Below, one piece after another: positions 1 to 64,000 of a stretch of 64,000 bases of DNA. The DNA is from an uncultured Collinsella sp. (GTDB lineage: Bacteria; Actinomycetota; Coriobacteriia; Coriobacteriales; Coriobacteriaceae): the NCBI GenBank assembly GCA_900541195.1, contig UQIY01000004.1, positions 2,492-66,491 of the forward strand, given 5' to 3'. The translations under genes and the position numbers were made by a program. Under the pieces are notes generated by a model. The model had not been told where the DNA came from, made no database searches, and saw nothing but the letters and a program-made list of their open reading frames with translations. Position 1 is the first letter of the stretch. Each line of letters opens with the position of its first letter.

Positions 1-342
1 AACGGCGTTGGCGACGCGGTCGGCACCCACGGCCTGGGGGCGCGCCGCGCGCAGCTTGGTCACCGCGGCCGTCTGCGGCCCGATGACGATGGCATCCGCG
101 GCAATGCGGTCGGCCACGGCGTGCCACTCGCGCGAGAGCTGCGGCACCACGCCGGCAAAGGCGATCGCGTCGACCGCATCGAGCGAAAGGCCGTACATCT
201 TAAAGAAACCCATCAGGCGCACGTGGATCTCGTCGGCGGTATAGGAGCGGTCGGTGGGCATACGCCACGACTGCACCAGCTCGTCCCCGTCAAACAGGCC
301 CATGGCCGTCTGCGTGTTTCCCATATCGATAGCGAGCAGCAT
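1..342 (-). CDS. coaX: Type III pantothenate kinase, N-terminal part (gene runs off the window start)
   Basis: Reverse-strand translation from the ATG at 342-340 gives MLLAIDMGNTQTAMGLFDGDELV...IGPQTAAV...GADRVANAV. This shows the CoaX-type IDxGNT phosphate-1 motif and the GADR motif. The ORF is open at the window edge, so it is absent from the ORF track. The + strand ORFs 8..244 and 121..603 are antisense artefacts. Confidence 0.75.
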   Translation of the reverse strand, partial: MLLAIDMGNTQTAMGLFDGDELVQSWRMPTDRSYTADEIHVRLMGFFKMYGLSLDAVDAIAFAGVVPQLSREWHAVADRIAADAIVIGPQTAAVTKLRAARPQAVGADRVANAV

Positions 343-596
343 GTCTACTCCCGGTGTCGGCGTAAAAGGACGCGCACCATTGTATACGTGCCGTCGGCGC
401 TGCTGTACCGCGATTCGTTTGCGTGGGCGTTTCGGCCCCGTGTTCAGCTGAACCGCGTGCGACCGAAACGCCCGTGTTGCTGCCAGACTGTCGGCGACAA
501 AGCGGGCGGTCCAAGCCCGCGGAAGCAGCCCTGGACGCGGTGCCGGACGGACCAGAGCCCGCCGCGCCCAGCCGGTGTGGACGATAAGGAGCAGAG

Positions 597-1784
597 ATGT
601 TGATTCACTACGAGGCGAGCGTAGCAGGTGCCAGGCATGAGTTGCAGGGGTGCGGAAATCGGGAGCATTGCTGCGTGCAGGTGGTCGAGCCGCCCCGCGC
701 GTTCGGCGCGGCGGGGGATGGTGGTCCGGACGGCGGAGGCTCGGTGATCGACGCGGCGCCTCGCCAGGCGATCGTCGCCGCCGTCGCGGGCGGTATGCCA
801 TCCATGATTTTGAGCGACGAAGGTGCCCACCTTGCCAGCGAAGCTGCCGTCGATGCGGCGACCGAAGCGTATCGTCGGGGCGAGCTCGTGCCGGGTGATG
901 CCTCTGCCCTTAAGGGCGTGTTTGAGCGTGCGCTTCGTGCGGTCGCAGACGTGGCCGTCGATCAGCCCGCTGCCGATATCACTTCGTTTGCCTGCACGCT
1001 ATGCCTGGTAGTATGGGATGGCGTGCGCGTTTGGTATGGCAATGCCGGTGATTCCGGTGCGATTGCCGTGGACTTCTTGGGTGATCCGTTTGCCCTGACG
1101 CATATGCATTGCGGGCCGCTGTCGAGCCGGCCGTTCCCGCTGCACGATTCCTATCACTGGGAGTTTGGCTATCGCACGAGCGCCGAAAGCGTGCTTGTAG
1201 CCACAGGTGGCATGCTTGGGCAGTTTGCCGAGTGGGCGCCCGGCTCTTACGGTGCGCCGAAGGCGTATGACCGCGAGCTCATTGGCCTGCTCACGAATCG
1301 GAATATCGATGTGGGCGATTTGCCGTTGATGAATGTCGCTGCAGCTAAATATCTGAACGAGTTTCCCGCGACCCGCGTGGACGGCGATAAGACGGTGGTG
1401 GCGATGATCAACAGCGAGAAGCCTTCGGTGACAGATTTTATTTGCGCCACGGCGAAAGACGTGACGGCTGAGCGTCTTGCTGCGGCGGGCGCATCCTTTG
1501 CGGACGAGGATGACGATCGAAAGGTCTTGCTGCCGTGGAACGACGAGCTGCGCATGCGCGCCGGCGATGTGGCGAATGACGTGGGCGGCGACTTCACTGT
1601 AGAGCTTGAGTATCAGCTCATGTGCGGCATGTCGCTCGACCGCGCGTTTGAGCTGGCGGCTGCTGCTGCCCGCGAGCGCGCCGAGAGGTATCGCGTGTTT
1701 GAGGACTGCGTAGCCGATGGGCCCGAAGGCTGCAACGCTGCCGTTTTGGCCGACGACGAGGTGTCGTTTGACGAGATGGCCTAG
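597..1784 (+). CDS. PP2C-like (PPM/SpoIIE-type) phosphatase domain protein, function unknown
   Basis: 395-aa ORF with AAGGAG 5 nt upstream of the ATG. Contains PP2C-like strings (IVAAVAGGMPSM..ASEAAV; VVWDGVRVWYGNAGDSGAI). It is divergent from coaX. The assignment rests on weak motif resemblance only. Confidence 0.45.
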   Translation: MLIHYEASVAGARHELQGCGNREHCCVQVVEPPRAFGAAGDGGPDGGGSVIDAAPRQAIVAAVAGGMPSMILSDEGAHLASEAAVDAATEAYRRGELVPGDASALKGVFERALRAVADVAVDQPAADITSFACTLCLVVWDGVRVWYGNAGDSGAIAVDFLGDPFALTHMHCGPLSSRPFPLHDSYHWEFGYRTSAESVLVATGGMLGQFAEWAPGSYGAPKAYDRELIGLLTNRNIDVGDLPLMNVAAAKYLNEFPATRVDGDKTVVAMINSEKPSVTDFICATAKDVTAERLAAAGASFADEDDDRKVLLPWNDELRMRAGDVANDVGGDFTVELEYQLMCGMSLDRAFELAAAAARERAERYRVFEDCVADGPEGCNAAVLADDEVSFDEMA

Positions 1785-1919
1785 GAACGTTGTGGGCCCT
1801 GGACTCTTCGCGCCGGGGGTGTTCAAGATATGAAGGAATTATGCTCTACGAGATTTTCCTTGCCGTTTACCGAACTCCCGCGTAATATTCTTTCTTGCGC
1901 ACATGAGGCGCCCAGACAT

Positions 1920-1996
1920 TGCGGGGTGGAGCAGTCTGGTAGCTCGCCGGGCTCATAACCCGGAGGTCGTAGGTTCAAATCCTGCCCCCGCGACCA
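1920..1996 (+). tRNA. Initiator tRNA-fMet (anticodon CAU), CCA encoded
   Basis: Hand-folded cloverleaf. The acceptor is TGCGGGG/CCCCGCG, and the anticodon loop is CUCAUAA with CAU at 1954-1956. Three consecutive G-C pairs close the anticodon stem, which is the initiator hallmark. It has a TTCAAAT T-loop and is near-identical in layout to E. coli tRNA-fMet. Position 1:72 is U:G rather than the usual C:A mismatch. Confidence 0.9.
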
Positions 1997-2006
1997 AGAA
2001 CTTGCA

Positions 2007-2035
2007 GCTCGTCGGCCTAGCCGGCGAGCTTTTTT
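2007..2035 (+). terminator. Rho-independent terminator after tRNA-fMet
   Basis: GCTCGTCGGC / GCCGGCGAGC stem (one G-U pair), CTA loop, followed by TTTTTT. Confidence 0.7.
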
Positions 2036-2085
2036 GTTATCCCGGAATCGTATTTTCGGTTCAATTCTCAGCCTCTCAAACAAAA

Positions 2086-2541
2086 TCTCGATCTGTAACA
2101 TCTGGACCCGATTTGGGCGGCTAGGTGTTACAGATCGAGATGTTTCGGCAGGACGATCCTTGTTTGTCTAAATCTGTAACACGAGGGACGGATTTTGCCG
2201 AGTTGTTGTTACAGATTGAGATTTTCTAGCAGGCGGGTTTGGTTTGTCTTGATCTGTAACACCTGGGGTCGTTTTTGGCCGATGGATGTTACAGATCGAG
2301 ACATTTTGTTGGGACGGTTCCCGTTGTCCCGATCTGTAACAGGTAGGGGCCAAAAGTGGGCCTAGATGTTACAGATTGAGATGTTTGGTCGGACCGAATT
2401 TGTTCGTCTCGATTTGTAACATCTAGGGTCGTTTTTGGTCTGTAAGTGTTACAGATCGAGATTTTCCGACGGACCGCTCCCGTTTGTCTTGATCTGTAAC
2501 AGCAAGACCCGGTTTTGCCGAGTAACTGTTACAGATTGAGA
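2086..2541. repeat. Tandem array of six 80-bp units, each an inverted pair of 15-mers (TCTcGATCTGTAACA ... TGTTACAGATcGAGA); BIME-like, not CRISPR
   Basis: Forward arms start at 2086, 2167, 2247, 2327, 2407 and 2487. Reverse arms start at 2126, 2207, 2287, 2367, 2447 and 2527. That gives a 15-mer every 40 bp in alternating orientation. The two 25-nt spacer classes are each degenerate but homologous between units. Confidence 0.85.
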
Positions 2542-2683
2542 CGAACCGACGGGCCGTCCCGCCCCATCCACCTGCCGTCACCTGATATTCGCCGATTTTC
2601 GTTGTGCCGCCGTGCTCTCATGCCATATCCTCTAGACAACTACGCGGCACCATCGCCGCCGCGCCTACAAGAGAGGAATATTC

Positions 2684-4714
2684 ATGACCGCACCTGCATC
2701 CAAACTGCTTCAGCCCATTACGGTTGGCCCCCTTGAGCTCAAGAACCGCATTATGTTCCCGCCGCTGACCACCGGCTACGAGGAGCGCGACGGCTCCATT
2801 GGCGAGCGCAGCCTGGCTTTTTACGAGCGCTTGGCCCGTGGCGGCGTGAGCTACATCGTCATCGGCGACGTCGCTCCCGTCATGACCGCAAGCCCCACGC
2901 CCAAGCTGGCAACCGACGCCCAGATCCCCACGTTTAAGGCGCTGGCCGACGCCGTCCACAAGCACGGCGCCAAGGTTGCGCTGCAGCTGTTCCACCCCGA
3001 GTACGACGTGCCCGGCGTCGGCCGCATGGTCATGGGCTCCATGGCTGCTGCCAAGGCCGCGCAGGAGGCCAAGGCCGCCGGCGACGAGGAGACCTTTGCC
3101 GCCAAAATGGCCGAGTCCAACGAGATCCGCAAGCAGGCATATGCCAAGCTGCACCACGACATGCAGCACTTTGTGAACGAGGCGAGCGTAGAGCAGCTCA
3201 CCCAGATCAAGGAGGCCATCGCCGCCTCGGCCGCTCGCGCGCAGCAGGCCGGCATCGACGCCATCGAGGTCCACGGCGACCGCCTGGTGGGTTCGCTGTG
3301 CTCGGCCATCCTCAACCAGCGCACCGACGAGTACGGCGGCTCGTTCGAGAACCGCGTCCGCTATGCGCTGGAGGTCGTCGCTGCCATTAAGGAGGCCGCG
3401 CCGCAGCTGATGGTGGAGTACAAGCTCCCTGTGATCATGGAGAACCCCGACGGCACGCCGCGCGGCAAGGGCGGCCTGCAGCCCGACGAGGCCTGCGAAT
3501 TTGCCAAGCTGCTCGAGGGTGCGGGCATCGACATGATCCAGGTTGCACAGGCAAATCACACCGGCAACATGGGCGACACCATTCCGCCCATGGGCGCCAT
3601 GCCCTACAACTGGACGCTACCCGTGGCCGAGCGCGTCAAGGCCCTGGTCTCCGTGCCGGTGGCAACCGTCGGCCGCGTGGTCTCGGTCGAGGCCGGCGAG
3701 AAGATTCTGGAAGACGGCGCGGCCGACATCGTCGCCTATGGCCGCTCGCTCATGTGCGACCCCGACATTGCGCTGAAGGCCGCCACGGGCGAGCCCATTC
3801 GCGAGTGCCTCAACTGCAATAAGGGCTGTGTCGACGCGATTCAAAACCGCAAGTACATCTCGTGCGTGCTTAATGCCGAGAACGGCGACGAGGCGACCAT
3901 CGCCATCAAGCCGGGCGAGGGCGACAAGAAGATCGCCGTGGTGGGCGGCGGTATTGCCGGCCTGGAGGCCGCGCGCGTGGCGGCCAAGCGCGGCTACGAC
4001 GTGACCGTCTACGAGGCGAGCGATCATCTGGGCGGCCAGATTGTGCTGGCGGCCGCGCCTCCGCGCAAGGACGAGATCATGCGCTCGGTCGAGTATTACG
4101 AGATGATTCTGCCCGGCCTGGGCGTGAAGGTTGAGCTCAACCATGCCGCTACCGCCGAGGACCTCAACGCCGCCGACGCCGCGATTGTGGCCGTGGGCGC
4201 GCACGACGTGGTCATTCCCGTTCCGGGTGCCGATTCGGACAAGGTCGTCTCGAGCTGGGACGTGCTGGCCGGCAAGGTGGAGCTTACGGGCCGCGTCGCC
4301 GTCATTGGCGGCGGCCTGGTGGGCACCGAGACTGCCGAGTACCTGCTGCAGCACGGCTGCGAGGTGGCGATCGTGGAGATGCTCGACAAGATTGCCGCGG
4401 GCGAGTCCGAGACCATTCTGCCGCTGATTATGAGCGACTTTGCCGAGCATAACGTGGAGCAGCACGTGAAGACCCGCCTGACCGCCATTACTGATGAGGG
4501 CGTGGAGGCCATTCGCACCACCGAGGACGGCGCCGAGGAGCCGGTGAAGATCGTCTGCGATTACGTGGTGATGGCCGTGGGCTCCAAGGCCAACGCGTTT
4601 GACCTGGACGGCGTGACGGTACCCGTGACCTACGTGGGCGACTGCTCGGGCGAGCGTACCGCCGACATCGCGAGCGCTATCCGCACGGCATATCACGCGG
4701 CTAACGAGCTGTAG
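2684..4714 (+). CDS. NADH:flavin oxidoreductase of the OYE / 2,4-dienoyl-CoA reductase (FadH-like) family
   Basis: 676 aa. The N-terminal OYE TIM-barrel shows LKNRIMFPPL, RGGVSYIVIGD and NQRTDEYGGSFENR. A Cys cluster (CLNCNKGC) follows. The C-terminus has two Rossmann motifs (VVGGGIAGLEAA, VIGGGLVGTE). AGAGAGGA RBS. Confidence 0.85.
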   Translation: MTAPASKLLQPITVGPLELKNRIMFPPLTTGYEERDGSIGERSLAFYERLARGGVSYIVIGDVAPVMTASPTPKLATDAQIPTFKALADAVHKHGAKVALQLFHPEYDVPGVGRMVMGSMAAAKAAQEAKAAGDEETFAAKMAESNEIRKQAYAKLHHDMQHFVNEASVEQLTQIKEAIAASAARAQQAGIDAIEVHGDRLVGSLCSAILNQRTDEYGGSFENRVRYALEVVAAIKEAAPQLMVEYKLPVIMENPDGTPRGKGGLQPDEACEFAKLLEGAGIDMIQVAQANHTGNMGDTIPPMGAMPYNWTLPVAERVKALVSVPVATVGRVVSVEAGEKILEDGAADIVAYGRSLMCDPDIALKAATGEPIRECLNCNKGCVDAIQNRKYISCVLNAENGDEATIAIKPGEGDKKIAVVGGGIAGLEAARVAAKRGYDVTVYEASDHLGGQIVLAAAPPRKDEIMRSVEYYEMILPGLGVKVELNHAATAEDLNAADAAIVAVGAHDVVIPVPGADSDKVVSSWDVLAGKVELTGRVAVIGGGLVGTETAEYLLQHGCEVAIVEMLDKIAAGESETILPLIMSDFAEHNVEQHVKTRLTAITDEGVEAIRTTEDGAEEPVKIVCDYVVMAVGSKANAFDLDGVTVPVTYVGDCSGERTADIASAIRTAYHAANEL

Positions 4715-4740
4715 TCGAGAAAGCTATCGCGTATTGAGTG

Positions 4741-4777
4741 GGCGGGGAGTGCCGTATCGGTGCTCCCCGCCTTTTTG
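4741..4777 (+). terminator. Rho-independent terminator of the oxidoreductase gene
   Basis: GGCGGGGAG (4741-4749) pairs with CTCCCCGCC (4763-4771) and is followed by TTTTT. Confidence 0.75.
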
Positions 4778-4804
4778 TCGATAAGAGGTGCTCTGACCAG
4801 CGGG

Positions 4805-4896
4805 TTCAGAAAATCCGAATCTTGAGCACCCGAAAATCCGAATCCTCAGAACATGAAAATCCGAATCGCTAACACCCGAAAATCCGAATTTGGTGC
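4805..4896. repeat. Four tandem 23-bp repeats with conserved core GAAAATCCGAAT
   Basis: Cores lie at 4809-4820, 4832-4843, 4855-4866 and 4878-4889, an exact 23-bp period. They sit between the 4741 terminator and the 5148 operon. Confidence 0.8.
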
Positions 4897-4968
4897 AAGG
4901 GGATTGGCGCAAGTGGTCATGTTTGTTTGCGCCATGTTGGCACGAAGTAACCTGACCCCTTGCACCAA
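4890..4968. repeat. Nested inverted repeats (potential structured RNA or long hairpin)
   Basis: The outer perfect 13-bp arms are TTGGTGCAAGGGG (4890-4902) and CCCCTTGCACCAA (4956-4968). The inner 8-bp arms are TGGCGCAA (4905-4912) and TTGCGCCA (4927-4934). Confidence 0.5.
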
Positions 4969-5147
4969 GGGTTTGACTTTTAAGACATCATTAAGGCTTG
5001 CGTTGTGGAGCGAACCGCAGGTCAATGCTATTCTTTTACCTTATCGTACGGTGTTGTATTCTGCCTGAATTCTCTACCTGCGAACAACGGATAAACGCGA
5101 CCGAGCGGAAAAGGATGGCAAGCCCGCAAGCAGGGCAAACGTAAGCG

Positions 5148-6164
5148 ATGAGTGGCATGGACCGACATAGCGAGCTCCAGCAGCACATGACGGCGGCCGA
5201 GTACCGCCAAGCTGCCGACGAGCACGTGCGGACCCTCAAGGATTTCTGGAAGGATTTCCTGGTGAGCGGTCTGTTTGTGCTGGCTGCCATCGTTGCCATC
5301 TTTGCATGCCTGGCCTGGTTTGCTGCGAATAACCGAGTGAGCGCCACGGGGGGCACGATCGGGGCGAAGGCGGGGCGCTATAGCCTTACCGCCACCGGCG
5401 AAGGCGAGCCCGACGCCCACACGGGATATTACGAGCGCACGGGCGCCGAAAAGCAAAACATCACGAGGCTCGATACGACGGACGCCATGACGGTAACGCT
5501 GGAATCCAACCTCAACAACGAGTCCGCCGGCTCTCTGTATCCGGGTGCCCGAGGCAAGATTACGTTTACGGTGAAGCCGCTGGTGGATGACCTGAACGGG
5601 GTCACGATCAACTTGTCACGCGTGCTTAAAGTCACGGGCAATGTCGTTGTTGAGGACGGAAAAACGCTGACGTCTGATGCGCAAACGCTCCTTGGCTTGG
5701 CTAAGGGCCATTTGCTGTTCTTTACGAGCTGCCAGAACGGGTACTACTCGGGGCGCGTAGTCGATAGCAAGATCAGGATTGACAAGAGCGAATTTTGCAA
5801 GAAGGGGTCGAGCGAGACCACAGAGTCAAAAGAGGTGAGCCTGTACTGGGTATGGCCGGAGTACTTCCAGAACTTTGTCCTTACGGGCAACACGAATTAC
5901 TACAAGAATCTGTTTGCGGCGGCGGGCGACGCAAAGTCTGACTACGGCGCTCTGCAGGCAGATATGAACGCGCATAAAGCGAACTACTTCTATGGCGCGG
6001 CAAACGGCACAAGTGCTGCCAACGCTCCTGCGGTTTCGGCTGACATGTCCTTCAGCGACGCCGCCATCTGCTCGGCGCTGTACAACAATGCCGACGAGCA
6101 GATCGGCAATAAGGTCGAATACATTCAACTTAGAATTAGCGCTCAGGAGGGCGTGAGCTCATGA
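5148..6164 (+). CDS. Hypothetical signal-anchored exported protein 1 (possible TasA/camelysin-like beta-sandwich), first gene of the giant-protein operon
   Basis: 338 aa. It has a charged N-terminus, then one TM helix (FLVSGLFVLAAIVAIFACLAWFAA), then the aromatic junction LAWFAANN. LYPGARGKITFTVKP resembles the PGD..f.v.N strand of TasA-type proteins. Its stop overlaps the next start. Confidence 0.65.
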   Translation: MSGMDRHSELQQHMTAAEYRQAADEHVRTLKDFWKDFLVSGLFVLAAIVAIFACLAWFAANNRVSATGGTIGAKAGRYSLTATGEGEPDAHTGYYERTGAEKQNITRLDTTDAMTVTLESNLNNESAGSLYPGARGKITFTVKPLVDDLNGVTINLSRVLKVTGNVVVEDGKTLTSDAQTLLGLAKGHLLFFTSCQNGYYSGRVVDSKIRIDKSEFCKKGSSETTESKEVSLYWVWPEYFQNFVLTGNTNYYKNLFAAAGDAKSDYGALQADMNAHKANYFYGAANGTSAANAPAVSADMSFSDAAICSALYNNADEQIGNKVEYIQLRISAQEGVSS

Positions 6165-6967
6165 GCACCATGCAAACGCGCCTCGGCGATGCCCGCAATT
6201 GGATAGAAAACCACCGCGCACAGACCCTCGCGGTCTTGGTGCTGCTCGCGGCCATCATTTTTATCATCGGCCTTACCATGACATGGTTCGTAAGCAGCAA
6301 AAGTTTGTCTACGGTGGGTAAGATTCAAACGCCCGCGCAGCTTAAGATCATGGGTCCCAACCAGACAAGCATTGAGCCCATCGAGATTTCGTATGACGAG
6401 TCGCGCGGCGATGAGAAGAAAGACGACGGCACCGTGACCGTTCGTCGCGCGTTTTGTGTGCGGAGCGACAATGGCGATCCCGCTGCCGGCGGTCAAGCGT
6501 TTGAGCTGCAGGTGGCAAATACCACGAATATCACGGGGCTGACAATCAATGTGTACCACGTGACGGTCAACGAACCGCCGGCAACGAAGGGAGATGTGGT
6601 CGGCCTCGACGGGCTCAACCGCACCTACTCATGGAGCAAGAAGAGCAGCACCCCGATTAAGTTCGCTTTTATCAACTCCGCGGACGGGACAAGTACGTTA
6701 GCTAAGGAGCTTGAGGCAAACGACCCGACGTACGGCTCGTACGTGAATGTCCAGAAAAACGCGCGCCCGCTCTACCGGTATCACGAGTTCACAAAGAGTC
6801 AGCTCGACGGTTACAGCGATAAGAACAAAAGGGCCAACGCCGCCACGAACTTCATCATCGAGTGCACGTGGAATCCGGGCGTTGTGACCGTAAACGGAAA
6901 GACAGTCTCAAACGTCAAAGAGACCGACATGGTCTACCTAATCGCTCGCGGCACGAGCGGCAACTAA
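6161..6967 (+). CDS. Hypothetical signal-anchored exported protein 2
   Basis: 268 aa. AGGAGGG RBS, and the ATG at 6161 overlaps the upstream TGA (ATGA coupling). One TM helix (LAVLVLLAAIIFIIGLTMTWFV) is followed by the junction MTWFVSSKS. Confidence 0.65.
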   Translation: MSTMQTRLGDARNWIENHRAQTLAVLVLLAAIIFIIGLTMTWFVSSKSLSTVGKIQTPAQLKIMGPNQTSIEPIEISYDESRGDEKKDDGTVTVRRAFCVRSDNGDPAAGGQAFELQVANTTNITGLTINVYHVTVNEPPATKGDVVGLDGLNRTYSWSKKSSTPIKFAFINSADGTSTLAKELEANDPTYGSYVNVQKNARPLYRYHEFTKSQLDGYSDKNKRANAATNFIIECTWNPGVVTVNGKTVSNVKETDMVYLIARGTSGN

Positions 6968-6990
6968 TAGCAGGAAGGGAGGGGCGCCAG

Positions 6991-7968
6991 ATGAGGAAAG
7001 ACAAGAACGCACAAAATGAAATCGCAAGGCCTGCCGGCAAGCACTTTGCACAGGTTGACGATCATGCGGCGAAGTCTGCCTTGGCGGAGTCTGCTGCCCC
7101 TAATTCCAAAGTGCGCAAACGCCTGTGGGCAGTTGCGGTGCTGCTGTGCGCCGTCGCGATTGCGACGGGAACCTACCTTACCTACACGGCCTTTTTGGCG
7201 GGTGACTTTCTTAAGTCGGTTGCTGTTTCGGGCACGTCACAGGCGCTGTTTGCCTCGGACATGCTTACGGGCTACACGAATGATACGCTGAATGACGAGG
7301 GGATTGCCGTCCGAAGCGTCATTGCCGACACGAGTGGGGAAAACTGCTCTTTTACCTTTCGCATTTACAACCATCTGCTGGGCGACAAGAACAAGGTCAA
7401 CGACAAGGACGTTAACGCGACGCTGAGCGTGACGGCGACGGGTACGACGAAAGCTTGGAGCATAAGCGGTGAGCCTGCGCTGACGGCGAACGGCACGGTC
7501 GGCCTTTCCTTCCCCGCCAACAAGGCAACCATGTATACCTATAAGGTTACGTTTTCCAAGGCAGACCTCAACAAAGCATCCTTCACCGTTAAGGCCCAGG
7601 TCGGCTCCAATAGCCCTGGCACCAACCTTAAATGGCTCGCCGCCAAGATTGCGCCTTCCGAGCGTGCAGAGGTAACGGCTTCGGGCGTTTCGGGCGAGTG
7701 GGTCGATAAGAACTCGGATATCAACGCTTTCGACGCTTACAACTATCGCGCGACCGTTACGGGCGCGCCAACAAAAATCAAGCTTACATGGGGCGACAAG
7801 GTTGAGCTTGACCCATTTTTGGCGACGAATCATTCCGACGCGACCTTTGATGGAAGGTCGGTTACGTTCACCATGGATCCCGGGTCGGAGATTATTACCT
7901 TTTACCGTTCGACGGATACCGCGCCCGGCAGCTTGGATGACATCGGTGTTACGTGCAGGGCTGCGTAG
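6991..7968 (+). CDS. Hypothetical signal-anchored exported protein 3
   Basis: I prefer the start at ATG 6991 (MRKDKNAQ), which has GGAAGGGAGGGG upstream, over the track start at 6862, which overlaps the previous gene. It has a long charged N-terminus, the TM helix LWAVAVLLCAVAIATGTYLTY and the junction GTYLTYTAF. Confidence 0.65.
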   Translation: MRKDKNAQNEIARPAGKHFAQVDDHAAKSALAESAAPNSKVRKRLWAVAVLLCAVAIATGTYLTYTAFLAGDFLKSVAVSGTSQALFASDMLTGYTNDTLNDEGIAVRSVIADTSGENCSFTFRIYNHLLGDKNKVNDKDVNATLSVTATGTTKAWSISGEPALTANGTVGLSFPANKATMYTYKVTFSKADLNKASFTVKAQVGSNSPGTNLKWLAAKIAPSERAEVTASGVSGEWVDKNSDINAFDAYNYRATVTGAPTKIKLTWGDKVELDPFLATNHSDATFDGRSVTFTMDPGSEIITFYRSTDTAPGSLDDIGVTCRAA

Positions 7969-8032
7969 GCCAACCGCAATCTGTGATTTTGAGACCCCGC
8001 ACGGGGCATGAGATAGAACGAGGTAGGATCAG

Positions 8033-11000
8033 ATGAGAACGGCAAAGCGCATAACAACCGCATGCCTGACTGCGATCATGATTTTCCAGGCGCTTGCGCC
8101 CTCCACGGAGGTGTTCGCGCAAGAGCTCGACGCCGTCATGGAGGCATCCGTCTCCGCCGCGCGCGCCGCGGGCAACACGGCGCGCTCCGTACAGGATGCT
8201 GTGGCCACCGCGCTGCAAGATGCTGACCAGGCTACATCTGATGATGTCGTAACGACTCCGGGCGCCGACGCTGGCGCTACCGAGGGCGGCGACGGTTCTA
8301 CCAACGCTGGCGAATCACAGGACTCCACGACCGATGGAACCACTAACGGCGATACCCCAACGGAGGGCGACGCGTCCCAAGACGATGCGGCTGCCGATGA
8401 GGGTGCTGCTGACGGAGAACAAGCGGATGACGCGGACGCGGATGCTGCTGATCAGGCAAACACCGCCCCCACCATCGCTACTGTCGAGGATCTCAGGCAC
8501 GCGTTGGGTGACGGCAATGTCATCACTGACGACTTGGGCGCCGTCACGGCCATTACCTTTGAGTCCAACGCCGACCTTATCGCCATCTCCAACACCGATC
8601 CCGCCATCTACCAGAACGCGAACATCTCCAAAGGTGGCTCGACCGGCATCGACTTCGACGTGTGCGGCGCGGAGATCGTGGACGGCCTGGGTAGCCTCAC
8701 GTTCCAGGGCTTCGGCAGCGATGCCTACCCTTTCAAAGGCGCGCTCAACCTCGGCGACAGGACCCTGACCGTCAACAAGACGCTCTTCAACAACATCGAG
8801 CTTAGTGACGATAACAGCAGCGTAAAGCTCACTTGGAAGGGCACCGATGCCCAGCCCATAGTGGCCGCAAAGGTCGCGGGCGCGGACAAGACGCTTGCTG
8901 CCACCGTTACCGTGGGCACGCCCAAAAGCGATACCGAAAAGGACATCTGCAAGCTCACCTCGCCGCTTGTGGGCGAGGTCACGGGCGCGCTTACACTTAA
9001 TGCCACCTACACGACAAGCGCGAACAGCCCCCTGGCGGTCGATATGCAATCGAGCGCAGGCAACATGGGCTTGCTTGTGAACACCCTTGCCGAAGGAGCA
9101 TCGCTTACGCTTGCGGGCCTCGCCCTGCCGGACAAACTCGACGGTACCCCCACTATCAACGCGACAGCCGATGGCGCCAACGCAGGAGGCCTTATCGGCG
9201 AGGCGCGGGAGGGTGCCACCGTCGCCCTACCAACTGGCATCGATGTCTCGGCGCTGAGCGTCGCAGGTAAAAACGCGGCGGGCGGTCTTATCGGTAAGGC
9301 CACCAACCTCACGCTCAACATCGCTGATGGCGTAACGGTTAAGCCGGCGTGCAACGTCGGCGATAAAGACAGCGCTTGCTCCGGTGGCGTCATCGGCGAC
9401 GTGAGCTTTGCGCAAGGATTTATCGTTAAGCCCAATATGTTCGACCTGGGCAAGCTTGTGACGCTTGGTGCATCGCAACGCGCCGGCGCCCTTTTTGGTG
9501 TGGCCGATATTTCTAATGGCGACATCGTGGTGCAAGGCGGAACGTATAAGAGCAAGTTCACCTTACCGGAAGGAGTTAGCTTCAACGGCAGCTACGGCGG
9601 CCTTGTCGGCAAGGTGTTTGCGACGGCAAAAGGCGTCGATGAGTCGCTGCGCGCCTTTGTGGTCCAAAAGGATGCGGATAAGAAAACGTGCTCAATTGAG
9701 TTTGAACTTGCGGGCAAGCTGTCCGATACGGGCGGTGTTGTTGGCTATGTTGGCGATAGCGCGGACTCCAATTCGCAGCCTGTCGCCGTTGTGCTCGACG
9801 GCGTGACGGTTGCGTGCAAGGGAGATGCTTCGGCGCGAACGGACGCCGGAAAGTTCGGTGGTGCCGTGGGCGTTGTCGACGCGCGCAATGTCCTTGACGT
9901 GCGAGATTTCAAACTTACAAGCGACAATCCTATCGGTAAGGCGCAAAGCAACCGTGCCGCGGGAATTGCAGGCTCCGCGTGGAATGCTGTAATCAAATTC
10001 AGCGGCATCACGGATCTGTCGGGCGCAAGTTTTGCCGAAAACAGCACGACGGGCCAGCTCGTATACGAGAACCACAACGCGCTGATTTTTGCTGTCGGCG
10101 ATGGCTCTGACGCTGACAAGGGTGCAGCGGGCTGGACCTTCAAACGTAGCAATACTGCCTCGAAGACGGACGACATCGCGACCTACGGCGAAGTTATTCG
10201 TCTGGGCGGCGACTTCATTAAGCTTGATGTGGACACTCATAAGTTGACCTTGCCGGATTCGCTGACGGCAGCTAACGGTGCCTACACCCTAACCTCTGTT
10301 GAGGATTTCGCCAAACTTGCAATCACCTGGCAAACCAACGGCTACTACTCCATGGTCGAGGGCGTTTCCGAAAACAACCCGAACATCTTGCAGTCCTCGA
10401 CCATTACGGTGAACGGCACTATTGATCTCAAGGGCACGGGCCTGACGGGTTTCACGCAGAATCGTGCAGACGGCTCGCAAGTTTTCTCGGGAACGTTGAA
10501 CGGCGGCGGCACAAATGGCAACGGCACAATCAACCTTGCCGTCGGCGAGCCGTACGGCAAGCGTGGTGAAGCTGTGCTCGACGGCAATGACACGAGCAAC
10601 GGCAACGGCAAAATCTACCGCCACGGCCGCTTGGGCTTGTTCGCGGCCGTCAACGGCGCAACCATCTCCAACGTCACAATCGCTGGTTCCATGAAGTTCG
10701 ATAACGGTTCGGCTATCGATGCCGGGTCGCTTGCAGGTACCATCGTCGGCAACCTGCCATTGTCTGGCGTAACGTGCAAAACGAATATCGCGTGTGATGA
10801 TACGTTCGGCAACGAAGTGAACATTGGTGGTATTGCGGGCAGCGTGTCGGCGGCTTCTACGGTTGCGTTTAAGGATAACAGCAGGGCTCAAGCGACCATC
10901 GCTGCAACTAAAACGCTTAACGGCAATAGTCGCATTGGCGGCGCCATTGGTTATGTGGGCGATTATGGCTCGTCATTCAATGTTGCGGGCCTCGAAGTCG

Positions 11001-14000
11001 CCGGATCAATCGAAACCGGCAATTGCACCAGCGGCAAGATTGCCCAGGTCGGTGGCTTTATCGGCTGCATTGCTCAGGGATCGAACGAGAAGAACGTTAC
11101 CATTACCGGTCTTAGCTTTAGTGAATTCGCTATGACCGTGGGCAAGAACGGCGACAAGTTCAACGGCGCCGGTGGTCTTCTGGGCTACAGCTGGGGCAAC
11201 GCCATCGTCACCATTGGCGATACTACTGCGAATACCAGCGGCAGCACCTACGCCCTCAAAACTACCAACAACACGACCGTGACTGCAGAAAACTCTACCG
11301 AGGTCGGCGGCCTCGTATACGCCGCCAGTGGCCACTGGATCATCAATAATTATGCTATCAATTTGGCCAACGCTTCCTTTACCGCTAATAGCGCAACCAC
11401 GCTTGGCGTTCTTATTGCTCGCGGCAGTACATCCGATTCAAATAGCTTTGGTGCCGAGACCAACTATAACGGTCTATATCTGGAGGACAGGGCTTGGTGG
11501 GGTACCGCTTATGCTGTGAATGGCGTGTCTATAACCGCCCCAAAGGTAAAGACATACGACGAATGGCTTGCAAATGGCGTGAAGCCCGAAAGTAATCTGA
11601 TTGATAACGGCTGCAATGCGGTTGTCTCGCTTCATACCGAGGACCAAAAGCTGGACATGAGCGGAGATCCTGCTAGAGATAATAGTTATCGAAATCGCAT
11701 CGCCCCCGCTAATCCTTCTGATAGCTTTCCGCAAACAAATGGTTCTGTTCGCTACTACTACAATCTTGACAAAGCGTATACGGCGGTAGGCAACAAGCCG
11801 GAAAACGCTAGCAAAGACAATTGGATGAACTCCGCAGAGTACTTATTACTTTGGTGTGCGTACCTGTATGCTCCTAGCGCGATTCAGGGCTATATCATTC
11901 CGGGAAATCAGGCTATTTTCCAAGGAAACAATATTGGCACGAGCGACAGCGCGGGCGTGGAAATCAATTTAGATGGATACAGTTTCTATCCTACTGACCC
12001 CGCGAAGGGCTCAACGGTTACTGTGAATAATGCAACGATTACGTTCCATTATTCCGACATTAAAGATGAGCAAGAAGGTAACAAAAAGAATAGCGAAGCC
12101 ACGCAGCACGAAAATATGCACTGCGCTCTCATCGGAACCCATACGGGCAGCCTCAAGGTTAAAAATGTCACGCTTGCAGGCACCGTGGGCTCCGTTGTGA
12201 ACGATGCGGGAAGTTCGTCCGGTGCACTTGTGTGCTGCTGTATCTATGGGCCCATCAATGAGACTAATGTGGCACAGCTCGAGATAGATGGTCTGACACT
12301 TGACGGCTTGAAGGTCGACGGTGTGAACGGCTATACCAGTTACGCCCCTCTGCTTATCAACGAGATGCAGACATGCGTGAACCTGAGCGCTAAGAATATT
12401 TCAACCCTTAGTTACGCGAAAGGGGCCACGGCGGCAACCTCGCTCTTCGGCAGGCTCGGCGTGGGAAACAATTCCGATCAGGTGACGGCGAAGTTTGAGC
12501 AAATCAGCTTGCCCAGCCAAAAGAACAATACGATCTTCACCCATGCGAGCCTGCTGGAGAGTTTTGGCTACGGAAGCACGAGCACGGGTTCTGCGGACTA
12601 CACCTTTACTAAGGCCGATGCCGATGCAGGCAAGGTGACATACGGATCTGAGATTGATGGGAGTACGGAGTACCCGGGCAAGCAGCTTTGGTATTACGAC
12701 GAAGCGACGTATGGTGCCGTGAGCGGCTATGTGACGGTTGATGGTAAGAAGGACGGTGACGTCAGGCCTTGGTTCGGTGACTACCTTCCTTATGTTTACA
12801 AGGGAAAAGCCGCCGAGGATGGCGTCCAGTATCACGAAATTAAAGTCAACCAGCGCATTCCAAAGCTGGTAATGGGATGTGGTACCTACGGCGATCCTTA
12901 TTCCGTCACAAACGCGGCGGAGATGAATGCCATTGCCAACTACATTAATAACATGACGGCGCTTGACGGCTGGGAGGTCACCATTGTCGCCGACCAGGGT
13001 AGGCTCTGCACTCGCCGCAGCAGCGATCACTCGACCGACAATGAGGTTACGTACGTCTACAAGCAGGCGAACGGTACCGATAATAAATGGGAGAAGAAGA
13101 CCGGAGACGCGTCGACCAATTCCCCGCAGACGCTGAGCGACGAAACCATGCACCGCTATATGCAGAGCGCGTATTACAGCATCGAGCCTACTGAGGGCAA
13201 TACGATTACTCTCGACGGCGCATCGTTTGGCGGTTTTGGAAATAGGGCCAACCCGTTTAGGGGCGTCATCGTTGGCAACTTTGGCAGTGATAATAAAAAC
13301 GCAACCATCAAGATAGAGAATAACGAGGGTTCGCTTCGCGGCCTTATTCCCTATAGTTACGGCAGCGTGGTGCGCGATCTGAATATTCGCTATGTGAACG
13401 CGTCGGCGACTATTACTTATTCTGCCAAGGATGCCGACGGCGTTCCGACGGCGTTTTTCGGTGGCGTTGTCGGCTGCATCCTTGGTGGCGATAACATTAT
13501 CGATGGCGTGGTCGTTAATGGGACGACGGCCGAAAACCCTACAACGGGATTTACCGTCACGGGCGGTGGCGACAAGCCGCATCTTGTTCCCATTGGTGGC
13601 TACGTCGGTGCCATTGCGGGTGGCGGCGTGATTTTCCGCAATATGGACAAAAGCGGAAAATCTTCCTGGCGTGCTGGAACTGGTGACAAATCTCGTGGTC
13701 TGGGAAAGGGCAACTTTGATCTCTACAACAATCCCTACGTCGGTCGCGTGATTGATGGCTATGCCTTTAGCGAGGGCTGTAAGGTTGAAAACGGTAACGC
13801 TAACTACCAGATTAACGAGCTCACAAAAAAAGGAACCCCCTGTGTCACCACCACGGGCACCGACAACAAGTACCTCGGCACTAACGCCGAGGCTCCTGTG
13901 ACCATGGTGAAAAACGCCCAGGGCCTTTTGGTGCTCTCGGCCATCATCAGCTCGGGTGCGGGTGCTGGCGCGGCACATACCAACTACTCCAATAATGGCG

Positions 14001-17000
14001 TGTTCCGCGGTTCCAAGGCTTACTGGGGCAGCGATTCGCAAGACCCGGCGATATGCGGCTACCTGTTTGGCAACAAGGAATATGGCAAGGTACGGAATGC
14101 TAACTACGCAAATGTGGGCAAGCCTGAGAGTGCTGCCGGCGATTTCGAAATCGCCAAAAACGACGACCAGAAGGCCCCCGGCAAGCAGGGGTGGCACGGC
14201 CCGCTCGACCATGATGACGATGTAAATTCGCCCTACCTGGTGGCGTCCTACGCTGCCGACTACCAAACGGGCTATGTGTGCGCGTCGAAATCGATCGGCA
14301 TGAGCTTGGAGTTCAAGCAGGGCGACACCTACGATATGACCGACTACGGCACGGGGTACGTGGGCCTAAACGGCCGCTACTATTCCAATGCCTGCAATTC
14401 GAACCAGCCGGGCACCGACCGAGACCGTATTACGCCGCACGTAGCCACGATCGACGGTAACGGCGCCACCATCACGGTGGGTACCGAAGGCACCGCCTAC
14501 GGCGTCGTCGAATACGCCGACGACGACTATAAGGTCTCGGGCGTGGGTGGTCTATTCAGCACCGTGATGTTCACCTCCACCAATGTGGGGCAGAGCGTCA
14601 CCGCGAACGACGGCGCGCAGGTCAAAGACCTCACCTTTAGCAACTGCAACGTAGCGCTCACCTATATCGACACCAACGGCGAAGCCAAACCAGGAGAGGC
14701 GCCGAACGACCTTACCGGTGCCGGCCTTTTGGCGGGTGCAACGGCCAACTACGACGACGGCACGTGCGGCATCTACCGCAACGTGCAGATGAAGAACTGC
14801 ACCGTGTCGGGCGCAAAGAGCGTAGGAGGGCTTCTTGGCAGCTCGGGCCGCGCCAGACGAACTACGAGCGAAGACAGAACCTATATGGTCGAGTTCGGGG
14901 ACGGGTGGGGCCCCGCGTATCTCTATGACTGCTCATACACTGGCCTTAACGTCACGGGCGAGAAGAATGTCGGTGGCTATGTGGGTGCGGTCGCCTCGGC
15001 GTGCGGTGTGTGGACAACCGCAGGCACAGGGGTGAGCGAAAGGACCGTTGGCAAAAACTCGACCATAACTGCCACAGGGACAGTGCCCTACGTGGGCGGC
15101 GTGCTCGGCTATGTCGAAAGAAGCGATATCTCGGTCAACACCAACATCGGCACCACTACAGCGGCCCAGTCGTCGTGCACGGCAGTCATCTCTGGGGTAA
15201 ACGTGCTAGCCACCGGGTCGAACTCCGATGACCATATGGGCGCCGGCGGCGTGGTCGGACGCGCCCGTGGCGGCGTTATTTCTATGAGCAACGTGCGCAT
15301 TGATGGCGGAAACGGCACCGAGAACGCCGTCATCGGCGATAAGGCCGGAACGAACAATAGCATCTACAATGCGGGCGGCCTGATTGGTGAGGTTACGAGT
15401 AGCGGTAGCCCCAACAAGTACTGGTTCGACGACTGCAGTGTCAAGAATGTCAGCATCGCCGGCACCGGCAAATGCTCGGGCGGGCTTATCGGCTACTTCT
15501 TCAGCAATGTGAATATAGCCTGCAACAACATCGCGATCGAGAACGCTACGATTAAGGGTAACTGGAGCGGCGGTCTGCTGGGCGCGAATAACGCGAGTAA
15601 CAGCGGACCCGTCGTCATCGACGTTACCAACACAAAGGTATCCAACACCACGTTTAGCGAAAGGTCCAACGGCGGCATTATGGGCGACGGGCGCGGCCAG
15701 TTCCATCTGTTAAACGTGCTCATGGACAGCAATAGCTACAATGCGGGCAAAACCCAGGGCGTACTCTTGGGCGAGGTTGACACGGGGGATGGTAAGTACA
15801 GCCTTTCCGCAGCGGGCGTGGAAGTAAAGCCCGGTAGTGGCAAGACCACGAGCGACCTGCCGCCGATGGTTTACACGACCAATACGAATACGGCTGCTGT
15901 TAACGAGAAAACTTATATTGCCTTCGGCGACTACAACGGCACGGCTGCCGCGCCCAACGAGAACAAAACGCTTTACGGCGCAGGCGATACTGCTACCACG
16001 GCAACGAGTCCGTACGTGACCACGAGGCCCGTGAGCACGCTGGCGGTGCGTGCCTCCGACGGCGACACCACCGACCGCTACCTGTTTGGCGACGGCGCCG
16101 CCATTGACACCGCGACGACCATCCAAAGCCAAGCGGGTGCCCGCGTTCCCGGCCGCTACACCTACACCAACATCGCCGGCATCAATGATGCCGGCGCATA
16201 CCAAAACACGAGCACCTATAGCGCGGACAGCTCGCGTAGCACCTATAACGCTAACAACATTACTTCGGACAAGAAGGCCAAAACTGACTTCCCCGTGCTC
16301 GTGATTCCGGGCAACGATACCACGACGGTGGAGAGCTACCTGAACATCGTGACCAATGGCGGCTTCTCCGATGCCCGCCGCCTCAACGGCAGCACCGCGC
16401 ATGTGACCGCCACCGCCGAGGTCTTCTCGCTCGCCGATAACGGCACCTTCGTCAAGGACGTAGCCGCCTCGCAAGCGCCCACGCTCAAGGTGCTCAACAA
16501 TGGCACGAGCTCTATGGCATTCCGCGCGAGCACCGACTGGGACAATGAGCAGGGGCGCTTCACGCTGCTTACGGTCACCTTTAGCGAGGCCGGCCAGAGC
16601 TACCGTGTACAGGTACCCATCATCGTCAAGCGCATGCTCGAGATCGACTTTACCGCCACCTACTCCGAAGGTGCGAACTTCAAGGCTGCCGACTATGCGA
16701 CAAAATACGACAAGCACGTACTTGTGAGCAGCGGCGACACCATGACCGGCTACCTTACCTGGACCTATGGCAGCGCTCGGGGCAAGCCGGTCGATTACGG
16801 CTGGAACACGCTGCTCGAAGCCGGCGGCTCTATGGGTCCGCTCAACAAGAGCATTACCTTCGGTGCCACGCTGCCCGAGGGTACACAGCTCACACTCGTG
16901 GACACGGCCAACAACAGCCGCGAATATCACTACACGGTGGGCACGGGCGGCGCGACGTCAGTCAGGCTCACCGAGTTTGTGGACGCTGGCAACAAGGCTT

Positions 17001-18661
17001 ACTACACCGAACCGTGGCTGAGCGAAATCGTGGGCGTGAAGGCCGATGAGGCCAAGGAGGACAAGGACGGCGCTTGGGTCAAGCTCGCCGATGACGAGGT
17101 CAAGGACAAGAGCCAGGCCGAACTCGCGAAGATGGCTGGCGCCAAGGTCGATGGCGCGTACTACCGCGCGCGCACTTCTTCCGACGCGACGGGCACGTTC
17201 TATACCCTCTCCGTTGATAAGGAAGAGCCCAAGAGCGAAAACTTCTACTTGGTGGTGCGCACGCCGGCGGGGTCCGTGGGCGTCAACGGCTACACCGCCA
17301 CCACGGTGGACACGAGCCTCAACGAGCACATCAACTACCTGCTGCGAGGCAAGAAAGCAGCCGACGGCAAGGCTGCCGAGGATGGGCACCAGAATACGCC
17401 CTCGACCTATAGCGTGGCATCAAACTACACGCACAGCCTCGTTGACAACAAGCGTAACCTCGTCGACAACAGGGACAGCATCAACCGGATGGAGCTCAAG
17501 GAAGCCACCTATTCGCTTTCCATGAACGTGAGCGACACCGTGACGTTTGACTCGAGCCAGCAATACACGAGCTCTGACGCGCTGTATTATCAGCTCGATT
17601 CGTCGCTTGTCACCTATCACGATGGCGTCATCGCGGGCTCGGTAGGATACCCCACGGGCACGCAGGGCACGTATGAGTTCTACGTTAAGGTGGGTGATAA
17701 CTACTACACCTGGGGCGGGTCGGGTTGGAATCTGGCCGGCACGAAGGAGACCCCAGTGGTGTCGGGCCTTAGTTGGACTGCGAACGGTGGCGACATGTCA
17801 CTGGTGCTTGCCGATGCTGAGGGTAATCCCATCGACATGTCGGGCCTGCGCGAGATCGCCAAGAACCATGTCAACGCCTTCACCGTTACCATGAGGGCCG
17901 CGCTCACCATGACGGAGCCTGCCTGCCAGGCGGGTATCGTGGCCTCGCAGAACAGCGGCACCGACCGCTACACCAAACCCAACTACCGCGCGTACCTTTC
18001 CACGCATGCCGACACGCTCAGCACCAGTAGCAACTCGGCATACAACGATGGCGGCGCCGGCTACTACCGTATGGATGTGGGCTCATCGACCATCGCGCTC
18101 GAGGCGTCTAAGAAATCCCAGTTGGGCATCAACATCGATGACCTCAAGTCCGCTGACGGCGAGATCGCTCTGGTGGGTACCTACGACCTGAGCAAGCTCA
18201 CGGGCGCCGAGGCTAAGATCGACGCCGCAAGCACGGTGACCTACACGCTGAGCCTGGAGCAGCGGCAAGATAATGGCGGCTATGCTCCGGTCGGCGATAT
18301 CTCGAACTACATTACGGTGCTCGGCAGCGATTACCTAGGCACGGGTGCGGCATCCGCCGACGGCAACAGCTATGTGTTCACCGACACCAAGACCAACGGC
18401 GCGTTCCTCACGCGCGACGGCAACAGCCTTGCCTTTAAGCATGCCTTCCGCGTTAAAGTGAATACGAATGTTGAGGGTGAGAACCAAACTTACGCAAACT
18501 ACCGCTTGGTGCTTACGGCCAATATTATGACCGGCAACGTTGTCGACGACACACCGGTCAACGTTAGCAACCTTGATGGCTATTCGCACTCCGACTACGT
18601 GACGTACACGCTAGCGCGCATCAACACCGAGGGCATTCGGCACGAGACGAAAACCAACTAG
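8033..18661 (+). CDS. Giant (3,542 aa) secreted GLUG-motif / beta-helix-like repeat protein, putative adhesin or surface fibre; no recognisable wall anchor
   Basis: Uninterrupted ORF with a Sec signal (MRTAKRITTACLTAIMIFQALAPSTEVFA-QE), then an acidic D/E/T/G-rich spacer. More than 25 GG[LVI][LVI]G GLUG-like motifs occur (NAGGLIGEA, AAGGLIGKA, GGVIGD, GGLVGKV, VGGLLGSS, GAGGVVGRA and others). A GTYGDPYSVTNAAEMNAI module start is typical of GLUG-domain proteins. There is no C-terminal LPXTG. Confidence 0.85.
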   Translation: MRTAKRITTACLTAIMIFQALAPSTEVFAQELDAVMEASVSAARAAGNTARSVQDAVATALQDADQATSDDVVTTPGADAGATEGGDGSTNAGESQDSTTDGTTNGDTPTEGDASQDDAAADEGAADGEQADDADADAADQANTAPTIATVEDLRHALGDGNVITDDLGAVTAITFESNADLIAISNTDPAIYQNANISKGGSTGIDFDVCGAEIVDGLGSLTFQGFGSDAYPFKGALNLGDRTLTVNKTLFNNIELSDDNSSVKLTWKGTDAQPIVAAKVAGADKTLAATVTVGTPKSDTEKDICKLTSPLVGEVTGALTLNATYTTSANSPLAVDMQSSAGNMGLLVNTLAEGASLTLAGLALPDKLDGTPTINATADGANAGGLIGEAREGATVALPTGIDVSALSVAGKNAAGGLIGKATNLTLNIADGVTVKPACNVGDKDSACSGGVIGDVSFAQGFIVKPNMFDLGKLVTLGASQRAGALFGVADISNGDIVVQGGTYKSKFTLPEGVSFNGSYGGLVGKVFATAKGVDESLRAFVVQKDADKKTCSIEFELAGKLSDTGGVVGYVGDSADSNSQPVAVVLDGVTVACKGDASARTDAGKFGGAVGVVDARNVLDVRDFKLTSDNPIGKAQSNRAAGIAGSAWNAVIKFSGITDLSGASFAENSTTGQLVYENHNALIFAVGDGSDADKGAAGWTFKRSNTASKTDDIATYGEVIRLGGDFIKLDVDTHKLTLPDSLTAANGAYTLTSVEDFAKLAITWQTNGYYSMVEGVSENNPNILQSSTITVNGTIDLKGTGLTGFTQNRADGSQVFSGTLNGGGTNGNGTINLAVGEPYGKRGEAVLDGNDTSNGNGKIYRHGRLGLFAAVNGATISNVTIAGSMKFDNGSAIDAGSLAGTIVGNLPLSGVTCKTNIACDDTFGNEVNIGGIAGSVSAASTVAFKDNSRAQATIAATKTLNGNSRIGGAIGYVGDYGSSFNVAGLEVAGSIETGNCTSGKIAQVGGFIGCIAQGSNEKNVTITGLSFSEFAMTVGKNGDKFNGAGGLLGYSWGNAIVTIGDTTANTSGSTYALKTTNNTTVTAENSTEVGGLVYAASGHWIINNYAINLANASFTANSATTLGVLIARGSTSDSNSFGAETNYNGLYLEDRAWWGTAYAVNGVSITAPKVKTYDEWLANGVKPESNLIDNGCNAVVSLHTEDQKLDMSGDPARDNSYRNRIAPANPSDSFPQTNGSVRYYYNLDKAYTAVGNKPENASKDNWMNSAEYLLLWCAYLYAPSAIQGYIIPGNQAIFQGNNIGTSDSAGVEINLDGYSFYPTDPAKGSTVTVNNATITFHYSDIKDEQEGNKKNSEATQHENMHCALIGTHTGSLKVKNVTLAGTVGSVVNDAGSSSGALVCCCIYGPINETNVAQLEIDGLTLDGLKVDGVNGYTSYAPLLINEMQTCVNLSAKNISTLSYAKGATAATSLFGRLGVGNNSDQVTAKFEQISLPSQKNNTIFTHASLLESFGYGSTSTGSADYTFTKADADAGKVTYGSEIDGSTEYPGKQLWYYDEATYGAVSGYVTVDGKKDGDVRPWFGDYLPYVYKGKAAEDGVQYHEIKVNQRIPKLVMGCGTYGDPYSVTNAAEMNAIANYINNMTALDGWEVTIVADQGRLCTRRSSDHSTDNEVTYVYKQANGTDNKWEKKTGDASTNSPQTLSDETMHRYMQSAYYSIEPTEGNTITLDGASFGGFGNRANPFRGVIVGNFGSDNKNATIKIENNEGSLRGLIPYSYGSVVRDLNIRYVNASATITYSAKDADGVPTAFFGGVVGCILGGDNIIDGVVVNGTTAENPTTGFTVTGGGDKPHLVPIGGYVGAIAGGGVIFRNMDKSGKSSWRAGTGDKSRGLGKGNFDLYNNPYVGRVIDGYAFSEGCKVENGNANYQINELTKKGTPCVTTTGTDNKYLGTNAEAPVTMVKNAQGLLVLSAIISSGAGAGAAHTNYSNNGVFRGSKAYWGSDSQDPAICGYLFGNKEYGKVRNANYANVGKPESAAGDFEIAKNDDQKAPGKQGWHGPLDHDDDVNSPYLVASYAADYQTGYVCASKSIGMSLEFKQGDTYDMTDYGTGYVGLNGRYYSNACNSNQPGTDRDRITPHVATIDGNGATITVGTEGTAYGVVEYADDDYKVSGVGGLFSTVMFTSTNVGQSVTANDGAQVKDLTFSNCNVALTYIDTNGEAKPGEAPNDLTGAGLLAGATANYDDGTCGIYRNVQMKNCTVSGAKSVGGLLGSSGRARRTTSEDRTYMVEFGDGWGPAYLYDCSYTGLNVTGEKNVGGYVGAVASACGVWTTAGTGVSERTVGKNSTITATGTVPYVGGVLGYVERSDISVNTNIGTTTAAQSSCTAVISGVNVLATGSNSDDHMGAGGVVGRARGGVISMSNVRIDGGNGTENAVIGDKAGTNNSIYNAGGLIGEVTSSGSPNKYWFDDCSVKNVSIAGTGKCSGGLIGYFFSNVNIACNNIAIENATIKGNWSGGLLGANNASNSGPVVIDVTNTKVSNTTFSERSNGGIMGDGRGQFHLLNVLMDSNSYNAGKTQGVLLGEVDTGDGKYSLSAAGVEVKPGSGKTTSDLPPMVYTTNTNTAAVNEKTYIAFGDYNGTAAAPNENKTLYGAGDTATTATSPYVTTRPVSTLAVRASDGDTTDRYLFGDGAAIDTATTIQSQAGARVPGRYTYTNIAGINDAGAYQNTSTYSADSSRSTYNANNITSDKKAKTDFPVLVIPGNDTTTVESYLNIVTNGGFSDARRLNGSTAHVTATAEVFSLADNGTFVKDVAASQAPTLKVLNNGTSSMAFRASTDWDNEQGRFTLLTVTFSEAGQSYRVQVPIIVKRMLEIDFTATYSEGANFKAADYATKYDKHVLVSSGDTMTGYLTWTYGSARGKPVDYGWNTLLEAGGSMGPLNKSITFGATLPEGTQLTLVDTANNSREYHYTVGTGGATSVRLTEFVDAGNKAYYTEPWLSEIVGVKADEAKEDKDGAWVKLADDEVKDKSQAELAKMAGAKVDGAYYRARTSSDATGTFYTLSVDKEEPKSENFYLVVRTPAGSVGVNGYTATTVDTSLNEHINYLLRGKKAADGKAAEDGHQNTPSTYSVASNYTHSLVDNKRNLVDNRDSINRMELKEATYSLSMNVSDTVTFDSSQQYTSSDALYYQLDSSLVTYHDGVIAGSVGYPTGTQGTYEFYVKVGDNYYTWGGSGWNLAGTKETPVVSGLSWTANGGDMSLVLADAEGNPIDMSGLREIAKNHVNAFTVTMRAALTMTEPACQAGIVASQNSGTDRYTKPNYRAYLSTHADTLSTSSNSAYNDGGAGYYRMDVGSSTIALEASKKSQLGINIDDLKSADGEIALVGTYDLSKLTGAEAKIDAASTVTYTLSLEQRQDNGGYAPVGDISNYITVLGSDYLGTGAASADGNSYVFTDTKTNGAFLTRDGNSLAFKHAFRVKVNTNVEGENQTYANYRLVLTANIMTGNVVDDTPVNVSNLDGYSHSDYVTYTLARINTEGIRHETKTN

Positions 18662-18670
18662 CTACGCGAG

Positions 18671-18701
18671 GGGCGGCAACCACCCGGTTGCCGCCCTTTT
18701 T
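18671..18701 (+). terminator. Rho-independent terminator of the giant gene
   Basis: Perfect 11-bp stem GGGCGGCAACC / GGTTGCCGCCC, ACCC loop, then TTTTT. Confidence 0.85.
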
Positions 18702-18737
18702 CTTGTTCGCTTGGCCTACTGCTGCCCCAGCTCTCCA

Positions 18738-18826
18738 CCAACTTTCCAGCTTTCCACTTAACTTACCACTCAAGGTGGAAAGCTGGTAAGTTAGGTGGAA
18801 AGCTGGTAAGTTAGGTGGAAAGTTGG
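18738..18826. repeat. Left copy of the repeat array bracketing the Schlafen-like gene
   Basis: It has inverted 12-mers CCAGCTTTCCAC (18746-18757) and GTGGAAAGCTGG (18775-18786) with a 17-nt loop. Direct copies of GTGGAAAG(C/T)TGG follow at 18795 and 18815, a 20-bp period. The 41-bp hairpin core is 40/41 identical to 20354-20394. Confidence 0.85.
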
Positions 18827-18844
18827 AAAGTTGGGAGGTTCGGC

Positions 18845-20314
18845 ATGAATGAGGAGTGGTTGGCGCAGGTTATCCATCATCTGCGGGCAATAGGAAACGA
18901 CACCCAGCAGTACGAAGTAAAAGAAGCCAAGGGCGCGCTCCCCAAAAGCATCGTCGAGACGCTTTCGGCATTTTCCAACGCGCAGGGCGGCTTTATCATC
19001 CTCGGCATTTCCGAAAAGAACGGGTTTATGCCCGTCGAGGGTTTTGATGCCCGCAAGATGCAAGACGCCCTCTCTTCTGCATGTGAAAAGCTGACGCCCG
19101 TTGTGAGGCCGGATATCCAAGTGCTCCCCTTCGAGGGTAAGCTGGTGCTTTGCGCGCGCATCAAAGAAATGCATCCACGCGATAAACCCTGCTATATTGC
19201 GGCACGCGGAATGTACGATTCGTCCTTTATCCGTACGGGCGACGGCGACCGGCGCATGACTCCCTACGAAATCGATCGCTTTATGGAGGAGCATGTTCAG
19301 CCTACATACGACGACGAGCCGGTCGAAGGTGCCACGCTCGATGACCTTGACGCCGATCTTTTGCAAGGGTTTATAAAACGCCAGCGCGAGCTACACCCTA
19401 GGCTTTTGGGCACCAGAAGCGACGATGAGATTCTCCTTGACCTGCATGTGACCAAAAGGGTGGACGACGCAATCGTGCCGACGCTTGCTGCAATTGTCGC
19501 GATGGGACGGTTTCCGCAAAAGTTCTTCCCACGTCTCAATGTGACCTTTACGGCGTACCCCGGGACCACAAAAACGCAGCGAGTAAGTGATAACAAGCGT
19601 TTTGTGGATTCTCAGACCATTTTGGGTCCGATCCCTTTCATGATTGAGGACATGCTTGCCGCCGTTGCGAGAAACACCCGAAACGCAGCGGTTATCGAGG
19701 GCGCGTTCCGGAAAGATGTGCCCGATTATCCGCCCGTGGCGCTGCGCGAGGCGGTGGCGAACGCGCTCATGCACCGCGACTACTCTTCCGCCGCGCGCGG
19801 CTCACAAGTGCAGGTCAACCTGTATATCGACCGCGTCGAGATTCTCAATCCCGGCGGGCTGTACGGCGACGTAACGATCGATTCGCTGGGAGTTTCTGGG
19901 GTTTCGTCATCCAGAAACCAGTTCCTTTCAAATATCCTCGAGACCACGCCGTACCCAGACGGTGGCTACGTGGTCGAAAATCGCGGCACTGGTTATCAGG
20001 AGATAGGTGAGCAGCTCGAGCGGGCAAACATGTTGCCGCCCGAACCAAAGAACTCGACAGTTTCTTTTTCGTTGACGTTCGATAAGCGAAAGATAATGCG
20101 GGCGGAACAGGTGACGTCTGTGGGGCATGTGGACGAGGCAATCTTGGATTACCTGGCAACACATTCTTCGGCCTCGACCAAGGAGCTCACCGACGCTTCG
20201 GGTTTGAGCAGGAGCGCCGTTTCCAACCACATAAAAGGCTTGATTGGTGCGGGCAAGATTGAGGCGATGGAGCCTCCGCGCAGCCCGCGACAACGGTATC
20301 GACTCGCGAAGTAG
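18845..20314 (+). CDS. AlbA_2 (Schlafen-like, 'divergent AAA') + HATPase_c_4 (RecG-C-terminal-like) + C-terminal winged-HTH protein (COG2865 type)
   Basis: I prefer the start at ATG 18845 (MNEEWLAQV), which has GGGAGG 6 nt upstream. The track start GTG 18815 lies inside the repeat. Motifs: ..QQYEVKEAKG..AFSNAQGGFIILGI (AlbA_2), REAVANALMHRDYS...VEILNPGGLYG (HATPase_c_4), and a C-terminal ILDYLATHSSASTKELTDASGLSRSAVSNHIKGL wHTH. Confidence 0.75.
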   Translation: MNEEWLAQVIHHLRAIGNDTQQYEVKEAKGALPKSIVETLSAFSNAQGGFIILGISEKNGFMPVEGFDARKMQDALSSACEKLTPVVRPDIQVLPFEGKLVLCARIKEMHPRDKPCYIAARGMYDSSFIRTGDGDRRMTPYEIDRFMEEHVQPTYDDEPVEGATLDDLDADLLQGFIKRQRELHPRLLGTRSDDEILLDLHVTKRVDDAIVPTLAAIVAMGRFPQKFFPRLNVTFTAYPGTTKTQRVSDNKRFVDSQTILGPIPFMIEDMLAAVARNTRNAAVIEGAFRKDVPDYPPVALREAVANALMHRDYSSAARGSQVQVNLYIDRVEILNPGGLYGDVTIDSLGVSGVSSSRNQFLSNILETTPYPDGGYVVENRGTGYQEIGEQLERANMLPPEPKNSTVSFSLTFDKRKIMRAEQVTSVGHVDEAILDYLATHSSASTKELTDASGLSRSAVSNHIKGLIGAGKIEAMEPPRSPRQRYRLAK

Positions 20315-20342
20315 GGCTGTCCGTCGCCCATGCTTCGGTCTC

Positions 20343-20433
20343 CCAACTTCTGTCCAGCTTTCCACTTAACTTACCACTTAAGGTGGAAAGCTGGAAAGTT
20401 AAGTGGAAAGCTGGAAAGTAAGTGGAAAGCTGA
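20343..20433. repeat. Right copy of the repeat array bracketing the Schlafen-like gene
   Basis: CCAGCTTTCCAC (20354-20365) and GTGGAAAGCTGG (20383-20394) are followed by direct copies at 20403 and 20422. Same architecture and orientation as 18738-18826. Confidence 0.85.
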
Positions 20434-20697
20434 CATGTTAGGTGCGGACTGACGAGGGGTTAATAATTGCACAAACCATACCAGCCAAACAAAAAGATAC
20501 CCATCTGGTTGGTAAAACACCGTCAATGAGCCGCGAGCCAACTAGCTGCGTAAATAAAGCCTAAAGAACTGTTGCAAATGAATGGCAAATACCCAGATGC
20601 CGCCGTTACGATTTTCAATTAACTGTTACGCGGGAACAGCAAAATGCTACTATCTAACAAGCACGTAAGAAAGCAGATTAACGGTTAAGGCTAAGAA

Positions 20698-21102
20698 GTG
20701 GCAGGCATGTCAGAAGCAACAAGGACTCGCGCGCATGCGCCCGAGGTTGGGCAGCGCGCCGTCGAGATCCTCCAAGAGGGGGTCGGTCACCGCGCCCTCG
20801 CCGCAAAGCTTGGCATTCCCCAGGCCACGGCTCGTCAGTGGGCCCGCGCATATGCCGTGGGCGGTGCCGACGCCGTGCTCAACGCGGGCGCTCGTCATCA
20901 CACCTATTCGTACGATGTAAAGCTCGCCGTGGTTAAGGACCGTCTGGAAAACGGCCTGACGGTTCGCGAGGCCATGATCAAGCACGGGATTCCCAGCGAG
21001 TCTTCGGTTAAGGCCTGGTGCCGCCAGTATCGCGAGAGCGGTGAGTCCGCGCTGGTCGATAAGCCGCGCGGTCGCAAGCCGCGCGTTAAAAAGGCGGAAT
21101 AG
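20698..21102 (+). CDS. Double-HTH protein resembling IS3-family (IS150-type) transposase OrfA; no OrfB/DDE partner
   Basis: 134 aa. The second half (YSYDVKLAVVKDRLENGLTVREAMIKHGIPSESSVKAWCRQYRESGESALVDKPRGRKP) follows the IS3 OrfA pattern. The start may be ATG 20707 rather than GTG 20698. The next gene is the hydrogenase, so this is an orphan. Confidence 0.6.
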   Translation: MAGMSEATRTRAHAPEVGQRAVEILQEGVGHRALAAKLGIPQATARQWARAYAVGGADAVLNAGARHHTYSYDVKLAVVKDRLENGLTVREAMIKHGIPSESSVKAWCRQYRESGESALVDKPRGRKPRVKKAE

Positions 21103-21114
21103 CGAACGGGATGG

Positions 21115-21137
21115 TGCGCCCACAGGGGCGCATTTTT
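21115..21137 (+). terminator. Rho-independent terminator
   Basis: TGCGCCC / GGGCGCA stem, ACAG loop, then TTTTT. Confidence 0.65.
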
Positions 21138-21282
21138 CTTGCCGCCCCTCTGCTCCAAAGCGGACGTACCCTTACCCCGTACGCCTAAAACTCCCCAGTT
21201 GACCGAAAACCCGCCGTTGCTACTCCTCAATTGAGCTATAACGTTAAACAATTGCAGCGTTTTTGCATGGGGGAGTGATGGT

Positions 21283-24165
21283 ATGACGCTACTGTATTTC
21301 CTTACCCTGTTTCCGCTGGTACCGGCGCTGGGCATGCTGCTCGCTCGCGGTGACCGCGCCCGCGATGCGGTGGGGCTCATAGGTTCCGGCATTATTATGG
21401 CGGTGACAGTTGTAGTCGCCGTCATCTTTTTTGGCACGGGTCCGCAGAGCTTTGAGGTTGCCCCCGGCACCTCGCATGTGCTCTCGATCATCAGCTCTGT
21501 CATCGATGTCATTCTGTGCGCCGTCATCCTGTACAACGCGTTCAAATATAGGAACGCGCTCACCACGGTGCTTGGCATAGTCCAGCTGGTGGGCTCGCTT
21601 GCCTTTGCTGCCATGACGCTGCCCGCGGCCGAAGCCGTCACCGCAACGCCGCTCTACCTGGACTATATGAGCGTGATCATGGTCCTCGCCGTCGGCATTG
21701 TCGGCAGCCTAATCTGCGTGTATGCCCTGGGCTACATGAAGGACTTCCAGGCCCACGACGAGCACGAGGCCGCGCTGCGCGGGCAGACCGCGCCCGACCG
21801 ACGCCCTCAGTTCCTGGCGCTTATGTTCCTGTTCCTCTCGGCTATGTTCGTCATCGTGACGAGCGACAACCTTGAGTGGCTGTTCTGCGGCTGGGAAATC
21901 ACCACCGTGTGCTCGTTCCTTATGATTGGCTATACGCGCACGCCCGAGGCCATCAAGAACGCCTTCACCCAGATCATCCTCAACATGCTGGGCGGCATCG
22001 CGTTTTTGGCCGGCCTCATGTACCTGCACGTTAACGGCATGCCGCTGACCATCTCGGGCATGATCGAGCTTTCCGGCGCCGGAACCGCGCAATCCGCGCT
22101 GCTGGTGATGCCGGTCATCCTGTTGTCGCTCGCCGCACTCACCAAGGCCGCACAGATGCCGTTCCACACTTGGCTGCTCGGTGCCATGGTTGCCCCCACC
22201 CCCACGAGCGCCCTGCTGCACTCGTCCACCATGGTCAAAGCTGGCGTGTTCCTGATGGTCAAGCTGAGCCCGCTCTATGCCATCTATCCTGTGACCGGCT
22301 TTATGGTCACGAGTGTGGGTGCCATCACGTTTTTGCTCGCTGCCCTCATGGCCATCTCGCAGAGCAACGCCAAACGTGTGCTCGCGTACTCCACCATTTC
22401 CAACTTGGGCCTCATCAGTGCTTGCCTGGGTGTCGGCGCACCCGAGGCCGTGTGGGCCGCCATCTTCCTGATCCTGTTTCACACGGTGGCAAAGTCGCTG
22501 CTGTTCCTGTGCGTGGGCACGGCCGAGCATCATATCGGCAGCCGCAATATCGAGGACATGGACGGTATGTTCAGCCGCATGCCGCACCTGACGCGTCTGA
22601 TGATGTTGGGCATCATGGGCATGTTCGTGGCGCCGTTTGGCATGCTCGTGTCCAAGTGGGGCGCCCTGGTGGCGTTCGCACAGACTGGCAACGTGCTCAT
22701 GATCATGGTGCTTGCCTTTGGCTCGGCCGCGACGTTTTACTTCTGGGGCAAGTGGCTTGCCAAGCTTTCGGGCGTCGACCCCACGGCTCAAAACGTTGAG
22801 GTCAATGTCCATAAGACCGAATGGATGGCGCTCAACACCATCGCCGCACTGCTGATTCTGTGCTGCGTGGCGTTCCCGATTATCTCGAGCGGTCTGGTGT
22901 CGCCTTACTTGGCCATGGTGTTTGGCCGCGTGCCGTACGTTATTGGCAAGGACTCCATGTATCTGATGGTGGTTATCGTGGCGTTTATCGCCGTGGTGCT
23001 GCTGACTTCATTCCGCGTGAGCAACAAACCGCACGTAAACGTATATCTTTCGGGCGTGGGAACCGACAAATATCGCCATTTCCGCGGCTCGATGGGACAC
23101 GAGGTGAAGGCCGAAAAGCGCAATTGGTACTCGGAGGACGCCCTTGGCGAGAAGCGTATCGGCCCCGCGGGCAGCGTCGTGTGCTGCAGCATTATCTTGT
23201 TTGCGCTGCTGTGTTGCGCGTGGATTGGACCCGAGCGGCTTGCCATGAGTGCGCCCTCGGTGCTGCGTGGCAAGTATTTTGAAGGTTCGGGCGTCGTGGG
23301 CATCTTTATAGGCACCGTGGCGTTTGCCCTGATTGCGCCTTTGGTTGGTGGCCTGATCGATGGTCTTGACCGTAAGCTTTCGGCCCGCATGCAGGGCCGC
23401 GTGGGCCCGCGCTTGCTGCAGCCCTTCTACGACGTTGCCAAGCTGCTGCGCAAGGCCCCTGCCAGCGTAAACACCATGGACGATACCTACATGGCGTGTG
23501 CGCTCATCTTTACCGTGGTGGGCGGCGGCATCTTTGTGTCGGGTTCCAACACGCTGCTGTGCGCTTTTATGGTGACGCTCGCCGCGATCTTTGTGGTGCT
23601 GGCGTCCGCCTCGACGCAAAGCCCGTTTGCCCAGGTCGGCGCCGATCGTGAGTTGCTGCAGGTTATGAGTTACGAGCCCGCCGTTCTGCTGATGAGCGTG
23701 GGCCTGTACCTTGCTACCGATAGCTTCGATTCCATCGCCGTGACGGGGCAGTCGGCCCCCATCATCGTGTACAGCGCGCCTATTTTCCTCGCGCTGCTCG
23801 CGGTGCTTACCATCAAGCTGCGCAAGTCGCCGTTTGACCTTTCGTACTCGCATCACGCGCATCAGGAGATCGTCCAGGGCGTCGCCACCGAGATGAGCGG
23901 CGGCACGCTGGCCAAGATGACCCTTATGCACTGGTGCGAGACCGTGCTGTTTTTGATGTGGGTGGGCATGTTCTTTGTTTGGGACAACCCGGTGAGCTGG
24001 GTCGTAGCCCTGGTCGTGATGGCCGCGACGTATTTTGTCGAGGTGCTGATCGACAACACCTTCGCACGCAGCACCTGGCGCAGCTGCTTTAAGCTCGGAT
24101 GGGGCGTGGCGCTGGTGTTTGGCCTGCTCAACCTTATGCCCATCCTCGTCGACGTGTTTATTTAG
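21283..24165 (+). CDS. Fused membrane subunit of an energy-converting [NiFe] hydrogenase: EchA/HyfB/NuoL-like antiporter module + EchB/HycD/NuoH-like module
   Basis: 960 aa, polytopic. The N-terminal ~640 aa is NuoL/HyfB-like (..AAQMPFHTWLLGAMVAPTPTSALLHSSTMVKAGVFL..). The C-terminal ~290 aa, from about nt 23293, carries the NuoH/HycD signature GLIDGLDRKLSARMQGRVGPRLLQPFYDVAKLL and ..EIVQGVATEMSGG. GGGGGAG RBS. Confidence 0.8.
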   Translation: MTLLYFLTLFPLVPALGMLLARGDRARDAVGLIGSGIIMAVTVVVAVIFFGTGPQSFEVAPGTSHVLSIISSVIDVILCAVILYNAFKYRNALTTVLGIVQLVGSLAFAAMTLPAAEAVTATPLYLDYMSVIMVLAVGIVGSLICVYALGYMKDFQAHDEHEAALRGQTAPDRRPQFLALMFLFLSAMFVIVTSDNLEWLFCGWEITTVCSFLMIGYTRTPEAIKNAFTQIILNMLGGIAFLAGLMYLHVNGMPLTISGMIELSGAGTAQSALLVMPVILLSLAALTKAAQMPFHTWLLGAMVAPTPTSALLHSSTMVKAGVFLMVKLSPLYAIYPVTGFMVTSVGAITFLLAALMAISQSNAKRVLAYSTISNLGLISACLGVGAPEAVWAAIFLILFHTVAKSLLFLCVGTAEHHIGSRNIEDMDGMFSRMPHLTRLMMLGIMGMFVAPFGMLVSKWGALVAFAQTGNVLMIMVLAFGSAATFYFWGKWLAKLSGVDPTAQNVEVNVHKTEWMALNTIAALLILCCVAFPIISSGLVSPYLAMVFGRVPYVIGKDSMYLMVVIVAFIAVVLLTSFRVSNKPHVNVYLSGVGTDKYRHFRGSMGHEVKAEKRNWYSEDALGEKRIGPAGSVVCCSIILFALLCCAWIGPERLAMSAPSVLRGKYFEGSGVVGIFIGTVAFALIAPLVGGLIDGLDRKLSARMQGRVGPRLLQPFYDVAKLLRKAPASVNTMDDTYMACALIFTVVGGGIFVSGSNTLLCAFMVTLAAIFVVLASASTQSPFAQVGADRELLQVMSYEPAVLLMSVGLYLATDSFDSIAVTGQSAPIIVYSAPIFLALLAVLTIKLRKSPFDLSYSHHAHQEIVQGVATEMSGGTLAKMTLMHWCETVLFLMWVGMFFVWDNPVSWVVALVVMAATYFVEVLIDNTFARSTWRSCFKLGWGVALVFGLLNLMPILVDVFI

Positions 24166-24177
24166 GAGGCGGCATCC

Positions 24178-24795
24178 ATGGATCATAAAATGTCGCGCTC
24201 GCCGTGGGTTATTCATTACGACGGCTCGAGCTGCAACGGATGCGATATCGAGGTGCTGGCCTCGCTCACGCCGCTGTTCGATGCGGAGCGCTTTGGCGTG
24301 GTCAACACCGGCAACCCCAAGCATGCGGATATCTTTTTGGTGACGGGGTCGGTTAACGCTCAGAACCTGCCCGTCGTGCGCCAGATCTACAACCAGATGC
24401 TCGAGCCCAAGTGCGTGGTGGCGTGCGGCATCTGCGCGTGCTCGGGCGGCGTATTCCGCGATGCCTACAACGTGATCGGAGGCGTGGACCGCGCGATTCC
24501 CGTGGACGTATACGCGCCCGGGTGCGCCATTCGTCCCGAGACGGTGATTGATGCCATCGTGGAGGCGTGCGGCATCCTGGATCAGAAGGAGGCCGTGATG
24601 CGTGCTGGCGGTGACCCGCTTACCGTGGGCGGTGCTGCTACCTGGGATGGCGGCGTTGAGCTGGGCGAGGACGGATTTGTGGCTGCGGGGGCCGGGGCTG
24701 ACGGTGCCGGTGACGCGCCTGCCGGGAAGCCCGCCGCGCCCGTCGCTGGCGACGCATCTGCTGAGACGCCCGCCGCTGCAAAGGAGGCCGAGTAA
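24178..24795 (+). CDS. echC: [NiFe] hydrogenase small subunit, NuoB/EchC/HycG family, with an Ala/Gly/Asp-rich C-terminal tail
   Basis: CNGCDIE..., PKHADIFLVTG and CGICACSGG motifs are typical of NuoB-type 4Fe-4S subunits. About the last 65 aa are low complexity. Confidence 0.75.
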   Translation: MDHKMSRSPWVIHYDGSSCNGCDIEVLASLTPLFDAERFGVVNTGNPKHADIFLVTGSVNAQNLPVVRQIYNQMLEPKCVVACGICACSGGVFRDAYNVIGGVDRAIPVDVYAPGCAIRPETVIDAIVEACGILDQKEAVMRAGGDPLTVGGAATWDGGVELGEDGFVAAGAGADGAGDAPAGKPAAPVAGDASAETPAAAKEAE

Positions 24796-25493
24796 TGCAG
24801 AAGGCTATCTATACCACCGTCGGGATCGACGAGCTTCTGTCGCATGTCCAGGCGCTCAAGGGCGTCGGCGCGCGCTTTGTGCAAATGCATGCCGAGCGCA
24901 ACGTCGACGACGGCACGTATCGCCTGGTCTATACGTTTATCAACGTTCGTGCTGCACAGGAGCAGATCGCTCAGGATGGCAGCTATGCGATCGAGAACCT
25001 GGTGGTCGAGGGCATCGACCAGTACCAGGAGATTCCGTCCATCAGTTCGTATTATCCGGCGGTATTCCCGTTTGAGAACGAGGCGCACGACCTGTTTGGG
25101 CTTGCCATTACCGATATGCAGATCGACTTTAAGGGCTTTTTCTACCAGGTCTCAACGGCCGAGCCCATGAGCGTTATCACACCCGAGGTGAAGGCCGCGC
25201 GCGAGAAAGCCATGAAGGTCCGTGCCGCCGCAGAGGCCAAGGCGCGCAAGGCCGCGGCCGAGAAGGCTGCTGCCGCTGCTGCCGCGGGGGAGGGTGCTGC
25301 GGGTGCTACTGTCGCTCAGCCCGCTGCGGCTACCGGCTCCGATGCTCAGCACGATGAAGCTGCTGCCAAGGCCGCACTTAAGGCTGCCGAGATGGAGGCA
25401 AAGCTCGCCGCCATGGATCCCGAGAAAGCGGCCAAGGTCCGCGCGGCGCTTGCTGCCAAGGCCGCCCGCGACAAGCAGAAAAAGGAGGCGTAA
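24795..25493 (+). CDS. echD: NuoC/EchD-like hydrogenase subunit with a long Ala/Lys/Glu-rich C-terminal extension
   Basis: The ATG overlaps the upstream TAA. The N-terminal ~120 aa resembles the 30-kDa NuoC/HycE-N fold (..YPAVFPFENEAHDLFG..). The C-terminal ~100 aa is AEAKARKAAAEKAAAAAA... low complexity. Confidence 0.6.
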   Translation: MQKAIYTTVGIDELLSHVQALKGVGARFVQMHAERNVDDGTYRLVYTFINVRAAQEQIAQDGSYAIENLVVEGIDQYQEIPSISSYYPAVFPFENEAHDLFGLAITDMQIDFKGFFYQVSTAEPMSVITPEVKAAREKAMKVRAAAEAKARKAAAEKAAAAAAAGEGAAGATVAQPAAATGSDAQHDEAAAKAALKAAEMEAKLAAMDPEKAAKVRAALAAKAARDKQKKEA

Positions 25494-25498
25494 GGTCC

Positions 25499-26587
25499 AT
25501 GGCACATCGCTCCGTTATTCCGTTTGGCCCGCAACACCCGGTGCTGCCCGAGCCGCTTCATCTGGACCTGGTGATCGAGGATGACCGCGTCATCGAGGCA
25601 ATTCCGCAGATCGGTTTTGTGCACCGCGGACTCGAGAAGCTCACCGAAAAGCGCGACATGCACCAGTTTGGCTACATCGCCGAGCGCATCTGCGGCATCT
25701 GCGCCGTGGGCCACAGCTATGGCTATGCCAGCGCCTGCGAGCGCATGCTCGACATCGAGGTGCCCGGCCGCGCGCAGTATATCCGCACCATTTTGCACGA
25801 GCTTTCGCGCATCCACTCGCACCTGCTGTGGCTGGGCCTGCTCGCCGATGCCTTTGGCTTCGAGGCGCTGTTCTATCGTTCGTGGACGCTGCGCGAGCAG
25901 ATTCTCAAGATCTTCGAGAGCACGTGCGGTGGTCGCGTGATTCTGTCGATCAACGAGATCGGCGGCCTTAAGCACGACATTGAGGACTCCGAGCTGGCGG
26001 GTATTGTCCAGACGCTCGATGCCATGCGTCCCGACTACGAGGCCCTGGTGCATACGTTTTTGGACGACAATAGCTGCGGCGAGCGCCTGCATGGCGTGGG
26101 CGTGATCAGCAAGAAGGACGCGCTGAATCTGTCGATGGTCGGCCCGTTCGGTCGCGCCTCGGGCGTGGATTACGACGTGCGCATGTTTGGCGACGGTGCC
26201 TATGCAGGCCTGGCAGCATTTGAGCCCATCGTTGCTACCGACGGCGACTGCTATGCCCGCTGCCAGGTGCGTTGTGCCGAGGTCACGCAGGCCATGGACA
26301 TCATCAAGGAGCTTGTGGGCAAGATCCCGCACGACGGTATCGGCGGGCGCACCAAGCTCACGCCGGCCGACGGCGCGCGCGGCGAGGTTGTGATTGAGCA
26401 GCCGCGCGGCGAGGCGTACTACTATGTGCGCGGTAACGGCACCAAGAATCTGGACCGTTTTCGCGTGCGCACGCCGACGTCGCAAAATCTGGCGGGTCTG
26501 ACGCATGCGTTGCAGGGCGTGCTCCTTGCCAACGTGCCCATGATTATCCTGACCATCGACCCCTGCATTAGCTGCACGGAAAGGTAG
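25499..26587 (+). CDS. echE: Group 4 [NiFe] hydrogenase large (catalytic) subunit, EchE/HycE/NuoD family
   Basis: 362 aa. N-terminal Ni-binding RICGICAVGHS and C-terminal DPCISCTER CxxC pairs are present. Size matches Ech-type large subunits. Confidence 0.85.
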   Translation: MAHRSVIPFGPQHPVLPEPLHLDLVIEDDRVIEAIPQIGFVHRGLEKLTEKRDMHQFGYIAERICGICAVGHSYGYASACERMLDIEVPGRAQYIRTILHELSRIHSHLLWLGLLADAFGFEALFYRSWTLREQILKIFESTCGGRVILSINEIGGLKHDIEDSELAGIVQTLDAMRPDYEALVHTFLDDNSCGERLHGVGVISKKDALNLSMVGPFGRASGVDYDVRMFGDGAYAGLAAFEPIVATDGDCYARCQVRCAEVTQAMDIIKELVGKIPHDGIGGRTKLTPADGARGEVVIEQPRGEAYYYVRGNGTKNLDRFRVRTPTSQNLAGLTHALQGVLLANVPMIILTIDPCISCTER

Positions 26588-26594
26588 GCGCGGC

Positions 26595-26936
26595 ATGAGT
26601 TTACTGACATTTGCCAAGACGGCCTTGGGCTCTATGGTCAAGCAGCCGGTCACGGTGTGCTATCCGCAGGAAAAGCTCGTGGCGCCCGAGCGCCTGCGCG
26701 GGCACATCGTTAACGACATGGACGTGTGCATTTGCTGCGGCATGTGCGCGCGTCGCTGCCCGGCGGGCGCGCTTGCGGTCGATCGCAAGGGTGGTACCTG
26801 GTCGATTGACCCGTATGCCTGCGTGGTGTGCGGTGAGTGCATCGAAAGCTGTCCCAAACACTGCCTGACTATGGACACCGCCCGCACTCCAGTTGCGGCG
26901 GACAAGACTCCCACGGTAGAAACCAAGCCGGAGTAG
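26595..26936 (+). CDS. echF: 2x[4Fe-4S] ferredoxin-type subunit, EchF/HycF/NuoI family
   Basis: 113 aa with CICCGMCARRCP and CVVCGECIESCP motifs. Last gene of the operon. Confidence 0.8.
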   Translation: MSLLTFAKTALGSMVKQPVTVCYPQEKLVAPERLRGHIVNDMDVCICCGMCARRCPAGALAVDRKGGTWSIDPYACVVCGECIESCPKHCLTMDTARTPVAADKTPTVETKPE

Positions 26937-26957
26937 CGTTGGAATAGAGTTGGAATA

Positions 26958-26991
26958 GGGGCCGGTGGGGCAAAATTGCCCCACCGGCCCC
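26958..26991. terminator. Strong hairpin after the ech operon (no U-tract; possible terminator)
   Basis: Perfect 13-bp stem GGGGCCGGTGGGG / CCCCACCGGCCCC with an 8-nt loop. Confidence 0.45.
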
Positions 26992-27019
26992 GCGCTTAAA
27001 CGCGCGGTTGGGCCGCCGC

Positions 27020-27176
27020 GAACAAAACTATGCCGGATTACGGGGCTGGATAGCGAACCCCCGACCATACCGAAAACCACGAAAATAAAACCGCAGGTAG
27101 ATAGCTTGCTGTTTTTCAAAAAATGAAGGTATGGATGAGGGCTCCGGCTTTAGCCCCGTAATCCGGCATAGTTTTG
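27020..27176. repeat. MITE-like element copy 1 (about 157 bp, 24-bp perfect terminal inverted repeats)
   Basis: CAAAACTATGCCGGATTACGGGGC (27023-27046) is the exact reverse complement of 27153-27176. No credible coding capacity. Confidence 0.7.
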
Positions 27177-27282
27177 AAATGCCACCATATCAGTACCAGC
27201 CCCTGATCTCCCGTGGACAGAGGGAAACGGATCATTTTGGTCCCGCGAGGCTTGCGGAGGCACTCGTGCAGGGCCGCCCGAA

Positions 27283-27436
27283 CAAAACTATGTCGGTTTA
27301 CTACGATGAATTCGACATTCCCGACCATGACTGCATTTTTCTAAATATTGCAAGCGTTCTACCTGCGGTTTTGCAAGCGCGCAATTTACCGTGGTCGAAG
27401 GTGGGCGATTCATCGTAGTAAACCGGCATAGTTTTG
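27283..27436. repeat. MITE-like element copy 2, core in opposite orientation to copy 1
   Basis: Terminal inverted repeats CAAAACTATGTCGGTTTACTACGATGAA (27283-27310) and 27409-27436 match 27/28. The core shares TCTACCTGCGGTTTT and GCAAGC with the reverse complement of copy 1. The outer flanks (GGCCGCC.CGAA ... GAAATG.CA) are direct repeats. Confidence 0.65.
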
Positions 27437-27496
27437 AAATGGCATTAAAACGGTAGCAGCCATTTTGCTATGCCGGGGTGGTCGGCCGTTGGGTAA

Positions 27497-28126
27497 TTAC
27501 CCTCGCAGGTAGGCGATGGCAATCTGCGTGCGGTTGCGCAGGCCCATTTTGGCAAGGATTGAGCTGATGTGGTTGCGCACGGTGCCTTCACCCATGTATG
27601 CCGTGGCGGCAATCTCCTTGTTGTCGAGGCCACGGGCGATGAGCTCGGCGACTTCGAACTCGCGGTCGGTCAGGCTGACAAAGGCCGCGGGCCGGCGGAG
27701 TGTGCCCGCCTCAACGCCCGTTCCGTCAAAATCGATGTCCTCGATCGCCTTGCCCTCGAGCACGCGCCTACCGTCCATGACCTGCTCCAACGCCGGTGGA
27801 ATGGCGGCGACATCGGTTTTAATTAGGTAGCCGCGGGCGCCCAGCTTGAGCGCCGACACAATGTACTCGTCATCCGAGAATGTCGTCAAAAACACGACGC
27901 GTGCCGCGGGGTCGTGCTCAAGGATCTCGCGTGCCGCCGAAAGTCCGTCACGCCCCGGCATCTGAATGTCGAGCAGTGCGATATCGGGCGCGTGTTCGGC
28001 ATAGAGCGAAACCGCATCGTTGCCGTTGGCACCGGTGCCCGCCACTTCGATCTGCGGCTGGGCGCCCAGGATAATCTTGAGCGAATCGACCACCAAGCGG
28101 TCGTCGTCGACAACGATGAGCCTCAT
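27497..28126 (-). CDS. NarL/LuxR-family response regulator
   Basis: 209 aa. Receiver domain (MRLIVVDDD..DIALLDIQMPG) plus a C-terminal LuxR HTH (LTDREFEVAELIARGLDNKEIA). The start overlaps the kinase stop. Confidence 0.9.
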   Translation of the reverse strand: MRLIVVDDDRLVVDSLKIILGAQPQIEVAGTGANGNDAVSLYAEHAPDIALLDIQMPGRDGLSAAREILEHDPAARVVFLTTFSDDEYIVSALKLGARGYLIKTDVAAIPPALEQVMDGRRVLEGKAIEDIDFDGTGVEAGTLRRPAAFVSLTDREFEVAELIARGLDNKEIAATAYMGEGTVRNHISSILAKMGLRNRTQIAIAYLRG

Positions 28127-29268
28127 CAGTCCTCATCTCCTTGCTGTTTGGGAACGGTGGCAAACACGCGCCAGCCGCCGGCGCCGGCACGCGGACCGGC
28201 GGTGAAGGTGCCGCCAAGCGCCTCGATGCGCTCGCGCATGGAGGCAAGCCCCATGCCCTCCGCGGCGCCGCGGCTGCTTGCTTGGACCCCGCCCGTGCCA
28301 TCGTCGGTAACGATGAGCTGGTAAAACGACGGATGCTCCATGCACCGTACGGTGACAGTACGGGCGCAAGCGTGGCGCATGGTGTTGGAGAGCGCCTCGC
28401 GCAGGACTGCCGCAAAGCAGTTGGCGACGTTTGCGGGCGCATGTTCGGCCATAACTTCAAGCTCAATCTGCGGGCCGCCGTCCGAGTGCGCGCCTTCGAC
28501 AATGCGTTCGAGCTGCACGGAAAGGTCGACGGCGTTGTCGTTGAGCGCGTGGACGCTGGTGCGCACAAGCTGGAGCGCCTCGTCAACCGTGCGTTTGACG
28601 TCGGCGAAATCGGCGGCAACCCTGGGCTCGTCGGCGTGCACGACGCGCAGGGCCTCGGTCTGCAGCGAGGCGCGCGTGAGCTGGTGGCCGACGTTATCGT
28701 GGATCTCGCGCGCGATACGGGCGCGTTCGGCGAGTGTCGCGAGCTCAACTTCGTAGTCCTGACGATCGGCAAGGTCGCGGTTGCGCGCTTCGAGCGCGAG
28801 AGCTCGTTCCTGCAGCTCGTCGCGGATGCGGCGCATGCGCTGCTGCTCGCGCTCCAACTGGGCGGTACGTAGCGATAACAAGGTGGCGGCAACTGAAAGG
28901 ATGGCGGTCAGTAGAAACGTTCGGGCGGTGAGCGCGTCGGCGCGTAGGTCCGCAATGAGCGCAAAAGCAAAGACGGAGCCAATGCTCAGTGCGATCCAGG
29001 CACGCTCACGGTGCACGCGTCGTGCGATGTCATAGAGGGCGAGAGGCGCAAACGGCACAAACGGCGGCACGAAGACGGCCGCGATGATGTAAGCGCAGCT
29101 CGCGGCCTCGCTTGTGCGGCGCGTGCGTTCCTTCTGCGCGAGCTCGGCCAGCGAGGTGGCAATAACACCAAGGCAAAACGCCGCGACCAGGCGAGCGTCC
29201 ACAGCAAGGCCCGTGGCGGCTGCGATGCAGCACGCCAGCACGATCGATTTGTCGAAAAGCCTGTTCAT
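28126..29268 (-). CDS. Sensor histidine kinase, HisKA_3 (NarL-partner) type
   Basis: ARIAREIHDNVGHQLT H-box and GMGLASMRERIEALGG G-box, with N-terminal TM helices. I prefer the start at ATG 29268 (MNRLFDKS). A TACAAT hexamer 6 nt upstream (29275-29280 on the complement) suggests a leaderless mRNA. The track start at 29445 is a TTG only 19 bp from the divergent gene. Confidence 0.8.
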   Translation of the reverse strand: MNRLFDKSIVLACCIAAATGLAVDARLVAAFCLGVIATSLAELAQKERTRRTSEAASCAYIIAAVFVPPFVPFAPLALYDIARRVHRERAWIALSIGSVFAFALIADLRADALTARTFLLTAILSVAATLLSLRTAQLEREQQRMRRIRDELQERALALEARNRDLADRQDYEVELATLAERARIAREIHDNVGHQLTRASLQTEALRVVHADEPRVAADFADVKRTVDEALQLVRTSVHALNDNAVDLSVQLERIVEGAHSDGGPQIELEVMAEHAPANVANCFAAVLREALSNTMRHACARTVTVRCMEHPSFYQLIVTDDGTGGVQASSRGAAEGMGLASMRERIEALGGTFTAGPRAGAGGWRVFATVPKQQGDED

Positions 29269-29464
29269 ACGGGTATTGTACGCGAAGCCGCGCGTAGTGG
29301 AGGGGCCGCCTGCGCAACCGTGACATTCCTCCCGCGCGACAAATCGGGGGCGTCGGCGGCCACACGGCCAAGCCCCGCACTCGTGACAAAGCTCACTGGC
29401 GCGCGCCGGCGGCTCCTGCGATGATGCAATCGTACCGGGCCGCAATCAACAGGAGGGCCGCCTC

Positions 29465-30403
29465 ATGACAGACATCGTCCACGTCGAAAACCTCGTCAAG
29501 CGCTATGACGACCTTATCGCGCTCGACCACTTTAACCTGAGCATCGCCCCCGGCGAGATCTTTGGCCTGCTGGGCCCCAACGGCTCGGGCAAGACCACGT
29601 CCATCAACTGCATTCTGCAGCTGCTTGCCTACGACAAAGGCACCATCGAGTTGTTCGGCGAGCCCATGACGCCCGCCCGCTATGACTTCAAGCGCCGCAT
29701 CGGCGTGGTGCCGCAGCAGGTGGCGGTATTCGACGAGCTTACGGTGCGCGAGAACATCGACTATTTCTGCAGTCTCTACGTTAACGACCGCAAGCGCCGC
29801 CGCGCGCTCGTGGACGAGGCGATTGACTTTGTCGGGCTGGGTGACTTTACCAAGTTCCGCCCCGGCAAGCTCTCGGGCGGCCTGGCGCGCCGGCTCAACA
29901 TCGCCTGCGGTATCGCGCACAAGCCCGAGCTCATCTTTTTTGACGAGCCCACGGTGGCGGTCGACCCGCAGAGCCGCAACGCCATCCTGGAGGGCATCTG
30001 CCGCCTGCGCGACGAGGGCGCCACGGTGGTGTATACCAGCCATTACATGGAGGAAGTCGAGCAGATCTGCAGCCGCATCATGATCATGGACGGCGGCCGC
30101 GTGCTGGCGCAGGGCACCAACGACGAGCTCAAGCGCATGATTCAGATGGGCGAGCGCGTGACCGTCGAGGTCGGCGCCGTCGAGCCCGCCACGGTCGAGC
30201 GGCTGCATGCTCTCGAGCACGTGCTTTCGGTTGAGCTGTCCGGCGGCGAGCTCGTCTGCACTTGCGAGGCGAGTCCGCACAACCTGGTCGACATCCTCGA
30301 CACGCTGCGCGCCGCCGACGTGGCACTCGGCCGCGTGTGGAGCGAGCCGCCGACCCTCAACGACGTGTTCCTCGAGATCACCGGCCGCGAGCTGCGCGAC
30401 TAG
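29465..30403 (+). CDS. ABC transporter ATP-binding protein (ABC-2 type)
   Basis: GPNGSGKTT Walker A, LSGGLARRL signature, IFFDEPT Walker B. AGGAGGG RBS. Divergent from the two-component system. Confidence 0.9.
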   Translation: MTDIVHVENLVKRYDDLIALDHFNLSIAPGEIFGLLGPNGSGKTTSINCILQLLAYDKGTIELFGEPMTPARYDFKRRIGVVPQQVAVFDELTVRENIDYFCSLYVNDRKRRRALVDEAIDFVGLGDFTKFRPGKLSGGLARRLNIACGIAHKPELIFFDEPTVAVDPQSRNAILEGICRLRDEGATVVYTSHYMEEVEQICSRIMIMDGGRVLAQGTNDELKRMIQMGERVTVEVGAVEPATVERLHALEHVLSVELSGGELVCTCEASPHNLVDILDTLRAADVALGRVWSEPPTLNDVFLEITGRELRD

Positions 30404-30412
30404 GGGGCAGCC

Positions 30413-31600
30413 ATGTTCAACACCATCATCACCACGGTCAAGACGCTGCTGCGCCGGCCGAGCACGTGGGTTTGGGGCGCTCTCTTTCCCATCGCGCTTT
30501 CCACGATGTTTATGTTTATGTTTGCGAACCTGAGCTCTGACGGCACGGTCGACCCGGTGCCGGTGGCCGTCGTAGCGGATGAGGCCTGGGACGCCTCGAC
30601 CTTTAAGGACGTGGCGACGTCGCTCGACGAGGAGGACGGCGACCAACTGCTCGAGATCCACGAGTGCGACGACGCAGCCGATGCGAACCGTGCGCTCAAG
30701 GCCGGCGAAGTCGCGGGCATCTACACGGTCGATGCCGCGGGCACGCCCAAGCTCACGCTGCTTTCGAGCTACGACGGCTCGCGTGCCTCGTCGGTGCTCA
30801 CCGACCGCAGCATCCTTGAGACGGTGGCAAGCTCGTATACGCAAAATGCCGAGCTCATGTCCCAGATTGCCCAAGACAACCCGGCGGCGCTCGCCGACCC
30901 GGAGGCGGTTGCGCGCGCCCTGTCGCTCGAGGGCGACACCCGCCGCGTAAGCCTGACACGCACCACGCCCGATGGCACGGTCATCTACTATTACGCGCTT
31001 TTTGGCCTGGTCGCGATGATGTCTGCCGAGTTTGCCGCCTTGAGCGTCGTCGATTTGCAACCCAATCTGTCTGGCCTTGGTGCACGTCGCTGCGTGGGTG
31101 GCCTTTCTAAGACGGCGTCGCTGGCCGGTATCTTTGTGGGCTCGTGGCTGGTTTCCTTTGTCTCGATGACGATCGCGATTGGCTACGTGCGTCTAGTCGT
31201 TGGCGTCGACTTTGGCGGGCGCGAGGGGCTGTGTCTGGTGGGCGGCGCCGTGCCCGCGCTTGCCGCCACGGGCCTGGGGCTCTTTGTGGGCACGCTTCCC
31301 GTTAAGGGCGGCAAGGCGTCCAAGTCGGGCATCCTCACGGGCTTTGCCACCACGTGCGCCTTGTTCGCCGGCCTCTACGGCGAGCCGGCGATGGCACTTG
31401 CCGACGACGTCGCCCGCGCCTGCCCGGCCGAGTGCTGGCTCAACCCCGTCAAGCTCATCTGCGACATGTTCAACCGCCTGTATTTCTTTGAGGACCTGAG
31501 CCCCTTTGCCGTTCGCGCCGGCGCGCTCGTCCTGATGGCCCTGGTGTTTGTCGCCGCCGCCACGCTGATCTTTGGAAGGAGCCGCTATGAGCACCTTTAA
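30413..31600 (+). CDS. ABC-2 family permease
   Basis: 395 aa. An N-terminal TM helix, a large extracytoplasmic loop, then a cluster of C-terminal TM helices. Adjacent to the ATPase. Confidence 0.75.
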   Translation: MFNTIITTVKTLLRRPSTWVWGALFPIALSTMFMFMFANLSSDGTVDPVPVAVVADEAWDASTFKDVATSLDEEDGDQLLEIHECDDAADANRALKAGEVAGIYTVDAAGTPKLTLLSSYDGSRASSVLTDRSILETVASSYTQNAELMSQIAQDNPAALADPEAVARALSLEGDTRRVSLTRTTPDGTVIYYYALFGLVAMMSAEFAALSVVDLQPNLSGLGARRCVGGLSKTASLAGIFVGSWLVSFVSMTIAIGYVRLVVGVDFGGREGLCLVGGAVPALAATGLGLFVGTLPVKGGKASKSGILTGFATTCALFAGLYGEPAMALADDVARACPAECWLNPVKLICDMFNRLYFFEDLSPFAVRAGALVLMALVFVAAATLIFGRSRYEHL

Positions 31601-32792
31601 GACTGCGCTTCGCATGGCGCTCGCGCACCCGCTCTATCTGCTTATCTACACGGTGTTCATCTCGCTCATGGGTGTGTTTATCGCGGCATCGGTGAGCTGG
31701 AACTCGTCGCAGCTCACCGAGTACAAGCCCTACGATGCCAGCGTGATCGTGGTCGACCGCGACGACAGCGACCTTTCGCGTGCGCTTACCAAGCATCTGG
31801 GTTCGCGCTTTGAGCTGGTCACGGGCGTCGACGACGATACGTACGATCTCGCGGACGCGCTTTCCAAGAGCAACAGCGCCAAGGGTAGTGCCGACTGCGT
31901 ATTCTTTATCCCGGAGGGGTTTGAGGGCGACCTCGTTGCGGCCGCCCGCGCGGGGGAGTCCCTGCCCAAGCTCGACGTGACCTACGGTGCCGGCACCATG
32001 GCGGCGGCGCTTTCGTCTGCCGAGGCCTCGCGCTGGATCTCGCTCGCGGGCGCTGCGGCCGCACTTGAGCCCGCCGCCTCTAACGGCGACGTTGCCAAGG
32101 CCGCCGAGCATGCGGCCACCGAGCGTGCCGAGGTCGAGATCGAGCAGGTCAAGGTCGACTCGACTGCCGCCGCCACGCTCGAGTCGTATTTCAACTTCGG
32201 TGCGTACGCGATTATCTCGTCGGTCATCGTGTCGGTGGGGTTGGTGTTCTCGGGCATGAACGAGCCTGAGCGCGTGCGTCGTATGGATGCCGGTCCAATC
32301 TCCGAGCGCCGGCGCTCGCTTGCCGTGTTTGCAGCCGCCGCCGTGATCACCGTCTGCATCTGGTTTGTGTCGAGCATGATGGGCGTCGTGGGCTTTGCCG
32401 GCGCGGTCGCCGAGGTCGGCGTGGGCCGTGTGTGCTTGGCGCTGGCAGCGACGTTTGCCCTGGCGTGCACGCCGCTGGCCGTTGGCTTTGCGCTGTCGAG
32501 CCTGGGTGCGCGCGAGGAGCTGCTCAACGGTGTGGGCAACCTGCTCGGCATGCTCATGACGTTTTTGGGCGGCGCCTGGATGCCGCTGTCGCTCATGGGC
32601 TCGGCCGTGCAGACCGTTGCGCATTTTGTGCCGACGTTTTGGGTGAACGACGCGATCAGCAAGGCGCTCGCCGCGGACCTGACGTCCGCCGTGCTGGGTG
32701 ACATCGCCTGCGACCTGGGCGTCACGGTGCTCTTTGCCGCGGCCATCGCCGCCGTAGGCCTAGCCCTCTCGCGCACCAAATCCCGTGCTTAG
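31587..32792 (+). CDS. ABC-2 family permease (second)
   Basis: I prefer the start at ATG 31587 (MSTFKTAL) with GGAAGGAG upstream. It overlaps the previous gene end. Same topology as the preceding permease. Confidence 0.75.
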   Translation: MSTFKTALRMALAHPLYLLIYTVFISLMGVFIAASVSWNSSQLTEYKPYDASVIVVDRDDSDLSRALTKHLGSRFELVTGVDDDTYDLADALSKSNSAKGSADCVFFIPEGFEGDLVAAARAGESLPKLDVTYGAGTMAAALSSAEASRWISLAGAAAALEPAASNGDVAKAAEHAATERAEVEIEQVKVDSTAAATLESYFNFGAYAIISSVIVSVGLVFSGMNEPERVRRMDAGPISERRRSLAVFAAAAVITVCIWFVSSMMGVVGFAGAVAEVGVGRVCLALAATFALACTPLAVGFALSSLGAREELLNGVGNLLGMLMTFLGGAWMPLSLMGSAVQTVAHFVPTFWVNDAISKALAADLTSAVLGDIACDLGVTVLFAAAIAAVGLALSRTKSRA

Positions 32793-32796
32793 CCAC

Positions 32797-32827
32797 CTGG
32801 TCATTTAAGAACGTCCCCAATGACCAG
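32797..32827. repeat. REP-like palindromic element, copy 1 (core AAGAACGTCCCCAATGAC)
   Basis: CTGGTCATT / AATGACCAG 9-bp stem with a 13-nt loop, 5 nt after the stop codon. Related copies lie at 36307-36334 and 44821-44849. Confidence 0.7.
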
Positions 32828-32920
32828 TCTGAAATAAATCCCAAGCCTCGCTCCAAAATAGTTCGCCAAGGTTTACTATTACGCTCATAAAGTAGTATGA
32901 GGCTAACAGTGGGGGATACC

Positions 32921-33634
<714 letters not shown>

Positions 33635-33642
33635 GCGGCGCC

Positions 33643-36309
33643 ATGACACCTCTCACAAAACGTCTCCCGCGCGAGCTGCGCCGCAATATCGGCAAGTACC
33701 TGGGCATCTTTTTGCTTATGTGCGGAAGCATCGCCCTTACCTCGGGCTTTTTGCTCGCAGCGCATTCCATCGGTTGCCTTATCGACGACATGCGCGATGC
33801 GTACACGATTGAGGACGGCCGCGTGACCACCTCTTTCGAGGCCACCAAAGACCAGCTCAAGGCAGCCGAGGGTGCAGCCGGCGACGTCGGCGGCGTCACG
33901 CTCTACAAGAACTTCTCCATCGACGCCATCATCAAAAAGGCGTCCGGCGACGACGGCACCAAGCGCACGCTGCGCACCTATGCGCACCGCACCAAGGTCG
34001 ATATCGCGTCCTACTGTGAGGGCAAGGAGCCCAAGACGGACGATGAGGTGGCAATCGACCGTGTCTTCGCCACCAACAACGATCTCGCCGTGGGCGATAA
34101 GGTCGAGCTCGAGGGTCGCACCTACACCATCTGCGGCATCATGACTCAACCCGATAGCCAGGCGCTGTTCCTCAACAACTCCGACTTTACGGTGAACACC
34201 ATCACCTATGGCGTGGCCGAGGTCACCGACGCTGGCTTTGCCGCGCTCGAGGACGTCGGCGGCGCGCCCGCCTACACCTACTCCTTTACCTTTACCGATC
34301 GTGACCTCTCCACTGCGGACCGCATCGATGCGGAGCAGGATATGGTCGAGGCGCTGACCGATGCCGATACGCGCGTGGACGATCTGATCGACGCCGATTC
34401 CAACCAGGGTATTGGCTACGCGCGCGACGACGTGGACGGCGACTCTATGATGTGGATGACGCTGCTCGACATCATCATCGTGATCATGGCGTTCATCTTT
34501 GTGGTCCTTACCGACGCCACCATCGAGGAGGAGAGCGCCATCATTGGCACACTGCTCGCCAGCGGCTATCGCCGTCGCGAGATCGTGCTGCACTACCTTG
34601 CGCTTCCCGCCATCGTGGGCGTGCTCGCAGCGCTTTTGGGCACTGCGCTCGGCGTTGTGTTCTTTACCGAGCCCATGCGCAGCCTCTATTACGGTTCGTA
34701 CAGCCTGCCGCCCTTCCAGGTGTACTGGAGCTGGGAGATCTTTGTGAAGTGCGCCGTGGTTCCCGCCGCCGCGCTCATCCTCATCACGCTGGTGGGCCTG
34801 CTTCGCAAAATGGGCAAGACGCCGTTGCAATTCCTTCGTCACGAGGCGAGCGGCAAATCGGGTACCAAGTGCGGCCTGCAGCTGCCGGAGCGCATGGGCT
34901 TTGTTTCCCGCTTCCGCCTGCGTATCTTCCTGCGCAACCTGGGCAACTTCGCCACGCTCTTCGTGGGCATTGCATTTGCGTCGCTGCTGATGCTTTTTGG
35001 CCTGGCGATTCTGCCCACGATGACGCACTACGCGGACAACCTGAAGACGAGCCTGGTCGCCGAGCACCAGTACACGCTCAAGGCGCCGCTGGAGCTCGAG
35101 GGCACCGCCGAGGAGCGCGAGCAGTGGTCGGCACTCGAGCGCTTGCAGTCGGTTGACGGCGCGCTGCTAACCGCTGCCCAGGATGCCGATGACGAGCTTG
35201 ACGACGCGGCCGATGCGGCGCAGACGGCAGCCGATGCCGCGACCGCATCTCCGTCTGCCGAGAGCCTGACTGCGGCGCAGGATGCGCTTGCCAAGGTCCA
35301 GGACAAGAAAGATGCGCTCTACGCGCGTCTCGATGACCTTGCCGATGCCCTCGGCTGCAACCGCGACGAGGCTATCGACCTGATCGACAAGGCCTCCAAG
35401 ATCGACACTGACAACGACGATATCCATCCGGTCAATACGACCGACAACGGCGCAGGAGCAATCGCGCAGGCCGAGAAATATGCCGTTTACCAGCTGCAAT
35501 ACGACCGCGGCGATGGAAATGGCGAGGAGACGATTTCCGTCTACGGCATTTCATCCGATTCGCGCTATTGGAAAGACCTCAACGTCGGCGACGGGCGTGT
35601 CGTCTTTGGCGGCGGTCTGCTCGATAAGTTTGGCTGGAGCGAGGGCCAGAAGGTCACGCTCGGCGACAAGTACGAGGGTGAGCATTATTCCCTTGAGTAC
35701 GCGGGCAAGGACTGCGCCTGGGGCTCCAAGTCGGACATGAATATCTATATGAGTATCGACGACTTTAATGAGCTGTTCGACAACGACGCCGCCTACTTTA
35801 ACGGCTATGTGAGCAACGAGAAGCTCGACCTCGAAGCTCGTTACTTTGCCGGCGACACCACGCCCGATGACATGCGTGCCGTGGGCGACCAGTTCATCGG
35901 CATGATGAGCAAAATGATCGGAATGATGGTCGGGCTCGCGGTGTTTATCTTCCTGCTGTTTATGTACCTGCTGACCAAGGCCGTTATCGATCATAGCGCC
36001 CGTTCGATCAGCTACATGAAAGTCTTTGGCTATCGCGATAGCGAGATCTCGCATCTGTACATCCGGTCGATCACGCTGTGCGTGGCGGCGTCGCTCGTGC
36101 TGAGCCTGCCGGTCATTATTGGTTCACTCACGGCCATCTTCCGCTCGATGCTGCTCGCCTACAACGGCAATATCGAGATCTACGTGCCCGCTTGGTCCAT
36201 GACGGCGTGCGTGGGCATTGGCTTTGCGACCTACCTGGTCGTGGCGCTGCTACACACGCGTTCTATCAAGCGCGTCAGCCTGGCCGAGGCCCTCAAAGTC
36301 CAAGAGTAG
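33643..36309 (+). CDS. FtsX/MacB-type ABC permease with two FtsX modules and an acidic Ala/Asp-rich insert
   Basis: The start is ATG 33643 (MTPLTKRLPRELRRNIGKY). It has two 4-TM FtsX-like blocks, each preceded by an extracytoplasmic domain. A low-complexity DADDELDDAADAAQTAADAA... insert is encoded at about nt 35150-35430. Confidence 0.8.
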   Translation: MTPLTKRLPRELRRNIGKYLGIFLLMCGSIALTSGFLLAAHSIGCLIDDMRDAYTIEDGRVTTSFEATKDQLKAAEGAAGDVGGVTLYKNFSIDAIIKKASGDDGTKRTLRTYAHRTKVDIASYCEGKEPKTDDEVAIDRVFATNNDLAVGDKVELEGRTYTICGIMTQPDSQALFLNNSDFTVNTITYGVAEVTDAGFAALEDVGGAPAYTYSFTFTDRDLSTADRIDAEQDMVEALTDADTRVDDLIDADSNQGIGYARDDVDGDSMMWMTLLDIIIVIMAFIFVVLTDATIEEESAIIGTLLASGYRRREIVLHYLALPAIVGVLAALLGTALGVVFFTEPMRSLYYGSYSLPPFQVYWSWEIFVKCAVVPAAALILITLVGLLRKMGKTPLQFLRHEASGKSGTKCGLQLPERMGFVSRFRLRIFLRNLGNFATLFVGIAFASLLMLFGLAILPTMTHYADNLKTSLVAEHQYTLKAPLELEGTAEEREQWSALERLQSVDGALLTAAQDADDELDDAADAAQTAADAATASPSAESLTAAQDALAKVQDKKDALYARLDDLADALGCNRDEAIDLIDKASKIDTDNDDIHPVNTTDNGAGAIAQAEKYAVYQLQYDRGDGNGEETISVYGISSDSRYWKDLNVGDGRVVFGGGLLDKFGWSEGQKVTLGDKYEGEHYSLEYAGKDCAWGSKSDMNIYMSIDDFNELFDNDAAYFNGYVSNEKLDLEARYFAGDTTPDDMRAVGDQFIGMMSKMIGMMVGLAVFIFLLFMYLLTKAVIDHSARSISYMKVFGYRDSEISHLYIRSITLCVAASLVLSLPVIIGSLTAIFRSMLLAYNGNIEIYVPAWSMTACVGIGFATYLVVALLHTRSIKRVSLAEALKVQE

Positions 36310-36334
36310 TCGTTAGGGACGTCCCCAATGACTA
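36307..36334. repeat. REP-like palindromic element, copy 2
   Basis: TAGTCGTTAGGGACGTCCCCAATGACTA. The stem starts with the TAG stop codon of the permease gene. Confidence 0.65.
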
Positions 36335-36417
36335 GGCGCTGTACTTGACTTTAACTCTGCTTTAACTGGTACCATCCTCTATGTCTGTAACGCCATATAG
36401 ACCGAGGGGATATAACT

Positions 36418-37623
36418 ATGACCGCAACTGCACCCGCAGCACCCGCTAAGGTGTACTTCACCAACCTGCGCACGCATGCTCGCGAGAGCCAGCTCGACAA
36501 GCTCAAGCGCCTCATACGTCACGCCGGTATCGAGCAGATCGACTTCGAGAACAAGTTCGTCGCTATCAAGATTCACTTTGGCGAGCTGGGCAATCTGAGC
36601 TTTTTGCGCCCCAACTACGCCCGCGCCGTCGCGGATGTCGTGAAGGAGCTGGGTGGCAAGCCCTTCCTCACCGACTGTAACACGCTCTACGTTGGTAGCC
36701 GTAAAAACGCGCTCGAGCACATCGATACCGCCTATCAGAACGGCTTTACCCCGTATGCCACGGGTTGCCAGATCATCATCGCCGACGGCCTCAAGGGTAC
36801 CGACGAGGCACTCGTCCCGGTCGAGGGCGGCGAGTACGTGCGCGAGGCCAAGATCGGTCGGGCACTCATGGATGCCGATATCGTGATCAGCCTCACGCAC
36901 TTTAAAGGCCATGAGCAGGCCGGCTTTGGCGGCGCCATGAAGAACCTGGGCATGGGCGGCGGCAGCCGCGCCGGCAAGATGGAGCAGCATGCCGCCGGCA
37001 AGCCGAACGTCGCGACCGAGCACTGTATTGGCTGCCGTGCCTGCGAAAAGGTCTGTGCGCACAGCGCTATCTCGTTTGACGACACCCGTGAGCGCGAGCT
37101 CGCCAACGGCAACACCCGTACGGTTCACGTTGCCGCTATCGACCATGATCGCTGTGTGGGCTGCGGCCGCTGCATCGGCGTGTGCAACCAGGACGCCATC
37201 AAGCCCGGCCATGACGCTGCGGCCGACGTGCTCAACTGCAAGATCGCCGAGTACACCAAGGCCGTCGTCGACGGCCGCCCGAGCTTCCACATTTCGCTCG
37301 CCATGGACATCAGCCCCAACTGCGATTGCCATCCCGAAAACGACACGCCTATCGTCAACGATATCGGCATGTTCGCGAGCTTCGACCCGGTCGCCATCGA
37401 CCAGGCCTGTGCCGATGCCGTCATGGCGTCCGAGCCGCTTCCCAACACCGAGCTCACCGATAGCGCGGCCAAGATGGAGCACAACCACGAGCATCTGGAG
37501 GGCGAGCAAGCCGAGGACCCCTTCTGCATCACGCATCCCGACACCGACTGGCGCACCTGCATTGCGCATGCCGAGAAGATCGGCCTGGGCACGAGCAAGT
37601 ACGAGCTCATCGAGGTCAAGTAG
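36418..37623 (+). CDS. DUF362 domain Fe-S protein with an inserted 2x[4Fe-4S] ferredoxin domain
   Basis: 401 aa. KVYFTNLR...VAIKIHFGELGN...FLTDCNTLY is the DUF362 pattern, with CIGCRACEKVC and CVGCGRCIGVC clusters. Confidence 0.75.
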   Translation: MTATAPAAPAKVYFTNLRTHARESQLDKLKRLIRHAGIEQIDFENKFVAIKIHFGELGNLSFLRPNYARAVADVVKELGGKPFLTDCNTLYVGSRKNALEHIDTAYQNGFTPYATGCQIIIADGLKGTDEALVPVEGGEYVREAKIGRALMDADIVISLTHFKGHEQAGFGGAMKNLGMGGGSRAGKMEQHAAGKPNVATEHCIGCRACEKVCAHSAISFDDTRERELANGNTRTVHVAAIDHDRCVGCGRCIGVCNQDAIKPGHDAAADVLNCKIAEYTKAVVDGRPSFHISLAMDISPNCDCHPENDTPIVNDIGMFASFDPVAIDQACADAVMASEPLPNTELTDSAAKMEHNHEHLEGEQAEDPFCITHPDTDWRTCIAHAEKIGLGTSKYELIEVK

Positions 37624-37673
37624 CACCTGTCCATTGGACATATCGAGCGCTTTTGTAGCGCAACGTTAGCAAA

Positions 37674-37706
37674 AGCCGCCCGCGAGCACAGCTCTCGCGG
37701 GCGGCT
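37674..37706. terminator. Bidirectional terminator hairpin between convergent genes
   Basis: AGCCGCCCGCGAG / CTCGCGGGCGGCT 13-bp stem, with T/A runs on both sides. Confidence 0.65.
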
Positions 37707-37710
37707 TTCC

Positions 37711-37832
37711 GGAAGTATGCGGCAAATTTCGAGACCGCCGAGCACACGACATTTTTTGGCAACAAAACCCCTGATAAATTGTTGGTAAAACTGCGGTCTG
37801 GTCGGCAGCTCCAGATTTTGCCGCATACTTCC
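37711..37832. repeat. About 120-bp imperfect palindrome with 16-bp perfect terminal arms
   Basis: GGAAGTATGCGGCAAA (37711-37726) pairs with TTTGCCGCATACTTCC (37817-37832). Internal GACCGC/GCGGTC pairing continues the palindrome. Confidence 0.6.
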
Positions 37833-37874
37833 GAAAATAGGTGGTCAGATAAAGCCCCAGACGTTGCTTTTTGC

Positions 37875-38840
37875 CTAAAAATACTCGTCGAGGAAGTCAT
37901 CGACCGTGTTCCAGTAGAGCTCGGGGTCAACTTGCGCACTCTTGGCGTGGGTGGCGCCATGGATGGTGAGCTTTTGCTTGACCTTGCTGGCGCACGCGTC
38001 GTAGTTTTGGTCGAGCATGCTGTACGGCACAAAGGTGTCCTGGTCGCCGTGGATAAACAGCATGGGAACCGTCGCGTGCTTGAGTTGCTCCACACTGCTC
38101 GCCTTATGAAAGTCGTAGCCCGCGCGCACGTTGCACACCAAGTTTGCTACATCGAGCAAGGGAAAGCTGGGCAGGCCGAACACGTCCTTGAGCTGCAGAG
38201 AAAACTCGTCCCAAACACTCGTATAACCGCAGTCCTCGATAATGCATTTCACGTTTGCGGGCAGAGATTCCCCCGCAACGTTCATGGCGGTTGCCGCACC
38301 CATCGACTCGCCAAAGACCAGGATGCGCGCCTCGGGGTCAGCCTGAACAATTCGCCCGATCCATGCGATAACATCGAGTCGCTCGGGCCAGCCCATGCCG
38401 ATATAGTCGCCGCCGGAGCGCTCGTGGGCGCGGGCGGCAGGCGCGAGCACGTTCATGCCGCGGTCGTGGAAGCGCTTGGCGTATCGGGCCATACCGATGG
38501 GCTCGTTGGTATATCCATGCAGGCAGACGGCGTAATCGTGGGTGTTCTCCGAGGCGGCAAAATACCAAGCGGCGAGCTCGGTTCCGTCATCTGCGGTGAG
38601 GCTGCTGCTCTCGCGATTCTCTTTAAACCACGCCCGCGCCTCGGTTTCCTCGGCATCCGGCTGCTCGCCTTCTTTGTCGTTCTTGCTATCCTGCATCATC
38701 TTCATGGTGTACGGCGCTTGGGGATTCAGCGCGAAGTCAAACAGAAAGTTGCCGGCAAATCCGAGCAGCGCAACGACAACCACCAGTGCAACGATGCCGG
38801 CTATCTTGAGCTTTCGATGGGAACGTGCGTTTTGAGCCAT
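37875..38840 (-). CDS. Membrane-anchored alpha/beta hydrolase (S9/BAAT-like)
   Basis: 321 aa. An N-terminal TM helix (IAGIVALVVVVALLGFAG), a GESMGAA nucleophile elbow and a C-terminal ..HGDQDTFVP...H.. triad context. Confidence 0.75.
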   Translation of the reverse strand: MAQNARSHRKLKIAGIVALVVVVALLGFAGNFLFDFALNPQAPYTMKMMQDSKNDKEGEQPDAEETEARAWFKENRESSSLTADDGTELAAWYFAASENTHDYAVCLHGYTNEPIGMARYAKRFHDRGMNVLAPAARAHERSGGDYIGMGWPERLDVIAWIGRIVQADPEARILVFGESMGAATAMNVAGESLPANVKCIIEDCGYTSVWDEFSLQLKDVFGLPSFPLLDVANLVCNVRAGYDFHKASSVEQLKHATVPMLFIHGDQDTFVPYSMLDQNYDACASKVKQKLTIHGATHAKSAQVDPELYWNTVDDFLDEYF

Positions 38841-39026
38841 GCGGTATTCTCCTATAAGATGTTAATACATCAACATTTAATGCAAGCGCATTATGGACGT
38901 TCGCCGTTGATGCGTCAACAGACAAAGAATGGGTAAACAAAGGGTCACGTATGGTGCAAATTTCGCACGTACCTAGACGCTTTGATATAGTGTTGAGAAC
39001 TCTTTACGTTGGAGGATGTAACCGGC

Positions 39027-39710
39027 ATGTCCGATTCGAGCGACAGTTCTAAGCCGCGACCCAAGACCGCGGCCGTTCCACACTACACGGTGGGCGAGGA
39101 GATCATGAACTCCGTCACCCATGGTGTCGGCTGCCTGCTGGGTATCGCGGGCCTGGTGCTCCTGATCGTATTCGCTGCCCTGCGCGGCGGAGGCCCGGCC
39201 CACATGGCCGCGGCGATTGTCTATGGCGTCAGCATTATTCTCGAATATCTGGCCTCCACGCTCTACCACGCGATTCAACCCGCGCGCGCCAAGCGCGTGT
39301 TTCGCATCATCGACCACAGCTGCATCTACCTGCTCATAGCCGGCAGCTATACGCCGTTTTGCCTCATCACGCTCGCAAACGACGGCGGTCCTGCGCTGTT
39401 CTTTGCCGTATGGGCCATCGCCATTATCGGCATCGCCCTCGAGTGCTTTATGCGTGAGCGTCAACCGCACTGGGTAAGCGGCCTGGTCTACCTGCTGATG
39501 GGCTGGCTTGTCGTCTTTAAGCTGCCCGAACTTGTGTCGCTGCTCAACCCCGTGGCACTTGCCCTGCTCGCCGTCGGCGGCGTGTGCTACACCGCGGGCG
39601 TGCCGTTCTATATCGCCAAAAACGTGCGCTATCTGCACAGCGTGTTTCACCTGTGGGTGCTCGCCGGCAGCATCTTCCAGTTCATGGCGGTGATCCTCTT
39701 CGTAATCTAG
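39027..39710 (+). CDS. Hemolysin III / PAQR family membrane protein
   Basis: The start is ATG 39027 with GGAGGA upstream. There are 7 TM segments. EEIMNSVTHGVG, LASTLYH, DHSCIYLLIAGSYTPF and LHSVFHLWV are typical of the family. Confidence 0.8.
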   Translation: MSDSSDSSKPRPKTAAVPHYTVGEEIMNSVTHGVGCLLGIAGLVLLIVFAALRGGGPAHMAAAIVYGVSIILEYLASTLYHAIQPARAKRVFRIIDHSCIYLLIAGSYTPFCLITLANDGGPALFFAVWAIAIIGIALECFMRERQPHWVSGLVYLLMGWLVVFKLPELVSLLNPVALALLAVGGVCYTAGVPFYIAKNVRYLHSVFHLWVLAGSIFQFMAVILFVI

Positions 39711-39819
39711 CGACCATGCCTGCGCGCCCGCGTCCTCGTTTGGGCGCCGGCGCAATTGCCGTATCCGTCATCAACGTTTTACCCTGACGCCCGAATCTTG
39801 GAGGTTCGAGAAACTCCCG

Positions 39820-41193
39820 ATGGACATAACCATCTCCCTTATCACTACCCTCGTTTTAACCCTCATCAACGGCTACTTTTCTATGTCCGAGATGGCGCTC
39901 ACCACGGCAAAGCGCGCTGTGCTGGAGCACGAGGCCGAGGAAGGCGACAAACGCGCCGAGCGCGCCATTAAGCTGGCCGCCGATTCCGACCAGCTGCTCG
40001 CTACCATCCAGGTCGCCATCACGCTCGTGGGCTTTGCCTCGTCCGCCGTCGCCTCGACGAGCCTGTCCGACCCGCTTGCCACGTGGCTCATGAGCTTTGG
40101 CATCGCGCCGCTTTCCGCCATCGCGCGCGGTCTGGCGCCGGTCATCATCACCGTCGCCGTCGCCTTTGTGTCAATCGTGATCGGCGAGCTCGTGCCCAAG
40201 CGCATCGGGCTCGCTAACGCCGAGGGCGTATCCAAGCAGGTCGTGGGACCGCTCTCCGTGTTCCAAAAGATCGCCCGCCCGCTCGTGTGGCTGACCGGTG
40301 CCTGCTCTGACGGCCTGGCCCGCATCCTGCGCATCAAGAGCGCCGACGACCGCCAAAACGTCTCGGAGGAAGAGATCAAGTACATGGTCTCGGAGCAGGA
40401 CGATCTGCTCGACGAGGAAAAGCGCATGATCCACGAGATTTTCGACCTGGGCGACACCGTTGCCCGCGAGGTCATGGTGCCGCGCGTGGACACCACCATG
40501 TGCGAGGACGACGAGACGGTCGCCGACGTGCTGTCCGCCATGCGCCAGACCGGCTTCAGCCGCATCCCCGTCTATCACGAGGATCCCGATAACGTCGTGG
40601 GCATCGCGCACATCAAGGACCTGATCCAGCCTTCGCTCGACGGCAAGGGCGACCAGCCCATCGCCGACTTTTTGCGCGACGCCACCTTTGTGCCCGACAC
40701 CAAGGACATCCTGCCGCTGCTGTCCGAGATGCAGACCTCGCACGACCAGATCGTAGTGGTCGTGGACGAGTACGGCGGCACGGCCGGCATCATCACCATC
40801 GAGGACATCGTCGAGGAGATTGTGGGCGAGATCGAGGACGAGTTCGACCCCGACAACAAGTACCTCACGCGCCTCTCGCGCCGCGAGTGGCTTGTCGATG
40901 GGCGTTTTTCGTGCGATGACGCGATTGAGCTTGGTTGGCCGCTCGAGGAAAGCGATGATTATGAGACCATCGCCGGCTGGATTTTGGAGCTTTGCGACTC
41001 GGTGCCCGACATCGGAGAGGTGTTTGAGGTTGCGGGGTACAAGTTTAAAGTGCAGTCGATGCGTGGCCAGCGCATCTCGCTCATTCGCGTGATCGCTCCG
41101 GCCGAAACCGATAAGAAGGATTCCGAGTCCTCGGCAGATAAGCCGGCGGCGTCGGGCGCGGGCTCTGCGGACCCGCACGACGGCGACGAGTAG
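39820..41193 (+). CDS. CNNM/DUF21-CBS-CorC_HlyC family protein (TlyC/CorC-like)
   Basis: 457 aa. The N-terminal DUF21 TM domain (NGYFSMSEMALT..) is followed by a CBS pair (REVMVPRVD..) and a C-terminal CorC_HlyC (ETIAGWILE...F.V..M.G.RI). Confidence 0.85.
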   Translation: MDITISLITTLVLTLINGYFSMSEMALTTAKRAVLEHEAEEGDKRAERAIKLAADSDQLLATIQVAITLVGFASSAVASTSLSDPLATWLMSFGIAPLSAIARGLAPVIITVAVAFVSIVIGELVPKRIGLANAEGVSKQVVGPLSVFQKIARPLVWLTGACSDGLARILRIKSADDRQNVSEEEIKYMVSEQDDLLDEEKRMIHEIFDLGDTVAREVMVPRVDTTMCEDDETVADVLSAMRQTGFSRIPVYHEDPDNVVGIAHIKDLIQPSLDGKGDQPIADFLRDATFVPDTKDILPLLSEMQTSHDQIVVVVDEYGGTAGIITIEDIVEEIVGEIEDEFDPDNKYLTRLSRREWLVDGRFSCDDAIELGWPLEESDDYETIAGWILELCDSVPDIGEVFEVAGYKFKVQSMRGQRISLIRVIAPAETDKKDSESSADKPAASGAGSADPHDGDE

Positions 41194-41217
41194 GGCAAGG
41201 AAGAGTAGGGGAGAGTT

Positions 41218-42063
41218 ATGGCAGGCCTGTTCAACATCCTTAAGGTCACCGTCAGCGAGGACAAGATCTGCGCGCATGTGCTGGTGAACCCCGGCATGCC
41301 GCTTATGACCTCGGAGGATATCGAGGCCACGGCGCGCGTGTATTACCTAGTGCCCGCGATTGCCAAGCATCTGTGCCTGGGCGATTCCGGTCGCGAATTC
41401 CAGGACTGCATGGGCCAGACCGAGCTTTGCCATCTGCTGGAGCACGTGACGGTCGAGCTCATGAACGAGACCGGCCTCGCTGGCAGCATTTCGTGCGGCC
41501 GCACCCGCGTAAGCGAGCACGATGAGCGTGTCTTTGAGGTCGAGCTTTCGTGTCCCGACGACGCGCTGGCCATCGGCGCGCTGTCTTCGGCGACCTTTAT
41601 GATGGATTGGGCCTACCTGCATGCCGACCAGCCCGCTCCCGATGTGGACGGTACGGTCGCGGGCCTGCGCAACCTAGTGCTGGGCATGCGTGCCGAGGCC
41701 GAGGGCAAGGACCCGCACGAGGCCGTCGCCGCTGCGAACGCCGAGGGCGAGGCCGGGGACGCGACCGAGGACGAGGCGCCTGCCGAGGCTGCCGTCGAGC
41801 CTGCCGATGAGGCCCCTGCCGAGGAGGCCGTCGAGCCCGAGCCCGCGGAGCCCCAGGGCGTCCCGAGCTTTGACGACGAGCCGCAGGAGGCAATCGATAC
41901 CGAGGGCGCGACCGCCGAGAGCCATGAGGCCCCCGCTGCCGTCTACGGTGGCGCGGCGACGGCTTCGGTTGCCCCCGCGCACGAGGGAACGTTGCCGCTC
42001 GTTGACGGCGCCGGCGAAGACCCGGCCGCTACGGTGGCCATGCCGGCCGTGCCGCAGGAGTAG
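41218..42063 (+). CDS. Hypothetical protein; N-terminal domain reminiscent of the cyanophycin synthetase N-domain, acidic disordered tail
   Basis: 281 aa. ..CHLLEHVTVELMNETGLAGSISCGRTRVSE.. resembles the GHIVEHVALELQ...GFGRTR stretch of the CphA N-domain, recalled from memory. The C-terminal half is E/A/P-rich. Confidence 0.5.
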   Translation: MAGLFNILKVTVSEDKICAHVLVNPGMPLMTSEDIEATARVYYLVPAIAKHLCLGDSGREFQDCMGQTELCHLLEHVTVELMNETGLAGSISCGRTRVSEHDERVFEVELSCPDDALAIGALSSATFMMDWAYLHADQPAPDVDGTVAGLRNLVLGMRAEAEGKDPHEAVAAANAEGEAGDATEDEAPAEAAVEPADEAPAEEAVEPEPAEPQGVPSFDDEPQEAIDTEGATAESHEAPAAVYGGAATASVAPAHEGTLPLVDGAGEDPAATVAMPAVPQE

Positions 42064-42142
42064 GCTCACTCGCTTATCACCGTCATGTACCTGCGCCTTT
42101 ACCGTACGCAGATGAGCAAGACGGCAAGCGCTGTGCTGCGGG

Positions 42143-42148
42143 TATAAT
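42143..42148 (+). promoter_or_regulatory. Candidate -10 hexamer (TATAAT) for the ytxH-like gene
   Basis: Perfect TATAAT 46-52 nt upstream of the start, within a 130-bp intergenic gap. No convincing -35. Confidence 0.3.
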
Positions 42149-42193
42149 GGACAGCATTCAAACGGTGGGCGCCGAGGTGCCCGCAGGAGAGGA

Positions 42194-42589
42194 ATGAACA
42201 TGGGTAAGACTTTCAACTTTATCTCGGGTGCGCTCTTCGGTGCTGCCGCCGGCGCCATCATCGGCGTCGCCTTGGCTCCGCGCTCGGGCGCCGAGACCCG
42301 CGCCATGGCTGCCGATATCGCCAACGACGCTTGGGATAACATGCGCGACACCTACGAGCACGGTGCCGAGGAGGCCCGCGCCGCGGTCAACGATTTTGGC
42401 CCGATGGTCGACGCCAAGACCGATGACCTGCGTGCCAAGGTTGACCTTGCCCGCGAGCGCATGGACCAGCTGCGCGAGCAACTCAACGACGCCATCTCGG
42501 GCGGTAACGTGACGCCCGCCGCCGATGTCGTGGTCGAGAACGCCGTCGAGGCCGACGCCGAGGCCGCGGAGCCTTCGACCGAGGCATAA
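42194..42589 (+). CDS. YtxH-domain protein (general stress-type)
   Basis: 131 aa. N-terminal GKTFNFISGALFGAAAGAIIGVALAPRSGAETR is the YtxH pattern. The rest is a predicted helical coiled region. Confidence 0.7.
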   Translation: MNMGKTFNFISGALFGAAAGAIIGVALAPRSGAETRAMAADIANDAWDNMRDTYEHGAEEARAAVNDFGPMVDAKTDDLRAKVDLARERMDQLREQLNDAISGGNVTPAADVVVENAVEADAEAAEPSTEA

Positions 42590-43344
42590 TGCGCGCCGGG
42601 GATTTTGTCGGCGCCAAGATCTATCGCAAGCCTACCGAGGATAAGCGCACCAAAAAGGACGGCACGCCGCGCAGCCCTAAAAAGCTCGGCAAGATTCACT
42701 TTCCGGTCTTTACCCCGGGCGGTACGCGCGTGGTGGGCTTTATGGTCCGCCAGTCCGATATCGCGGGTATGATCGAGCGCCCTGATCGATTTGTGGCGCT
42801 CGATGCCATTGGCGTCTACGAGGGCGCCATCGCGGTTGACGACGTCAAGGGCACCTACGATACCGCTGCGGCCAAGCGCCTCGACATCAACCTGGACGAT
42901 TGCATTATCTGGGTTGGCATGGACGTGCGCACGGAGTCGGGCGATGTCGTCGGCTATTGCTCGGATGTGGAGTTCAAGCCGCGTTCGGGCATCGTGCAGA
43001 CGTTCTACGTGACCGCCGGCACCGCTTCGAGCGTGCTGGTGGGCGACACGCAGATGCCGCCGACGATGTTGCGCGGCTATGCGGACGGCGCGATGATCGT
43101 TTCGGACGAGGTCAAGTCGCTCGGGTATTCGGGCGGCGCTGCTGCAAAGGCTGCCGAGGCAAGCGTCATGGTGGGCGATAAGGTCAAGAAGGGCGCCAAG
43201 GTGCTCGATGACAAGGGTTCGGTCGCCGTGGACAAGGGCAGTCGCGCGCTGGGCAAGCAGCTCGGCAAGACGCGCGGTATGTTCAAGGCCTTTAAGGACG
43301 AATACCAAAAGGCGAGCGGGGGCTCGTCGAAAGCCAGCAAATAG
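42589..43344 (+). CDS. PRC-barrel-like domain protein (two copies), hypothetical
   Basis: 251 aa. The start overlaps the upstream stop (TAATG). Two GxxV.D..G..VG-type stretches (VVGFMVRQSD.., DVVGYCSDVEF). Weak assignment. Confidence 0.45.
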   Translation: MRAGDFVGAKIYRKPTEDKRTKKDGTPRSPKKLGKIHFPVFTPGGTRVVGFMVRQSDIAGMIERPDRFVALDAIGVYEGAIAVDDVKGTYDTAAAKRLDINLDDCIIWVGMDVRTESGDVVGYCSDVEFKPRSGIVQTFYVTAGTASSVLVGDTQMPPTMLRGYADGAMIVSDEVKSLGYSGGAAAKAAEASVMVGDKVKKGAKVLDDKGSVAVDKGSRALGKQLGKTRGMFKAFKDEYQKASGGSSKASK

Positions 43345-43416
43345 CGACGTACCAATTGATGGGAGGCAAGCCGGAGACCTGTTTCTCCGGCTTGCTGCGT
43401 TTATGGGGGAGGGCAC

Positions 43417-44823
43417 ATGCGCCAAAACGGATCATATTCACACGGACGCCCGGGCGCGCATCCGACGGCGCGCCGCGACCTGGGGCAGCTGCCCAGCGGT
43501 CAGCGCAAGCGCCACCGTAAGCCCGGCGCGATGTATCTCAACCATAGCCGCGGCTTTAGCGACCGAAGCGTTCGCATCGGCAACGGCCGCACGCCCCGTC
43601 GTCCGTCTCGCCTGCCCTATGCGCTCATCGCCGTGGGCTGCGCGCTCGTGCTATTTGTCGCCGCCGTTGTGGGCTACGTCAACCGCAGCGTGGATGTCGT
43701 CCTCAACGGCCAGGAGACTGCAGTGCGCGTCGGCTCTACGCTGCAAAATCTCATCGACGACCAGGAGCTGACCGATACCTACGACGCCGGGGATCTGCTG
43801 GCCGTTGACGACAGCGTGCTGACCCGCCATGGCGGCGAAAAGCTGTCGGTAAAGGTGGACGGCAAGCGCATAAAACAGGGCAAGTGGAAAAGCCGCGAGC
43901 TTACGGGCGGCGAGAAGGTGACGGTCAAGGACGGCCGCGACACGTATGAGAAGCACGAGGTCCAGGCGACGGTTATCGAGCCCAAGCTCAAGGTCGAGGG
44001 CACGGGTGCCATCGAGTACGTTAAGACGTGGGGTATCCAGGGTCGCTCCGAGGTGTGGGTCGGCGAGCAGTCGGGCAAGACGCAGGACCGCGGCGAGGTC
44101 GTGCCTGCCACCGATTGCGTGGTCGAGTGCGCGAGCGTGGCGCCCAAGGGCAACGAAAAGTACGTGGCGCTGACGTTTGATGAGGGCCCGAGCGGAGCGA
44201 CCAAGCAGATCTTGCAGGTGCTCAAGGAAAAGGGCGTCACCGCGACGTTCTTCCTGTCGGGCGATGCGGCCGAGGCCTCGCCCGCCATGGCCAAGGCGAT
44301 TGTCGATGCCGGCTGCGAGGTCGGCTCCAACAGTTACAGCGACGAATCGCTTAAGGGCAAGGATCGCGATGCGGTGCGCGAACAGGTTTCGAAGGGCACC
44401 GAGGCGATCAAGTCCGCGACCGGAACGTCGACGATGCTTTTGCGTGCTCCCTACGCAGCCTTTGACGAGCAAAACTGGATTGATGCGATGGACCTGGTGT
44501 CTGCCGTGGTCTCGTGGAATATCGATTCGGGCGACTGGCTGCTCAACGGTGCCGACGAGCAGGTCTCGACGGTGCTCGATTCGGTGACGCCGGGCAACAT
44601 TGTGTTGCTGACCGATAACGATGAATGCGCCGAGCAGACGCTCGAGGCGCTGCCGCAGATTATCGACGGGCTTATTGCCGACGGCTACAAGATCGTGACA
44701 TTGAGCGATCTGGTCAAGACGGATACATCGCTGGGCAAAAAGCTCACCTCGCTGACGAAGGTCACCATGCCCAAAAACGCCGTGTTCCCCCAGCTCGCCG
44801 AAGATGACGACACCACAGACTAG
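43417..44823 (+). CDS. Membrane-anchored polysaccharide deacetylase (NodB homology) with N-terminal DUF348/G5-like module
   Basis: GGGGGAGGG RBS. One TM helix (LPYALIAVGCALVLFVAAVVGYV). The NodB motifs are VALTFDEGPS and ..TFFLSGD. Confidence 0.8.
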   Translation: MRQNGSYSHGRPGAHPTARRDLGQLPSGQRKRHRKPGAMYLNHSRGFSDRSVRIGNGRTPRRPSRLPYALIAVGCALVLFVAAVVGYVNRSVDVVLNGQETAVRVGSTLQNLIDDQELTDTYDAGDLLAVDDSVLTRHGGEKLSVKVDGKRIKQGKWKSRELTGGEKVTVKDGRDTYEKHEVQATVIEPKLKVEGTGAIEYVKTWGIQGRSEVWVGEQSGKTQDRGEVVPATDCVVECASVAPKGNEKYVALTFDEGPSGATKQILQVLKEKGVTATFFLSGDAAEASPAMAKAIVDAGCEVGSNSYSDESLKGKDRDAVREQVSKGTEAIKSATGTSTMLLRAPYAAFDEQNWIDAMDLVSAVVSWNIDSGDWLLNGADEQVSTVLDSVTPGNIVLLTDNDECAEQTLEALPQIIDGLIADGYKIVTLSDLVKTDTSLGKKLTSLTKVTMPKNAVFPQLAEDDDTTD

Positions 44824-44849
44824 TCATGTAAGAACGTCCCCAATGACTA
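44821..44849. repeat. REP-like palindromic element, copy 3
   Basis: TAGTCATGTAAGAACGTCCCCAATGACTA. The stem again begins with the TAG stop of the upstream gene. Confidence 0.65.
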
Positions 44850-45143
44850 TGTCACGGATGCGTCAGCGTTTGGTATGCCTGCGATGTTTGGAGCATAAAT
44901 TTGGCGCCACGGCGCGATGCTGATGCTATAGTTACTGCGGATAACAAGGGTCAAGAGAAAGGCTGCAGGTGAAATCCAAACCTCGACCATACAGTCGATG
45001 ACCCCATGCAGGTGCTTCTTGCGCATGTACGGGGTGAGAGCGCCGAGCGGCGTGCCGCCCGCGCATGCGTATACATATCTAAAAGTCCACGGACGGCGTG
45101 CCGGCATGGCCGCAGTTCGAAGGGATAATGATGGGGAGCACCA

Positions 45144-46988
45144 GTGAATTATCTGAGTGAGATGCTCAAATTGCCGGTCTTGGACGTCGATGGCGAAAAG
45201 CTCGGCGTTGTGAACGATTTTGGCATTGCTACCGGCGAAGTTTTTCCGCACGTAACGTCGCTCGCGTTCCGCGGACCCGGCAAGACGCCGTTTATGATCA
45301 GCTGGCGCAAATGGGTCGACCGTATCGACGAGACGGGCGTACACCTTAAGTCGCCGGCCACCGAAATCCGTTTTTCGTACCTGCAGCCGACCGAACTTTT
45401 GCTCGCGCGCGACGTGCTCAACAAGCAGATTGTCGACACGCAGGGCATGAAGGTCGTGCGCGTAAACGACATCAAGTTTTCCATGTCGGGCGAAAATCAG
45501 CTGCGTCTGCTGGGTGCCGAAGTTGGTGCCCGCGGTCTGCTGCGCGCGATCAGCCCCGCCCTCGAGCATGTCGTCGAGAGCTTTATGAAGCACCTGGGCA
45601 AACCGCTCGGCGAGGACATCATCGCCTGGTCCTATATGGACCTGCTCGACCGTTCGACTAAGAACATCCAGCTGTCGGTGTCGCACAAGACGCTTGGCGA
45701 GCTGCACCCTGCCGACATTGCCGACATTATCGAGCAGCTCGACCCGCGCCTGCGTGCGCAGGTGTTCGCGCAGCTCGATACCGCCCAGGCCGCCGAGGCC
45801 ATCTCGGAGTTCGATGACGACGAGCTTATGACCGAGATGCTCGAGGGCCTGTCCGACACCGATGCATCGTCGATGCTGGCCATGATGGACCCGGACGACG
45901 CCGCTGACCTGATCGACGAGCTCGATTACGAGAAGGCCGAGAAGCTTCTGCGCCTGATGGGCGTTCAGGAGGAGAAGGCGATTCGTAACCTGCTGGGCTA
46001 TGAGGACAACACTGCCGGTCGCATCATGACCTCGGAGTTTGTCTCCCTGCCCGCCACGGCGACGGTCGGTGACGCCATCGAGGCGATCCGCAAGCTCGAC
46101 GAGGACTTCGAGAGCGTCTACTACGTCTATACCGAGGACCCGAGCGGTATGCTCACCGGCGTCCTTTCGCTGCGCACGCTCATCGTGGCCGACCGCGACG
46201 CCACGCTGGGCCAGCTGGCCTATCGCGACCTGGTTTATGTATCGCCCGACGATGACCAGGAAGACGTAACGGACGAGATGACCAAGTACGACCTGGTCGC
46301 CATCCCCGTTTGCGACGAGAACCGTCACATCTTGGGTATCGTGACCTTTGACGACGCCATGGACGTTATCGCCGAGGAGCACCAGGAGGACCTGCAGATC
46401 GCAGGCGTCGGTTCGGGCGATAGCGCGTCCGACGACTCGACGAATGTGCTCAGCTGGTTTGTGCATCGCCAGTACTGGGTTGTCGTGTGGGGTATTGCCT
46501 CGTGCATCATGGCAACAGTGCTGGGGACGGCGCTGGGCTCTGCGCATCTGGTGGTGTTCCCCATGTGCGCCATGCCGCTCGTGCTGCTGGCTGCCTCGCG
46601 TATGGTGTCGTTCGTCAAGAACTACTTCCTGGAGTACGACGGCCATGACGATGAGCCCAAGCCGTATCTGGGGTTCTTCTTCCAGAGCACGGGCATGGGC
46701 CTGATTCTGTCGCTCGTGACCTACCTGTGCGCCCAGCTGGTGCGCACCGCCGCATTCCCCGACGCGTCCATGTTTGAAGAGCAGCTCTTTACCGGCTGCT
46801 TTAACATTGCGGCCATCGTTTGCCTGATTGGCAACATGAGCGCCGTGATTTACCTGATGGTGCTGTTCTGGCGTGACGAGCACGACCTCAATACGTCGGG
46901 TACCGCCATGAACGTCATTGCCGTCATGATTTCATGCGTGGCGTACTGCATCGCCGCGGTGCTGCTCACCATGTCGGTCATGGGGTAG
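45144..46988 (+). CDS. PRC-barrel + MgtE_N + CBS-pair protein with a non-canonical C-terminal membrane domain (MgtE-like sensor/regulator or transporter)
   Basis: 614 aa. ..HPADIADIIEQLDP..AEAISEFDDDE..MDPDDAADLIDEL.. is MgtE_N. A CBS pair (AGRIMTSEFVSL..; AIPVCDENRHILGIVTFDDAMDVI) follows. The C-terminal TM region lacks the usual MgtE pore motifs, as far as I can see. Confidence 0.7.
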   Translation: MNYLSEMLKLPVLDVDGEKLGVVNDFGIATGEVFPHVTSLAFRGPGKTPFMISWRKWVDRIDETGVHLKSPATEIRFSYLQPTELLLARDVLNKQIVDTQGMKVVRVNDIKFSMSGENQLRLLGAEVGARGLLRAISPALEHVVESFMKHLGKPLGEDIIAWSYMDLLDRSTKNIQLSVSHKTLGELHPADIADIIEQLDPRLRAQVFAQLDTAQAAEAISEFDDDELMTEMLEGLSDTDASSMLAMMDPDDAADLIDELDYEKAEKLLRLMGVQEEKAIRNLLGYEDNTAGRIMTSEFVSLPATATVGDAIEAIRKLDEDFESVYYVYTEDPSGMLTGVLSLRTLIVADRDATLGQLAYRDLVYVSPDDDQEDVTDEMTKYDLVAIPVCDENRHILGIVTFDDAMDVIAEEHQEDLQIAGVGSGDSASDDSTNVLSWFVHRQYWVVVWGIASCIMATVLGTALGSAHLVVFPMCAMPLVLLAASRMVSFVKNYFLEYDGHDDEPKPYLGFFFQSTGMGLILSLVTYLCAQLVRTAAFPDASMFEEQLFTGCFNIAAIVCLIGNMSAVIYLMVLFWRDEHDLNTSGTAMNVIAVMISCVAYCIAAVLLTMSVMG

Positions 46989-46996
46989 GTGGTCGC

Positions 46997-48259
46997 GTGC
47001 AAAACACGAAGCAAAAGGCGAGCATCAAGCAAAAGTTGACCATCGCGGCCATCTTTGGCGCCATGGGCCCTGGCCTTCTGGCGGCGCTTTCGGGCAATGA
47101 CGCCGGCGGCATCGCCACGTATTCCAGCGCCGGTGCCAGCTATGGCTACAAGATGCTGTGGATGCTTCCCGTCATGACCGTACTGCTCATCGTGACACAG
47201 GAGACTGCGGCGCGTTGTGGCTGCGTCACAGGCAAGGGCCTGGCGTCGCTCATTCGCGAGCGCTTTGGCGTGCGCAGGAGCGTGCTGGCCATGGCGGCGC
47301 TGCTGATCGCCAACACGGCCGTGACCATCTCGGAGTTTGCGGGTATCGCGAGCGGCCTTGCCCTCTTTGGCGTGCCGGCGAGCATCTCGGTGCCGCTGGT
47401 GGCGCTGCTGGTTTGGATGCTTACCATGTCGGGCAGCTTCCAGCGCATCGAGAAGATTCTGCTGCTGGTGAGCTGCGTGTTTGTGACCTACATCGTCGCT
47501 GCATTTATGGCTGGTCCCAGCTGGGGCGAGGTGGCGGTCGACCTGGTTGTGCCCAACATCCAAAACGACCCCAGTTACGTGTCGCTTGTGGTCGCAACGA
47601 TCGGCACCACCATCGCGCCGTGGATGATCTTCTTGGCGCAGAACAACGTGGTCGATAAGAATGCGGGCGAGGACGATATCGTGCTGCAGCGTATCGACAC
47701 CGTGAGCGGCTCGATTGCCGCCGATGTCATTGCCGGCTTTATTATCATAACGACCGGTACGGTGTTGTTCCCTGCGGGCATTCAGATCAGCGATGCTGCC
47801 GACGCCGCCCGCGCGTTGGAGCCCATCGCGGGCCAGTGGTCCACGGTGCTGTTTGCCTCGGGCCTGGTCGCGGCGAGCTTCTTGGCCGCCTGCGTGCTGC
47901 CGGGCGTTACGTCCAGCGCTATCTGCGAGGCATTTGGCTGGGAGCGCGGTGCCGATCGCAGCTGGGACGAGGCCCCGGTCTATCGCGGCATTATTACGGC
48001 TATCATTGGCATCTCTGCCGTGCTGGTGCTCATGCCCGGCGTCGACCTGTTCCAGATTATGATGACCTCGCAGGTCATCAACGGCGTGCTTTTGCCTGTG
48101 GTCCTGGTGTTCCAGGTGCTTATTGCCGCCGATCGACACATTATGGGCGCCAACCGCAACGGCCGCGTGTGGAATGTGCTCACGTGGGCGACTATCGGTG
48201 TGATTACAGTGCTGACGGTCGTCATGTTTGTGCTGCAGGCGATGGGCTACAGCGCGTAG
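46997..48259 (+). CDS. SLC11/NRAMP-family transporter with NRMT-type (Mg2+-transporter-like) binding-site substitutions
   Basis: The start is uncertain (GTG 46997 suggested). TM1 reads GNDAGG where canonical NRAMPs have DPGN. TM6 reads TTIAPWM where canonical ones have (A)xxMPH. The overall polytopic NRAMP layout is present. Confidence 0.75.
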   Translation: MQNTKQKASIKQKLTIAAIFGAMGPGLLAALSGNDAGGIATYSSAGASYGYKMLWMLPVMTVLLIVTQETAARCGCVTGKGLASLIRERFGVRRSVLAMAALLIANTAVTISEFAGIASGLALFGVPASISVPLVALLVWMLTMSGSFQRIEKILLLVSCVFVTYIVAAFMAGPSWGEVAVDLVVPNIQNDPSYVSLVVATIGTTIAPWMIFLAQNNVVDKNAGEDDIVLQRIDTVSGSIAADVIAGFIIITTGTVLFPAGIQISDAADAARALEPIAGQWSTVLFASGLVAASFLAACVLPGVTSSAICEAFGWERGADRSWDEAPVYRGIITAIIGISAVLVLMPGVDLFQIMMTSQVINGVLLPVVLVFQVLIAADRHIMGANRNGRVWNVLTWATIGVITVLTVVMFVLQAMGYSA

Positions 48260-48276
48260 CGCCTCTATTAGACTCT

Positions 48277-48312
48277 AAACAGGCCGCCGCCATGGGCTGC
48301 GGCCTGTTTTTT
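48277..48312. terminator. Bidirectional Rho-independent terminator between convergent genes
   Basis: AAACAGGCCGC / GCGGCCTGTTT stem followed by TTTTTT. An A-run on the other side serves the minus-strand gene. Confidence 0.75.
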
Positions 48313-48391
48313 GCCCACGGCCTCTCGGAGTCGGCTCGAAAAGAGCGATTTTGGGTTGTTTGCTGCGGGTGGAAGCAGATTTGGCTGCGCG

Positions 48392-50608
48392 TTACTTGTC
48401 GGTGCCTAGCTTGTGCGGTTTGTAGGCGAGGGCGCTGACGAGTGCATCGGCAGCGGATTTGACAGCCGCCGGCTGCGGATCGTTAACGTGATCCTCGGGA
48501 TGCACGGGCAGGTCCTTCTTGACGGCATCGTGGATGAGCTTAAGGTACTCGGTCACACCCGCGTTCGAGAGGTGCGTGCCATCGCCATCGAACAGATCAT
48601 TGCGGTTGGCACTATATCCGTACCAGTCGATAACGCGTACATTCTTGTAGCGCGTGGCGGCGTTGGCGATGGCCTGGTTCGTGGACCCGACCCACGGCTG
48701 CGGGCTACGCGTGTTTACAAATACGACAATACGCTGCTCGCCGGCGTCGGCCATGATCGCGTCGACCTGGGCGTCCGTTACCAAACCGTTGGTGCCCAGG
48801 GCAAAGACCACGATCTTGCCGGCAAGGTTCTGCTGGATATAGCCCTCAAATGTCGCGCGGCCCGCATCAAACTGGCGGCCCTTTTCGGCATCGATATGGC
48901 TGTGCGGGAACACACCGTCAAAGGAATCAACGGCGCGCAGCGACACGGAGTCACCGATCATCAACAGATCGTAGGAGCCATCGGGGAAGCCGTCGTTGTC
49001 CTTGTCGGTGTCGTCGGCCGCCTGCTGGTCGGTGGGCGCGGTGTTTTTGGCTTCCTTGTTCAGAACTTCTGCGCCCTCGCCGCTCAGCGCGGATGTGTCG
49101 GGCACAAAGATCAGGCCGCCCAGTGCAACGACCAACACGACAGTGCAGGCTGCGCAGACAGGGACGTGCGCGCGTGCCCAGTTGGCGGGCGTGGTGGTGC
49201 CATCGCGGAATTCGGCGACGGTGCGGCCGAAGGCACCCTTCCTAAACGGCGTTTCGATAAAGCGATAGGAGCACTCGGCTACGGCGACCACCACAAGTAC
49301 CTGCAAGATGTACTGCCACCAGGGCGTATCGCTGATGTTGGAGACCGGGTTCATAAGCAGCAGCAGCGGATAGTGCCACAGATAGATACTGTACGAGCGC
49401 TTGCCAACCCACACGAGCGGCTCGGCGGACAGCGCGCGGGCAACCATTCCCTGGGGCTGCACGCAGGCCGCGATGACCATGAGCGTGAGGATGGAGCATA
49501 ACAGCGTGCCGCCGCGATACTGAAACGCGGTGTAGCCGTTGGTGAGCGCGACCATGGCGGCAAGGCCAACCAGACCCACGACGCCCAACACATCGATGGA
49601 TGTGGGCGAGGACCAAAAGCGCACGAGGGCGCTCGGCTGTGCCGGAGCGGTATCGGCTGATTCGTCGGCCTTCTTGCCAGGCTTGTCCTCGGCGTTCTTG
49701 CCGTGCTTGGCGGCGCTAGCCAGGCGATTGAGCCCCAAACGATGAGCGAGACGCACCGGCGCCAGGTCGCGATCGGGGATAAAGGCCATCCAGGCACCCA
49801 GCAGCAGCGAGAACACGCGGGTGTCGGTGCCGTAGTACACGCGGCTGGGGTCGGCGGCAGGGTTGTAAAGCACCATCATGGCGAGGGCAGATACCGCGGC
49901 AAGGCCCAGAACCACGCGGCGCGTGTTGGGCTTGCTCACATGCATGGATACCATGGCAAACAGCAGCGGCGGCCAAATCAGGTAGAACTGTTCCTCGATG
50001 GCAAGCGACCAAAAGTGCGTGAGCGGCGAGGGGTCGCCCAGAGCATTGAAGTACGAGACGTTTTGGGCAATCTGCCACCAGTTGTTGAAGAACAACAGCG
50101 ACGGCAGGATGTCGGGGCGCATCTTGGTGAGCATCACGTGGTTAAAGATGGTGCACAGCGCGCAGGTCACGAACACTACCGTTACCACGGCGGGGACCAG
50201 GCGACGGATGCGGCGAATCCAGAAGCTCTTAAGGTCGATGCGGCCGGTCTTAGCGACTTCGTTGAGCAGCAAGCGCGTGATCAGATAGCCCGAAAGCACA
50301 AAGAAGATCGTGACGCCGAGCAGGCCGCCCTGAGCCCACGTGAGGTTGAGGTGATAGAGCACCACTGCGACGACGGCAAGCGTGCGCAAGCCGTCGAGGG
50401 CGGGGATATAGCGAGATTTGGGGCGCGTGGGCGCCTGTTCTTTTGCGGTGCTGTTGGTGCGGTCACCCTTGTTGGCGGGCACGCGATGAGAGCCTGCGGC
50501 GCGGCGCGGCTCGGTGGCTTGTCGGTTAGCGCGCGAACGTTCGTGCGGCGCTCGTTGATCGCTCGCGTGGCGTGAGCTGCGCGAGCTCGATCGCGGGAAT
50601 TGTTCCAT
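48392..50608 (-). CDS. Acyltransferase_3 + SGNH-hydrolase fusion (OatA-like O-acetyltransferase)
   Basis: 738 aa. ..IPALDGLRTLAVVAVVLYH.. begins the 10-11 TM acyltransferase-3 domain. The C-terminal extracytoplasmic domain has LLMIGDSVS (SGNH block I) and DGTHL. Confidence 0.85.
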   Translation of the reverse strand: MEQFPRSSSRSSRHASDQRAPHERSRANRQATEPRRAAGSHRVPANKGDRTNSTAKEQAPTRPKSRYIPALDGLRTLAVVAVVLYHLNLTWAQGGLLGVTIFFVLSGYLITRLLLNEVAKTGRIDLKSFWIRRIRRLVPAVVTVVFVTCALCTIFNHVMLTKMRPDILPSLLFFNNWWQIAQNVSYFNALGDPSPLTHFWSLAIEEQFYLIWPPLLFAMVSMHVSKPNTRRVVLGLAAVSALAMMVLYNPAADPSRVYYGTDTRVFSLLLGAWMAFIPDRDLAPVRLAHRLGLNRLASAAKHGKNAEDKPGKKADESADTAPAQPSALVRFWSSPTSIDVLGVVGLVGLAAMVALTNGYTAFQYRGGTLLCSILTLMVIAACVQPQGMVARALSAEPLVWVGKRSYSIYLWHYPLLLLMNPVSNISDTPWWQYILQVLVVVAVAECSYRFIETPFRKGAFGRTVAEFRDGTTTPANWARAHVPVCAACTVVLVVALGGLIFVPDTSALSGEGAEVLNKEAKNTAPTDQQAADDTDKDNDGFPDGSYDLLMIGDSVSLRAVDSFDGVFPHSHIDAEKGRQFDAGRATFEGYIQQNLAGKIVVFALGTNGLVTDAQVDAIMADAGEQRIVVFVNTRSPQPWVGSTNQAIANAATRYKNVRVIDWYGYSANRNDLFDGDGTHLSNAGVTEYLKLIHDAVKKDLPVHPEDHVNDPQPAAVKSAADALVSALAYKPHKLGTDK

Positions 50609-50794
50609 AAAACATCATCCAATGACGAGAATAATCAGCACGTTTTCATTGTAACCGCCTGCTCCTGTGAATGCTTGCTGCCGGCGCAAGCTCAAGCGCG
50701 CGTCCACATCAAAGTGAACTAAAGTTATAGAGGCGCGAGAGCGCACGATTGACGGCCAACAGCGGGCGCAGAGCCCGCGGACGAGGAGGTTTCC

Positions 50795-51790
50795 ATGGCA
50801 GATTGCGGCATCGTTGCGGTGTTCGGCAGCATGAACATGGACCTTTCGGTGGCGTGCGAGCGCATGCCGCGTGCGGGCGAGACCGTCGGCGGCAGCGGAT
50901 TTATCACCAACGCCGGCGGTAAGGGCGCCAACCAGGCCGTGGCAGCTGCGCACATGGGCGCGCGCACGTGCATGATCGGCGCGGTCGGGCGCGATGCGTT
51001 TGGCACGTCGCTCGTGGCGGGGCTCCAAGATGCTGGCGTGGACTGTGACTTTGTGGCGCGTCGCGATGATGTGGAGACGGGAACGGCGACCATCATTCGC
51101 TGCGAGGGCGACAACCGCATCGTGCTGTCACCGGGCGCCAACCATGCGCTTGCGGGCGAGGACGTTGCCCGCGCGCTGAGACGTCTGGTGGCCGATGAGC
51201 TCGACGGCGACGCCAGCGAGATTGCCCCGGCTGCCGGAAGCGTCTTTATCGCCCAGGGCGAATGTGACCTTGCGGCGACTGCCGAGGCGCTTGTTTGCGC
51301 TCACGAGCTGGGGTTCTATACGGTCTTTAATCCGGCGCCTGCCTGTGAGTTGCCTGCGGAGGTCTGGTCTGCAGTCGACCTGGTCTGCCCCAACGAGACC
51401 GAGTGCCAGGTGCTGACGGGCATCTTGCCCGCGGATGATGCGAGCTGTGTCGCGGCGCTCAATGCCCTGCTCGCCAAGGGTGCCGGAGCTGCGGTCATCA
51501 CGTTGGGCGGCGCCGGGTCGGTTACGCTTGGCGATGACGGCGAGCTGCTGCGCATGCCGGCGCTTTCGAGTGCGGTGGTCGATACGACGGCCGCGGGCGA
51601 TACATTTATCGGTGCGCTTGCCGCGGCTCGTCTGGAGGGCCTGCCGCTCTTTGAGTGCATGGCGGCGGGCGCACGCGCCTCGGCGGTGACGGTGTCGCGC
51701 CTGGGCGCACAGCAGTCGATTCCCACGCGTGCCGAAGTTGAGCGCGTGTTTGATTTAGACGATTTAGTACAAGACGGAGAAGCGGAGTAG
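50795..51790 (+). CDS. rbsK: Ribokinase
   Basis: [21 protein letters not shown] and [13 protein letters not shown] are PfkB/ribokinase signatures. Confidence 0.8.
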
Positions 51791-51794
51791 AACA

Positions 51795-52769
51795 ATGGCA
51801 ATTAAGAAGCTGATCCTTGATCTGGATATGGGCGTGGACGATGCGATGGCGCTTGCCTATGCCATCGCGAGCCCCGAGGTGGAGCTCGTCGGCATTACCA
51901 CGTGCTTTGGCAACGTGCGCGTCGACCAGTCGGCGCATAACTGCTTGGCGGTGCTCGACCTGTTGGGTCGTCCCGAGGTGCCGGTGTACCTGGGTGCCGA
52001 CCGTCCTCTTCAGGCGACTGAGCCCTATACGCCGCCGGCGTCCACCGCGCTCATTCACGGCAAGAACGGCATCGGCGGCGCGAGCGTGCCCGCGTCGCCC
52101 TACGAGCCGGTGGGGGCGACGTCTGCCGACGGCAACGCTGCGGTCGATTATCTGATCGATGCCGCGCGCACCTATGGTCCCGATCTGGTTTACGTAGCGA
52201 CCGGCCCGCTTTCCAACCTGGCGCTTGCCCTGGAGCGCGATGCGGCAGCGGTGATGTCTATCGGCCGCGTGGTGGTTATGGGCGGCGCCCTGACCGTGCC
52301 CGGCAACGTGAGTGCGGGCGCCGAGGCCAACATGGCAAGTGATCCCGAGGCGGCCGACGCCGTGCTGCGTTCGGGCCGCAAACTCACTATGGTGGGTTTG
52401 GATGTGACGCATCGCGTGGTGCTCACGCGTCGCGACATTGCCGGCTGGACGGGCTCGGGCACCATGGCGGGCTGCGCATTTGCGAGCATGGTCGAGCATT
52501 ACATTGGCTCGTACGAGATGAACGCCCCCTACCTTGGTGGCTGCGCGCTGCACGATCCGCTTGCCGTCGCCGTGGCGATTGACCCCACGCTCGTGGGTGC
52601 GCTCGGCTGCAATCTGCGTGTTGATCTGCTGGGCGAGTATCGCGGCCGCACCATTTGCGATGAGCACCGCCTGTCCGATCCGGACAAGAGCGCGCTTGTG
52701 GCACTGACCGTGGATGCCCCGCGCTTCCTGTCCGAGTTCAAGACGCGCATGGCCCGCATCCTAGGCTAG
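51795..52769 (+). CDS. Nucleoside hydrolase (IUNH/Rih family)
   Basis: The N-terminal LILDLDMGVDDAMAL matches the DxDxxxDD fingerprint. 324 aa. Adjacent to ribokinase. Confidence 0.85.
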   Translation: MAIKKLILDLDMGVDDAMALAYAIASPEVELVGITTCFGNVRVDQSAHNCLAVLDLLGRPEVPVYLGADRPLQATEPYTPPASTALIHGKNGIGGASVPASPYEPVGATSADGNAAVDYLIDAARTYGPDLVYVATGPLSNLALALERDAAAVMSIGRVVVMGGALTVPGNVSAGAEANMASDPEAADAVLRSGRKLTMVGLDVTHRVVLTRRDIAGWTGSGTMAGCAFASMVEHYIGSYEMNAPYLGGCALHDPLAVAVAIDPTLVGALGCNLRVDLLGEYRGRTICDEHRLSDPDKSALVALTVDAPRFLSEFKTRMARILG

Positions 52770-52886
52770 GCTCGGGATCGAAGCACGCCCATCTGCTCGA
52801 TGTGGCCGCTGGCGGGCCGACATCTACCGTTCGCCAGCCCGATGGTCCCCGGGGCGGGGAGAGCGCTATAATGCATTCTGCATCTT

Positions 52887-52989
52887 GGATTGTTACTCCT
52901 GTGTGGAGGCATGCCCAAGAGCAATACAACACGGATTGTTACGTAAGGCATGACCGCAATAGCACTGCTATTGGCTATCATGCCTTTTT
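52887..52989 (+). promoter_or_regulatory. Two RAT-like sequences and an overlapping terminator (BglG/LicT antitermination leader)
   Basis: GGATTGTTACTCCTGTGTGGAGGCATGCCC (52887-52916) and GGATTGTTACGTAAGGCATGACC (from 52933) match the RAT consensus GGATTGTTACTGC....GCAGGCA. The terminator AGGCATGA...TCATGCCT + TTTTT (52946-52989) overlaps the second RAT. Confidence 0.7.
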
Positions 52990-53018
52990 CTGTGAGTGTT
53001 CTTGAAAGGAGGTTCACC

Positions 53019-53858
53019 ATGCTTGCAATTAAAAAGCTTAACAACAACGCGGTTCTTTGCCGTGACGGACAGGGGCGAGATGTCATCGCCATGGGCAGGG
53101 GCGTCGGTTTCGGCGGAGATTTTCCTCGAGAGCTCCCTCTTTCTAAAATCGAGCATACGTTTTACGACATTGATCCTAAAGGACAAGATGTCATGAGGGA
53201 TCTTCCCTCGGATATCGTGATGTTTGCGGCGAAAGTTATGGACATCGTTGCCAACGAACTGCCCTACGACCTCTCGACCAATGCGACGCTGTTCATGGCT
53301 GATCACCTGTCGTTTGACGTTGCGCGAGCCCAAAAGGGGGTCCGCATCGCGATGCCTCTTGCCTATGAAGTGCGGGAGACGTATCCGAAGGAATACAAGG
53401 CTGCCCAGTTTATCGTCATGCGACTCGAGAAGGAGCTCGGAGAGCGGCTTCCCAAGGATGAGATTGCCAGTATTGCGATGAATCTCGTGAACGCACGGGT
53501 TGTTGAAGCCGTCAAAGCCACGGCCGAGCCCGCAAAGCAGTTCGACGATATGCTCGAGGACGTTATCGAGATTCTCGAAAGCGATTTCCGCATTATTGTC
53601 GACCGCGATTCCTTTGATTTCACCCGCTTCGCCACGCATCTGCGGTACCTGTTCAAGCGCATTCAAGCCGGCGAGTCGCTGAACAGCGCCAACATGCAGA
53701 TGTACAAGAACTTTCGTGAGGAGTTTCCGCAGTTGGCAGAGTGCGTGAAGCATATCGGTTCCTATTGTCGTGAAACGTGGGACGCCACGCTCTCCGAGGA
53801 GGAGGAACTCTATCTGATGATCCATCTCAACCGGATCATCTCCAAAAAAGGATTGTAA
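53019..53858 (+). CDS. licT: BglG/LicT-family PRD-containing transcription antiterminator
   Basis: The start is ATG 53019 with AAGGAGG upstream. MLAIKKLNNNAVLCRDGQGRDVIAMGRGVGFG is the CAT RNA-binding domain. Two PRD modules follow. Confidence 0.85.
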   Translation: MLAIKKLNNNAVLCRDGQGRDVIAMGRGVGFGGDFPRELPLSKIEHTFYDIDPKGQDVMRDLPSDIVMFAAKVMDIVANELPYDLSTNATLFMADHLSFDVARAQKGVRIAMPLAYEVRETYPKEYKAAQFIVMRLEKELGERLPKDEIASIAMNLVNARVVEAVKATAEPAKQFDDMLEDVIEILESDFRIIVDRDSFDFTRFATHLRYLFKRIQAGESLNSANMQMYKNFREEFPQLAECVKHIGSYCRETWDATLSEEEELYLMIHLNRIISKKGL

Positions 53859-53925
53859 CCCGTAGCCATTCGGGGCATGACCTTTGCCGATTCGAACGGT
53901 AAGCCAAGATTGTGCAAAGGAGCCA

Positions 53926-56942
<3,017 letters not shown>

Positions 56943-57124
56943 TAACGTTAAGATGGACAAATGCGCCCGTTGGGGGAATAGTCGTGCCACTTCGCTTGAC
57001 AACAGGCTAAACTAGCTAATAAACATTTACTATTCTGTTTAGATTGAATTTGCGGTCGTTTAGTTGCCGAGCCACGGGGCGGTCAAGCCACGATGCTCGG
57101 CCGCGACCGATGCTAGGGGGAACG

Positions 57125-58135
57125 ATGGCTAAAGCAAGCGTCCGCGAGATCAGCCGCATTACCGGCTTTTCGCCCGCAACCGTGTCCAACGCGCTCAACC
57201 GCAAGCGCAGCGTGAGCGAGGAGACCGCCAAGGTCATCCTGGAGTGCGCGCAGTCGCTTGGCTATCAGCAGTCGACGCAGCTCGAGAGCATCCAGTTTGT
57301 GCTTGCGCGCAAGACGGGCGCCATCCTGGACGAGAGCACCTTCCATCCCGCGGTCATCGAGGGCGTGGAGCGCCAGGCGCGTCGCCACGGCATGAGCACG
57401 AGCTTTGTCTCGCTCGACTTTAGCGACCTGGACGCCGTGCGCCCGCAGGTCGAGGGCCTGATCGCCGACCCGTCGGCCGCCATCGTGCTGATGGGCACCG
57501 AGCTGGGCGAGGAGGACTACGCCCTGTTCGCCGACGCTGCCGCCCACCTGATTGTGCTCGACGGCTGGAGCGATCGCCAGTACTTCGATGCCGTAGTCAT
57601 CGCCAACACCGATTCGGTGCTGCGTGCCGTGGATTACCTTATCGAGAAAGGCCACAGGCAAATCGGCTATCTGGCGGGCGACCTTCGGATCCGCAACTTT
57701 AAGGACCGCGAGCGCGGCTATCGCCAAGCGCTTGAGGACGCGGGCCTCGAGGCCAATCCGGCATGGCGTGTCACGTTGGGCACCACGCTCGAGGGTGCCT
57801 ATCGCGACATGGGCGTGTGGCTCGACAACGTCTCGCGCGACGATCTGCCGACGGCTTTCTTTGCCGAGAACGACGTGCTCGCCGTGGGCGCCATGCGCGC
57901 GTTCAACGAGCACGGTATTCGCGTGCCCGAGGATGTCTCGATCATCGGCTTTGACGACCTGTCTTTGGGCGCCTTCTCCAACCCGCCGCTCACCACGGTG
58001 CATGTTCCCAAGCACGAGGTGGGCGAGATCGCGGTGCGTCGCCTGGTGGGCAACATCCGCAACCCCAAGAGCTATACCTGCAAGACGGCCGTGTCGACCT
58101 ACTTTGTCGAGCGCCAGAGCGTGTGCGAGATCTAG
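57125..58135 (+). CDS. LacI-family transcriptional regulator
   Basis: The start is ATG 57125 (MAKASVREISRITGFSPATVSNALNRK), followed by a periplasmic-binding-protein-like sugar-binding core. Confidence 0.9.
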   Translation: MAKASVREISRITGFSPATVSNALNRKRSVSEETAKVILECAQSLGYQQSTQLESIQFVLARKTGAILDESTFHPAVIEGVERQARRHGMSTSFVSLDFSDLDAVRPQVEGLIADPSAAIVLMGTELGEEDYALFADAAAHLIVLDGWSDRQYFDAVVIANTDSVLRAVDYLIEKGHRQIGYLAGDLRIRNFKDRERGYRQALEDAGLEANPAWRVTLGTTLEGAYRDMGVWLDNVSRDDLPTAFFAENDVLAVGAMRAFNEHGIRVPEDVSIIGFDDLSLGAFSNPPLTTVHVPKHEVGEIAVRRLVGNIRNPKSYTCKTAVSTYFVERQSVCEI

Positions 58136-58201
58136 GCGAAGAAAACGCCGGGGCGCAGGGCGGCAAAGCTCGCTAAGGCAGCCATATCTAACGCTACTAA
58201 G

Positions 58202-58227
58202 AGAGGGTCCTTCGGGGCCCTCTTTTT
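58202..58227 (+). terminator. Rho-independent terminator after the LacI-family gene
   Basis: AGAGGGTCC / GGGCCCTCT stem (one G-U pair), TTCG tetraloop, TTTTT run. Confidence 0.7.
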
Positions 58228-58393
58228 GTTTCCCTTGTATGTTCAGTTTGTTTACATACCGTTTAGGCTGATTTCTCTACCGTTTACGGGACTTTCGCGC
58301 TAGACTATTAAACAAAAGAGTAAAACATTTAGTAAACAGAACAAAACGAAACATGCGTCTGTTTACTGAACATGTGATTAGGGGAGGACGTAC

Positions 58394-59794
58394 ATGGACA
58401 AGATCAAGCTCGGCTTTGTGCCCACGCGCCGCAGCATCTTTAGCGCGCCGGACGCAATCAAGTATCGCGGCCTGACGGCTGATCGCCTGCGCGAGATCGG
58501 CGTCGACATCGTGGATATCGACGACATCAATGAAGAGAGCCTGCTGTTCGACGACAGCCATATCGAGCCCATCGTCAAGAAATTCCGCGCCGAGGGCGTC
58601 GATGGCATTATGCTGTGCCACGCCAACTTTGGCACCGAGTACGTTTGCGCTCGCCTTGCCCGCGAGCTCGGTCTACCCGTACTGCTGTGGGGTCCGCGCG
58701 ACGAGCGCCCCGAGCCCGACGGCACACGCCTGCGCGATAGCCAGTGCGGCCTGTTCGCCACCGGCAAGGTCCTGCGCCGCTTCCAGGTTCCCTTCACCTA
58801 CATGACCAACTGCCGCCTGACCGACCCCGAGTTCGAGCGCGGCGTTTGGGACTTTTTGGCCGTTTGCAACGTGGTCAAGACCTTCAAGCACACCCGCATC
58901 CTGCAGATGGCCACCCGTCCGTTCGACTTCTGGTCGATCATGTGCAACGAGGGCGAGCTGCTCGAGAAGTTCAACATCCAGCTTTCGCCTATCCCCATGA
59001 CCGAACTTGTCCAGGCTGTGCGCGACGCCCAGGCCGACGAGCAGGCCATGGCCGCCATGCTTGCCCACATCAACGACAGCTTTGAGATCTGCATCCCCGA
59101 GGACAAGGTCCCCGCGGTCGCCGGTCTTGCCATCGCCATGAAGCGCTTGGTCGAGAAGTATGGCTGCAACGCCGGTGCCATTCAGTGCTGGAACGCTCTG
59201 CAGGACGAGCTGGGCATTATGCCCTGCGCCGCCAACGCCATCCTCAACGAGATGGGCATTCCTATCGTATGCGAGACCGATATCCACGGCGCCATCACCG
59301 CGCTGATGGTCGAGGCCGCCGACCTGGGCCGTCACCGCGGCATGTTCGCCGACTGGACCGTGCGCCATCCCGATAACGAGAACGGCGAGCTGCTGCAGCA
59401 TTGCGGCCCCTGGCCCTGCAGCTGCGCGGCCGTCAAGCCCAAGCTCACCTACCCGCTGGCTTTCGATCACCCCGGCGCGCTGACGGCCGAGGCCAAGCAC
59501 GGCGACCTCACCCTTGCCCGCTTTGACGGTGACAACGGCGAGTACTCGCTGCTACTGGGCAACGCCCGCGGCATCGACGGCCCGGCCGGCATGGGCACCT
59601 ACCTGTGGGTCGAGGTCGACAACCTCAAGCGCCTCGAGGCCAAGATCGTCGAGGGTCCCTACATCCACCACTGCGTCGCCATTCACGCCAACGTGGTGCC
59701 GGTGCTCTATGAGGCGTGCAAGTACATCGGCATTGCCCCCGACTTATACGACCCGATTGAAGAAGACGTCAAAGCCTACCTGCGAGGAGAGTAG
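58394..59794 (+). CDS. L-fucose/L-arabinose isomerase-family sugar isomerase
   Basis: 466 aa. The N-terminal KLGFVPTRRSIFS... and ..LRDSQCGLFATGKVLRR.. resemble FucI-family (COG2407) proteins. GGGGAGG RBS. Confidence 0.55.
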   Translation: MDKIKLGFVPTRRSIFSAPDAIKYRGLTADRLREIGVDIVDIDDINEESLLFDDSHIEPIVKKFRAEGVDGIMLCHANFGTEYVCARLARELGLPVLLWGPRDERPEPDGTRLRDSQCGLFATGKVLRRFQVPFTYMTNCRLTDPEFERGVWDFLAVCNVVKTFKHTRILQMATRPFDFWSIMCNEGELLEKFNIQLSPIPMTELVQAVRDAQADEQAMAAMLAHINDSFEICIPEDKVPAVAGLAIAMKRLVEKYGCNAGAIQCWNALQDELGIMPCAANAILNEMGIPIVCETDIHGAITALMVEAADLGRHRGMFADWTVRHPDNENGELLQHCGPWPCSCAAVKPKLTYPLAFDHPGALTAEAKHGDLTLARFDGDNGEYSLLLGNARGIDGPAGMGTYLWVEVDNLKRLEAKIVEGPYIHHCVAIHANVVPVLYEACKYIGIAPDLYDPIEEDVKAYLRGE

Positions 59795-59796
59795 AA

Positions 59797-60633
59797 ATGG
59801 CAACTATCGAAGAGCTTGAGTCCCTGCGTTGGGACCTTCGCCGCGATTGCGTCGATATCATCATGGCTGGCGCCGGCGGCCACATCGGCGGCGACATGTC
59901 GGTGATTGACGCCCTCATGACCCTCTATGCCAACCACCTCAACATTTCGCCCGAGACCGTCGACGATCCCAACCGCGACCGCTTCGTGCTCTCTAAGGGC
60001 CACGCCATGGAGGCTTACTACGCGGTGCTCTGCCACGAGGGCTATCTTGACCCCGACGACGTCAAGGCCCGCTTCTCCAAGTTCGGCAGCCCCTACATCG
60101 GCCACCCCAACAACAAGCTCAAGGGCATCGAGATGAACTCGGGCTCGCTGGGTCACGGCCTGCCCGTGGCCGTGGGCATGGCGCTCGCCGGCAAGATGGA
60201 CGGCCGCGACTATCGCGTCTACACCATCATGGGCGACGGCGAGCTTGCCGAGGGCTCGGTCTGGGAGGGCGCCATGAGCGGCGGCAACTACCAGCTCGAT
60301 AACCTGTGCGCGCTCGTGGACCGCAACCGCCTGCAGATCAGCGGCAGCACCGAGGACGTTATGAAGCAGGACTCGCAGGAGGAGCGCTGGGCAGCCTTCG
60401 GATGGAACGTGCTCTCCATTCCGGGCAACGACGTCCGGGCCATCGACGCCGCGCTGACGCTTGCGGCCGAGACCTGCGGCAAGCCCACGGTCATCATCCT
60501 CAACACGGTGAAGGGCTATGGCTCGCCTGTTATGGAGGACAAGGCCGCCTGGCATCATCACCTGCCCAATGATGAGGAATATGCCCAGATCATCGCCGAT
60601 TTCGCTGCCCATAAGGAGGCCATCAATGGCTAA
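59797..60633 (+). CDS. Transketolase, N-terminal (TPP-binding) subunit of a split enzyme
   Basis: GGHIGGDMSVIDAL, SKGHA, GSLGHGLPVAVGMA and GDGELAEGSVWEG motifs. Confidence 0.85.
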   Translation: MATIEELESLRWDLRRDCVDIIMAGAGGHIGGDMSVIDALMTLYANHLNISPETVDDPNRDRFVLSKGHAMEAYYAVLCHEGYLDPDDVKARFSKFGSPYIGHPNNKLKGIEMNSGSLGHGLPVAVGMALAGKMDGRDYRVYTIMGDGELAEGSVWEGAMSGGNYQLDNLCALVDRNRLQISGSTEDVMKQDSQEERWAAFGWNVLSIPGNDVRAIDAALTLAAETCGKPTVIILNTVKGYGSPVMEDKAAWHHHLPNDEEYAQIIADFAAHKEAING

Positions 60634-61567
60634 CAAGATCGCCAATCGCAAGGTTATCTGCGACACGCTGCTCGAGGCCGCGAAGACCGATAAGGATATC
60701 GTCGTCCTGTGCTCCGACTCCCGCGGCTCCGCATCGCTCACGCCGTTCTTTGATCAGTATCCCCAGCAGTCCGTCGAGGTCGGCATTGCCGAGCAGGACC
60801 TGGTGAGCATCGCTGCCGGCATGGCTTCGTGCGGCAAGAAGGCCTGGGCCGCCTCGCCGGCGTCCTTTGTGACCACGCGCTCGTATGAGCAGTGCAAGGT
60901 CGACGTTTCGTACTCCAACACCAACGTCAAGCTCATCGGCATCTCGGGCGGCGTGTCCTACGGCGCTTTGGGCATGAGCCATCACTCCGCGCAGGATATC
61001 GCCGCCATGAGCGCGATTCCCAACATGCGCGTGTATCTGCCGAGCGACCGCTTCCAGACCGCCGAGCTCGTGCGGGCCCTGGTCGCCGATAACAAACCGG
61101 CCTACATCCGCGTGGGCCGCAACCCGGTCGAGGACGTGTACACCGAGGACGAGTGCCCGTTCCAGATGGATCGCGCCACCTGGGTACGCCGCGGCACCGA
61201 TGTGACGCTCGTCGCTACCGGCGAGATGGTCCGCCATGCCGTGGACGCTGCCGACCTGCTGGCCGAGCAGGGCATCTCGGCAACGGTACTCGACATGTAC
61301 TGCGTCAAGCCGCTCGACGCCGAGGCCGTGATTGAGGCCGCCGGTGCCACGCGCGCCGTCGTGACCGTCGAGGAGCACAGCCCCTTCGGCGGTCTAGGCT
61401 CTATGGTCGCGCAGGTGGTGGGCGAGCATTGCCCGCGTCCGGTCAAGTGTCTCTCCCTGCCCGACGCGCCGGTCATCACTGGCACGAGCCCCGAGGTCTT
61501 TGCACACTACGGTCTGACGGGTGTCGGAATCGCCAAGACCGTTGCCGAGTTCCTGCCCGCAGAGTAA
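60626..61567 (+). CDS. Transketolase, C-terminal (pyrimidine-binding) subunit of a split enzyme
   Basis: The start is ATG 60626 with AAGGAGG upstream, overlapping the previous stop. VEVGIAEQDLVSIAAGMA and ..GVSYGALGMSHHS.. motifs. Confidence 0.85.
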   Translation: MANKIANRKVICDTLLEAAKTDKDIVVLCSDSRGSASLTPFFDQYPQQSVEVGIAEQDLVSIAAGMASCGKKAWAASPASFVTTRSYEQCKVDVSYSNTNVKLIGISGGVSYGALGMSHHSAQDIAAMSAIPNMRVYLPSDRFQTAELVRALVADNKPAYIRVGRNPVEDVYTEDECPFQMDRATWVRRGTDVTLVATGEMVRHAVDAADLLAEQGISATVLDMYCVKPLDAEAVIEAAGATRAVVTVEEHSPFGGLGSMVAQVVGEHCPRPVKCLSLPDAPVITGTSPEVFAHYGLTGVGIAKTVAEFLPAE

Positions 61568-61570
61568 CTG

Positions 61571-61610
61571 GAATGTGACAAAGGGACCGTCCCTTTGTCA
61601 CATTCGTTTT
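61571..61610 (+). terminator. Strong hairpin + GTTTT between the transketolase and kinase genes (attenuator, processing site or terminator)
   Basis: Perfect 16-bp stem GAATGTGACAAAGGGA / TCCCTTTGTCACATTC with a 3-nt loop, 14 nt before the kinase start. Confidence 0.55.
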
Positions 61611-61623
61611 GAAAGGGGTGGCC

Positions 61624-63114
61624 ATGGGCCGCTACATCATCGGAATCGATCAATCCACGCAGGGCACCAAGGCGCTGCTGGTGGACGAGGGCGGCCATTT
61701 GATTCATCGTGCCGACCGTTCGCATCGCCAGATTGTCAACGAGGCCGGCTGGGTGAGCCATGATCCGGCCGAGATTGCCACCAATGTGCTGGCCGTGACG
61801 CGTGCCGTGGTGGAGGAGACCGGGGTCGATCCGGCCGACGTCGCCGGCATCGGCATCTCCAACCAGCGCGAGACCACCGTTGCCTGGAACCGCACGACGG
61901 GCGAGCCGCTGTGCGACGCCGTGGTGTGGCAGTGCGCCCGCGCCCGCGAGCTGTGCGACGAGCTGACCGCGCGCGAGGGTGTGGCCGAGCTGGTGCGCGA
62001 CACGACGGGTCTGGTGCTCTCGCCCTACTATCCGGCGGGCAAGATGGCCTGGATCCTTGCGAACGTTCCCGCTGCTGCCGAGGCCGCGGCGGCAGGCGAG
62101 CTGTGCCTGGGCACCATCGATGCCTGGGTGGTCTGGACGCTCACGGGCGGCGCGGAGTTTCGCTGCGACTGGTCCAATGCCAGCCGCACGCAGCTCTTTG
62201 ACCTGCGCCGTGGCTGCTGGAGCGAGCCGGTGTGCGAGGCCTTTGGCGTCGACGTGGCCTGCCTGCCGCAGGTGACCGATTCCGATGGCCTGTTCGGCAT
62301 GACGGATCTGGGCGGCTTTTTGCCGGCGCCCGTGCCCATTCACGGCGTGCTGGGCGACAGCCACGCGGCCTTGTTCGCGCAGGGCTGCCACAGCCGCGGT
62401 ATGGCTAAGGCGACCTATGGCACCGGCAGCTCGGTCATGATGAACGTCGGCGACGAGTTCGTTGCCAGCTCGCACGGGCTTTCGAGCTCGCTCGCATGGC
62501 GCATGGACGGCGTGACCGAGTACGTGCTCGAGGGCAACGTGAGCTACGCCGGCGCCGTCAAGACGTGGCTGCGCGACGATCTGGAGCTCATCAATAACCC
62601 CGAGGAGGTTACCGACCTGTGCTACGCCGCCAATCCGGCGAGCCGCGTCTACTTTGTGCCGGCGTTTACCGGTTTGGGCGCGCCGCACTGGGCGAGTGAC
62701 GCCGAGGGCTGTGTCTTTGGCATGACACGCACCACGGGTCGCGCGGAGTTCGTGAAGGCCGCCGACGAGTCGATCGCCTATCAGATTTTTGACGTGATCG
62801 ATGCGATGGTCGAGGATTCGGGCGCGGCGCTGGCCGAGCTTCGTGTTGACGGCGGTCCCACGCGCGACGCGTACCTGATGCAGTTTGAGAGCGACTTGGT
62901 TGGCTCGCCCATCCGCATCGCGAGCAACGATGAGATGAGCGGCCTGGGTGCGGCCTGGGCCTGCGGTATCGCGCTGGGCATGTACGCGCGCGATGTCGTC
63001 GACGTCTACGGCGCCCGCGGCATCGTGGAGCCCGTGATGCCCGCTGACGAGCGAGCCAAAAAGATCGCCGGCTGGCGCCACGCGGTAGCCGCGACTATCT
63101 CGTACACGGCCTAG
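61624..63114 (+). CDS. FGGY-family carbohydrate kinase (glycerol kinase/xylulokinase-like)
   Basis: The start is ATG 61624 (MGRYIIGIDQSTQGTKALL). Motifs: ..GISNQRETTVAW.., ..GDSHAALF.., ..GGPTRD... Confidence 0.8.
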   Translation: MGRYIIGIDQSTQGTKALLVDEGGHLIHRADRSHRQIVNEAGWVSHDPAEIATNVLAVTRAVVEETGVDPADVAGIGISNQRETTVAWNRTTGEPLCDAVVWQCARARELCDELTAREGVAELVRDTTGLVLSPYYPAGKMAWILANVPAAAEAAAAGELCLGTIDAWVVWTLTGGAEFRCDWSNASRTQLFDLRRGCWSEPVCEAFGVDVACLPQVTDSDGLFGMTDLGGFLPAPVPIHGVLGDSHAALFAQGCHSRGMAKATYGTGSSVMMNVGDEFVASSHGLSSSLAWRMDGVTEYVLEGNVSYAGAVKTWLRDDLELINNPEEVTDLCYAANPASRVYFVPAFTGLGAPHWASDAEGCVFGMTRTTGRAEFVKAADESIAYQIFDVIDAMVEDSGAALAELRVDGGPTRDAYLMQFESDLVGSPIRIASNDEMSGLGAAWACGIALGMYARDVVDVYGARGIVEPVMPADERAKKIAGWRHAVAATISYTA

Positions 63115-63236
63115 GCGGCTGCGCGGCGTCCAGACAGCTCATTTGGGATGGGGCTTTTTTGACTGGTATGATTGGTGCGACCATTCGAACCAGCTAAAAG
63201 AGCCCTGTCCCAATTTGACTACCGAGAGGATCTGCC

Positions 63237-63725
63237 ATGGAGCGTATCGCGAGCTTTTCCGTTGACCATCTGCTGCTCGAGCCCGGCGTGTATGTGAGCC
63301 GCATCGACCGCGATCCGGCGACCGGTGCCGCCGTCACTACTTTTGATCTGCGCCTGACCACACCCAACAAGGAGCCGGTCATGAACACGGCCGAGTGCCA
63401 CACCATCGAGCACCTGGGTGCGACGTTTCTTCGCAACCATGCCGAATGGTCGAGCCGCATTGTCTACTTTGGTCCCATGGGCTGTCGCACGGGCTTTTAC
63501 CTGGTTGTCTTTGGTGAGCTGACGAGCGAGGAGATCTTGCCGCTCGTGCGCGAGCTGTTCGAGTTTGTCGCTGGCTTTGAGGGCGATGTCCCCGGTGCCG
63601 CTCCCGAGGAGTGCGGCAACTACCTGGACCAGAACCTTCCCATGGCAAACTGGCTCGCGCGCCGCTATCTCGACCGCGACCTGGACGGGATCGACGAGGC
63701 GCACCTGCACTATCAGCAGGCATAA
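63237..63725 (+). CDS. luxS: S-ribosylhomocysteine lyase
   Basis: 162 aa. The SFSVDH start, HTIEHL metal-binding motif and GPMGCRTGFY are LuxS signatures. Confidence 0.9.
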   Translation: MERIASFSVDHLLLEPGVYVSRIDRDPATGAAVTTFDLRLTTPNKEPVMNTAECHTIEHLGATFLRNHAEWSSRIVYFGPMGCRTGFYLVVFGELTSEEILPLVRELFEFVAGFEGDVPGAAPEECGNYLDQNLPMANWLARRYLDRDLDGIDEAHLHYQQA

Positions 63726-63862
63726 GGCTGCTCGCAGGAATATCGTTTGTACCAGAAGCGTCTCCGCTCTTTTGCGGGGGCGCTTTTTCATGCCGAGTGC
63801 TCAAAACAGGAAGATATTGTTCTAGAATGTTCGTACTGTCACATAAACGAACAGGAGCGAAC

Positions 63863-64000
63863 ATGCATATCTACTCTGTTTTGGATCCCGAGTTCAAACC
63901 CTATGGTCGCGTGTGGGACGACGTCCCGTCCAGCCTGACCACCCCGCTCATGGAGGCGCTCTCCGCCACACCCGTCCCCGAGGGCAGCAAGTACGTGGCC
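63863..64000 (+). CDS. Partial ORF (N-terminus), possibly DUF4867-like
   Basis: ATG 63863 with AGGAG upstream. My own translation is MHIYSVLDPEFKPYGRVWDDVPSSLTTPLMEALSATPVPEGSKYVA, open to the window end. The family call is from memory only. Confidence 0.4.
   Translation, partial: MHIYSVLDPEFKPYGRVWDDVPSSLTTPLMEALSATPVPEGSKYVA

Follow-up and report, generated by a model that had tools for sequence, protein, structure and literature searches.

A conserved, unannotated four-gene cassette of Collinsella and many gut and rumen Clostridia: a possible TasA/BsaA-type surface assembly with a giant secreted protein

The window analyzed here is a stretch of 64 kb of DNA from an uncultured Collinsella sp., and within it lies a four-gene operon, a conserved cassette without annotation that also occurs in many Clostridia of the gut and rumen. 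Three small proteins, P1, P2 and P3, precede a giant secreted protein, and the four are encoded in 13.5 kb. The cassette is a real, apparently undescribed, variant of the sortase-independent surface systems of the TasA/BsaA type, with a mechanism that is proposed below. The reading that we favor is that the four genes encode a sortase-independent surface assembly of this type, probably an adhesin or a fiber; we would place it a little short of an even chance, and its processing, its assembly, its link to the giant and its adhesion are what we infer. The features to which the text refers are as follows (positions are those of the window, and a slash within a motif marks a predicted cut).

4740-4772: terminator belonging to the upstream gene
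4773..5147, + strand: upstream intergenic region, presumed to bear the promoter (sequence reading)
4808-4885: four GAAAATCCGAAT repeats (sequence reading)
about 4889-4969: inverted repeat upstream of P1 (sequence reading)
5148..6164, + strand: P1, 338 aa (ORF)
5307..5330, + strand: P1 junction, residues 54-61 (C-L-A/W-F-A-A-N), predicted cut A56/W57 (column counts)
6161..6967, + strand: P2, 268 aa (ORF)
6275..6289, + strand: P2 junction, residues 39-43 (T-M-T/W-F), predicted cut T41/W42 (column counts)
6991..7968, + strand: P3, 325 aa (ORF; public gene calls)
7180..7194, + strand: P3 junction, residues 64-68 (T-Y-T/A-F) (column counts, equivalence to relatives)
8033..18661, + strand: giant secreted protein, 3,542 aa (ORF)
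8033..8119, + strand: putative Sec signal peptide of the giant, residues 1-29 (MRTAKRITTACLTAIMIFQALAPSTEVFA/QE) (sequence; cut inferred from an A-x-A-like VFA motif)
9185..9871, + strand: first cluster of GG[LV][IV]G-type motifs, seven at a spacing of about 32-45 residues (residues 385-613) (regex)
10826-11185, + strand: further GG[LV][IV]G-type cluster, residues 932-1051 (regex)
14825-15685, + strand: further GG[LV][IV]G-type cluster, residues 2265-2551 (regex)
18479..18658, + strand: conserved C-terminal module of the giant (...YANYRLVLTA...SDYVTYTLARIN...), candidate docking element (comparison with related giants)
18668..18709, + strand: intrinsic-terminator-like hairpin with T-run, closing the operon (sequence analysis)

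P1, P2, P3 and the giant form a single co-directional unit on the + strand. An ORF check of the window verified the tight packing that a first-pass annotation of this DNA had described, together with its coordinates: the ATG of P2 overlaps the stop of P1 as ATGA, gaps of 23 and 64 nt separate P2 from P3 and P3 from the giant, respectively, and the start codon of P3 is the ATG at 6991, as in public gene calls. The terminator said to follow the giant is also there, as a G+C-rich hairpin of 14 pairs plus a T-run (18668-18699). The repeat-rich, structured upstream region fared less well. Its repeats are real, but they coincide with an indel junction: at 4892/4901, a 1.4-kb AAA_14/DUF4143 gene present in other Collinsella strains is missing here, and a dedicated role of the repeats in controlling the operon is therefore not obvious. 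A sigma-70-like site and an Rfam match were both looked for in 4773..5147 and not found, and neither the window nor eight related loci contain a c-di-GMP or other riboswitch upstream of the cassette.

Related loci were collected with subfamily alignments. Of about 60 such loci, about 45 have the genes in the order P1-P2-P3-giant, and this holds wherever the contig is long enough. The cassette is carried by Coriobacteriia and by Clostridia that live in human gut and rumen, with examples in Collinsella, Blautia, Coprococcus, Dorea, Schaedlerella, Ruminococcus and rumen metagenomes, and between the two phyla the order persists at 20-35% protein identity. Its retention in dozens of loci is far beyond chance. 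The three small proteins and the giant co-occur in other genomes, so that the refuting condition which the first-pass annotation had set on this point does not hold. P2 adjoins P1 in essentially every related locus, and Schaedlerella has two tandem copies of the cassette on one contig. There are also variant loci in which the giant is accompanied by P1, P2 and other “AWF” proteins, P3 being absent. In Lachnospiraceae, the neighbors of the cassette encode PilZ, EAL and dCache-HD-GYP-REC proteins and hybrid histidine kinases, as well as two further proteins with the same “YAWF” signal. Homologue searches that started from the P1 sequence or the P3 alignment yielded nothing more diverse than near-identical Collinsella or Blautia clusters. 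An apparent host in Bifidobacterium was rejected as a misbinned contig, on the basis of its 45% G+C and the clustering of its P3 with a Coprococcus locus.

The three small proteins represent three unannotated families. That of P1 is large, comprising 453 clusters at 50% identity, and is marked by the motifs AWFxxN, PGxxGxLxFYVxP, GHILFF, YWVWP and YNxADxxIG; P1 and 87 of its relatives have no Pfam or NCBIfam match above cut-off. The P2 family carries YAWF, T..KIK.P..L.I, HTTN, VQ.HAEPLYW and a C-terminal KETDxxY, and P2 has no match in Pfam. Scans of P2, P3, 38 relatives of P3 and several orthologues against Pfam and NCBIfam likewise found no match above cut-off, and none of the three families matches a PDB sequence, whether single sequences or family profiles are used as queries. 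Named relatives of P3, 19 orthologues of which were identified by exact sequence look-up, are all “hypothetical protein” in NCBI.

What the three share is an N-terminal module in which a hydrophobic helix (residues about 38-58 in P1, with the predicted signal peptidase site at its end) is followed by small residues at positions -3 and -1 and then by an aromatic pair (A/WF or A/AY). The -3/-1 rule for signal peptidase is obeyed almost without exception, W-F or A-[YF] coming next. Among 87 sequences of the P1 family, position -3 is always C, T, S, G, A or V and position -1 always A, G or S; W is invariant, F is present in 84 and N61 in 75. For P2 (n = 43), position -1 is A in 39, T in two, S in one and G in one, position -3 is V, T, S, A or I, W is again invariant and F occurs in 39. 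For P3 (n = 38), T or S occupies -3 in 29, -1 is A in 33, T in four and S in one, +1 is A in 27, and +2 is Y or F in all. The motifs to which the first-pass annotation had drawn attention (LAWFAANN, MTWFVSS, TYLTYTAF and LYPGARGKITFTVKP) are all present and lie on the most conserved columns of these large families. Over the module, hhalign gives probabilities of 94% for P1 with P2, whose N-termini are homologous, and 68% for P2 with P3. No homology was found among the globular parts by pairwise BLAST, and the profile-profile similarity is confined to the N-terminal module. A lipoprotein assignment for P1, suggested by the Cys of FACLAWF, was discarded because only 28 of 87 sequences have Cys in that column.

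Likeness of these junctions to signals of the TasA/SipW class had been proposed from the start, and the comparison upholds it. TasA has T-W-A/A-F, the same pattern at -3, -1, +1 and +2, and its mature N terminus, A28, was confirmed against PDB 8aur; the P3 junction is equivalent to GGSFA/AYTSQ in Lachnospiraceae orthologues and to GGGTWA/AFND in TasA. The N-termini of P2 and P3 give borderline hhalign matches to that of the TasA family (probability 53%, E 1.3e-4, and 48%, E 1.8e-4, respectively), and these span only the signal peptide and about 40-60 mature residues. The P1 family profile has no similarity to a profile of 48 TasA/CalY sequences (probability 1%). The curated models, however, place the proteins neither in the TasA/camelysin family nor in the SipW-dependent signal class. 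True TasA relatives all carry PF12389 (Peptidase_M73), which is matched by none of P1, P2 and P3 and by none of 87 P1-family members at E ≤ 0.01; one P2 orthologue aligns with the first 34 positions of that model below threshold (E 0.067, 13.4 bits against a cut-off of 22.5). No window protein matches TIGR04088, the model for SipW-dependent-type signals (cut-off 19 bits); the best orthologue reaches 13.1 bits (E 0.085), and only two of 38 P3 members appear at E ≤ 1.

A search for the machinery that might process or anchor these proteins confirmed, by regular expression and tblastn, that the window has no sortase, LPXTG or pilin motif. LPXTG with a hydrophobic tail and the TLxTC sortase motif are absent from window ORFs of at least 100 aa, from related loci and from the C-termini of the giants, and no window ORF has a prepilin peptidase site (cut after G in G-[FM]-T-L-x-E). 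Two P3 orthologues have weak matches to the PilV model TIGR02523 (best E 0.0015, 19 bits against a cut-off of 52.2). Neither the four cassette proteins nor 87 P1 relatives match WxL, DUF916 or DUF3324 in Pfam. The reported absence of SipW is true of this window, in which regular expression and tblastn found no S26/SipW-like peptidase, but not of all cassettes. One related locus (L040) encodes an archaeal-type/SipW signal peptidase 2.4 kb from P1 (TIGR02228, 95.7 bits against a cut-off of 51.85), and Blautia sp. MSJ-19 has a partial SipW-type homologue 9.6 kb upstream, before an extended cluster (blastp 1e-8). No such peptidase lies within 6-10 kb in the other related loci.

These observations bear directly on whether the hydrophobic helices are removed or retained. 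P1-P3 had been described as signal-anchored, and, were their helices retained as type II signal anchors, the three would constitute a membrane platform that serves to receive, fold or tether the giant at the cell surface and does not polymerize. Their charged N-regions of 20-45 residues would suit such a role. That of P1 is conserved within Coriobacteriia and is modeled as one continuous helix (residues 16-61, pLDDT 79-94), which is unusual for a signal peptide that is to be discarded. The lack of a dedicated peptidase in the window and near most loci and the failure of the TIGR04088 model to recognize these signals point the same way, and there is a precedent for retention in the oligomers of BsaA from Clostridium perfringens, reported to be anchored in the membrane rather than the wall (PMC11580942). 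However, a permanent anchor has no need of a -1 residue that is small in every P1 and P2 sequence, nor of a -3 residue that is small or β-branched. Furthermore, long charged cytoplasmic N-termini, as first described, are a feature of P1 and P2 everywhere but of P3 in Collinsella; the 44-residue extension of P3 is confined to Coriobacteriia, and Lachnospiraceae orthologues have short, typical cleavable signal peptides (MKxTxRPKxK...GGSFA/AYTSQ). The peptidase near the cassette in L040 and the partial homologue in Blautia sp. MSJ-19 also tell against permanent anchoring. The strictly small -1 and restricted -3 positions of P1 and the short P3 signals of relatives argue for cleavage. By their sequence, the N-termini of P1-P3 resemble SipW-class signals that are cut off more than they resemble anchors, and we consider a retained platform unlikely, if still deserving of serious attention.

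The favored reading, that of a TasA/BsaA-type assembly, also draws on predicted structures. The AlphaFold2 model of P1 has a pLDDT of 87.8, and from it a jelly-roll-like ectodomain with helices is proposed. Its best Foldseek match is the TasA fiber (8aur_A), as the first-pass annotation's interest in that family would have it, but the match is weak (E 4.3e-3, probability 0.80, TM 0.22/0.30); nothing in the PDB is matched at E ≤ 1e-3, and a WxL-interacting protein (9i1y_A, probability 0.54) is among the other weak matches. The P3 model (pLDDT 75.7 overall, about 85-94 for residues 90-325) predicts an ectodomain of two Ig-like β-sandwich domains. Foldseek matches it to the Vpr fibril (E 2.7e-6), the pilins CfaB/CfaE and FimA, FnBPA/SdrG and many Fabs, matches that are generic for two-Ig-domain proteins, many Fabs scoring similarly. 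P3 is thus Ig-like and not TasA-like, and P1-P3 have neither one fold in common nor, outside the N-terminal module, any detectable homology. The conserved segments that follow the junctions (residues 64-74 of P1 and 60-84 of P3) have a pLDDT below 50 in the monomer models, and in being conserved yet unplaced they behave as would a strand donated to a partner.

The giant has an ordinary Sec signal of the signal peptidase I type, not a TasA-class junction. It contains an acidic low-complexity spacer, and its body is rich in G, T, N and S, composition and motifs from which a β-helical fold is predicted. The expectation of a giant exoprotein with a Sec signal only was borne out: past the signal peptide no hydrophobic segment, LPXTG or other recognizable anchor was found. 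Its description as a GLUG protein was not. A regular expression finds 20 GG[LV][IV]G-type motifs along the giant, but Pfam GLUG (PF07581) matches neither it nor four homologues, in which (8,706 residues in total) no Pfam family appears at E ≤ 0.1; the giant itself has no Pfam family at E ≤ 1, no NCBIfam family and no PDB sequence match. Its homology with the giants of related loci extends over the whole protein. In Schaedlerella and other Clostridia loci, where overall identity is only about 25-30%, the giants close with the pattern YxNY[RK]VxL...[ST]DY[IV]xYT[NL]A[RK]I. The C-terminal motif is conserved across phyla, which suggests a possible docking role for the C-terminal module.

Taken as a TasA/BsaA-type assembly, the system might operate as follows. 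P1, P2 and P3 would be exported via Sec and cut by a type I signal peptidase after the small-x-small site, the enzyme being of the SipW/archaeal type where one is encoded nearby. The cut would expose an aromatic N terminus (WF.. or AF/AY..) and a conserved stretch of about 20 residues, which, by analogy with TasA and BsaA, may serve as a donor strand inserted into the β-sandwich of a neighboring subunit. The three different ectodomains could in this way form a short hetero-oligomeric stalk or base. The giant, exported by Sec and lacking an anchor of its own, would be held on the P1-P3 structure, perhaps by way of the C-terminal module, and would supply the adhesive or aggregative surface. The presence of the module amid c-di-GMP and two-component genes in Lachnospiraceae is as might be expected of a matrix or adhesion organelle.

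Roles for the small proteins other than structural ones have also to be considered. At least one of P1-P3 might be an extracytoplasmic chaperone or secretion accessory for the giant, a notion in keeping with their strict co-occurrence with it, their fixed order directly upstream and the high conservation of P3 within Collinsella, where P1 and P2 vary. TapA and CapP, which serve TasA/CalY filaments in this way, are precedents for assembly factors of the SipW class (PMC10151520; bioRxiv 10.1101/2024.02.27.582368). However, among Collinsella strains the P1 ectodomain falls to about 50% identity while its N terminus stays identical, which resembles an exposed surface component under immune or phage selection more than a chaperone, and P3 is missing from the variant loci in which the giant, P1, P2 and other “AWF” proteins persist; helpers of this kind seem improbable. 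More improbable still is a set of independent, co-transcribed surface or secreted proteins, such as variable antigens or phage-receptor decoys, that are not physically coupled. The undetectable mutual homology of the globular parts would be compatible with this, as would the G+C content of the cassette, slightly lower than that of its flanks (57% versus 61-63%), and its hypervariable patches, but if the proteins had no common function it would be difficult to account for a fixed order across two phyla at such low identity together with an N-terminal module that all three small proteins share. A toxin or contact-dependent inhibition system was dismissed, there being no toxin or immunity domain and the C terminus of the giant being conserved rather than polymorphic.

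The closest parallel to the TasA/BsaA-type assembly that we favor is the sipW-bsaA-bsaB-bsaC system of C. perfringens, in which TasA-like donor-strand subunits are coupled to a larger secreted partner (PMC11580942, PMC7395162); TasA fibers themselves assemble by donor-strand exchange (PMC9674648). Both operons combine small secreted subunits that have TasA-class-like signals with a larger secreted partner, both are sortase-independent with a donor-strand-type assembly proposed, and two-component regulators adjoin both, in the case of the cassette in Lachnospiraceae. BsaA is reported to be membrane- rather than wall-associated (PMC11580942). The differences are nevertheless considerable. The operon described here lacks sipW and has three mutually non-homologous subunits in place of two TasA homologues, its proteins have no PF12389 match, and its partner is a protein of 3,542 aa with an ordinary Sec signal and no Pfam domain rather than a 70-kDa vWA protein. 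With tapA-sipW-tasA of Bacillus and sipW-tasA/calY/capP of B. cereus (PF12389; PDB 8aur, 5of1), the cassette shares the pattern small-aromatic-A/[AW]-[FY] after the hydrophobic core and a conserved N-terminal mature segment, which is the candidate donor strand. Unlike TasA/camelysin, its globular domains are not detectably homologous and its N-regions are much longer, and, unlike those operons, it includes a giant partner and no peptidase gene.

Other comparisons are more distant. The two Ig-like sandwiches predicted for P3 recall the pilins CfaB, CfaE and FimA and the MSCRAMMs SdrG and FnBPA, and its matches include donor-strand-complemented and dock-lock-latch proteins; those, however, depend on an usher, in Gram-negative bacteria, or on LPXTG/sortase machinery, neither of which is found here. 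The WxL/Csc clusters of Enterococcus and Lactobacillus also comprise several small surface proteins and a large extracellular protein, and their display is non-covalent and largely sortase-independent, as we propose for the cassette, but they differ in their WxL, DUF916 and DUF3324 domains and in their signal/junction module. Giant1-5 of Apilactobacillus kunkeei resemble our giant in lacking a classical wall anchor (PMC12863079) and differ from it with respect to Pfam GLUG and DUF5776, neither of which matches here; TasA-class small partners have not been reported for them (PMC12863079). No characterized system of this composition was found in Pfam, NCBIfam, the PDB or the literature searched, in agreement with the first-pass annotation. 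A bolder interpretation is that the cassette represents an unrecognized class of Gram-positive surface organelle, widespread among commensals of the human gut and rumen, in which three heterologous subunits, each bearing a TasA-class export and donor-strand module, would build a sortase-free, membrane-proximal stalk that carries a β-helical giant of about 3,500 residues via its C-terminal module; the subunits P1 and P2, being exposed, would diversify between strains, as would a patch of the giant. We regard this as a doubtful proposition at present.

Collinsella, Blautia, Coprococcus, Dorea and Ruminococcus are among the most abundant genera of the human gut. To our knowledge, how they attach to mucus, to food particles and to each other is largely unknown. 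The cassette brings together four proteins that are absent from curated libraries, occurs in two phyla, has exposed parts that vary between strains, and in Lachnospiraceae lies in a c-di-GMP context. If it does encode a TasA-like fiber displaying a giant adhesin, it would extend donor-strand, sortase-independent assembly from the biofilm models of Bacillus and Clostridium to gut commensals and would provide an anchoring route for giant exoproteins that lack LPXTG. It would also add four new protein families and a testable colonization factor.

The four open reading frames that encode the small exported proteins P1, P2 and P3 and the secreted giant lie exactly where the first-pass annotation had placed them. 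An alternative GTG start of P3 at 6862 is unused in public gene calls.

Features of the cassette and its borders in the window
4740-4772, terminator of the upstream oxidoreductase gene
4805-4970, upstream repeat region, with the junction of an AAA_14/DUF4143 gene at 4892/4901
5148-6164, + strand, ORF of P1
6161-6967, + strand, ORF of P2, overlapping the P1 stop as ATGA
6991-7968, + strand, ORF of P3, after a 23-nt gap
8033-18661, + strand, ORF of the giant (3,542 aa), after a 64-nt gap
18668-18699, operon-end hairpin (14 pairs) and T-run, 3' of the giant

The flanking genes are unrelated to the cassette and encode an FMN/FAD oxidoreductase, a Schlafen/AlbA_2-HTH regulator and hydrogenase/complex-I-like subunits. 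At 21283-26587 lies a membrane-bound complex-I-like or group-4 [NiFe]-hydrogenase-like gene cluster, with a fused Proton_antipo_M/NADHdh subunit and 20-kDa, 30-kDa and 49-kDa/NiFeSe subunits.

The window derives from Collinsella: many gut assemblies, one of which is named Collinsella sp., carry identical or near-identical proteins. P1, P2, P3 and the giant have no match in Pfam, NCBIfam or PDB sequences, and all relatives named by NCBI are 'hypothetical protein'. An exhaustive search with P1 yielded a family of 453 clusters at 50% identity, with full-length members of about 300-400 aa and the invariant or near-invariant motifs AWF..N, PG..G.L.FYV.P, GHILFF, YWVWP and YN.AD..IG; a set of 87 diverse members gave no match to a relevant Pfam family, and the family profile gave none to the PDB. 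No further paralogues of the three small families were found in the window. Some Collinsella P1 variants (P0140 and P0143) are identical to the window P1 from the start to about residue 66, which takes in the cytoplasmic region, the helix and the junction, and only about 50% identical in the ectodomain, P3 being nearly invariant in strains with a divergent P1 ectodomain. This mosaic of constant N terminus and variable ectodomain resembles pilin or antigenic variation.

The giant begins with an ordinary Sec signal (…VFA↓QE), and an acidic low-complexity spacer comes next; in its G/T/N/S-rich body, 20 GG[LV][IV]G-type motifs form three clusters; no hydrophobic segment beyond the signal and no LPXTG motif is present. 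Its earlier description as a GLUG protein reflects a resemblance by eye, since Pfam finds no domain in the giant or four homologues. Homology to the giants of other loci runs along the whole length, and the extreme C terminus bears a motif, YxNY[RK]VxL…[ST]DY[IV]xYT[NL]A[RK]I, that Collinsella and Clostridia have both conserved. One patch of the gene, at about 11077-12347 (residues about 1015-1440), gives no megablast alignment with Collinsella strains that are otherwise 96-99% identical. It lies in the lowest-G+C part of the gene and of the window (53%), and may represent a segment, possibly exposed, that recombines or is hypervariable.

Co-occurrence of the three small proteins with a giant in other genomes had been set beforehand as the test on which the proposal of a surface system could fail, and the arrangement is conserved. 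Scans of species-representative genomes and metagenomes gave 61 further loci, and wherever the contig is long enough (roughly 45 loci) the order is P1-P2-P3-giant, as called by HMMs of the P1, P2 and P3 families and BLAST with the giant. Hosts include Schaedlerella, Blautia, Dorea, Coprococcus, Mediterraneibacter, Clostridium fessum and Ruminococcus, as well as rumen and human-gut metagenomes and high-G+C Coriobacteriia relatives (L008, L044 and L046). Distant metagenomic P1 homologues (33-38% identity) are likewise followed by P2-like, P3-like and large truncated ORFs. An apparent occurrence in Bifidobacterium catenulatum (L015, CAVCCL010000017.1) was rejected: the contig has 45% G+C and its cassette proteins share at least 90% identity with their counterparts in a Coprococcus MAG, so it is almost certainly misbinned in the public MAG. 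Schaedlerella contig CAKSAJ010000025.1 (L009, L021) holds two complete cassettes in tandem, whose P1 copies share only about 25% identity. Six loci (L050, L053, L058 and L062-L064) have the variant order giant-P1-P2, then up to four more proteins of about 270-400 aa that share the N-terminal motif and match the P1 HMM weakly (E about 1e-6 to 1e-8); a P3 homologue was detected in none of them. In Blautia and Coprococcus, two additional proteins with this signal motif ('YAWF' proteins) lie directly 5' of P1.

Pairwise and profile comparison detected no homology among the globular parts of P1, P2 and P3. What they have in common is the N terminus, where hhalign matches P1 to P2 (94% probability) and P2 to P3 (68%) over the hydrophobic helix, the junction with the predicted mature protein and the next about 20 residues. 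Across 87 P1 sequences, position -3 is always C/T/S/G/A/V and -1 always A/G/S, followed by W in 87 and F in 84; in 43 P2 sequences, -1 is always A/T/S/G, W is invariant and F is found in 39; P3 follows T/S-Y/F-A↓A-Y/F-T. The columns form a near-perfect signal-peptidase pattern, and Lachnospiraceae P3 proteins begin with a classical, short signal peptide (MKxTxRPKxK...GGSFA↓AYTSQ). The TasA junction, T-W-A↓A-F-N-D (mature N terminus A28, checked against PDB 8aur), is similar. In profile comparison with 48 aligned TasA/CalY proteins, P2 (53% probability) and P3 (48%) matched over the signal peptide and first mature strands, each at E about 1e-4, and the P1 profile gave no alignment. The SipW-dependent signal model TIGR04088 reached at best 13.1 bits against a cut-off of 19, and PF12389 gave a sub-threshold N-terminal match only. 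The likeness to TasA/SipW-class signals noted at first pass thus holds for the junction and, at the borderline, for the P2 and P3 profiles, but not for the curated models; what P1-P3 share is, on this evidence, a TasA-class N-terminal module on novel ectodomains rather than TasA-family membership.

A SipW-type peptidase was reported missing from the window at first pass, along with sortase, LPXTG and pilin motifs. Signatures of SipW-like peptidases, sortases, LPXTG or prepilins are indeed lacking in the window, but rumen locus L040 carries, 2.4 kb from P1, a divergent operon with genes for an EAL protein, tm237 and an archaeal-type signal peptidase (TIGR02228 95.7 bits against a cut-off of 51.85; SipW model E 5e-33). 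In Blautia sp. MSJ-19 (L013), the order is sipW-like, PilZ, tm237, small A, small B, insertions and P1-P2-P3-giant, the sipW-like gene being partial at the locus edge. Coprococcus loci have dCache-HD-GYP-REC, a hybrid kinase with Hpt, PilZ, tm237, small A and small B before the cassette, and no signal peptidase within 10 kb. These neighborhoods tie a SipW-type enzyme to the system in one lineage at least, and a second lineage has a partial homologue; the enzyme is not a component of the core cassette. Genes of c-di-GMP signaling are recurrent neighbors in Lachnospiraceae; no riboswitch was found. The tm237 family comprises conserved single-pass membrane proteins of 237-412 aa beside PilZ and the extra 'YAWF' proteins of Lachnospiraceae loci; it has no Pfam or NCBIfam match and is absent from the Collinsella window. 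The MSJ-19 insertions, between the accessory genes and P1, are a 'drum' sRNA and two near-identical genes, by eye Rpn/transposase-like nucleases.

Features of related loci
L001, 6512-7910, AAA_14/DUF4143 gene
L013, 1113-2132, tm237 gene
L013, 4947-5058, 'drum' sRNA RF02958 (92.5 bits)
L013, 7264-9570, two nuclease-like genes
L017, 6162-7397, tm237 gene (others occur elsewhere)
L040, 2207-2917, - strand, tm237 gene

The repeat-rich region upstream of P1 is real but falls where other genomes have the junction of a 1.4-kb AAA_14/DUF4143 ATPase gene, absent from the window, that lies between the oxidoreductase and P1 in other Collinsella strains and at the same place in the distant Coriobacteriia locus L046. 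Four GAAAATCCGAAT repeats stand just 5' of the junction. Across it runs an inverted repeat, TTGGTGCAAGGGG...CCCCTTGCACCAA, and this layout suggests a small gene cassette that is mobile or can be excised. Similar in style is an array at 18745-18835 of two tandem GGTGGAAAGCTGGTAAGTTAG copies, a third degenerate copy and an inverted copy, CCAGCTTTCCACTTAACTTACCAC, directly 5' of the Schlafen/AlbA_2-HATPase_c_4-HTH gene (18815-20314); it may be an operator array.

The predicted P1 model, a confident one (87-sequence alignment, pLDDT 87.8), has a long helix (16-61), an unplaced stretch (64-74) and a beta-sandwich with flanking helices. Foldseek found nothing in the PDB at E <= 1e-3; the top match, a weak one, is the TasA fiber 8aur_A (E 4.3e-3, probability 0.80, TM 0.22/0.30), a likeness that is suggestive only. 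In the P3 model (33-sequence alignment), residues 1-41 and 60-84 are unplaced and the confidently predicted all-beta body (90-325, pLDDT about 85-94) forms two Ig-like sandwiches. P3 matched the Vpr fibril form, the CfaB/CfaE and FimA pilins, which are donor-strand-complemented, the FnBPA/SdrG adhesins and many Fabs. Such similarity is generic to two-Ig proteins and agrees with a subunit of pilin-like or adhesin-like kind. The residues that AlphaFold leaves unpacked in the P1 and P3 monomers are the strongly conserved ones just past the junction. TasA and BsaA have been described to donate a strand to a partner (PMC9674648, PMC11580942), and the unpacked segment would fit such a role.

We tentatively favor a sortase-independent surface assembly of the TasA/BsaA type, in which P1-P3 would be cut at the small-x-small site, the exposed conserved N-terminal segment would insert as a strand between subunits, and the resulting short heteromeric stalk or base would display the giant as an anchorless adhesin. 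The main rival, in which P1-P3 retain their N-terminal helices and form a membrane complex, draws on the length and partial conservation of the N-regions and on the lack of a peptidase in most loci; the conserved -3 and -1 positions and the shortness of the P3 signals speak against it, and we consider it rather unlikely. That P1-P3 are assembly chaperones of the TapA/CapP type is improbable, and that the products are functionally independent surface proteins still more so.

The closest described system to the assembly that we favor is the sipW-bsaA-bsaB-bsaC operon of C. perfringens, with TasA-like donor-strand subunits and a larger secreted partner; the next closest is tapA-sipW-tasA. Unlike either, the cassette has three non-homologous subunits of novel fold with long N-regions, a core lacking the peptidase, a 3,500-aa partner without a Pfam domain and hosts that are gut commensals of two phyla. 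No description of it was found in the literature searched, and it might, although we hold this to be somewhat doubtful, represent a distinct class of surface organelle.

Follow-up and report, generated by a model that had tools for sequence, protein, structure and literature searches.

The window, a stretch of 64,000 nucleotides from an uncultured Collinsella sp., contains a gene for a protein of 489 amino acids that is enclosed by two near-palindromic repeat arrays. The intergenic region is limited on the left by the terminator of a gene encoding a surface-protein-like product of 3542 residues. The other neighbours are an IS3-like orfA remnant, hydrogenase/complex-I-like genes, an FMN oxidoreductase gene and a PP2C gene. 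The features of the locus are as follows:

18668..18699, forward strand: intrinsic terminator of the upstream 3542-aa gene, a 14-bp stem followed by a T run
18727-18834: left array, a near-palindrome upstream of the 489-aa gene
18727..18768, reverse strand: left arm of the left array, reverse CTTNCCA-type units with 12-mers at 18727-18738 and 18746-18757
18775..18834, forward strand: right arm of the left array, three 20-nt units (GTGGAAAGCTGGTAAGTTAG) that amount to six forward TGGNAAG heptamers
18845..20314, forward strand: Schlatpase-HTH gene, 489 aa, defined by Pfam domains and homologue alignment
20343-20433: right array, a near-palindrome downstream of the 489-aa gene
20343..20376, reverse strand: left arm of the right array, reverse units including CCAGCTTTCCAC at 20354-20365
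20383..20433, forward strand: right arm of the right array, five forward heptamers (GTGGAAAGCTGGAAAGTTAA, GTGGAAAGCTGGAAAGTAA, GTGGAAAGCTGA)

Each array starts with a few leftward units and continues with more rightward ones, which gives the layout (<<< >>>) gene (<<< >>>). Three reverse and six forward heptamers form the left array, two reverse and five forward heptamers the right one, and the unit consensus AG[G/C]TGGNAAG[T/C]T is common to both. From one TGGNAAG unit to the next the distance is 8, 11 or 12 nt, approximately one helical turn, with 20 nt per pair. The right arm of the left array is a tandem repeat with a period of 20, 3.0 copies and 95% matches; the copy number of the 20-nt unit varies between 2 and 4 depending on the strain. 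When one mismatch at most was allowed, the 12-mer GTGGAAAGCTGG matched nine times in the window, each time within the two arrays, compared with 0.19 matches expected by chance, and none of 100 dinucleotide shuffles reached nine. The flanks of the gene have in common an 80-nt direct repeat (D1) with 89% identity, and at the equivalent locus L141 the local alignment of one flank with the other scored 120 versus at most 24 with shuffled flanks. The two arrays constitute repeats of about 90 nt, in direct orientation relative to each other and 1.6 kb apart.

Most of what the first-pass annotation had described at this site was borne out. Segments 18746-18786 and 20354-20394 are identical at 40 of 41 positions, in each array 17 nt lie between the inverted 12-mers CCAGCTTTCCAC and GTGGAAAGCTGG, and additional direct copies occur at 18795, 18815 (1 mismatch), 20403 and 20422 (1 mismatch), with a spacing of 19-20 nt. 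The last units on the left reach the Shine-Dalgarno sequence GGGAGG (18833-18838), 7 nt before the ATG at 18845. The left array is real but its boundary had to be moved, as it begins slightly further left than claimed, at 18727. Since this array ends at the ribosome-binding site, transcription must start within or upstream of it; in the Bifidobacterium homologue the array is located about 115 nt upstream of the start codon. Scans for sigma-70 promoters and for terminators revealed nothing inside the arrays. RNA-labelled sequencing runs contained low-depth contigs only, without direction.

Translation is assigned to the ATG at 18845 and not to the GTG at 18815 because the N-termini of 16 homologues align at the former. 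Pfam confirmed the earlier description of a Schlafen-like, winged-HTH protein and inserted a third domain between the two: SLFN_AlbA_2 (PF04326, E = 1.6e-15, residues 20-139), which is Schlafen/AlbA_2 nuclease-like, is followed by HATPase_c_4 (PF13749, E = 5.5e-21, residues 319-412), a GHKL ATPase domain, and by a winged HTH at residues 430-489, with HTH_24, HTH_5 and MarR matches at 430-480. Invariant in 17 homologues are D19-x4-E24-x-K26 (D19-TQQY-E24-V-K26), QRYR and, in the GHKL region, REAxxNAxxHRDY (E302/N306) and NPGGL. In the putative Schlafen catalytic motif E-x4-(E/D)-x-K, the first acidic residue is Asp here and not Glu. The AF2 model had a mean pLDDT of 65, with values below 50 over most of the GHKL region (residues 336-427), and was used for fold matches at the level of domains alone. 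Foldseek matched DIP2311, 2kyy and the N-domains of SLFN13, SLFN5 and SLFN11; the winged HTH, with a pLDDT of 82-86 over most of the domain, matched ArsR/MarR winged HTHs and pNOB8 AspA. In PADLOC, residues 18-424 align to the pAgo model PDLC02394 (E = 3.8e-16). Domain and profile searches of the 489-aa protein revealed no known recombinase domain.

By its sequence, the protein is a prokaryotic Schlafen of the Schlatpase-HTH class. The family is already known: the class has been named pSlfn 'HisKinase-HTH' (Nat Microbiol 2026, PMC13056530), and 'Schlatpase' denotes the supra-domain of SLFN and GHKL ATPase that carries a C-terminal HTH (bioRxiv 10.64898/2026.05.29.728809). According to these two studies, the class accounts for 19.2% of 5,930 pSlfns, an HTH is present in more than 90% of the C-terminal tails of Schlatpases, and the HTH class was outside the set tested for activity (PMC13056530; bioRxiv 10.64898/2026.05.29.728809). 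The Collinsella protein resembles the class in the order SLFN_AlbA_2, GHKL, HTH, in the acidic-x4-E-x-K sequence at the active-site position and in being a single-gene unit; it differs in the Asp that opens the motif and in the absence of a recognisable defence island among its neighbours. A location in defence islands, recorded for 69.6% of pSlfn genes, is typical and not obligatory. PADLOC, run on six neighbouring proteins other than the giant one, returned no defence match; the sole match among the six was that of the nucleotide-binding segment of the FMN oxidoreductase to a desaturase-type model. The literature that we found on the family does not mention repeat arrays around Schlatpase-HTH genes.

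The two-array layout was present in every homologue first examined, all of which lie in unrelated neighbourhoods: those with 75% identity on an Eggerthellaceae-like contig, 69% at the metagenomic locus L011, 66% in Collinsella intestinalis and 64% in Bifidobacterium thermophilum. In Collinsella, Eggerthellaceae and Bifidobacterium, the layout is met again at homologues with identities as low as about 50%. In a metagenome-scan set of 55 loci with sufficiently long flanks, in which the near-identical Collinsella locus was kept as one or two representatives, flank-to-flank alignments scored 81-149 in nearly all homologues of at least 53% identity and in some near 50%, as opposed to at most 30 for shuffles. 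Repetition of 6-mers (at least 5 per 130 nt) was found upstream of the gene at 24 of 43 loci versus 3 of 614 control windows, and downstream at 11 of the 43. In the protein tree, the two-array state fills the whole actinobacterial clade except for L168, which has two upstream arrays instead of a flanking pair. More distant relatives, including many near 50% identity, mostly have the upstream array alone, from which it follows that the family can do without the downstream copy. Across 10 loci, 92 of 95 spacings between neighbouring units measure 8, 11 or 12 nt.

The sequence of the unit differs between protein subfamilies, whereas the same unit occurs in both arrays of one locus. The units observed are TGGNAAG, TGCGAAGTT/TGTTAAGTT, ATGGAAAG, TAGTCAAATAG, GAATAAGT, TTGAGAGYT, GCACTCTTC, GTGTTGTGTAGA and GCTTTCAT. 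The recognition helix of the winged HTH differs in parallel with the unit, a link that is confounded by common descent and is not clean at the level of single residues. Within Collinsella, left arrays are 90-97% identical to the left arrays of other species and 80-92% identical to the right array of their own locus. Short-term homogenisation is therefore weak in Collinsella, and a short-term concerted evolution of left and right arrays was rejected. A few variants, TTAACAC and the GCTGGGT[A/G]GAAAG unit, are nevertheless common to both arrays of one strain.

Bacterial intergenic regions often contain short palindromic repeats, and the arrays might be a generic REP- or MITE-like repeat of the genome that brackets the gene by chance and has no functional link to it. 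An Acetoanaerobium homologue (34% identity) in fact has another REP/MITE-like palindrome, about 130 nt long, on both sides. We regard such a coincidence as extremely improbable. The motif clusters at only two places in the 64 kb, and the 31-mer that both arrays share occurs exactly twice in an isolate genome; the first-pass annotation had proposed a search for other arrays in the genome, and neither the scan of the 64 kb nor the count of this 31-mer yielded one. When whole stretches were scanned at 17 related loci and in the window, every cluster of at least three units was directly beside the gene and in the same orientation. In a broad pattern scan of genome contigs with at least 120 matching stretches, those listed were mostly unrelated simple repeats outside Collinsella, and the Collinsella matches among them were all at this one locus. 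The repeat sequence, moreover, changes with the protein subfamily.

Another reading holds that the arrays act as single-stranded hairpins of RNA or ssDNA and not as double-stranded binding sites. They could form a structure in the 5' UTR, serve as a terminator or insulator without a U-tract that shields a toxic gene from read-through, or provide stems that are substrates or regulators of the Schlafen RNase domain. Stems of about 40 bp are predicted for the left array, the right array and the solo array of gene-free loci (see below), with -67.4, -49.5 and -68.8 kcal/mol and z-scores of -8.2, -6.7 and -9.3 relative to shuffles. The terminator scan found no other terminator downstream of the gene, and most subfamilies have kept the inverted arrangement. 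Moreover, the Schlafen domains of SLFN13 and SLFN11 clamp base-paired RNA. Arguing against hairpins are 26 distinct Collinsella arrays in which covariation is absent in either pairing register, all measures equalling those of shuffled controls; the right arm is invariant, and substitutions in the left arm break pairs and are uncompensated. The two arms differ in length, with 3 versus 6 units, and changes in copy number affect one arm only. In one subfamily, 10 direct units occur and the inverted arm is absent; the hairpin is hence not the common denominator of the arrays. A terminator would also have no need to follow the upstream unit in sequence from one subfamily to the next. Rfam gave sub-threshold matches to miRNA-like hairpins only. 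On balance, a hairpin function appears rather unlikely.

Three interpretations of the repeats had been put forward initially, namely a cassette that was inserted or can be excised, operator arrays for the winged-HTH protein of the locus, and a recombination-prone structure able to delete the gene. The second and third were supported, the first was not. Operator arrays are the best supported of the three, on comparative evidence, and are preferred because the arrays accompany the gene family across genera, adjoin only this gene and differ in their units by subfamily. The two arrays are probably, with a fair margin for error, the cognate DNA sites of the winged-HTH protein encoded between them, serving autoregulation and possibly bridging. 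According to this model, the C-terminal winged HTH would bind the units cooperatively as an oligomer. As the upstream array ends at the ribosome-binding site, its occupancy should shut off transcription of the gene, and such autorepression would hold down the amount of a Schlafen RNase that may be toxic. The downstream array would be a second anchoring site. Oligomerisation of the GHKL domain driven by ATP could bridge the two sites and form a loop of about 1.6 kb; alternatively, the bound downstream array may act as a roadblock or terminator. Whether loop or roadblock, the role of the downstream array is one that we purely infer.

Among the closest likenesses to the arrays are the heptad arrays of the omega repressor of plasmid pSM19035 (PMC9499535, PMC3074150). 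Both consist of contiguous units of 7-12 nt in direct and inverted orientation that are helically phased. Those of omega are situated at the promoter of the binder's gene, and the left Collinsella array, which ends at the ribosome-binding site, may be so as well. Omega binds cooperatively as a nucleoprotein filament, and the Collinsella arrays would presumably be bound in the same way. Unlike omega, a small RHH protein, the putative binder here combines a winged HTH with a nuclease-like domain and a GHKL ATPase in one chain; the locus is chromosomal, lacks a ParA partner and has arrays on both sides of one gene. ParR-parC and plasmid iterons resemble the arrays more loosely. Precedent for oligomerisation driven by ATP comes from the SLFN-pAgo (RzAgo) antiphage system, which has the same SLFN and GHKL module: there the module oligomerises upon ATP binding, and nucleic-acid-templated filaments keep the nuclease inactive (bioRxiv 10.64898/2026.05.29.728809). 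In contrast to that system, the Collinsella protein has no Argonaute core, and the reader would be the winged HTH on double-stranded repeats of the host's own DNA. By analogy to the guide-RNA filaments that lock SLFN-pAgo, the arrays may be a scaffold that stores the protein at its own locus as an ordered, nuclease-inactive oligomer or loop, until it is released or rearranged in response to, for example, phage infection, DNA damage or altered supercoiling, and tRNA is cleaved. This extension of the binding model is speculative and we consider it unlikely; if true, the commonest class of bacterial Schlafens would be DNA-tethered immune sensors with a defined DNA ligand.

The first-pass annotation had suggested looking in relatives for an empty site with a single copy of the repeat. 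Such sites were found: at least eight Collinsella species genomes have at the same locus one hybrid array and no gene (L027, L065, L072, L086, L090, L094, L103 and L110; also L070 and L026). The left flank with the left arm is joined to the right arm with the right flank, and the terminator at 18668..18699 is kept. This structure directly supports the view that the repeats allow the gene to be deleted. It is formally also the reciprocal product of a mobile one-gene cassette, in which a circle consisting of the gene and one array integrates site-specifically into an attB-like solo array, whereby two hybrid arrays are formed, and is later excised to restore the empty site. Such a cassette would account for the fact that related species have, at this very locus, empty sites holding exactly one hybrid array, for the GC content of the gene, 0.53-0.58 and hence slightly below the 0.60-0.63 of the flanks, for the occurrence of the unit in different neighbourhoods across genera, and for a gene pair of 87% identity (L209/L216) with non-matching downstream flanks. 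Between window positions 597 and approximately 25,300, about 18 kb upstream and 5 kb downstream, however, no gene for a recombinase, transposase or integrase is present, and the protein itself has no known recombinase domain. Gene copies with 89-100% identity are all at the same locus, and gene pairs of at least 84% identity with usable flanks have those flanks in common, with the exception of L209/L216. Viral contigs and plasmids contained distant relatives only (22-34% identity). No target-site duplication was observed outside the arrays, and relatives with an upstream array alone are neither needed nor predicted by the cassette model.

Excised products were likewise not observed among the Logan contigs. 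In an isolate run, the depth of flank, gene and flank was 255/254/259, the 31-mer shared by the arrays had exactly double the depth, and there were no junction contigs. The Logan contigs of 1637 nt with identical ends (L008; runs X4 and X14) that appear circular were considered as candidates for an excised circle and rejected as an effect of assembly: in most strains the first right-arm unit is equal in both arrays, which creates the shared 31-mer and with it the identical ends. The proximity of an IS remnant, previously taken as a sign of a mobile history, does not count, as the empty sites carry this IS3-like orfA remnant as well. A mobile cassette is thus not supported, and we judge it improbable.

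Integron cassettes (attC-gene-attC) also have one gene between imperfect palindromes of 60-110 nt in direct orientation, and their empty sites carry one copy. Here, in contrast, no integrase is among the genes called in the range given above, there is one gene only, the palindromes are tandem units specific to the gene family, and a high-identity gene was never found in another array or locus, except for the one pair of 87% identity. Strings resembling the attC sequences RYYYAAC/GTTRRRY, ACTTAAC and GTTAGGT, do occur, but in every unit, and they follow from the unit sequence. Integrative elements with attL and attR sites have the single-copy empty site in common with the Collinsella locus, a feature that simple deletion predicts equally. 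Features of an IS, a MITE or a composite transposon were not found: the arrays are direct rather than terminal inverted repeats, there is no duplication outside them and no transposase.

As a side effect of their proposed role as binding sites, the direct repeats of about 90 nt would allow recombination in which the gene is lost and a single hybrid array stays behind. The empty alleles are exact hybrids of left arm and right arm, comparable to those of solo-LTR-type loss, except that the repeats are not the ends of a retroelement. Occupied and empty loci are intermingled in a tree built from the downstream flank. A solo allele of the L027 type is common to two flank clades, which indicates that recombination blurs the tree, and the tree weakly favours loss over gain. 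The homologue with 75% identity likewise sits after a homologous giant gene. Some strains contain frameshifted or truncated copies of the gene. The solo arrays at the empty sites are intact without it, which points to a recent loss, to binding by a paralogue or to a different function of these arrays. That the direct repeats mediate loss of the gene thus has two parts: the structure of the product is directly observed, whereas its direction, loss and not gain, is what we infer.

Deletion between the repeats, together with pseudogenisation, would explain the patchy presence of the gene among closely related gut Collinsella, and the flanking arrays explain why k-mer assemblies yield these genes as separate contigs of about 1.6 kb. 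Schlatpase-HTH proteins form the most abundant class of prokaryotic Schlafens, with tens of thousands of members. If the arrays are their cognate sites, each such gene carries its own predicted DNA ligand, and DNA binding, autoregulation, oligomerisation on DNA and control of the nuclease would become directly testable.

The first-pass annotation had described a single Schlafen-like gene flanked by near-identical arrays in direct orientation, and this observation is confirmed. The locus comprises the following features:

18727-18834, left array: 3 reverse and 6 forward TGGNAAG units
18845-20314, plus strand: gene starting at ATG 18845, encoding a 489-aa protein with SLFN_AlbA_2, HATPase_c_4 and winged HTH (wHTH) domains
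20343-20433, right array: 2 reverse and 5 forward TGGNAAG units

Inspection of positions 18400-20900 and a repeat finder showed that an 80-nt segment is present twice, at 18735-18814 and at 20343-20422 (89% identity); the stretches 18746-18786 and 20354-20394 inside it agree at 40 of 41 positions. Allowing one mismatch, the 12-mer GTGGAAAGCTGG is found nine times in the 64-kb window and nowhere outside the two arrays; shuffles predict 0.19 occurrences. Tandem Repeats Finder gave a period of 20 nt and copy numbers of 3.0 and 2.8 for the arrays, whose form is that of a near-palindrome of TGGNAAG heptamers. The unit consensus is AG[G/C]TGGNAAG[T/C]T (127 units pooled from ten loci), and of the 95 start-to-start spacings at these loci, 92 are 8, 11 or 12 nt; the phasing is 20 nt per unit pair, about one helical turn per unit. 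Since the polarity relative to the gene is the same in both arrays, the downstream array is a genuine copy in direct orientation. At its right-hand end, the left array extends with its last, degenerate units up to the RBS GGGAGG (18833-18838), as the annotation had noted in describing a left-hand copy that drifted into this region.

A palindromic array of the same kind occurs on both sides of the gene in homologues with 75, 69, 66 and 64% identity, located on an Eggerthellaceae-like contig, at the metagenomic locus L011, in Collinsella intestinalis and in Bifidobacterium thermophilum, respectively, all between unrelated housekeeping genes. A metagenome scan yielded 80 loci; once the near-identical Collinsella locus had been reduced to one or two representatives, 55 loci with flanks of scorable length were left. 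Alignment of the upstream with the downstream flank scored 81-149 in nearly all homologues of at least 53% identity and in some near 50%, compared with at most 30 for shuffled flanks; many relatives near 50% identity have an upstream array only. A 6-mer present five or more times within 130 nt, counted on either strand, was found upstream at 24 of 43 loci, downstream at 11 of 43 and in 3 of 614 control windows. When the whole stretch was scanned at 17 related loci with a named unit and in the window, every cluster of at least three units was situated directly beside the gene. At two-sided loci, the order of reverse and then forward units is the same in both arrays. With one exception, the two-array state extends throughout the actinobacterial clade of the protein tree that contains the window, and it is also present in two further clades. 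The lengths of many Logan contigs in the homologue clusters, 1.59-1.80 kb, fit assembly breaks at flanking repeats and lend indirect support. Two tandem arrays upstream, instead of or besides one per side, were seen at L168 (~2260-2310 and 2400-2460), a close relative of the two-sided loci, at L211 and at L215 (1636-1681 and 1746-1792). A 34%-identity homologue in Acetoanaerobium noterae (L231, NZ_CP154629.1, labelled a plasmid yet 2.63 Mb in size) is without heptamer arrays; it is bracketed by a ~130-nt REP/MITE-like palindrome, AATCAAGAGGGACGGTTCTTTTTGA ... TCAAAAAGAACCGYCCCT, at 1200-1340 and 3040-3170.

The sequence of the unit differs between subfamilies and is identical in both arrays wherever a locus has two.

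Table. Array units at related loci (L-numbers denote loci from other genomes or metagenomes)
TGGNAAG: window group, L011, L017, L172
ATGGAAAG: L015, L177
TGCGAAGTT / TGTTAAGTT: L167, L169
TAGTCAAATAG: L179
GAATAAGT: L181, L194
TTGAGAGYT: L189
GCACTCTTC: L215
GTGTTGTGTAGA: L218, L211
GCTTTCAT, ten direct copies, inverted arm absent: L185
AACTAG: L190

The recognition helix of the wHTH domain varies alongside the unit: AAGTT-type units, for example, go with ..SNH.. or ..SSH.., ATAAGT with ..KY.. and GTGTTGTG with ..RR.. This parallel strongly suggests cognate protein-DNA pairs; it is graded as a suggestion rather than proof because shared descent partly confounds it and the single-residue match is unclean.

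The protein itself is an ordinary member of a known, very large family. Its domain set is that of the 'HisKinase-HTH' class, which accounts for 19.2% of 5,930 prokaryotic Schlafens and is absent from the architectures tested for defence (PMC13056530), and that of the 'Schlatpase' supra-domain (SLFN plus GHKL ATPase), contained in 58.6% of 103,533 prokaryotic SLFN proteins, with an HTH in >90% of the C-terminal tails (bioRxiv 10.64898/2026.05.29.728809). Neither these two studies nor the other literature searched mentions repeat arrays around the genes. Alignment of the homologues, whose N-termini place the start codon at ATG 18845, revealed invariant D19-x4-E24-x-K26, GHKL N-box and NPGGL residues, which suggest intact Schlafen-type and GHKL enzymatic domains; the C-terminal wing QRYR of the wHTH is likewise invariant. 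Of the AF2 model, only the Schlafen and wHTH domains are of good quality; its fold matches are DIP2311 (3lmm), the N-domains of SLFN13/5/11, ArsR/MarR wHTHs and AspA, a centromere-binding protein of pNOB8.

If single-stranded, the arrays are predicted to fold into stems of ~40 bp (-67 and -50 kcal/mol; z-scores -8 and -7), and a terminator scan found no other terminator after the gene. They may therefore act as a U-tract-less terminator or as a UTR structure, a function that would be compatible with protein binding. However, the right arm (an arm being a run of units in one orientation) is invariant in 26 distinct Collinsella arrays, left-arm substitutions break pairs without compensation, and all covariation measures in these arrays equal those of shuffled controls in both pairing registers. 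Moreover, the arms are unequal in unit number, copy-number changes are confined to one arm, and in one subfamily every unit is direct. What the arrays share is a series of short units in phase, and this points to binding of double-stranded DNA.

In the window, the left array is preceded by the terminator of a 3542-aa gene, and the DNA following the right array is lower in GC and contains an IS3-like orfA remnant; no recognisable defence island was found around the locus. The 3542-aa gene (8033-18661; also in L026, L153 and L159) has no Pfam domains and, across Collinsella, strongly divergent alleles, with C-terminal parts of 67-99% nucleotide identity and a distinct allele ending in ...TLTRVNLNGIDH; its product is probably a variable surface protein. 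The flanks are 91-99% identical to Collinsella genomes, the best match being the Collinsella sp. MAG behind L052 (99.2%), and gene copies with 89-100% protein identity all lie at the same locus. Among strains, each array contains two to four 20-nt units. In some strains, a MITE-like insert of ~260 nt with terminal inverted repeats GGACAGTTAGTTCAGATACGTAT ... ATACGTATCTGAACTAACTGTCC (L166, 2150-2390; also L153, L159, L070 and L026) abuts the left side of the left or solo array; it is absent from the window, where the equivalent position is ~18705-18728. A contig labelled Treponemataceae bacterium (L081, CAVCKO010000036.1) shares 93% identity with the window along 6 kb that cover the gene and both arrays; it is probably a binning or labelling error of a Collinsella contig rather than a transfer to a spirochaete. 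Elsewhere in the window, at 2086-2545, six tandem ~80-nt units, each an inverted repeat TCTCGATCTGTAACA-N22-TGTTACAGATCGAGA, directly follow a tRNA-like gene (~1925-2000) and its terminator, upstream of an FMN/pyridine-nucleotide oxidoreductase gene (2684-4714); they look like another multi-site operator or recombination-arm array.

The proposal that the gene and its repeats form an inserted or excisable one-gene cassette was not borne out. No recombinase or transposase is recognisable from position 597 to ~25,300, domain and profile searches found no recombinase-like domain in the 489-aa protein, and no target-site duplication was found at the arrays. Gene pairs with at least 84% nucleotide identity and usable flanks all share their flanks except L209/L216 (87%), whose downstream flanks do not match. 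Viral and plasmid collections contain only relatives at 22-34% identity. Excised circles, for which a check had been advised, left no trace in an isolate run: the depth across flank, gene and flank is flat (255/254/259), a 31-mer shared by the arrays has a depth of 500 and therefore two copies per genome, and a junction contig is absent, although contigs rather than reads were searched and rare circles could escape.

The empty site with a single repeat copy sought in related strains does exist. In at least eight genomes at species level (L027, C. aerofaciens; L065, L072, L086, L090, L094, L103 and L110), and likewise in L070 and L026, this locus has a single array and lacks the gene. The empty-site genomes retain the giant-gene terminator region and the downstream sequence, IS remnant included, and the solo array is a hybrid, with the left array as the source of its left arm and adjoining flank and the right array as the source of its right arm and adjoining flank. 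Recombination between the arrays is expected to produce this structure, which could equally be what an integration targets. Recurrent loss is the more economical reading because genomes with and without the gene intermingle on a tree built from 1.3 kb of downstream flank, because a homologous giant gene also precedes a 75%-identity homologue, and because the empty sites carry several different solo alleles; the tree is short and blurred by recombination, and together with these comparisons it hints at loss rather than gain. Of the deletion-prone structure envisaged in the annotation, the alleles themselves are thus observed, and the direction of the event is a matter of inference. The gene is lost by decay as well as, probably, by deletion, as truncated or frameshifted copies of 416 aa (L162), 67 aa (L163) and 342 aa (L175) occur in some strains, the 342-aa form constituting a cluster of 11 members (P0069).

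The arrays are specific to this gene family and flank the gene in fixed polarity, and their unit follows the protein subfamily. These comparisons support the suggestion that they are operator-like arrays for the encoded wHTH protein, and predicted cognate arrays of this kind are, in our judgement, the somewhat favoured main explanation. The wHTH domain would bind the units cooperatively; through binding at the upstream array, which abuts the RBS, a potentially toxic nuclease would repress its own gene. The downstream array would provide a second anchoring site, for looping via GHKL oligomerisation or as a roadblock or terminator, and recombination between the two arrays would give rise to the empty alleles. 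The SLFN+GHKL module is shared with SLFN-pAgo, in which it tetramerises upon ATP binding and is kept inactive by nucleic-acid-templated filaments (bioRxiv 10.64898/2026.05.29.728809). The closest functional analogue is the heptad operator/centromere arrays bound by omega of pSM19035 (PMC9499535, PMC3074150); the Collinsella locus falls outside that family, as it has a different DNA-binding fold, a chromosomal location and no ParA. What is new is that the gene is accompanied, on one flank or on both, by a repeat array that is conserved and subfamily-specific, and these flanking arrays give the Schlatpase-HTH family a predicted DNA ligand.
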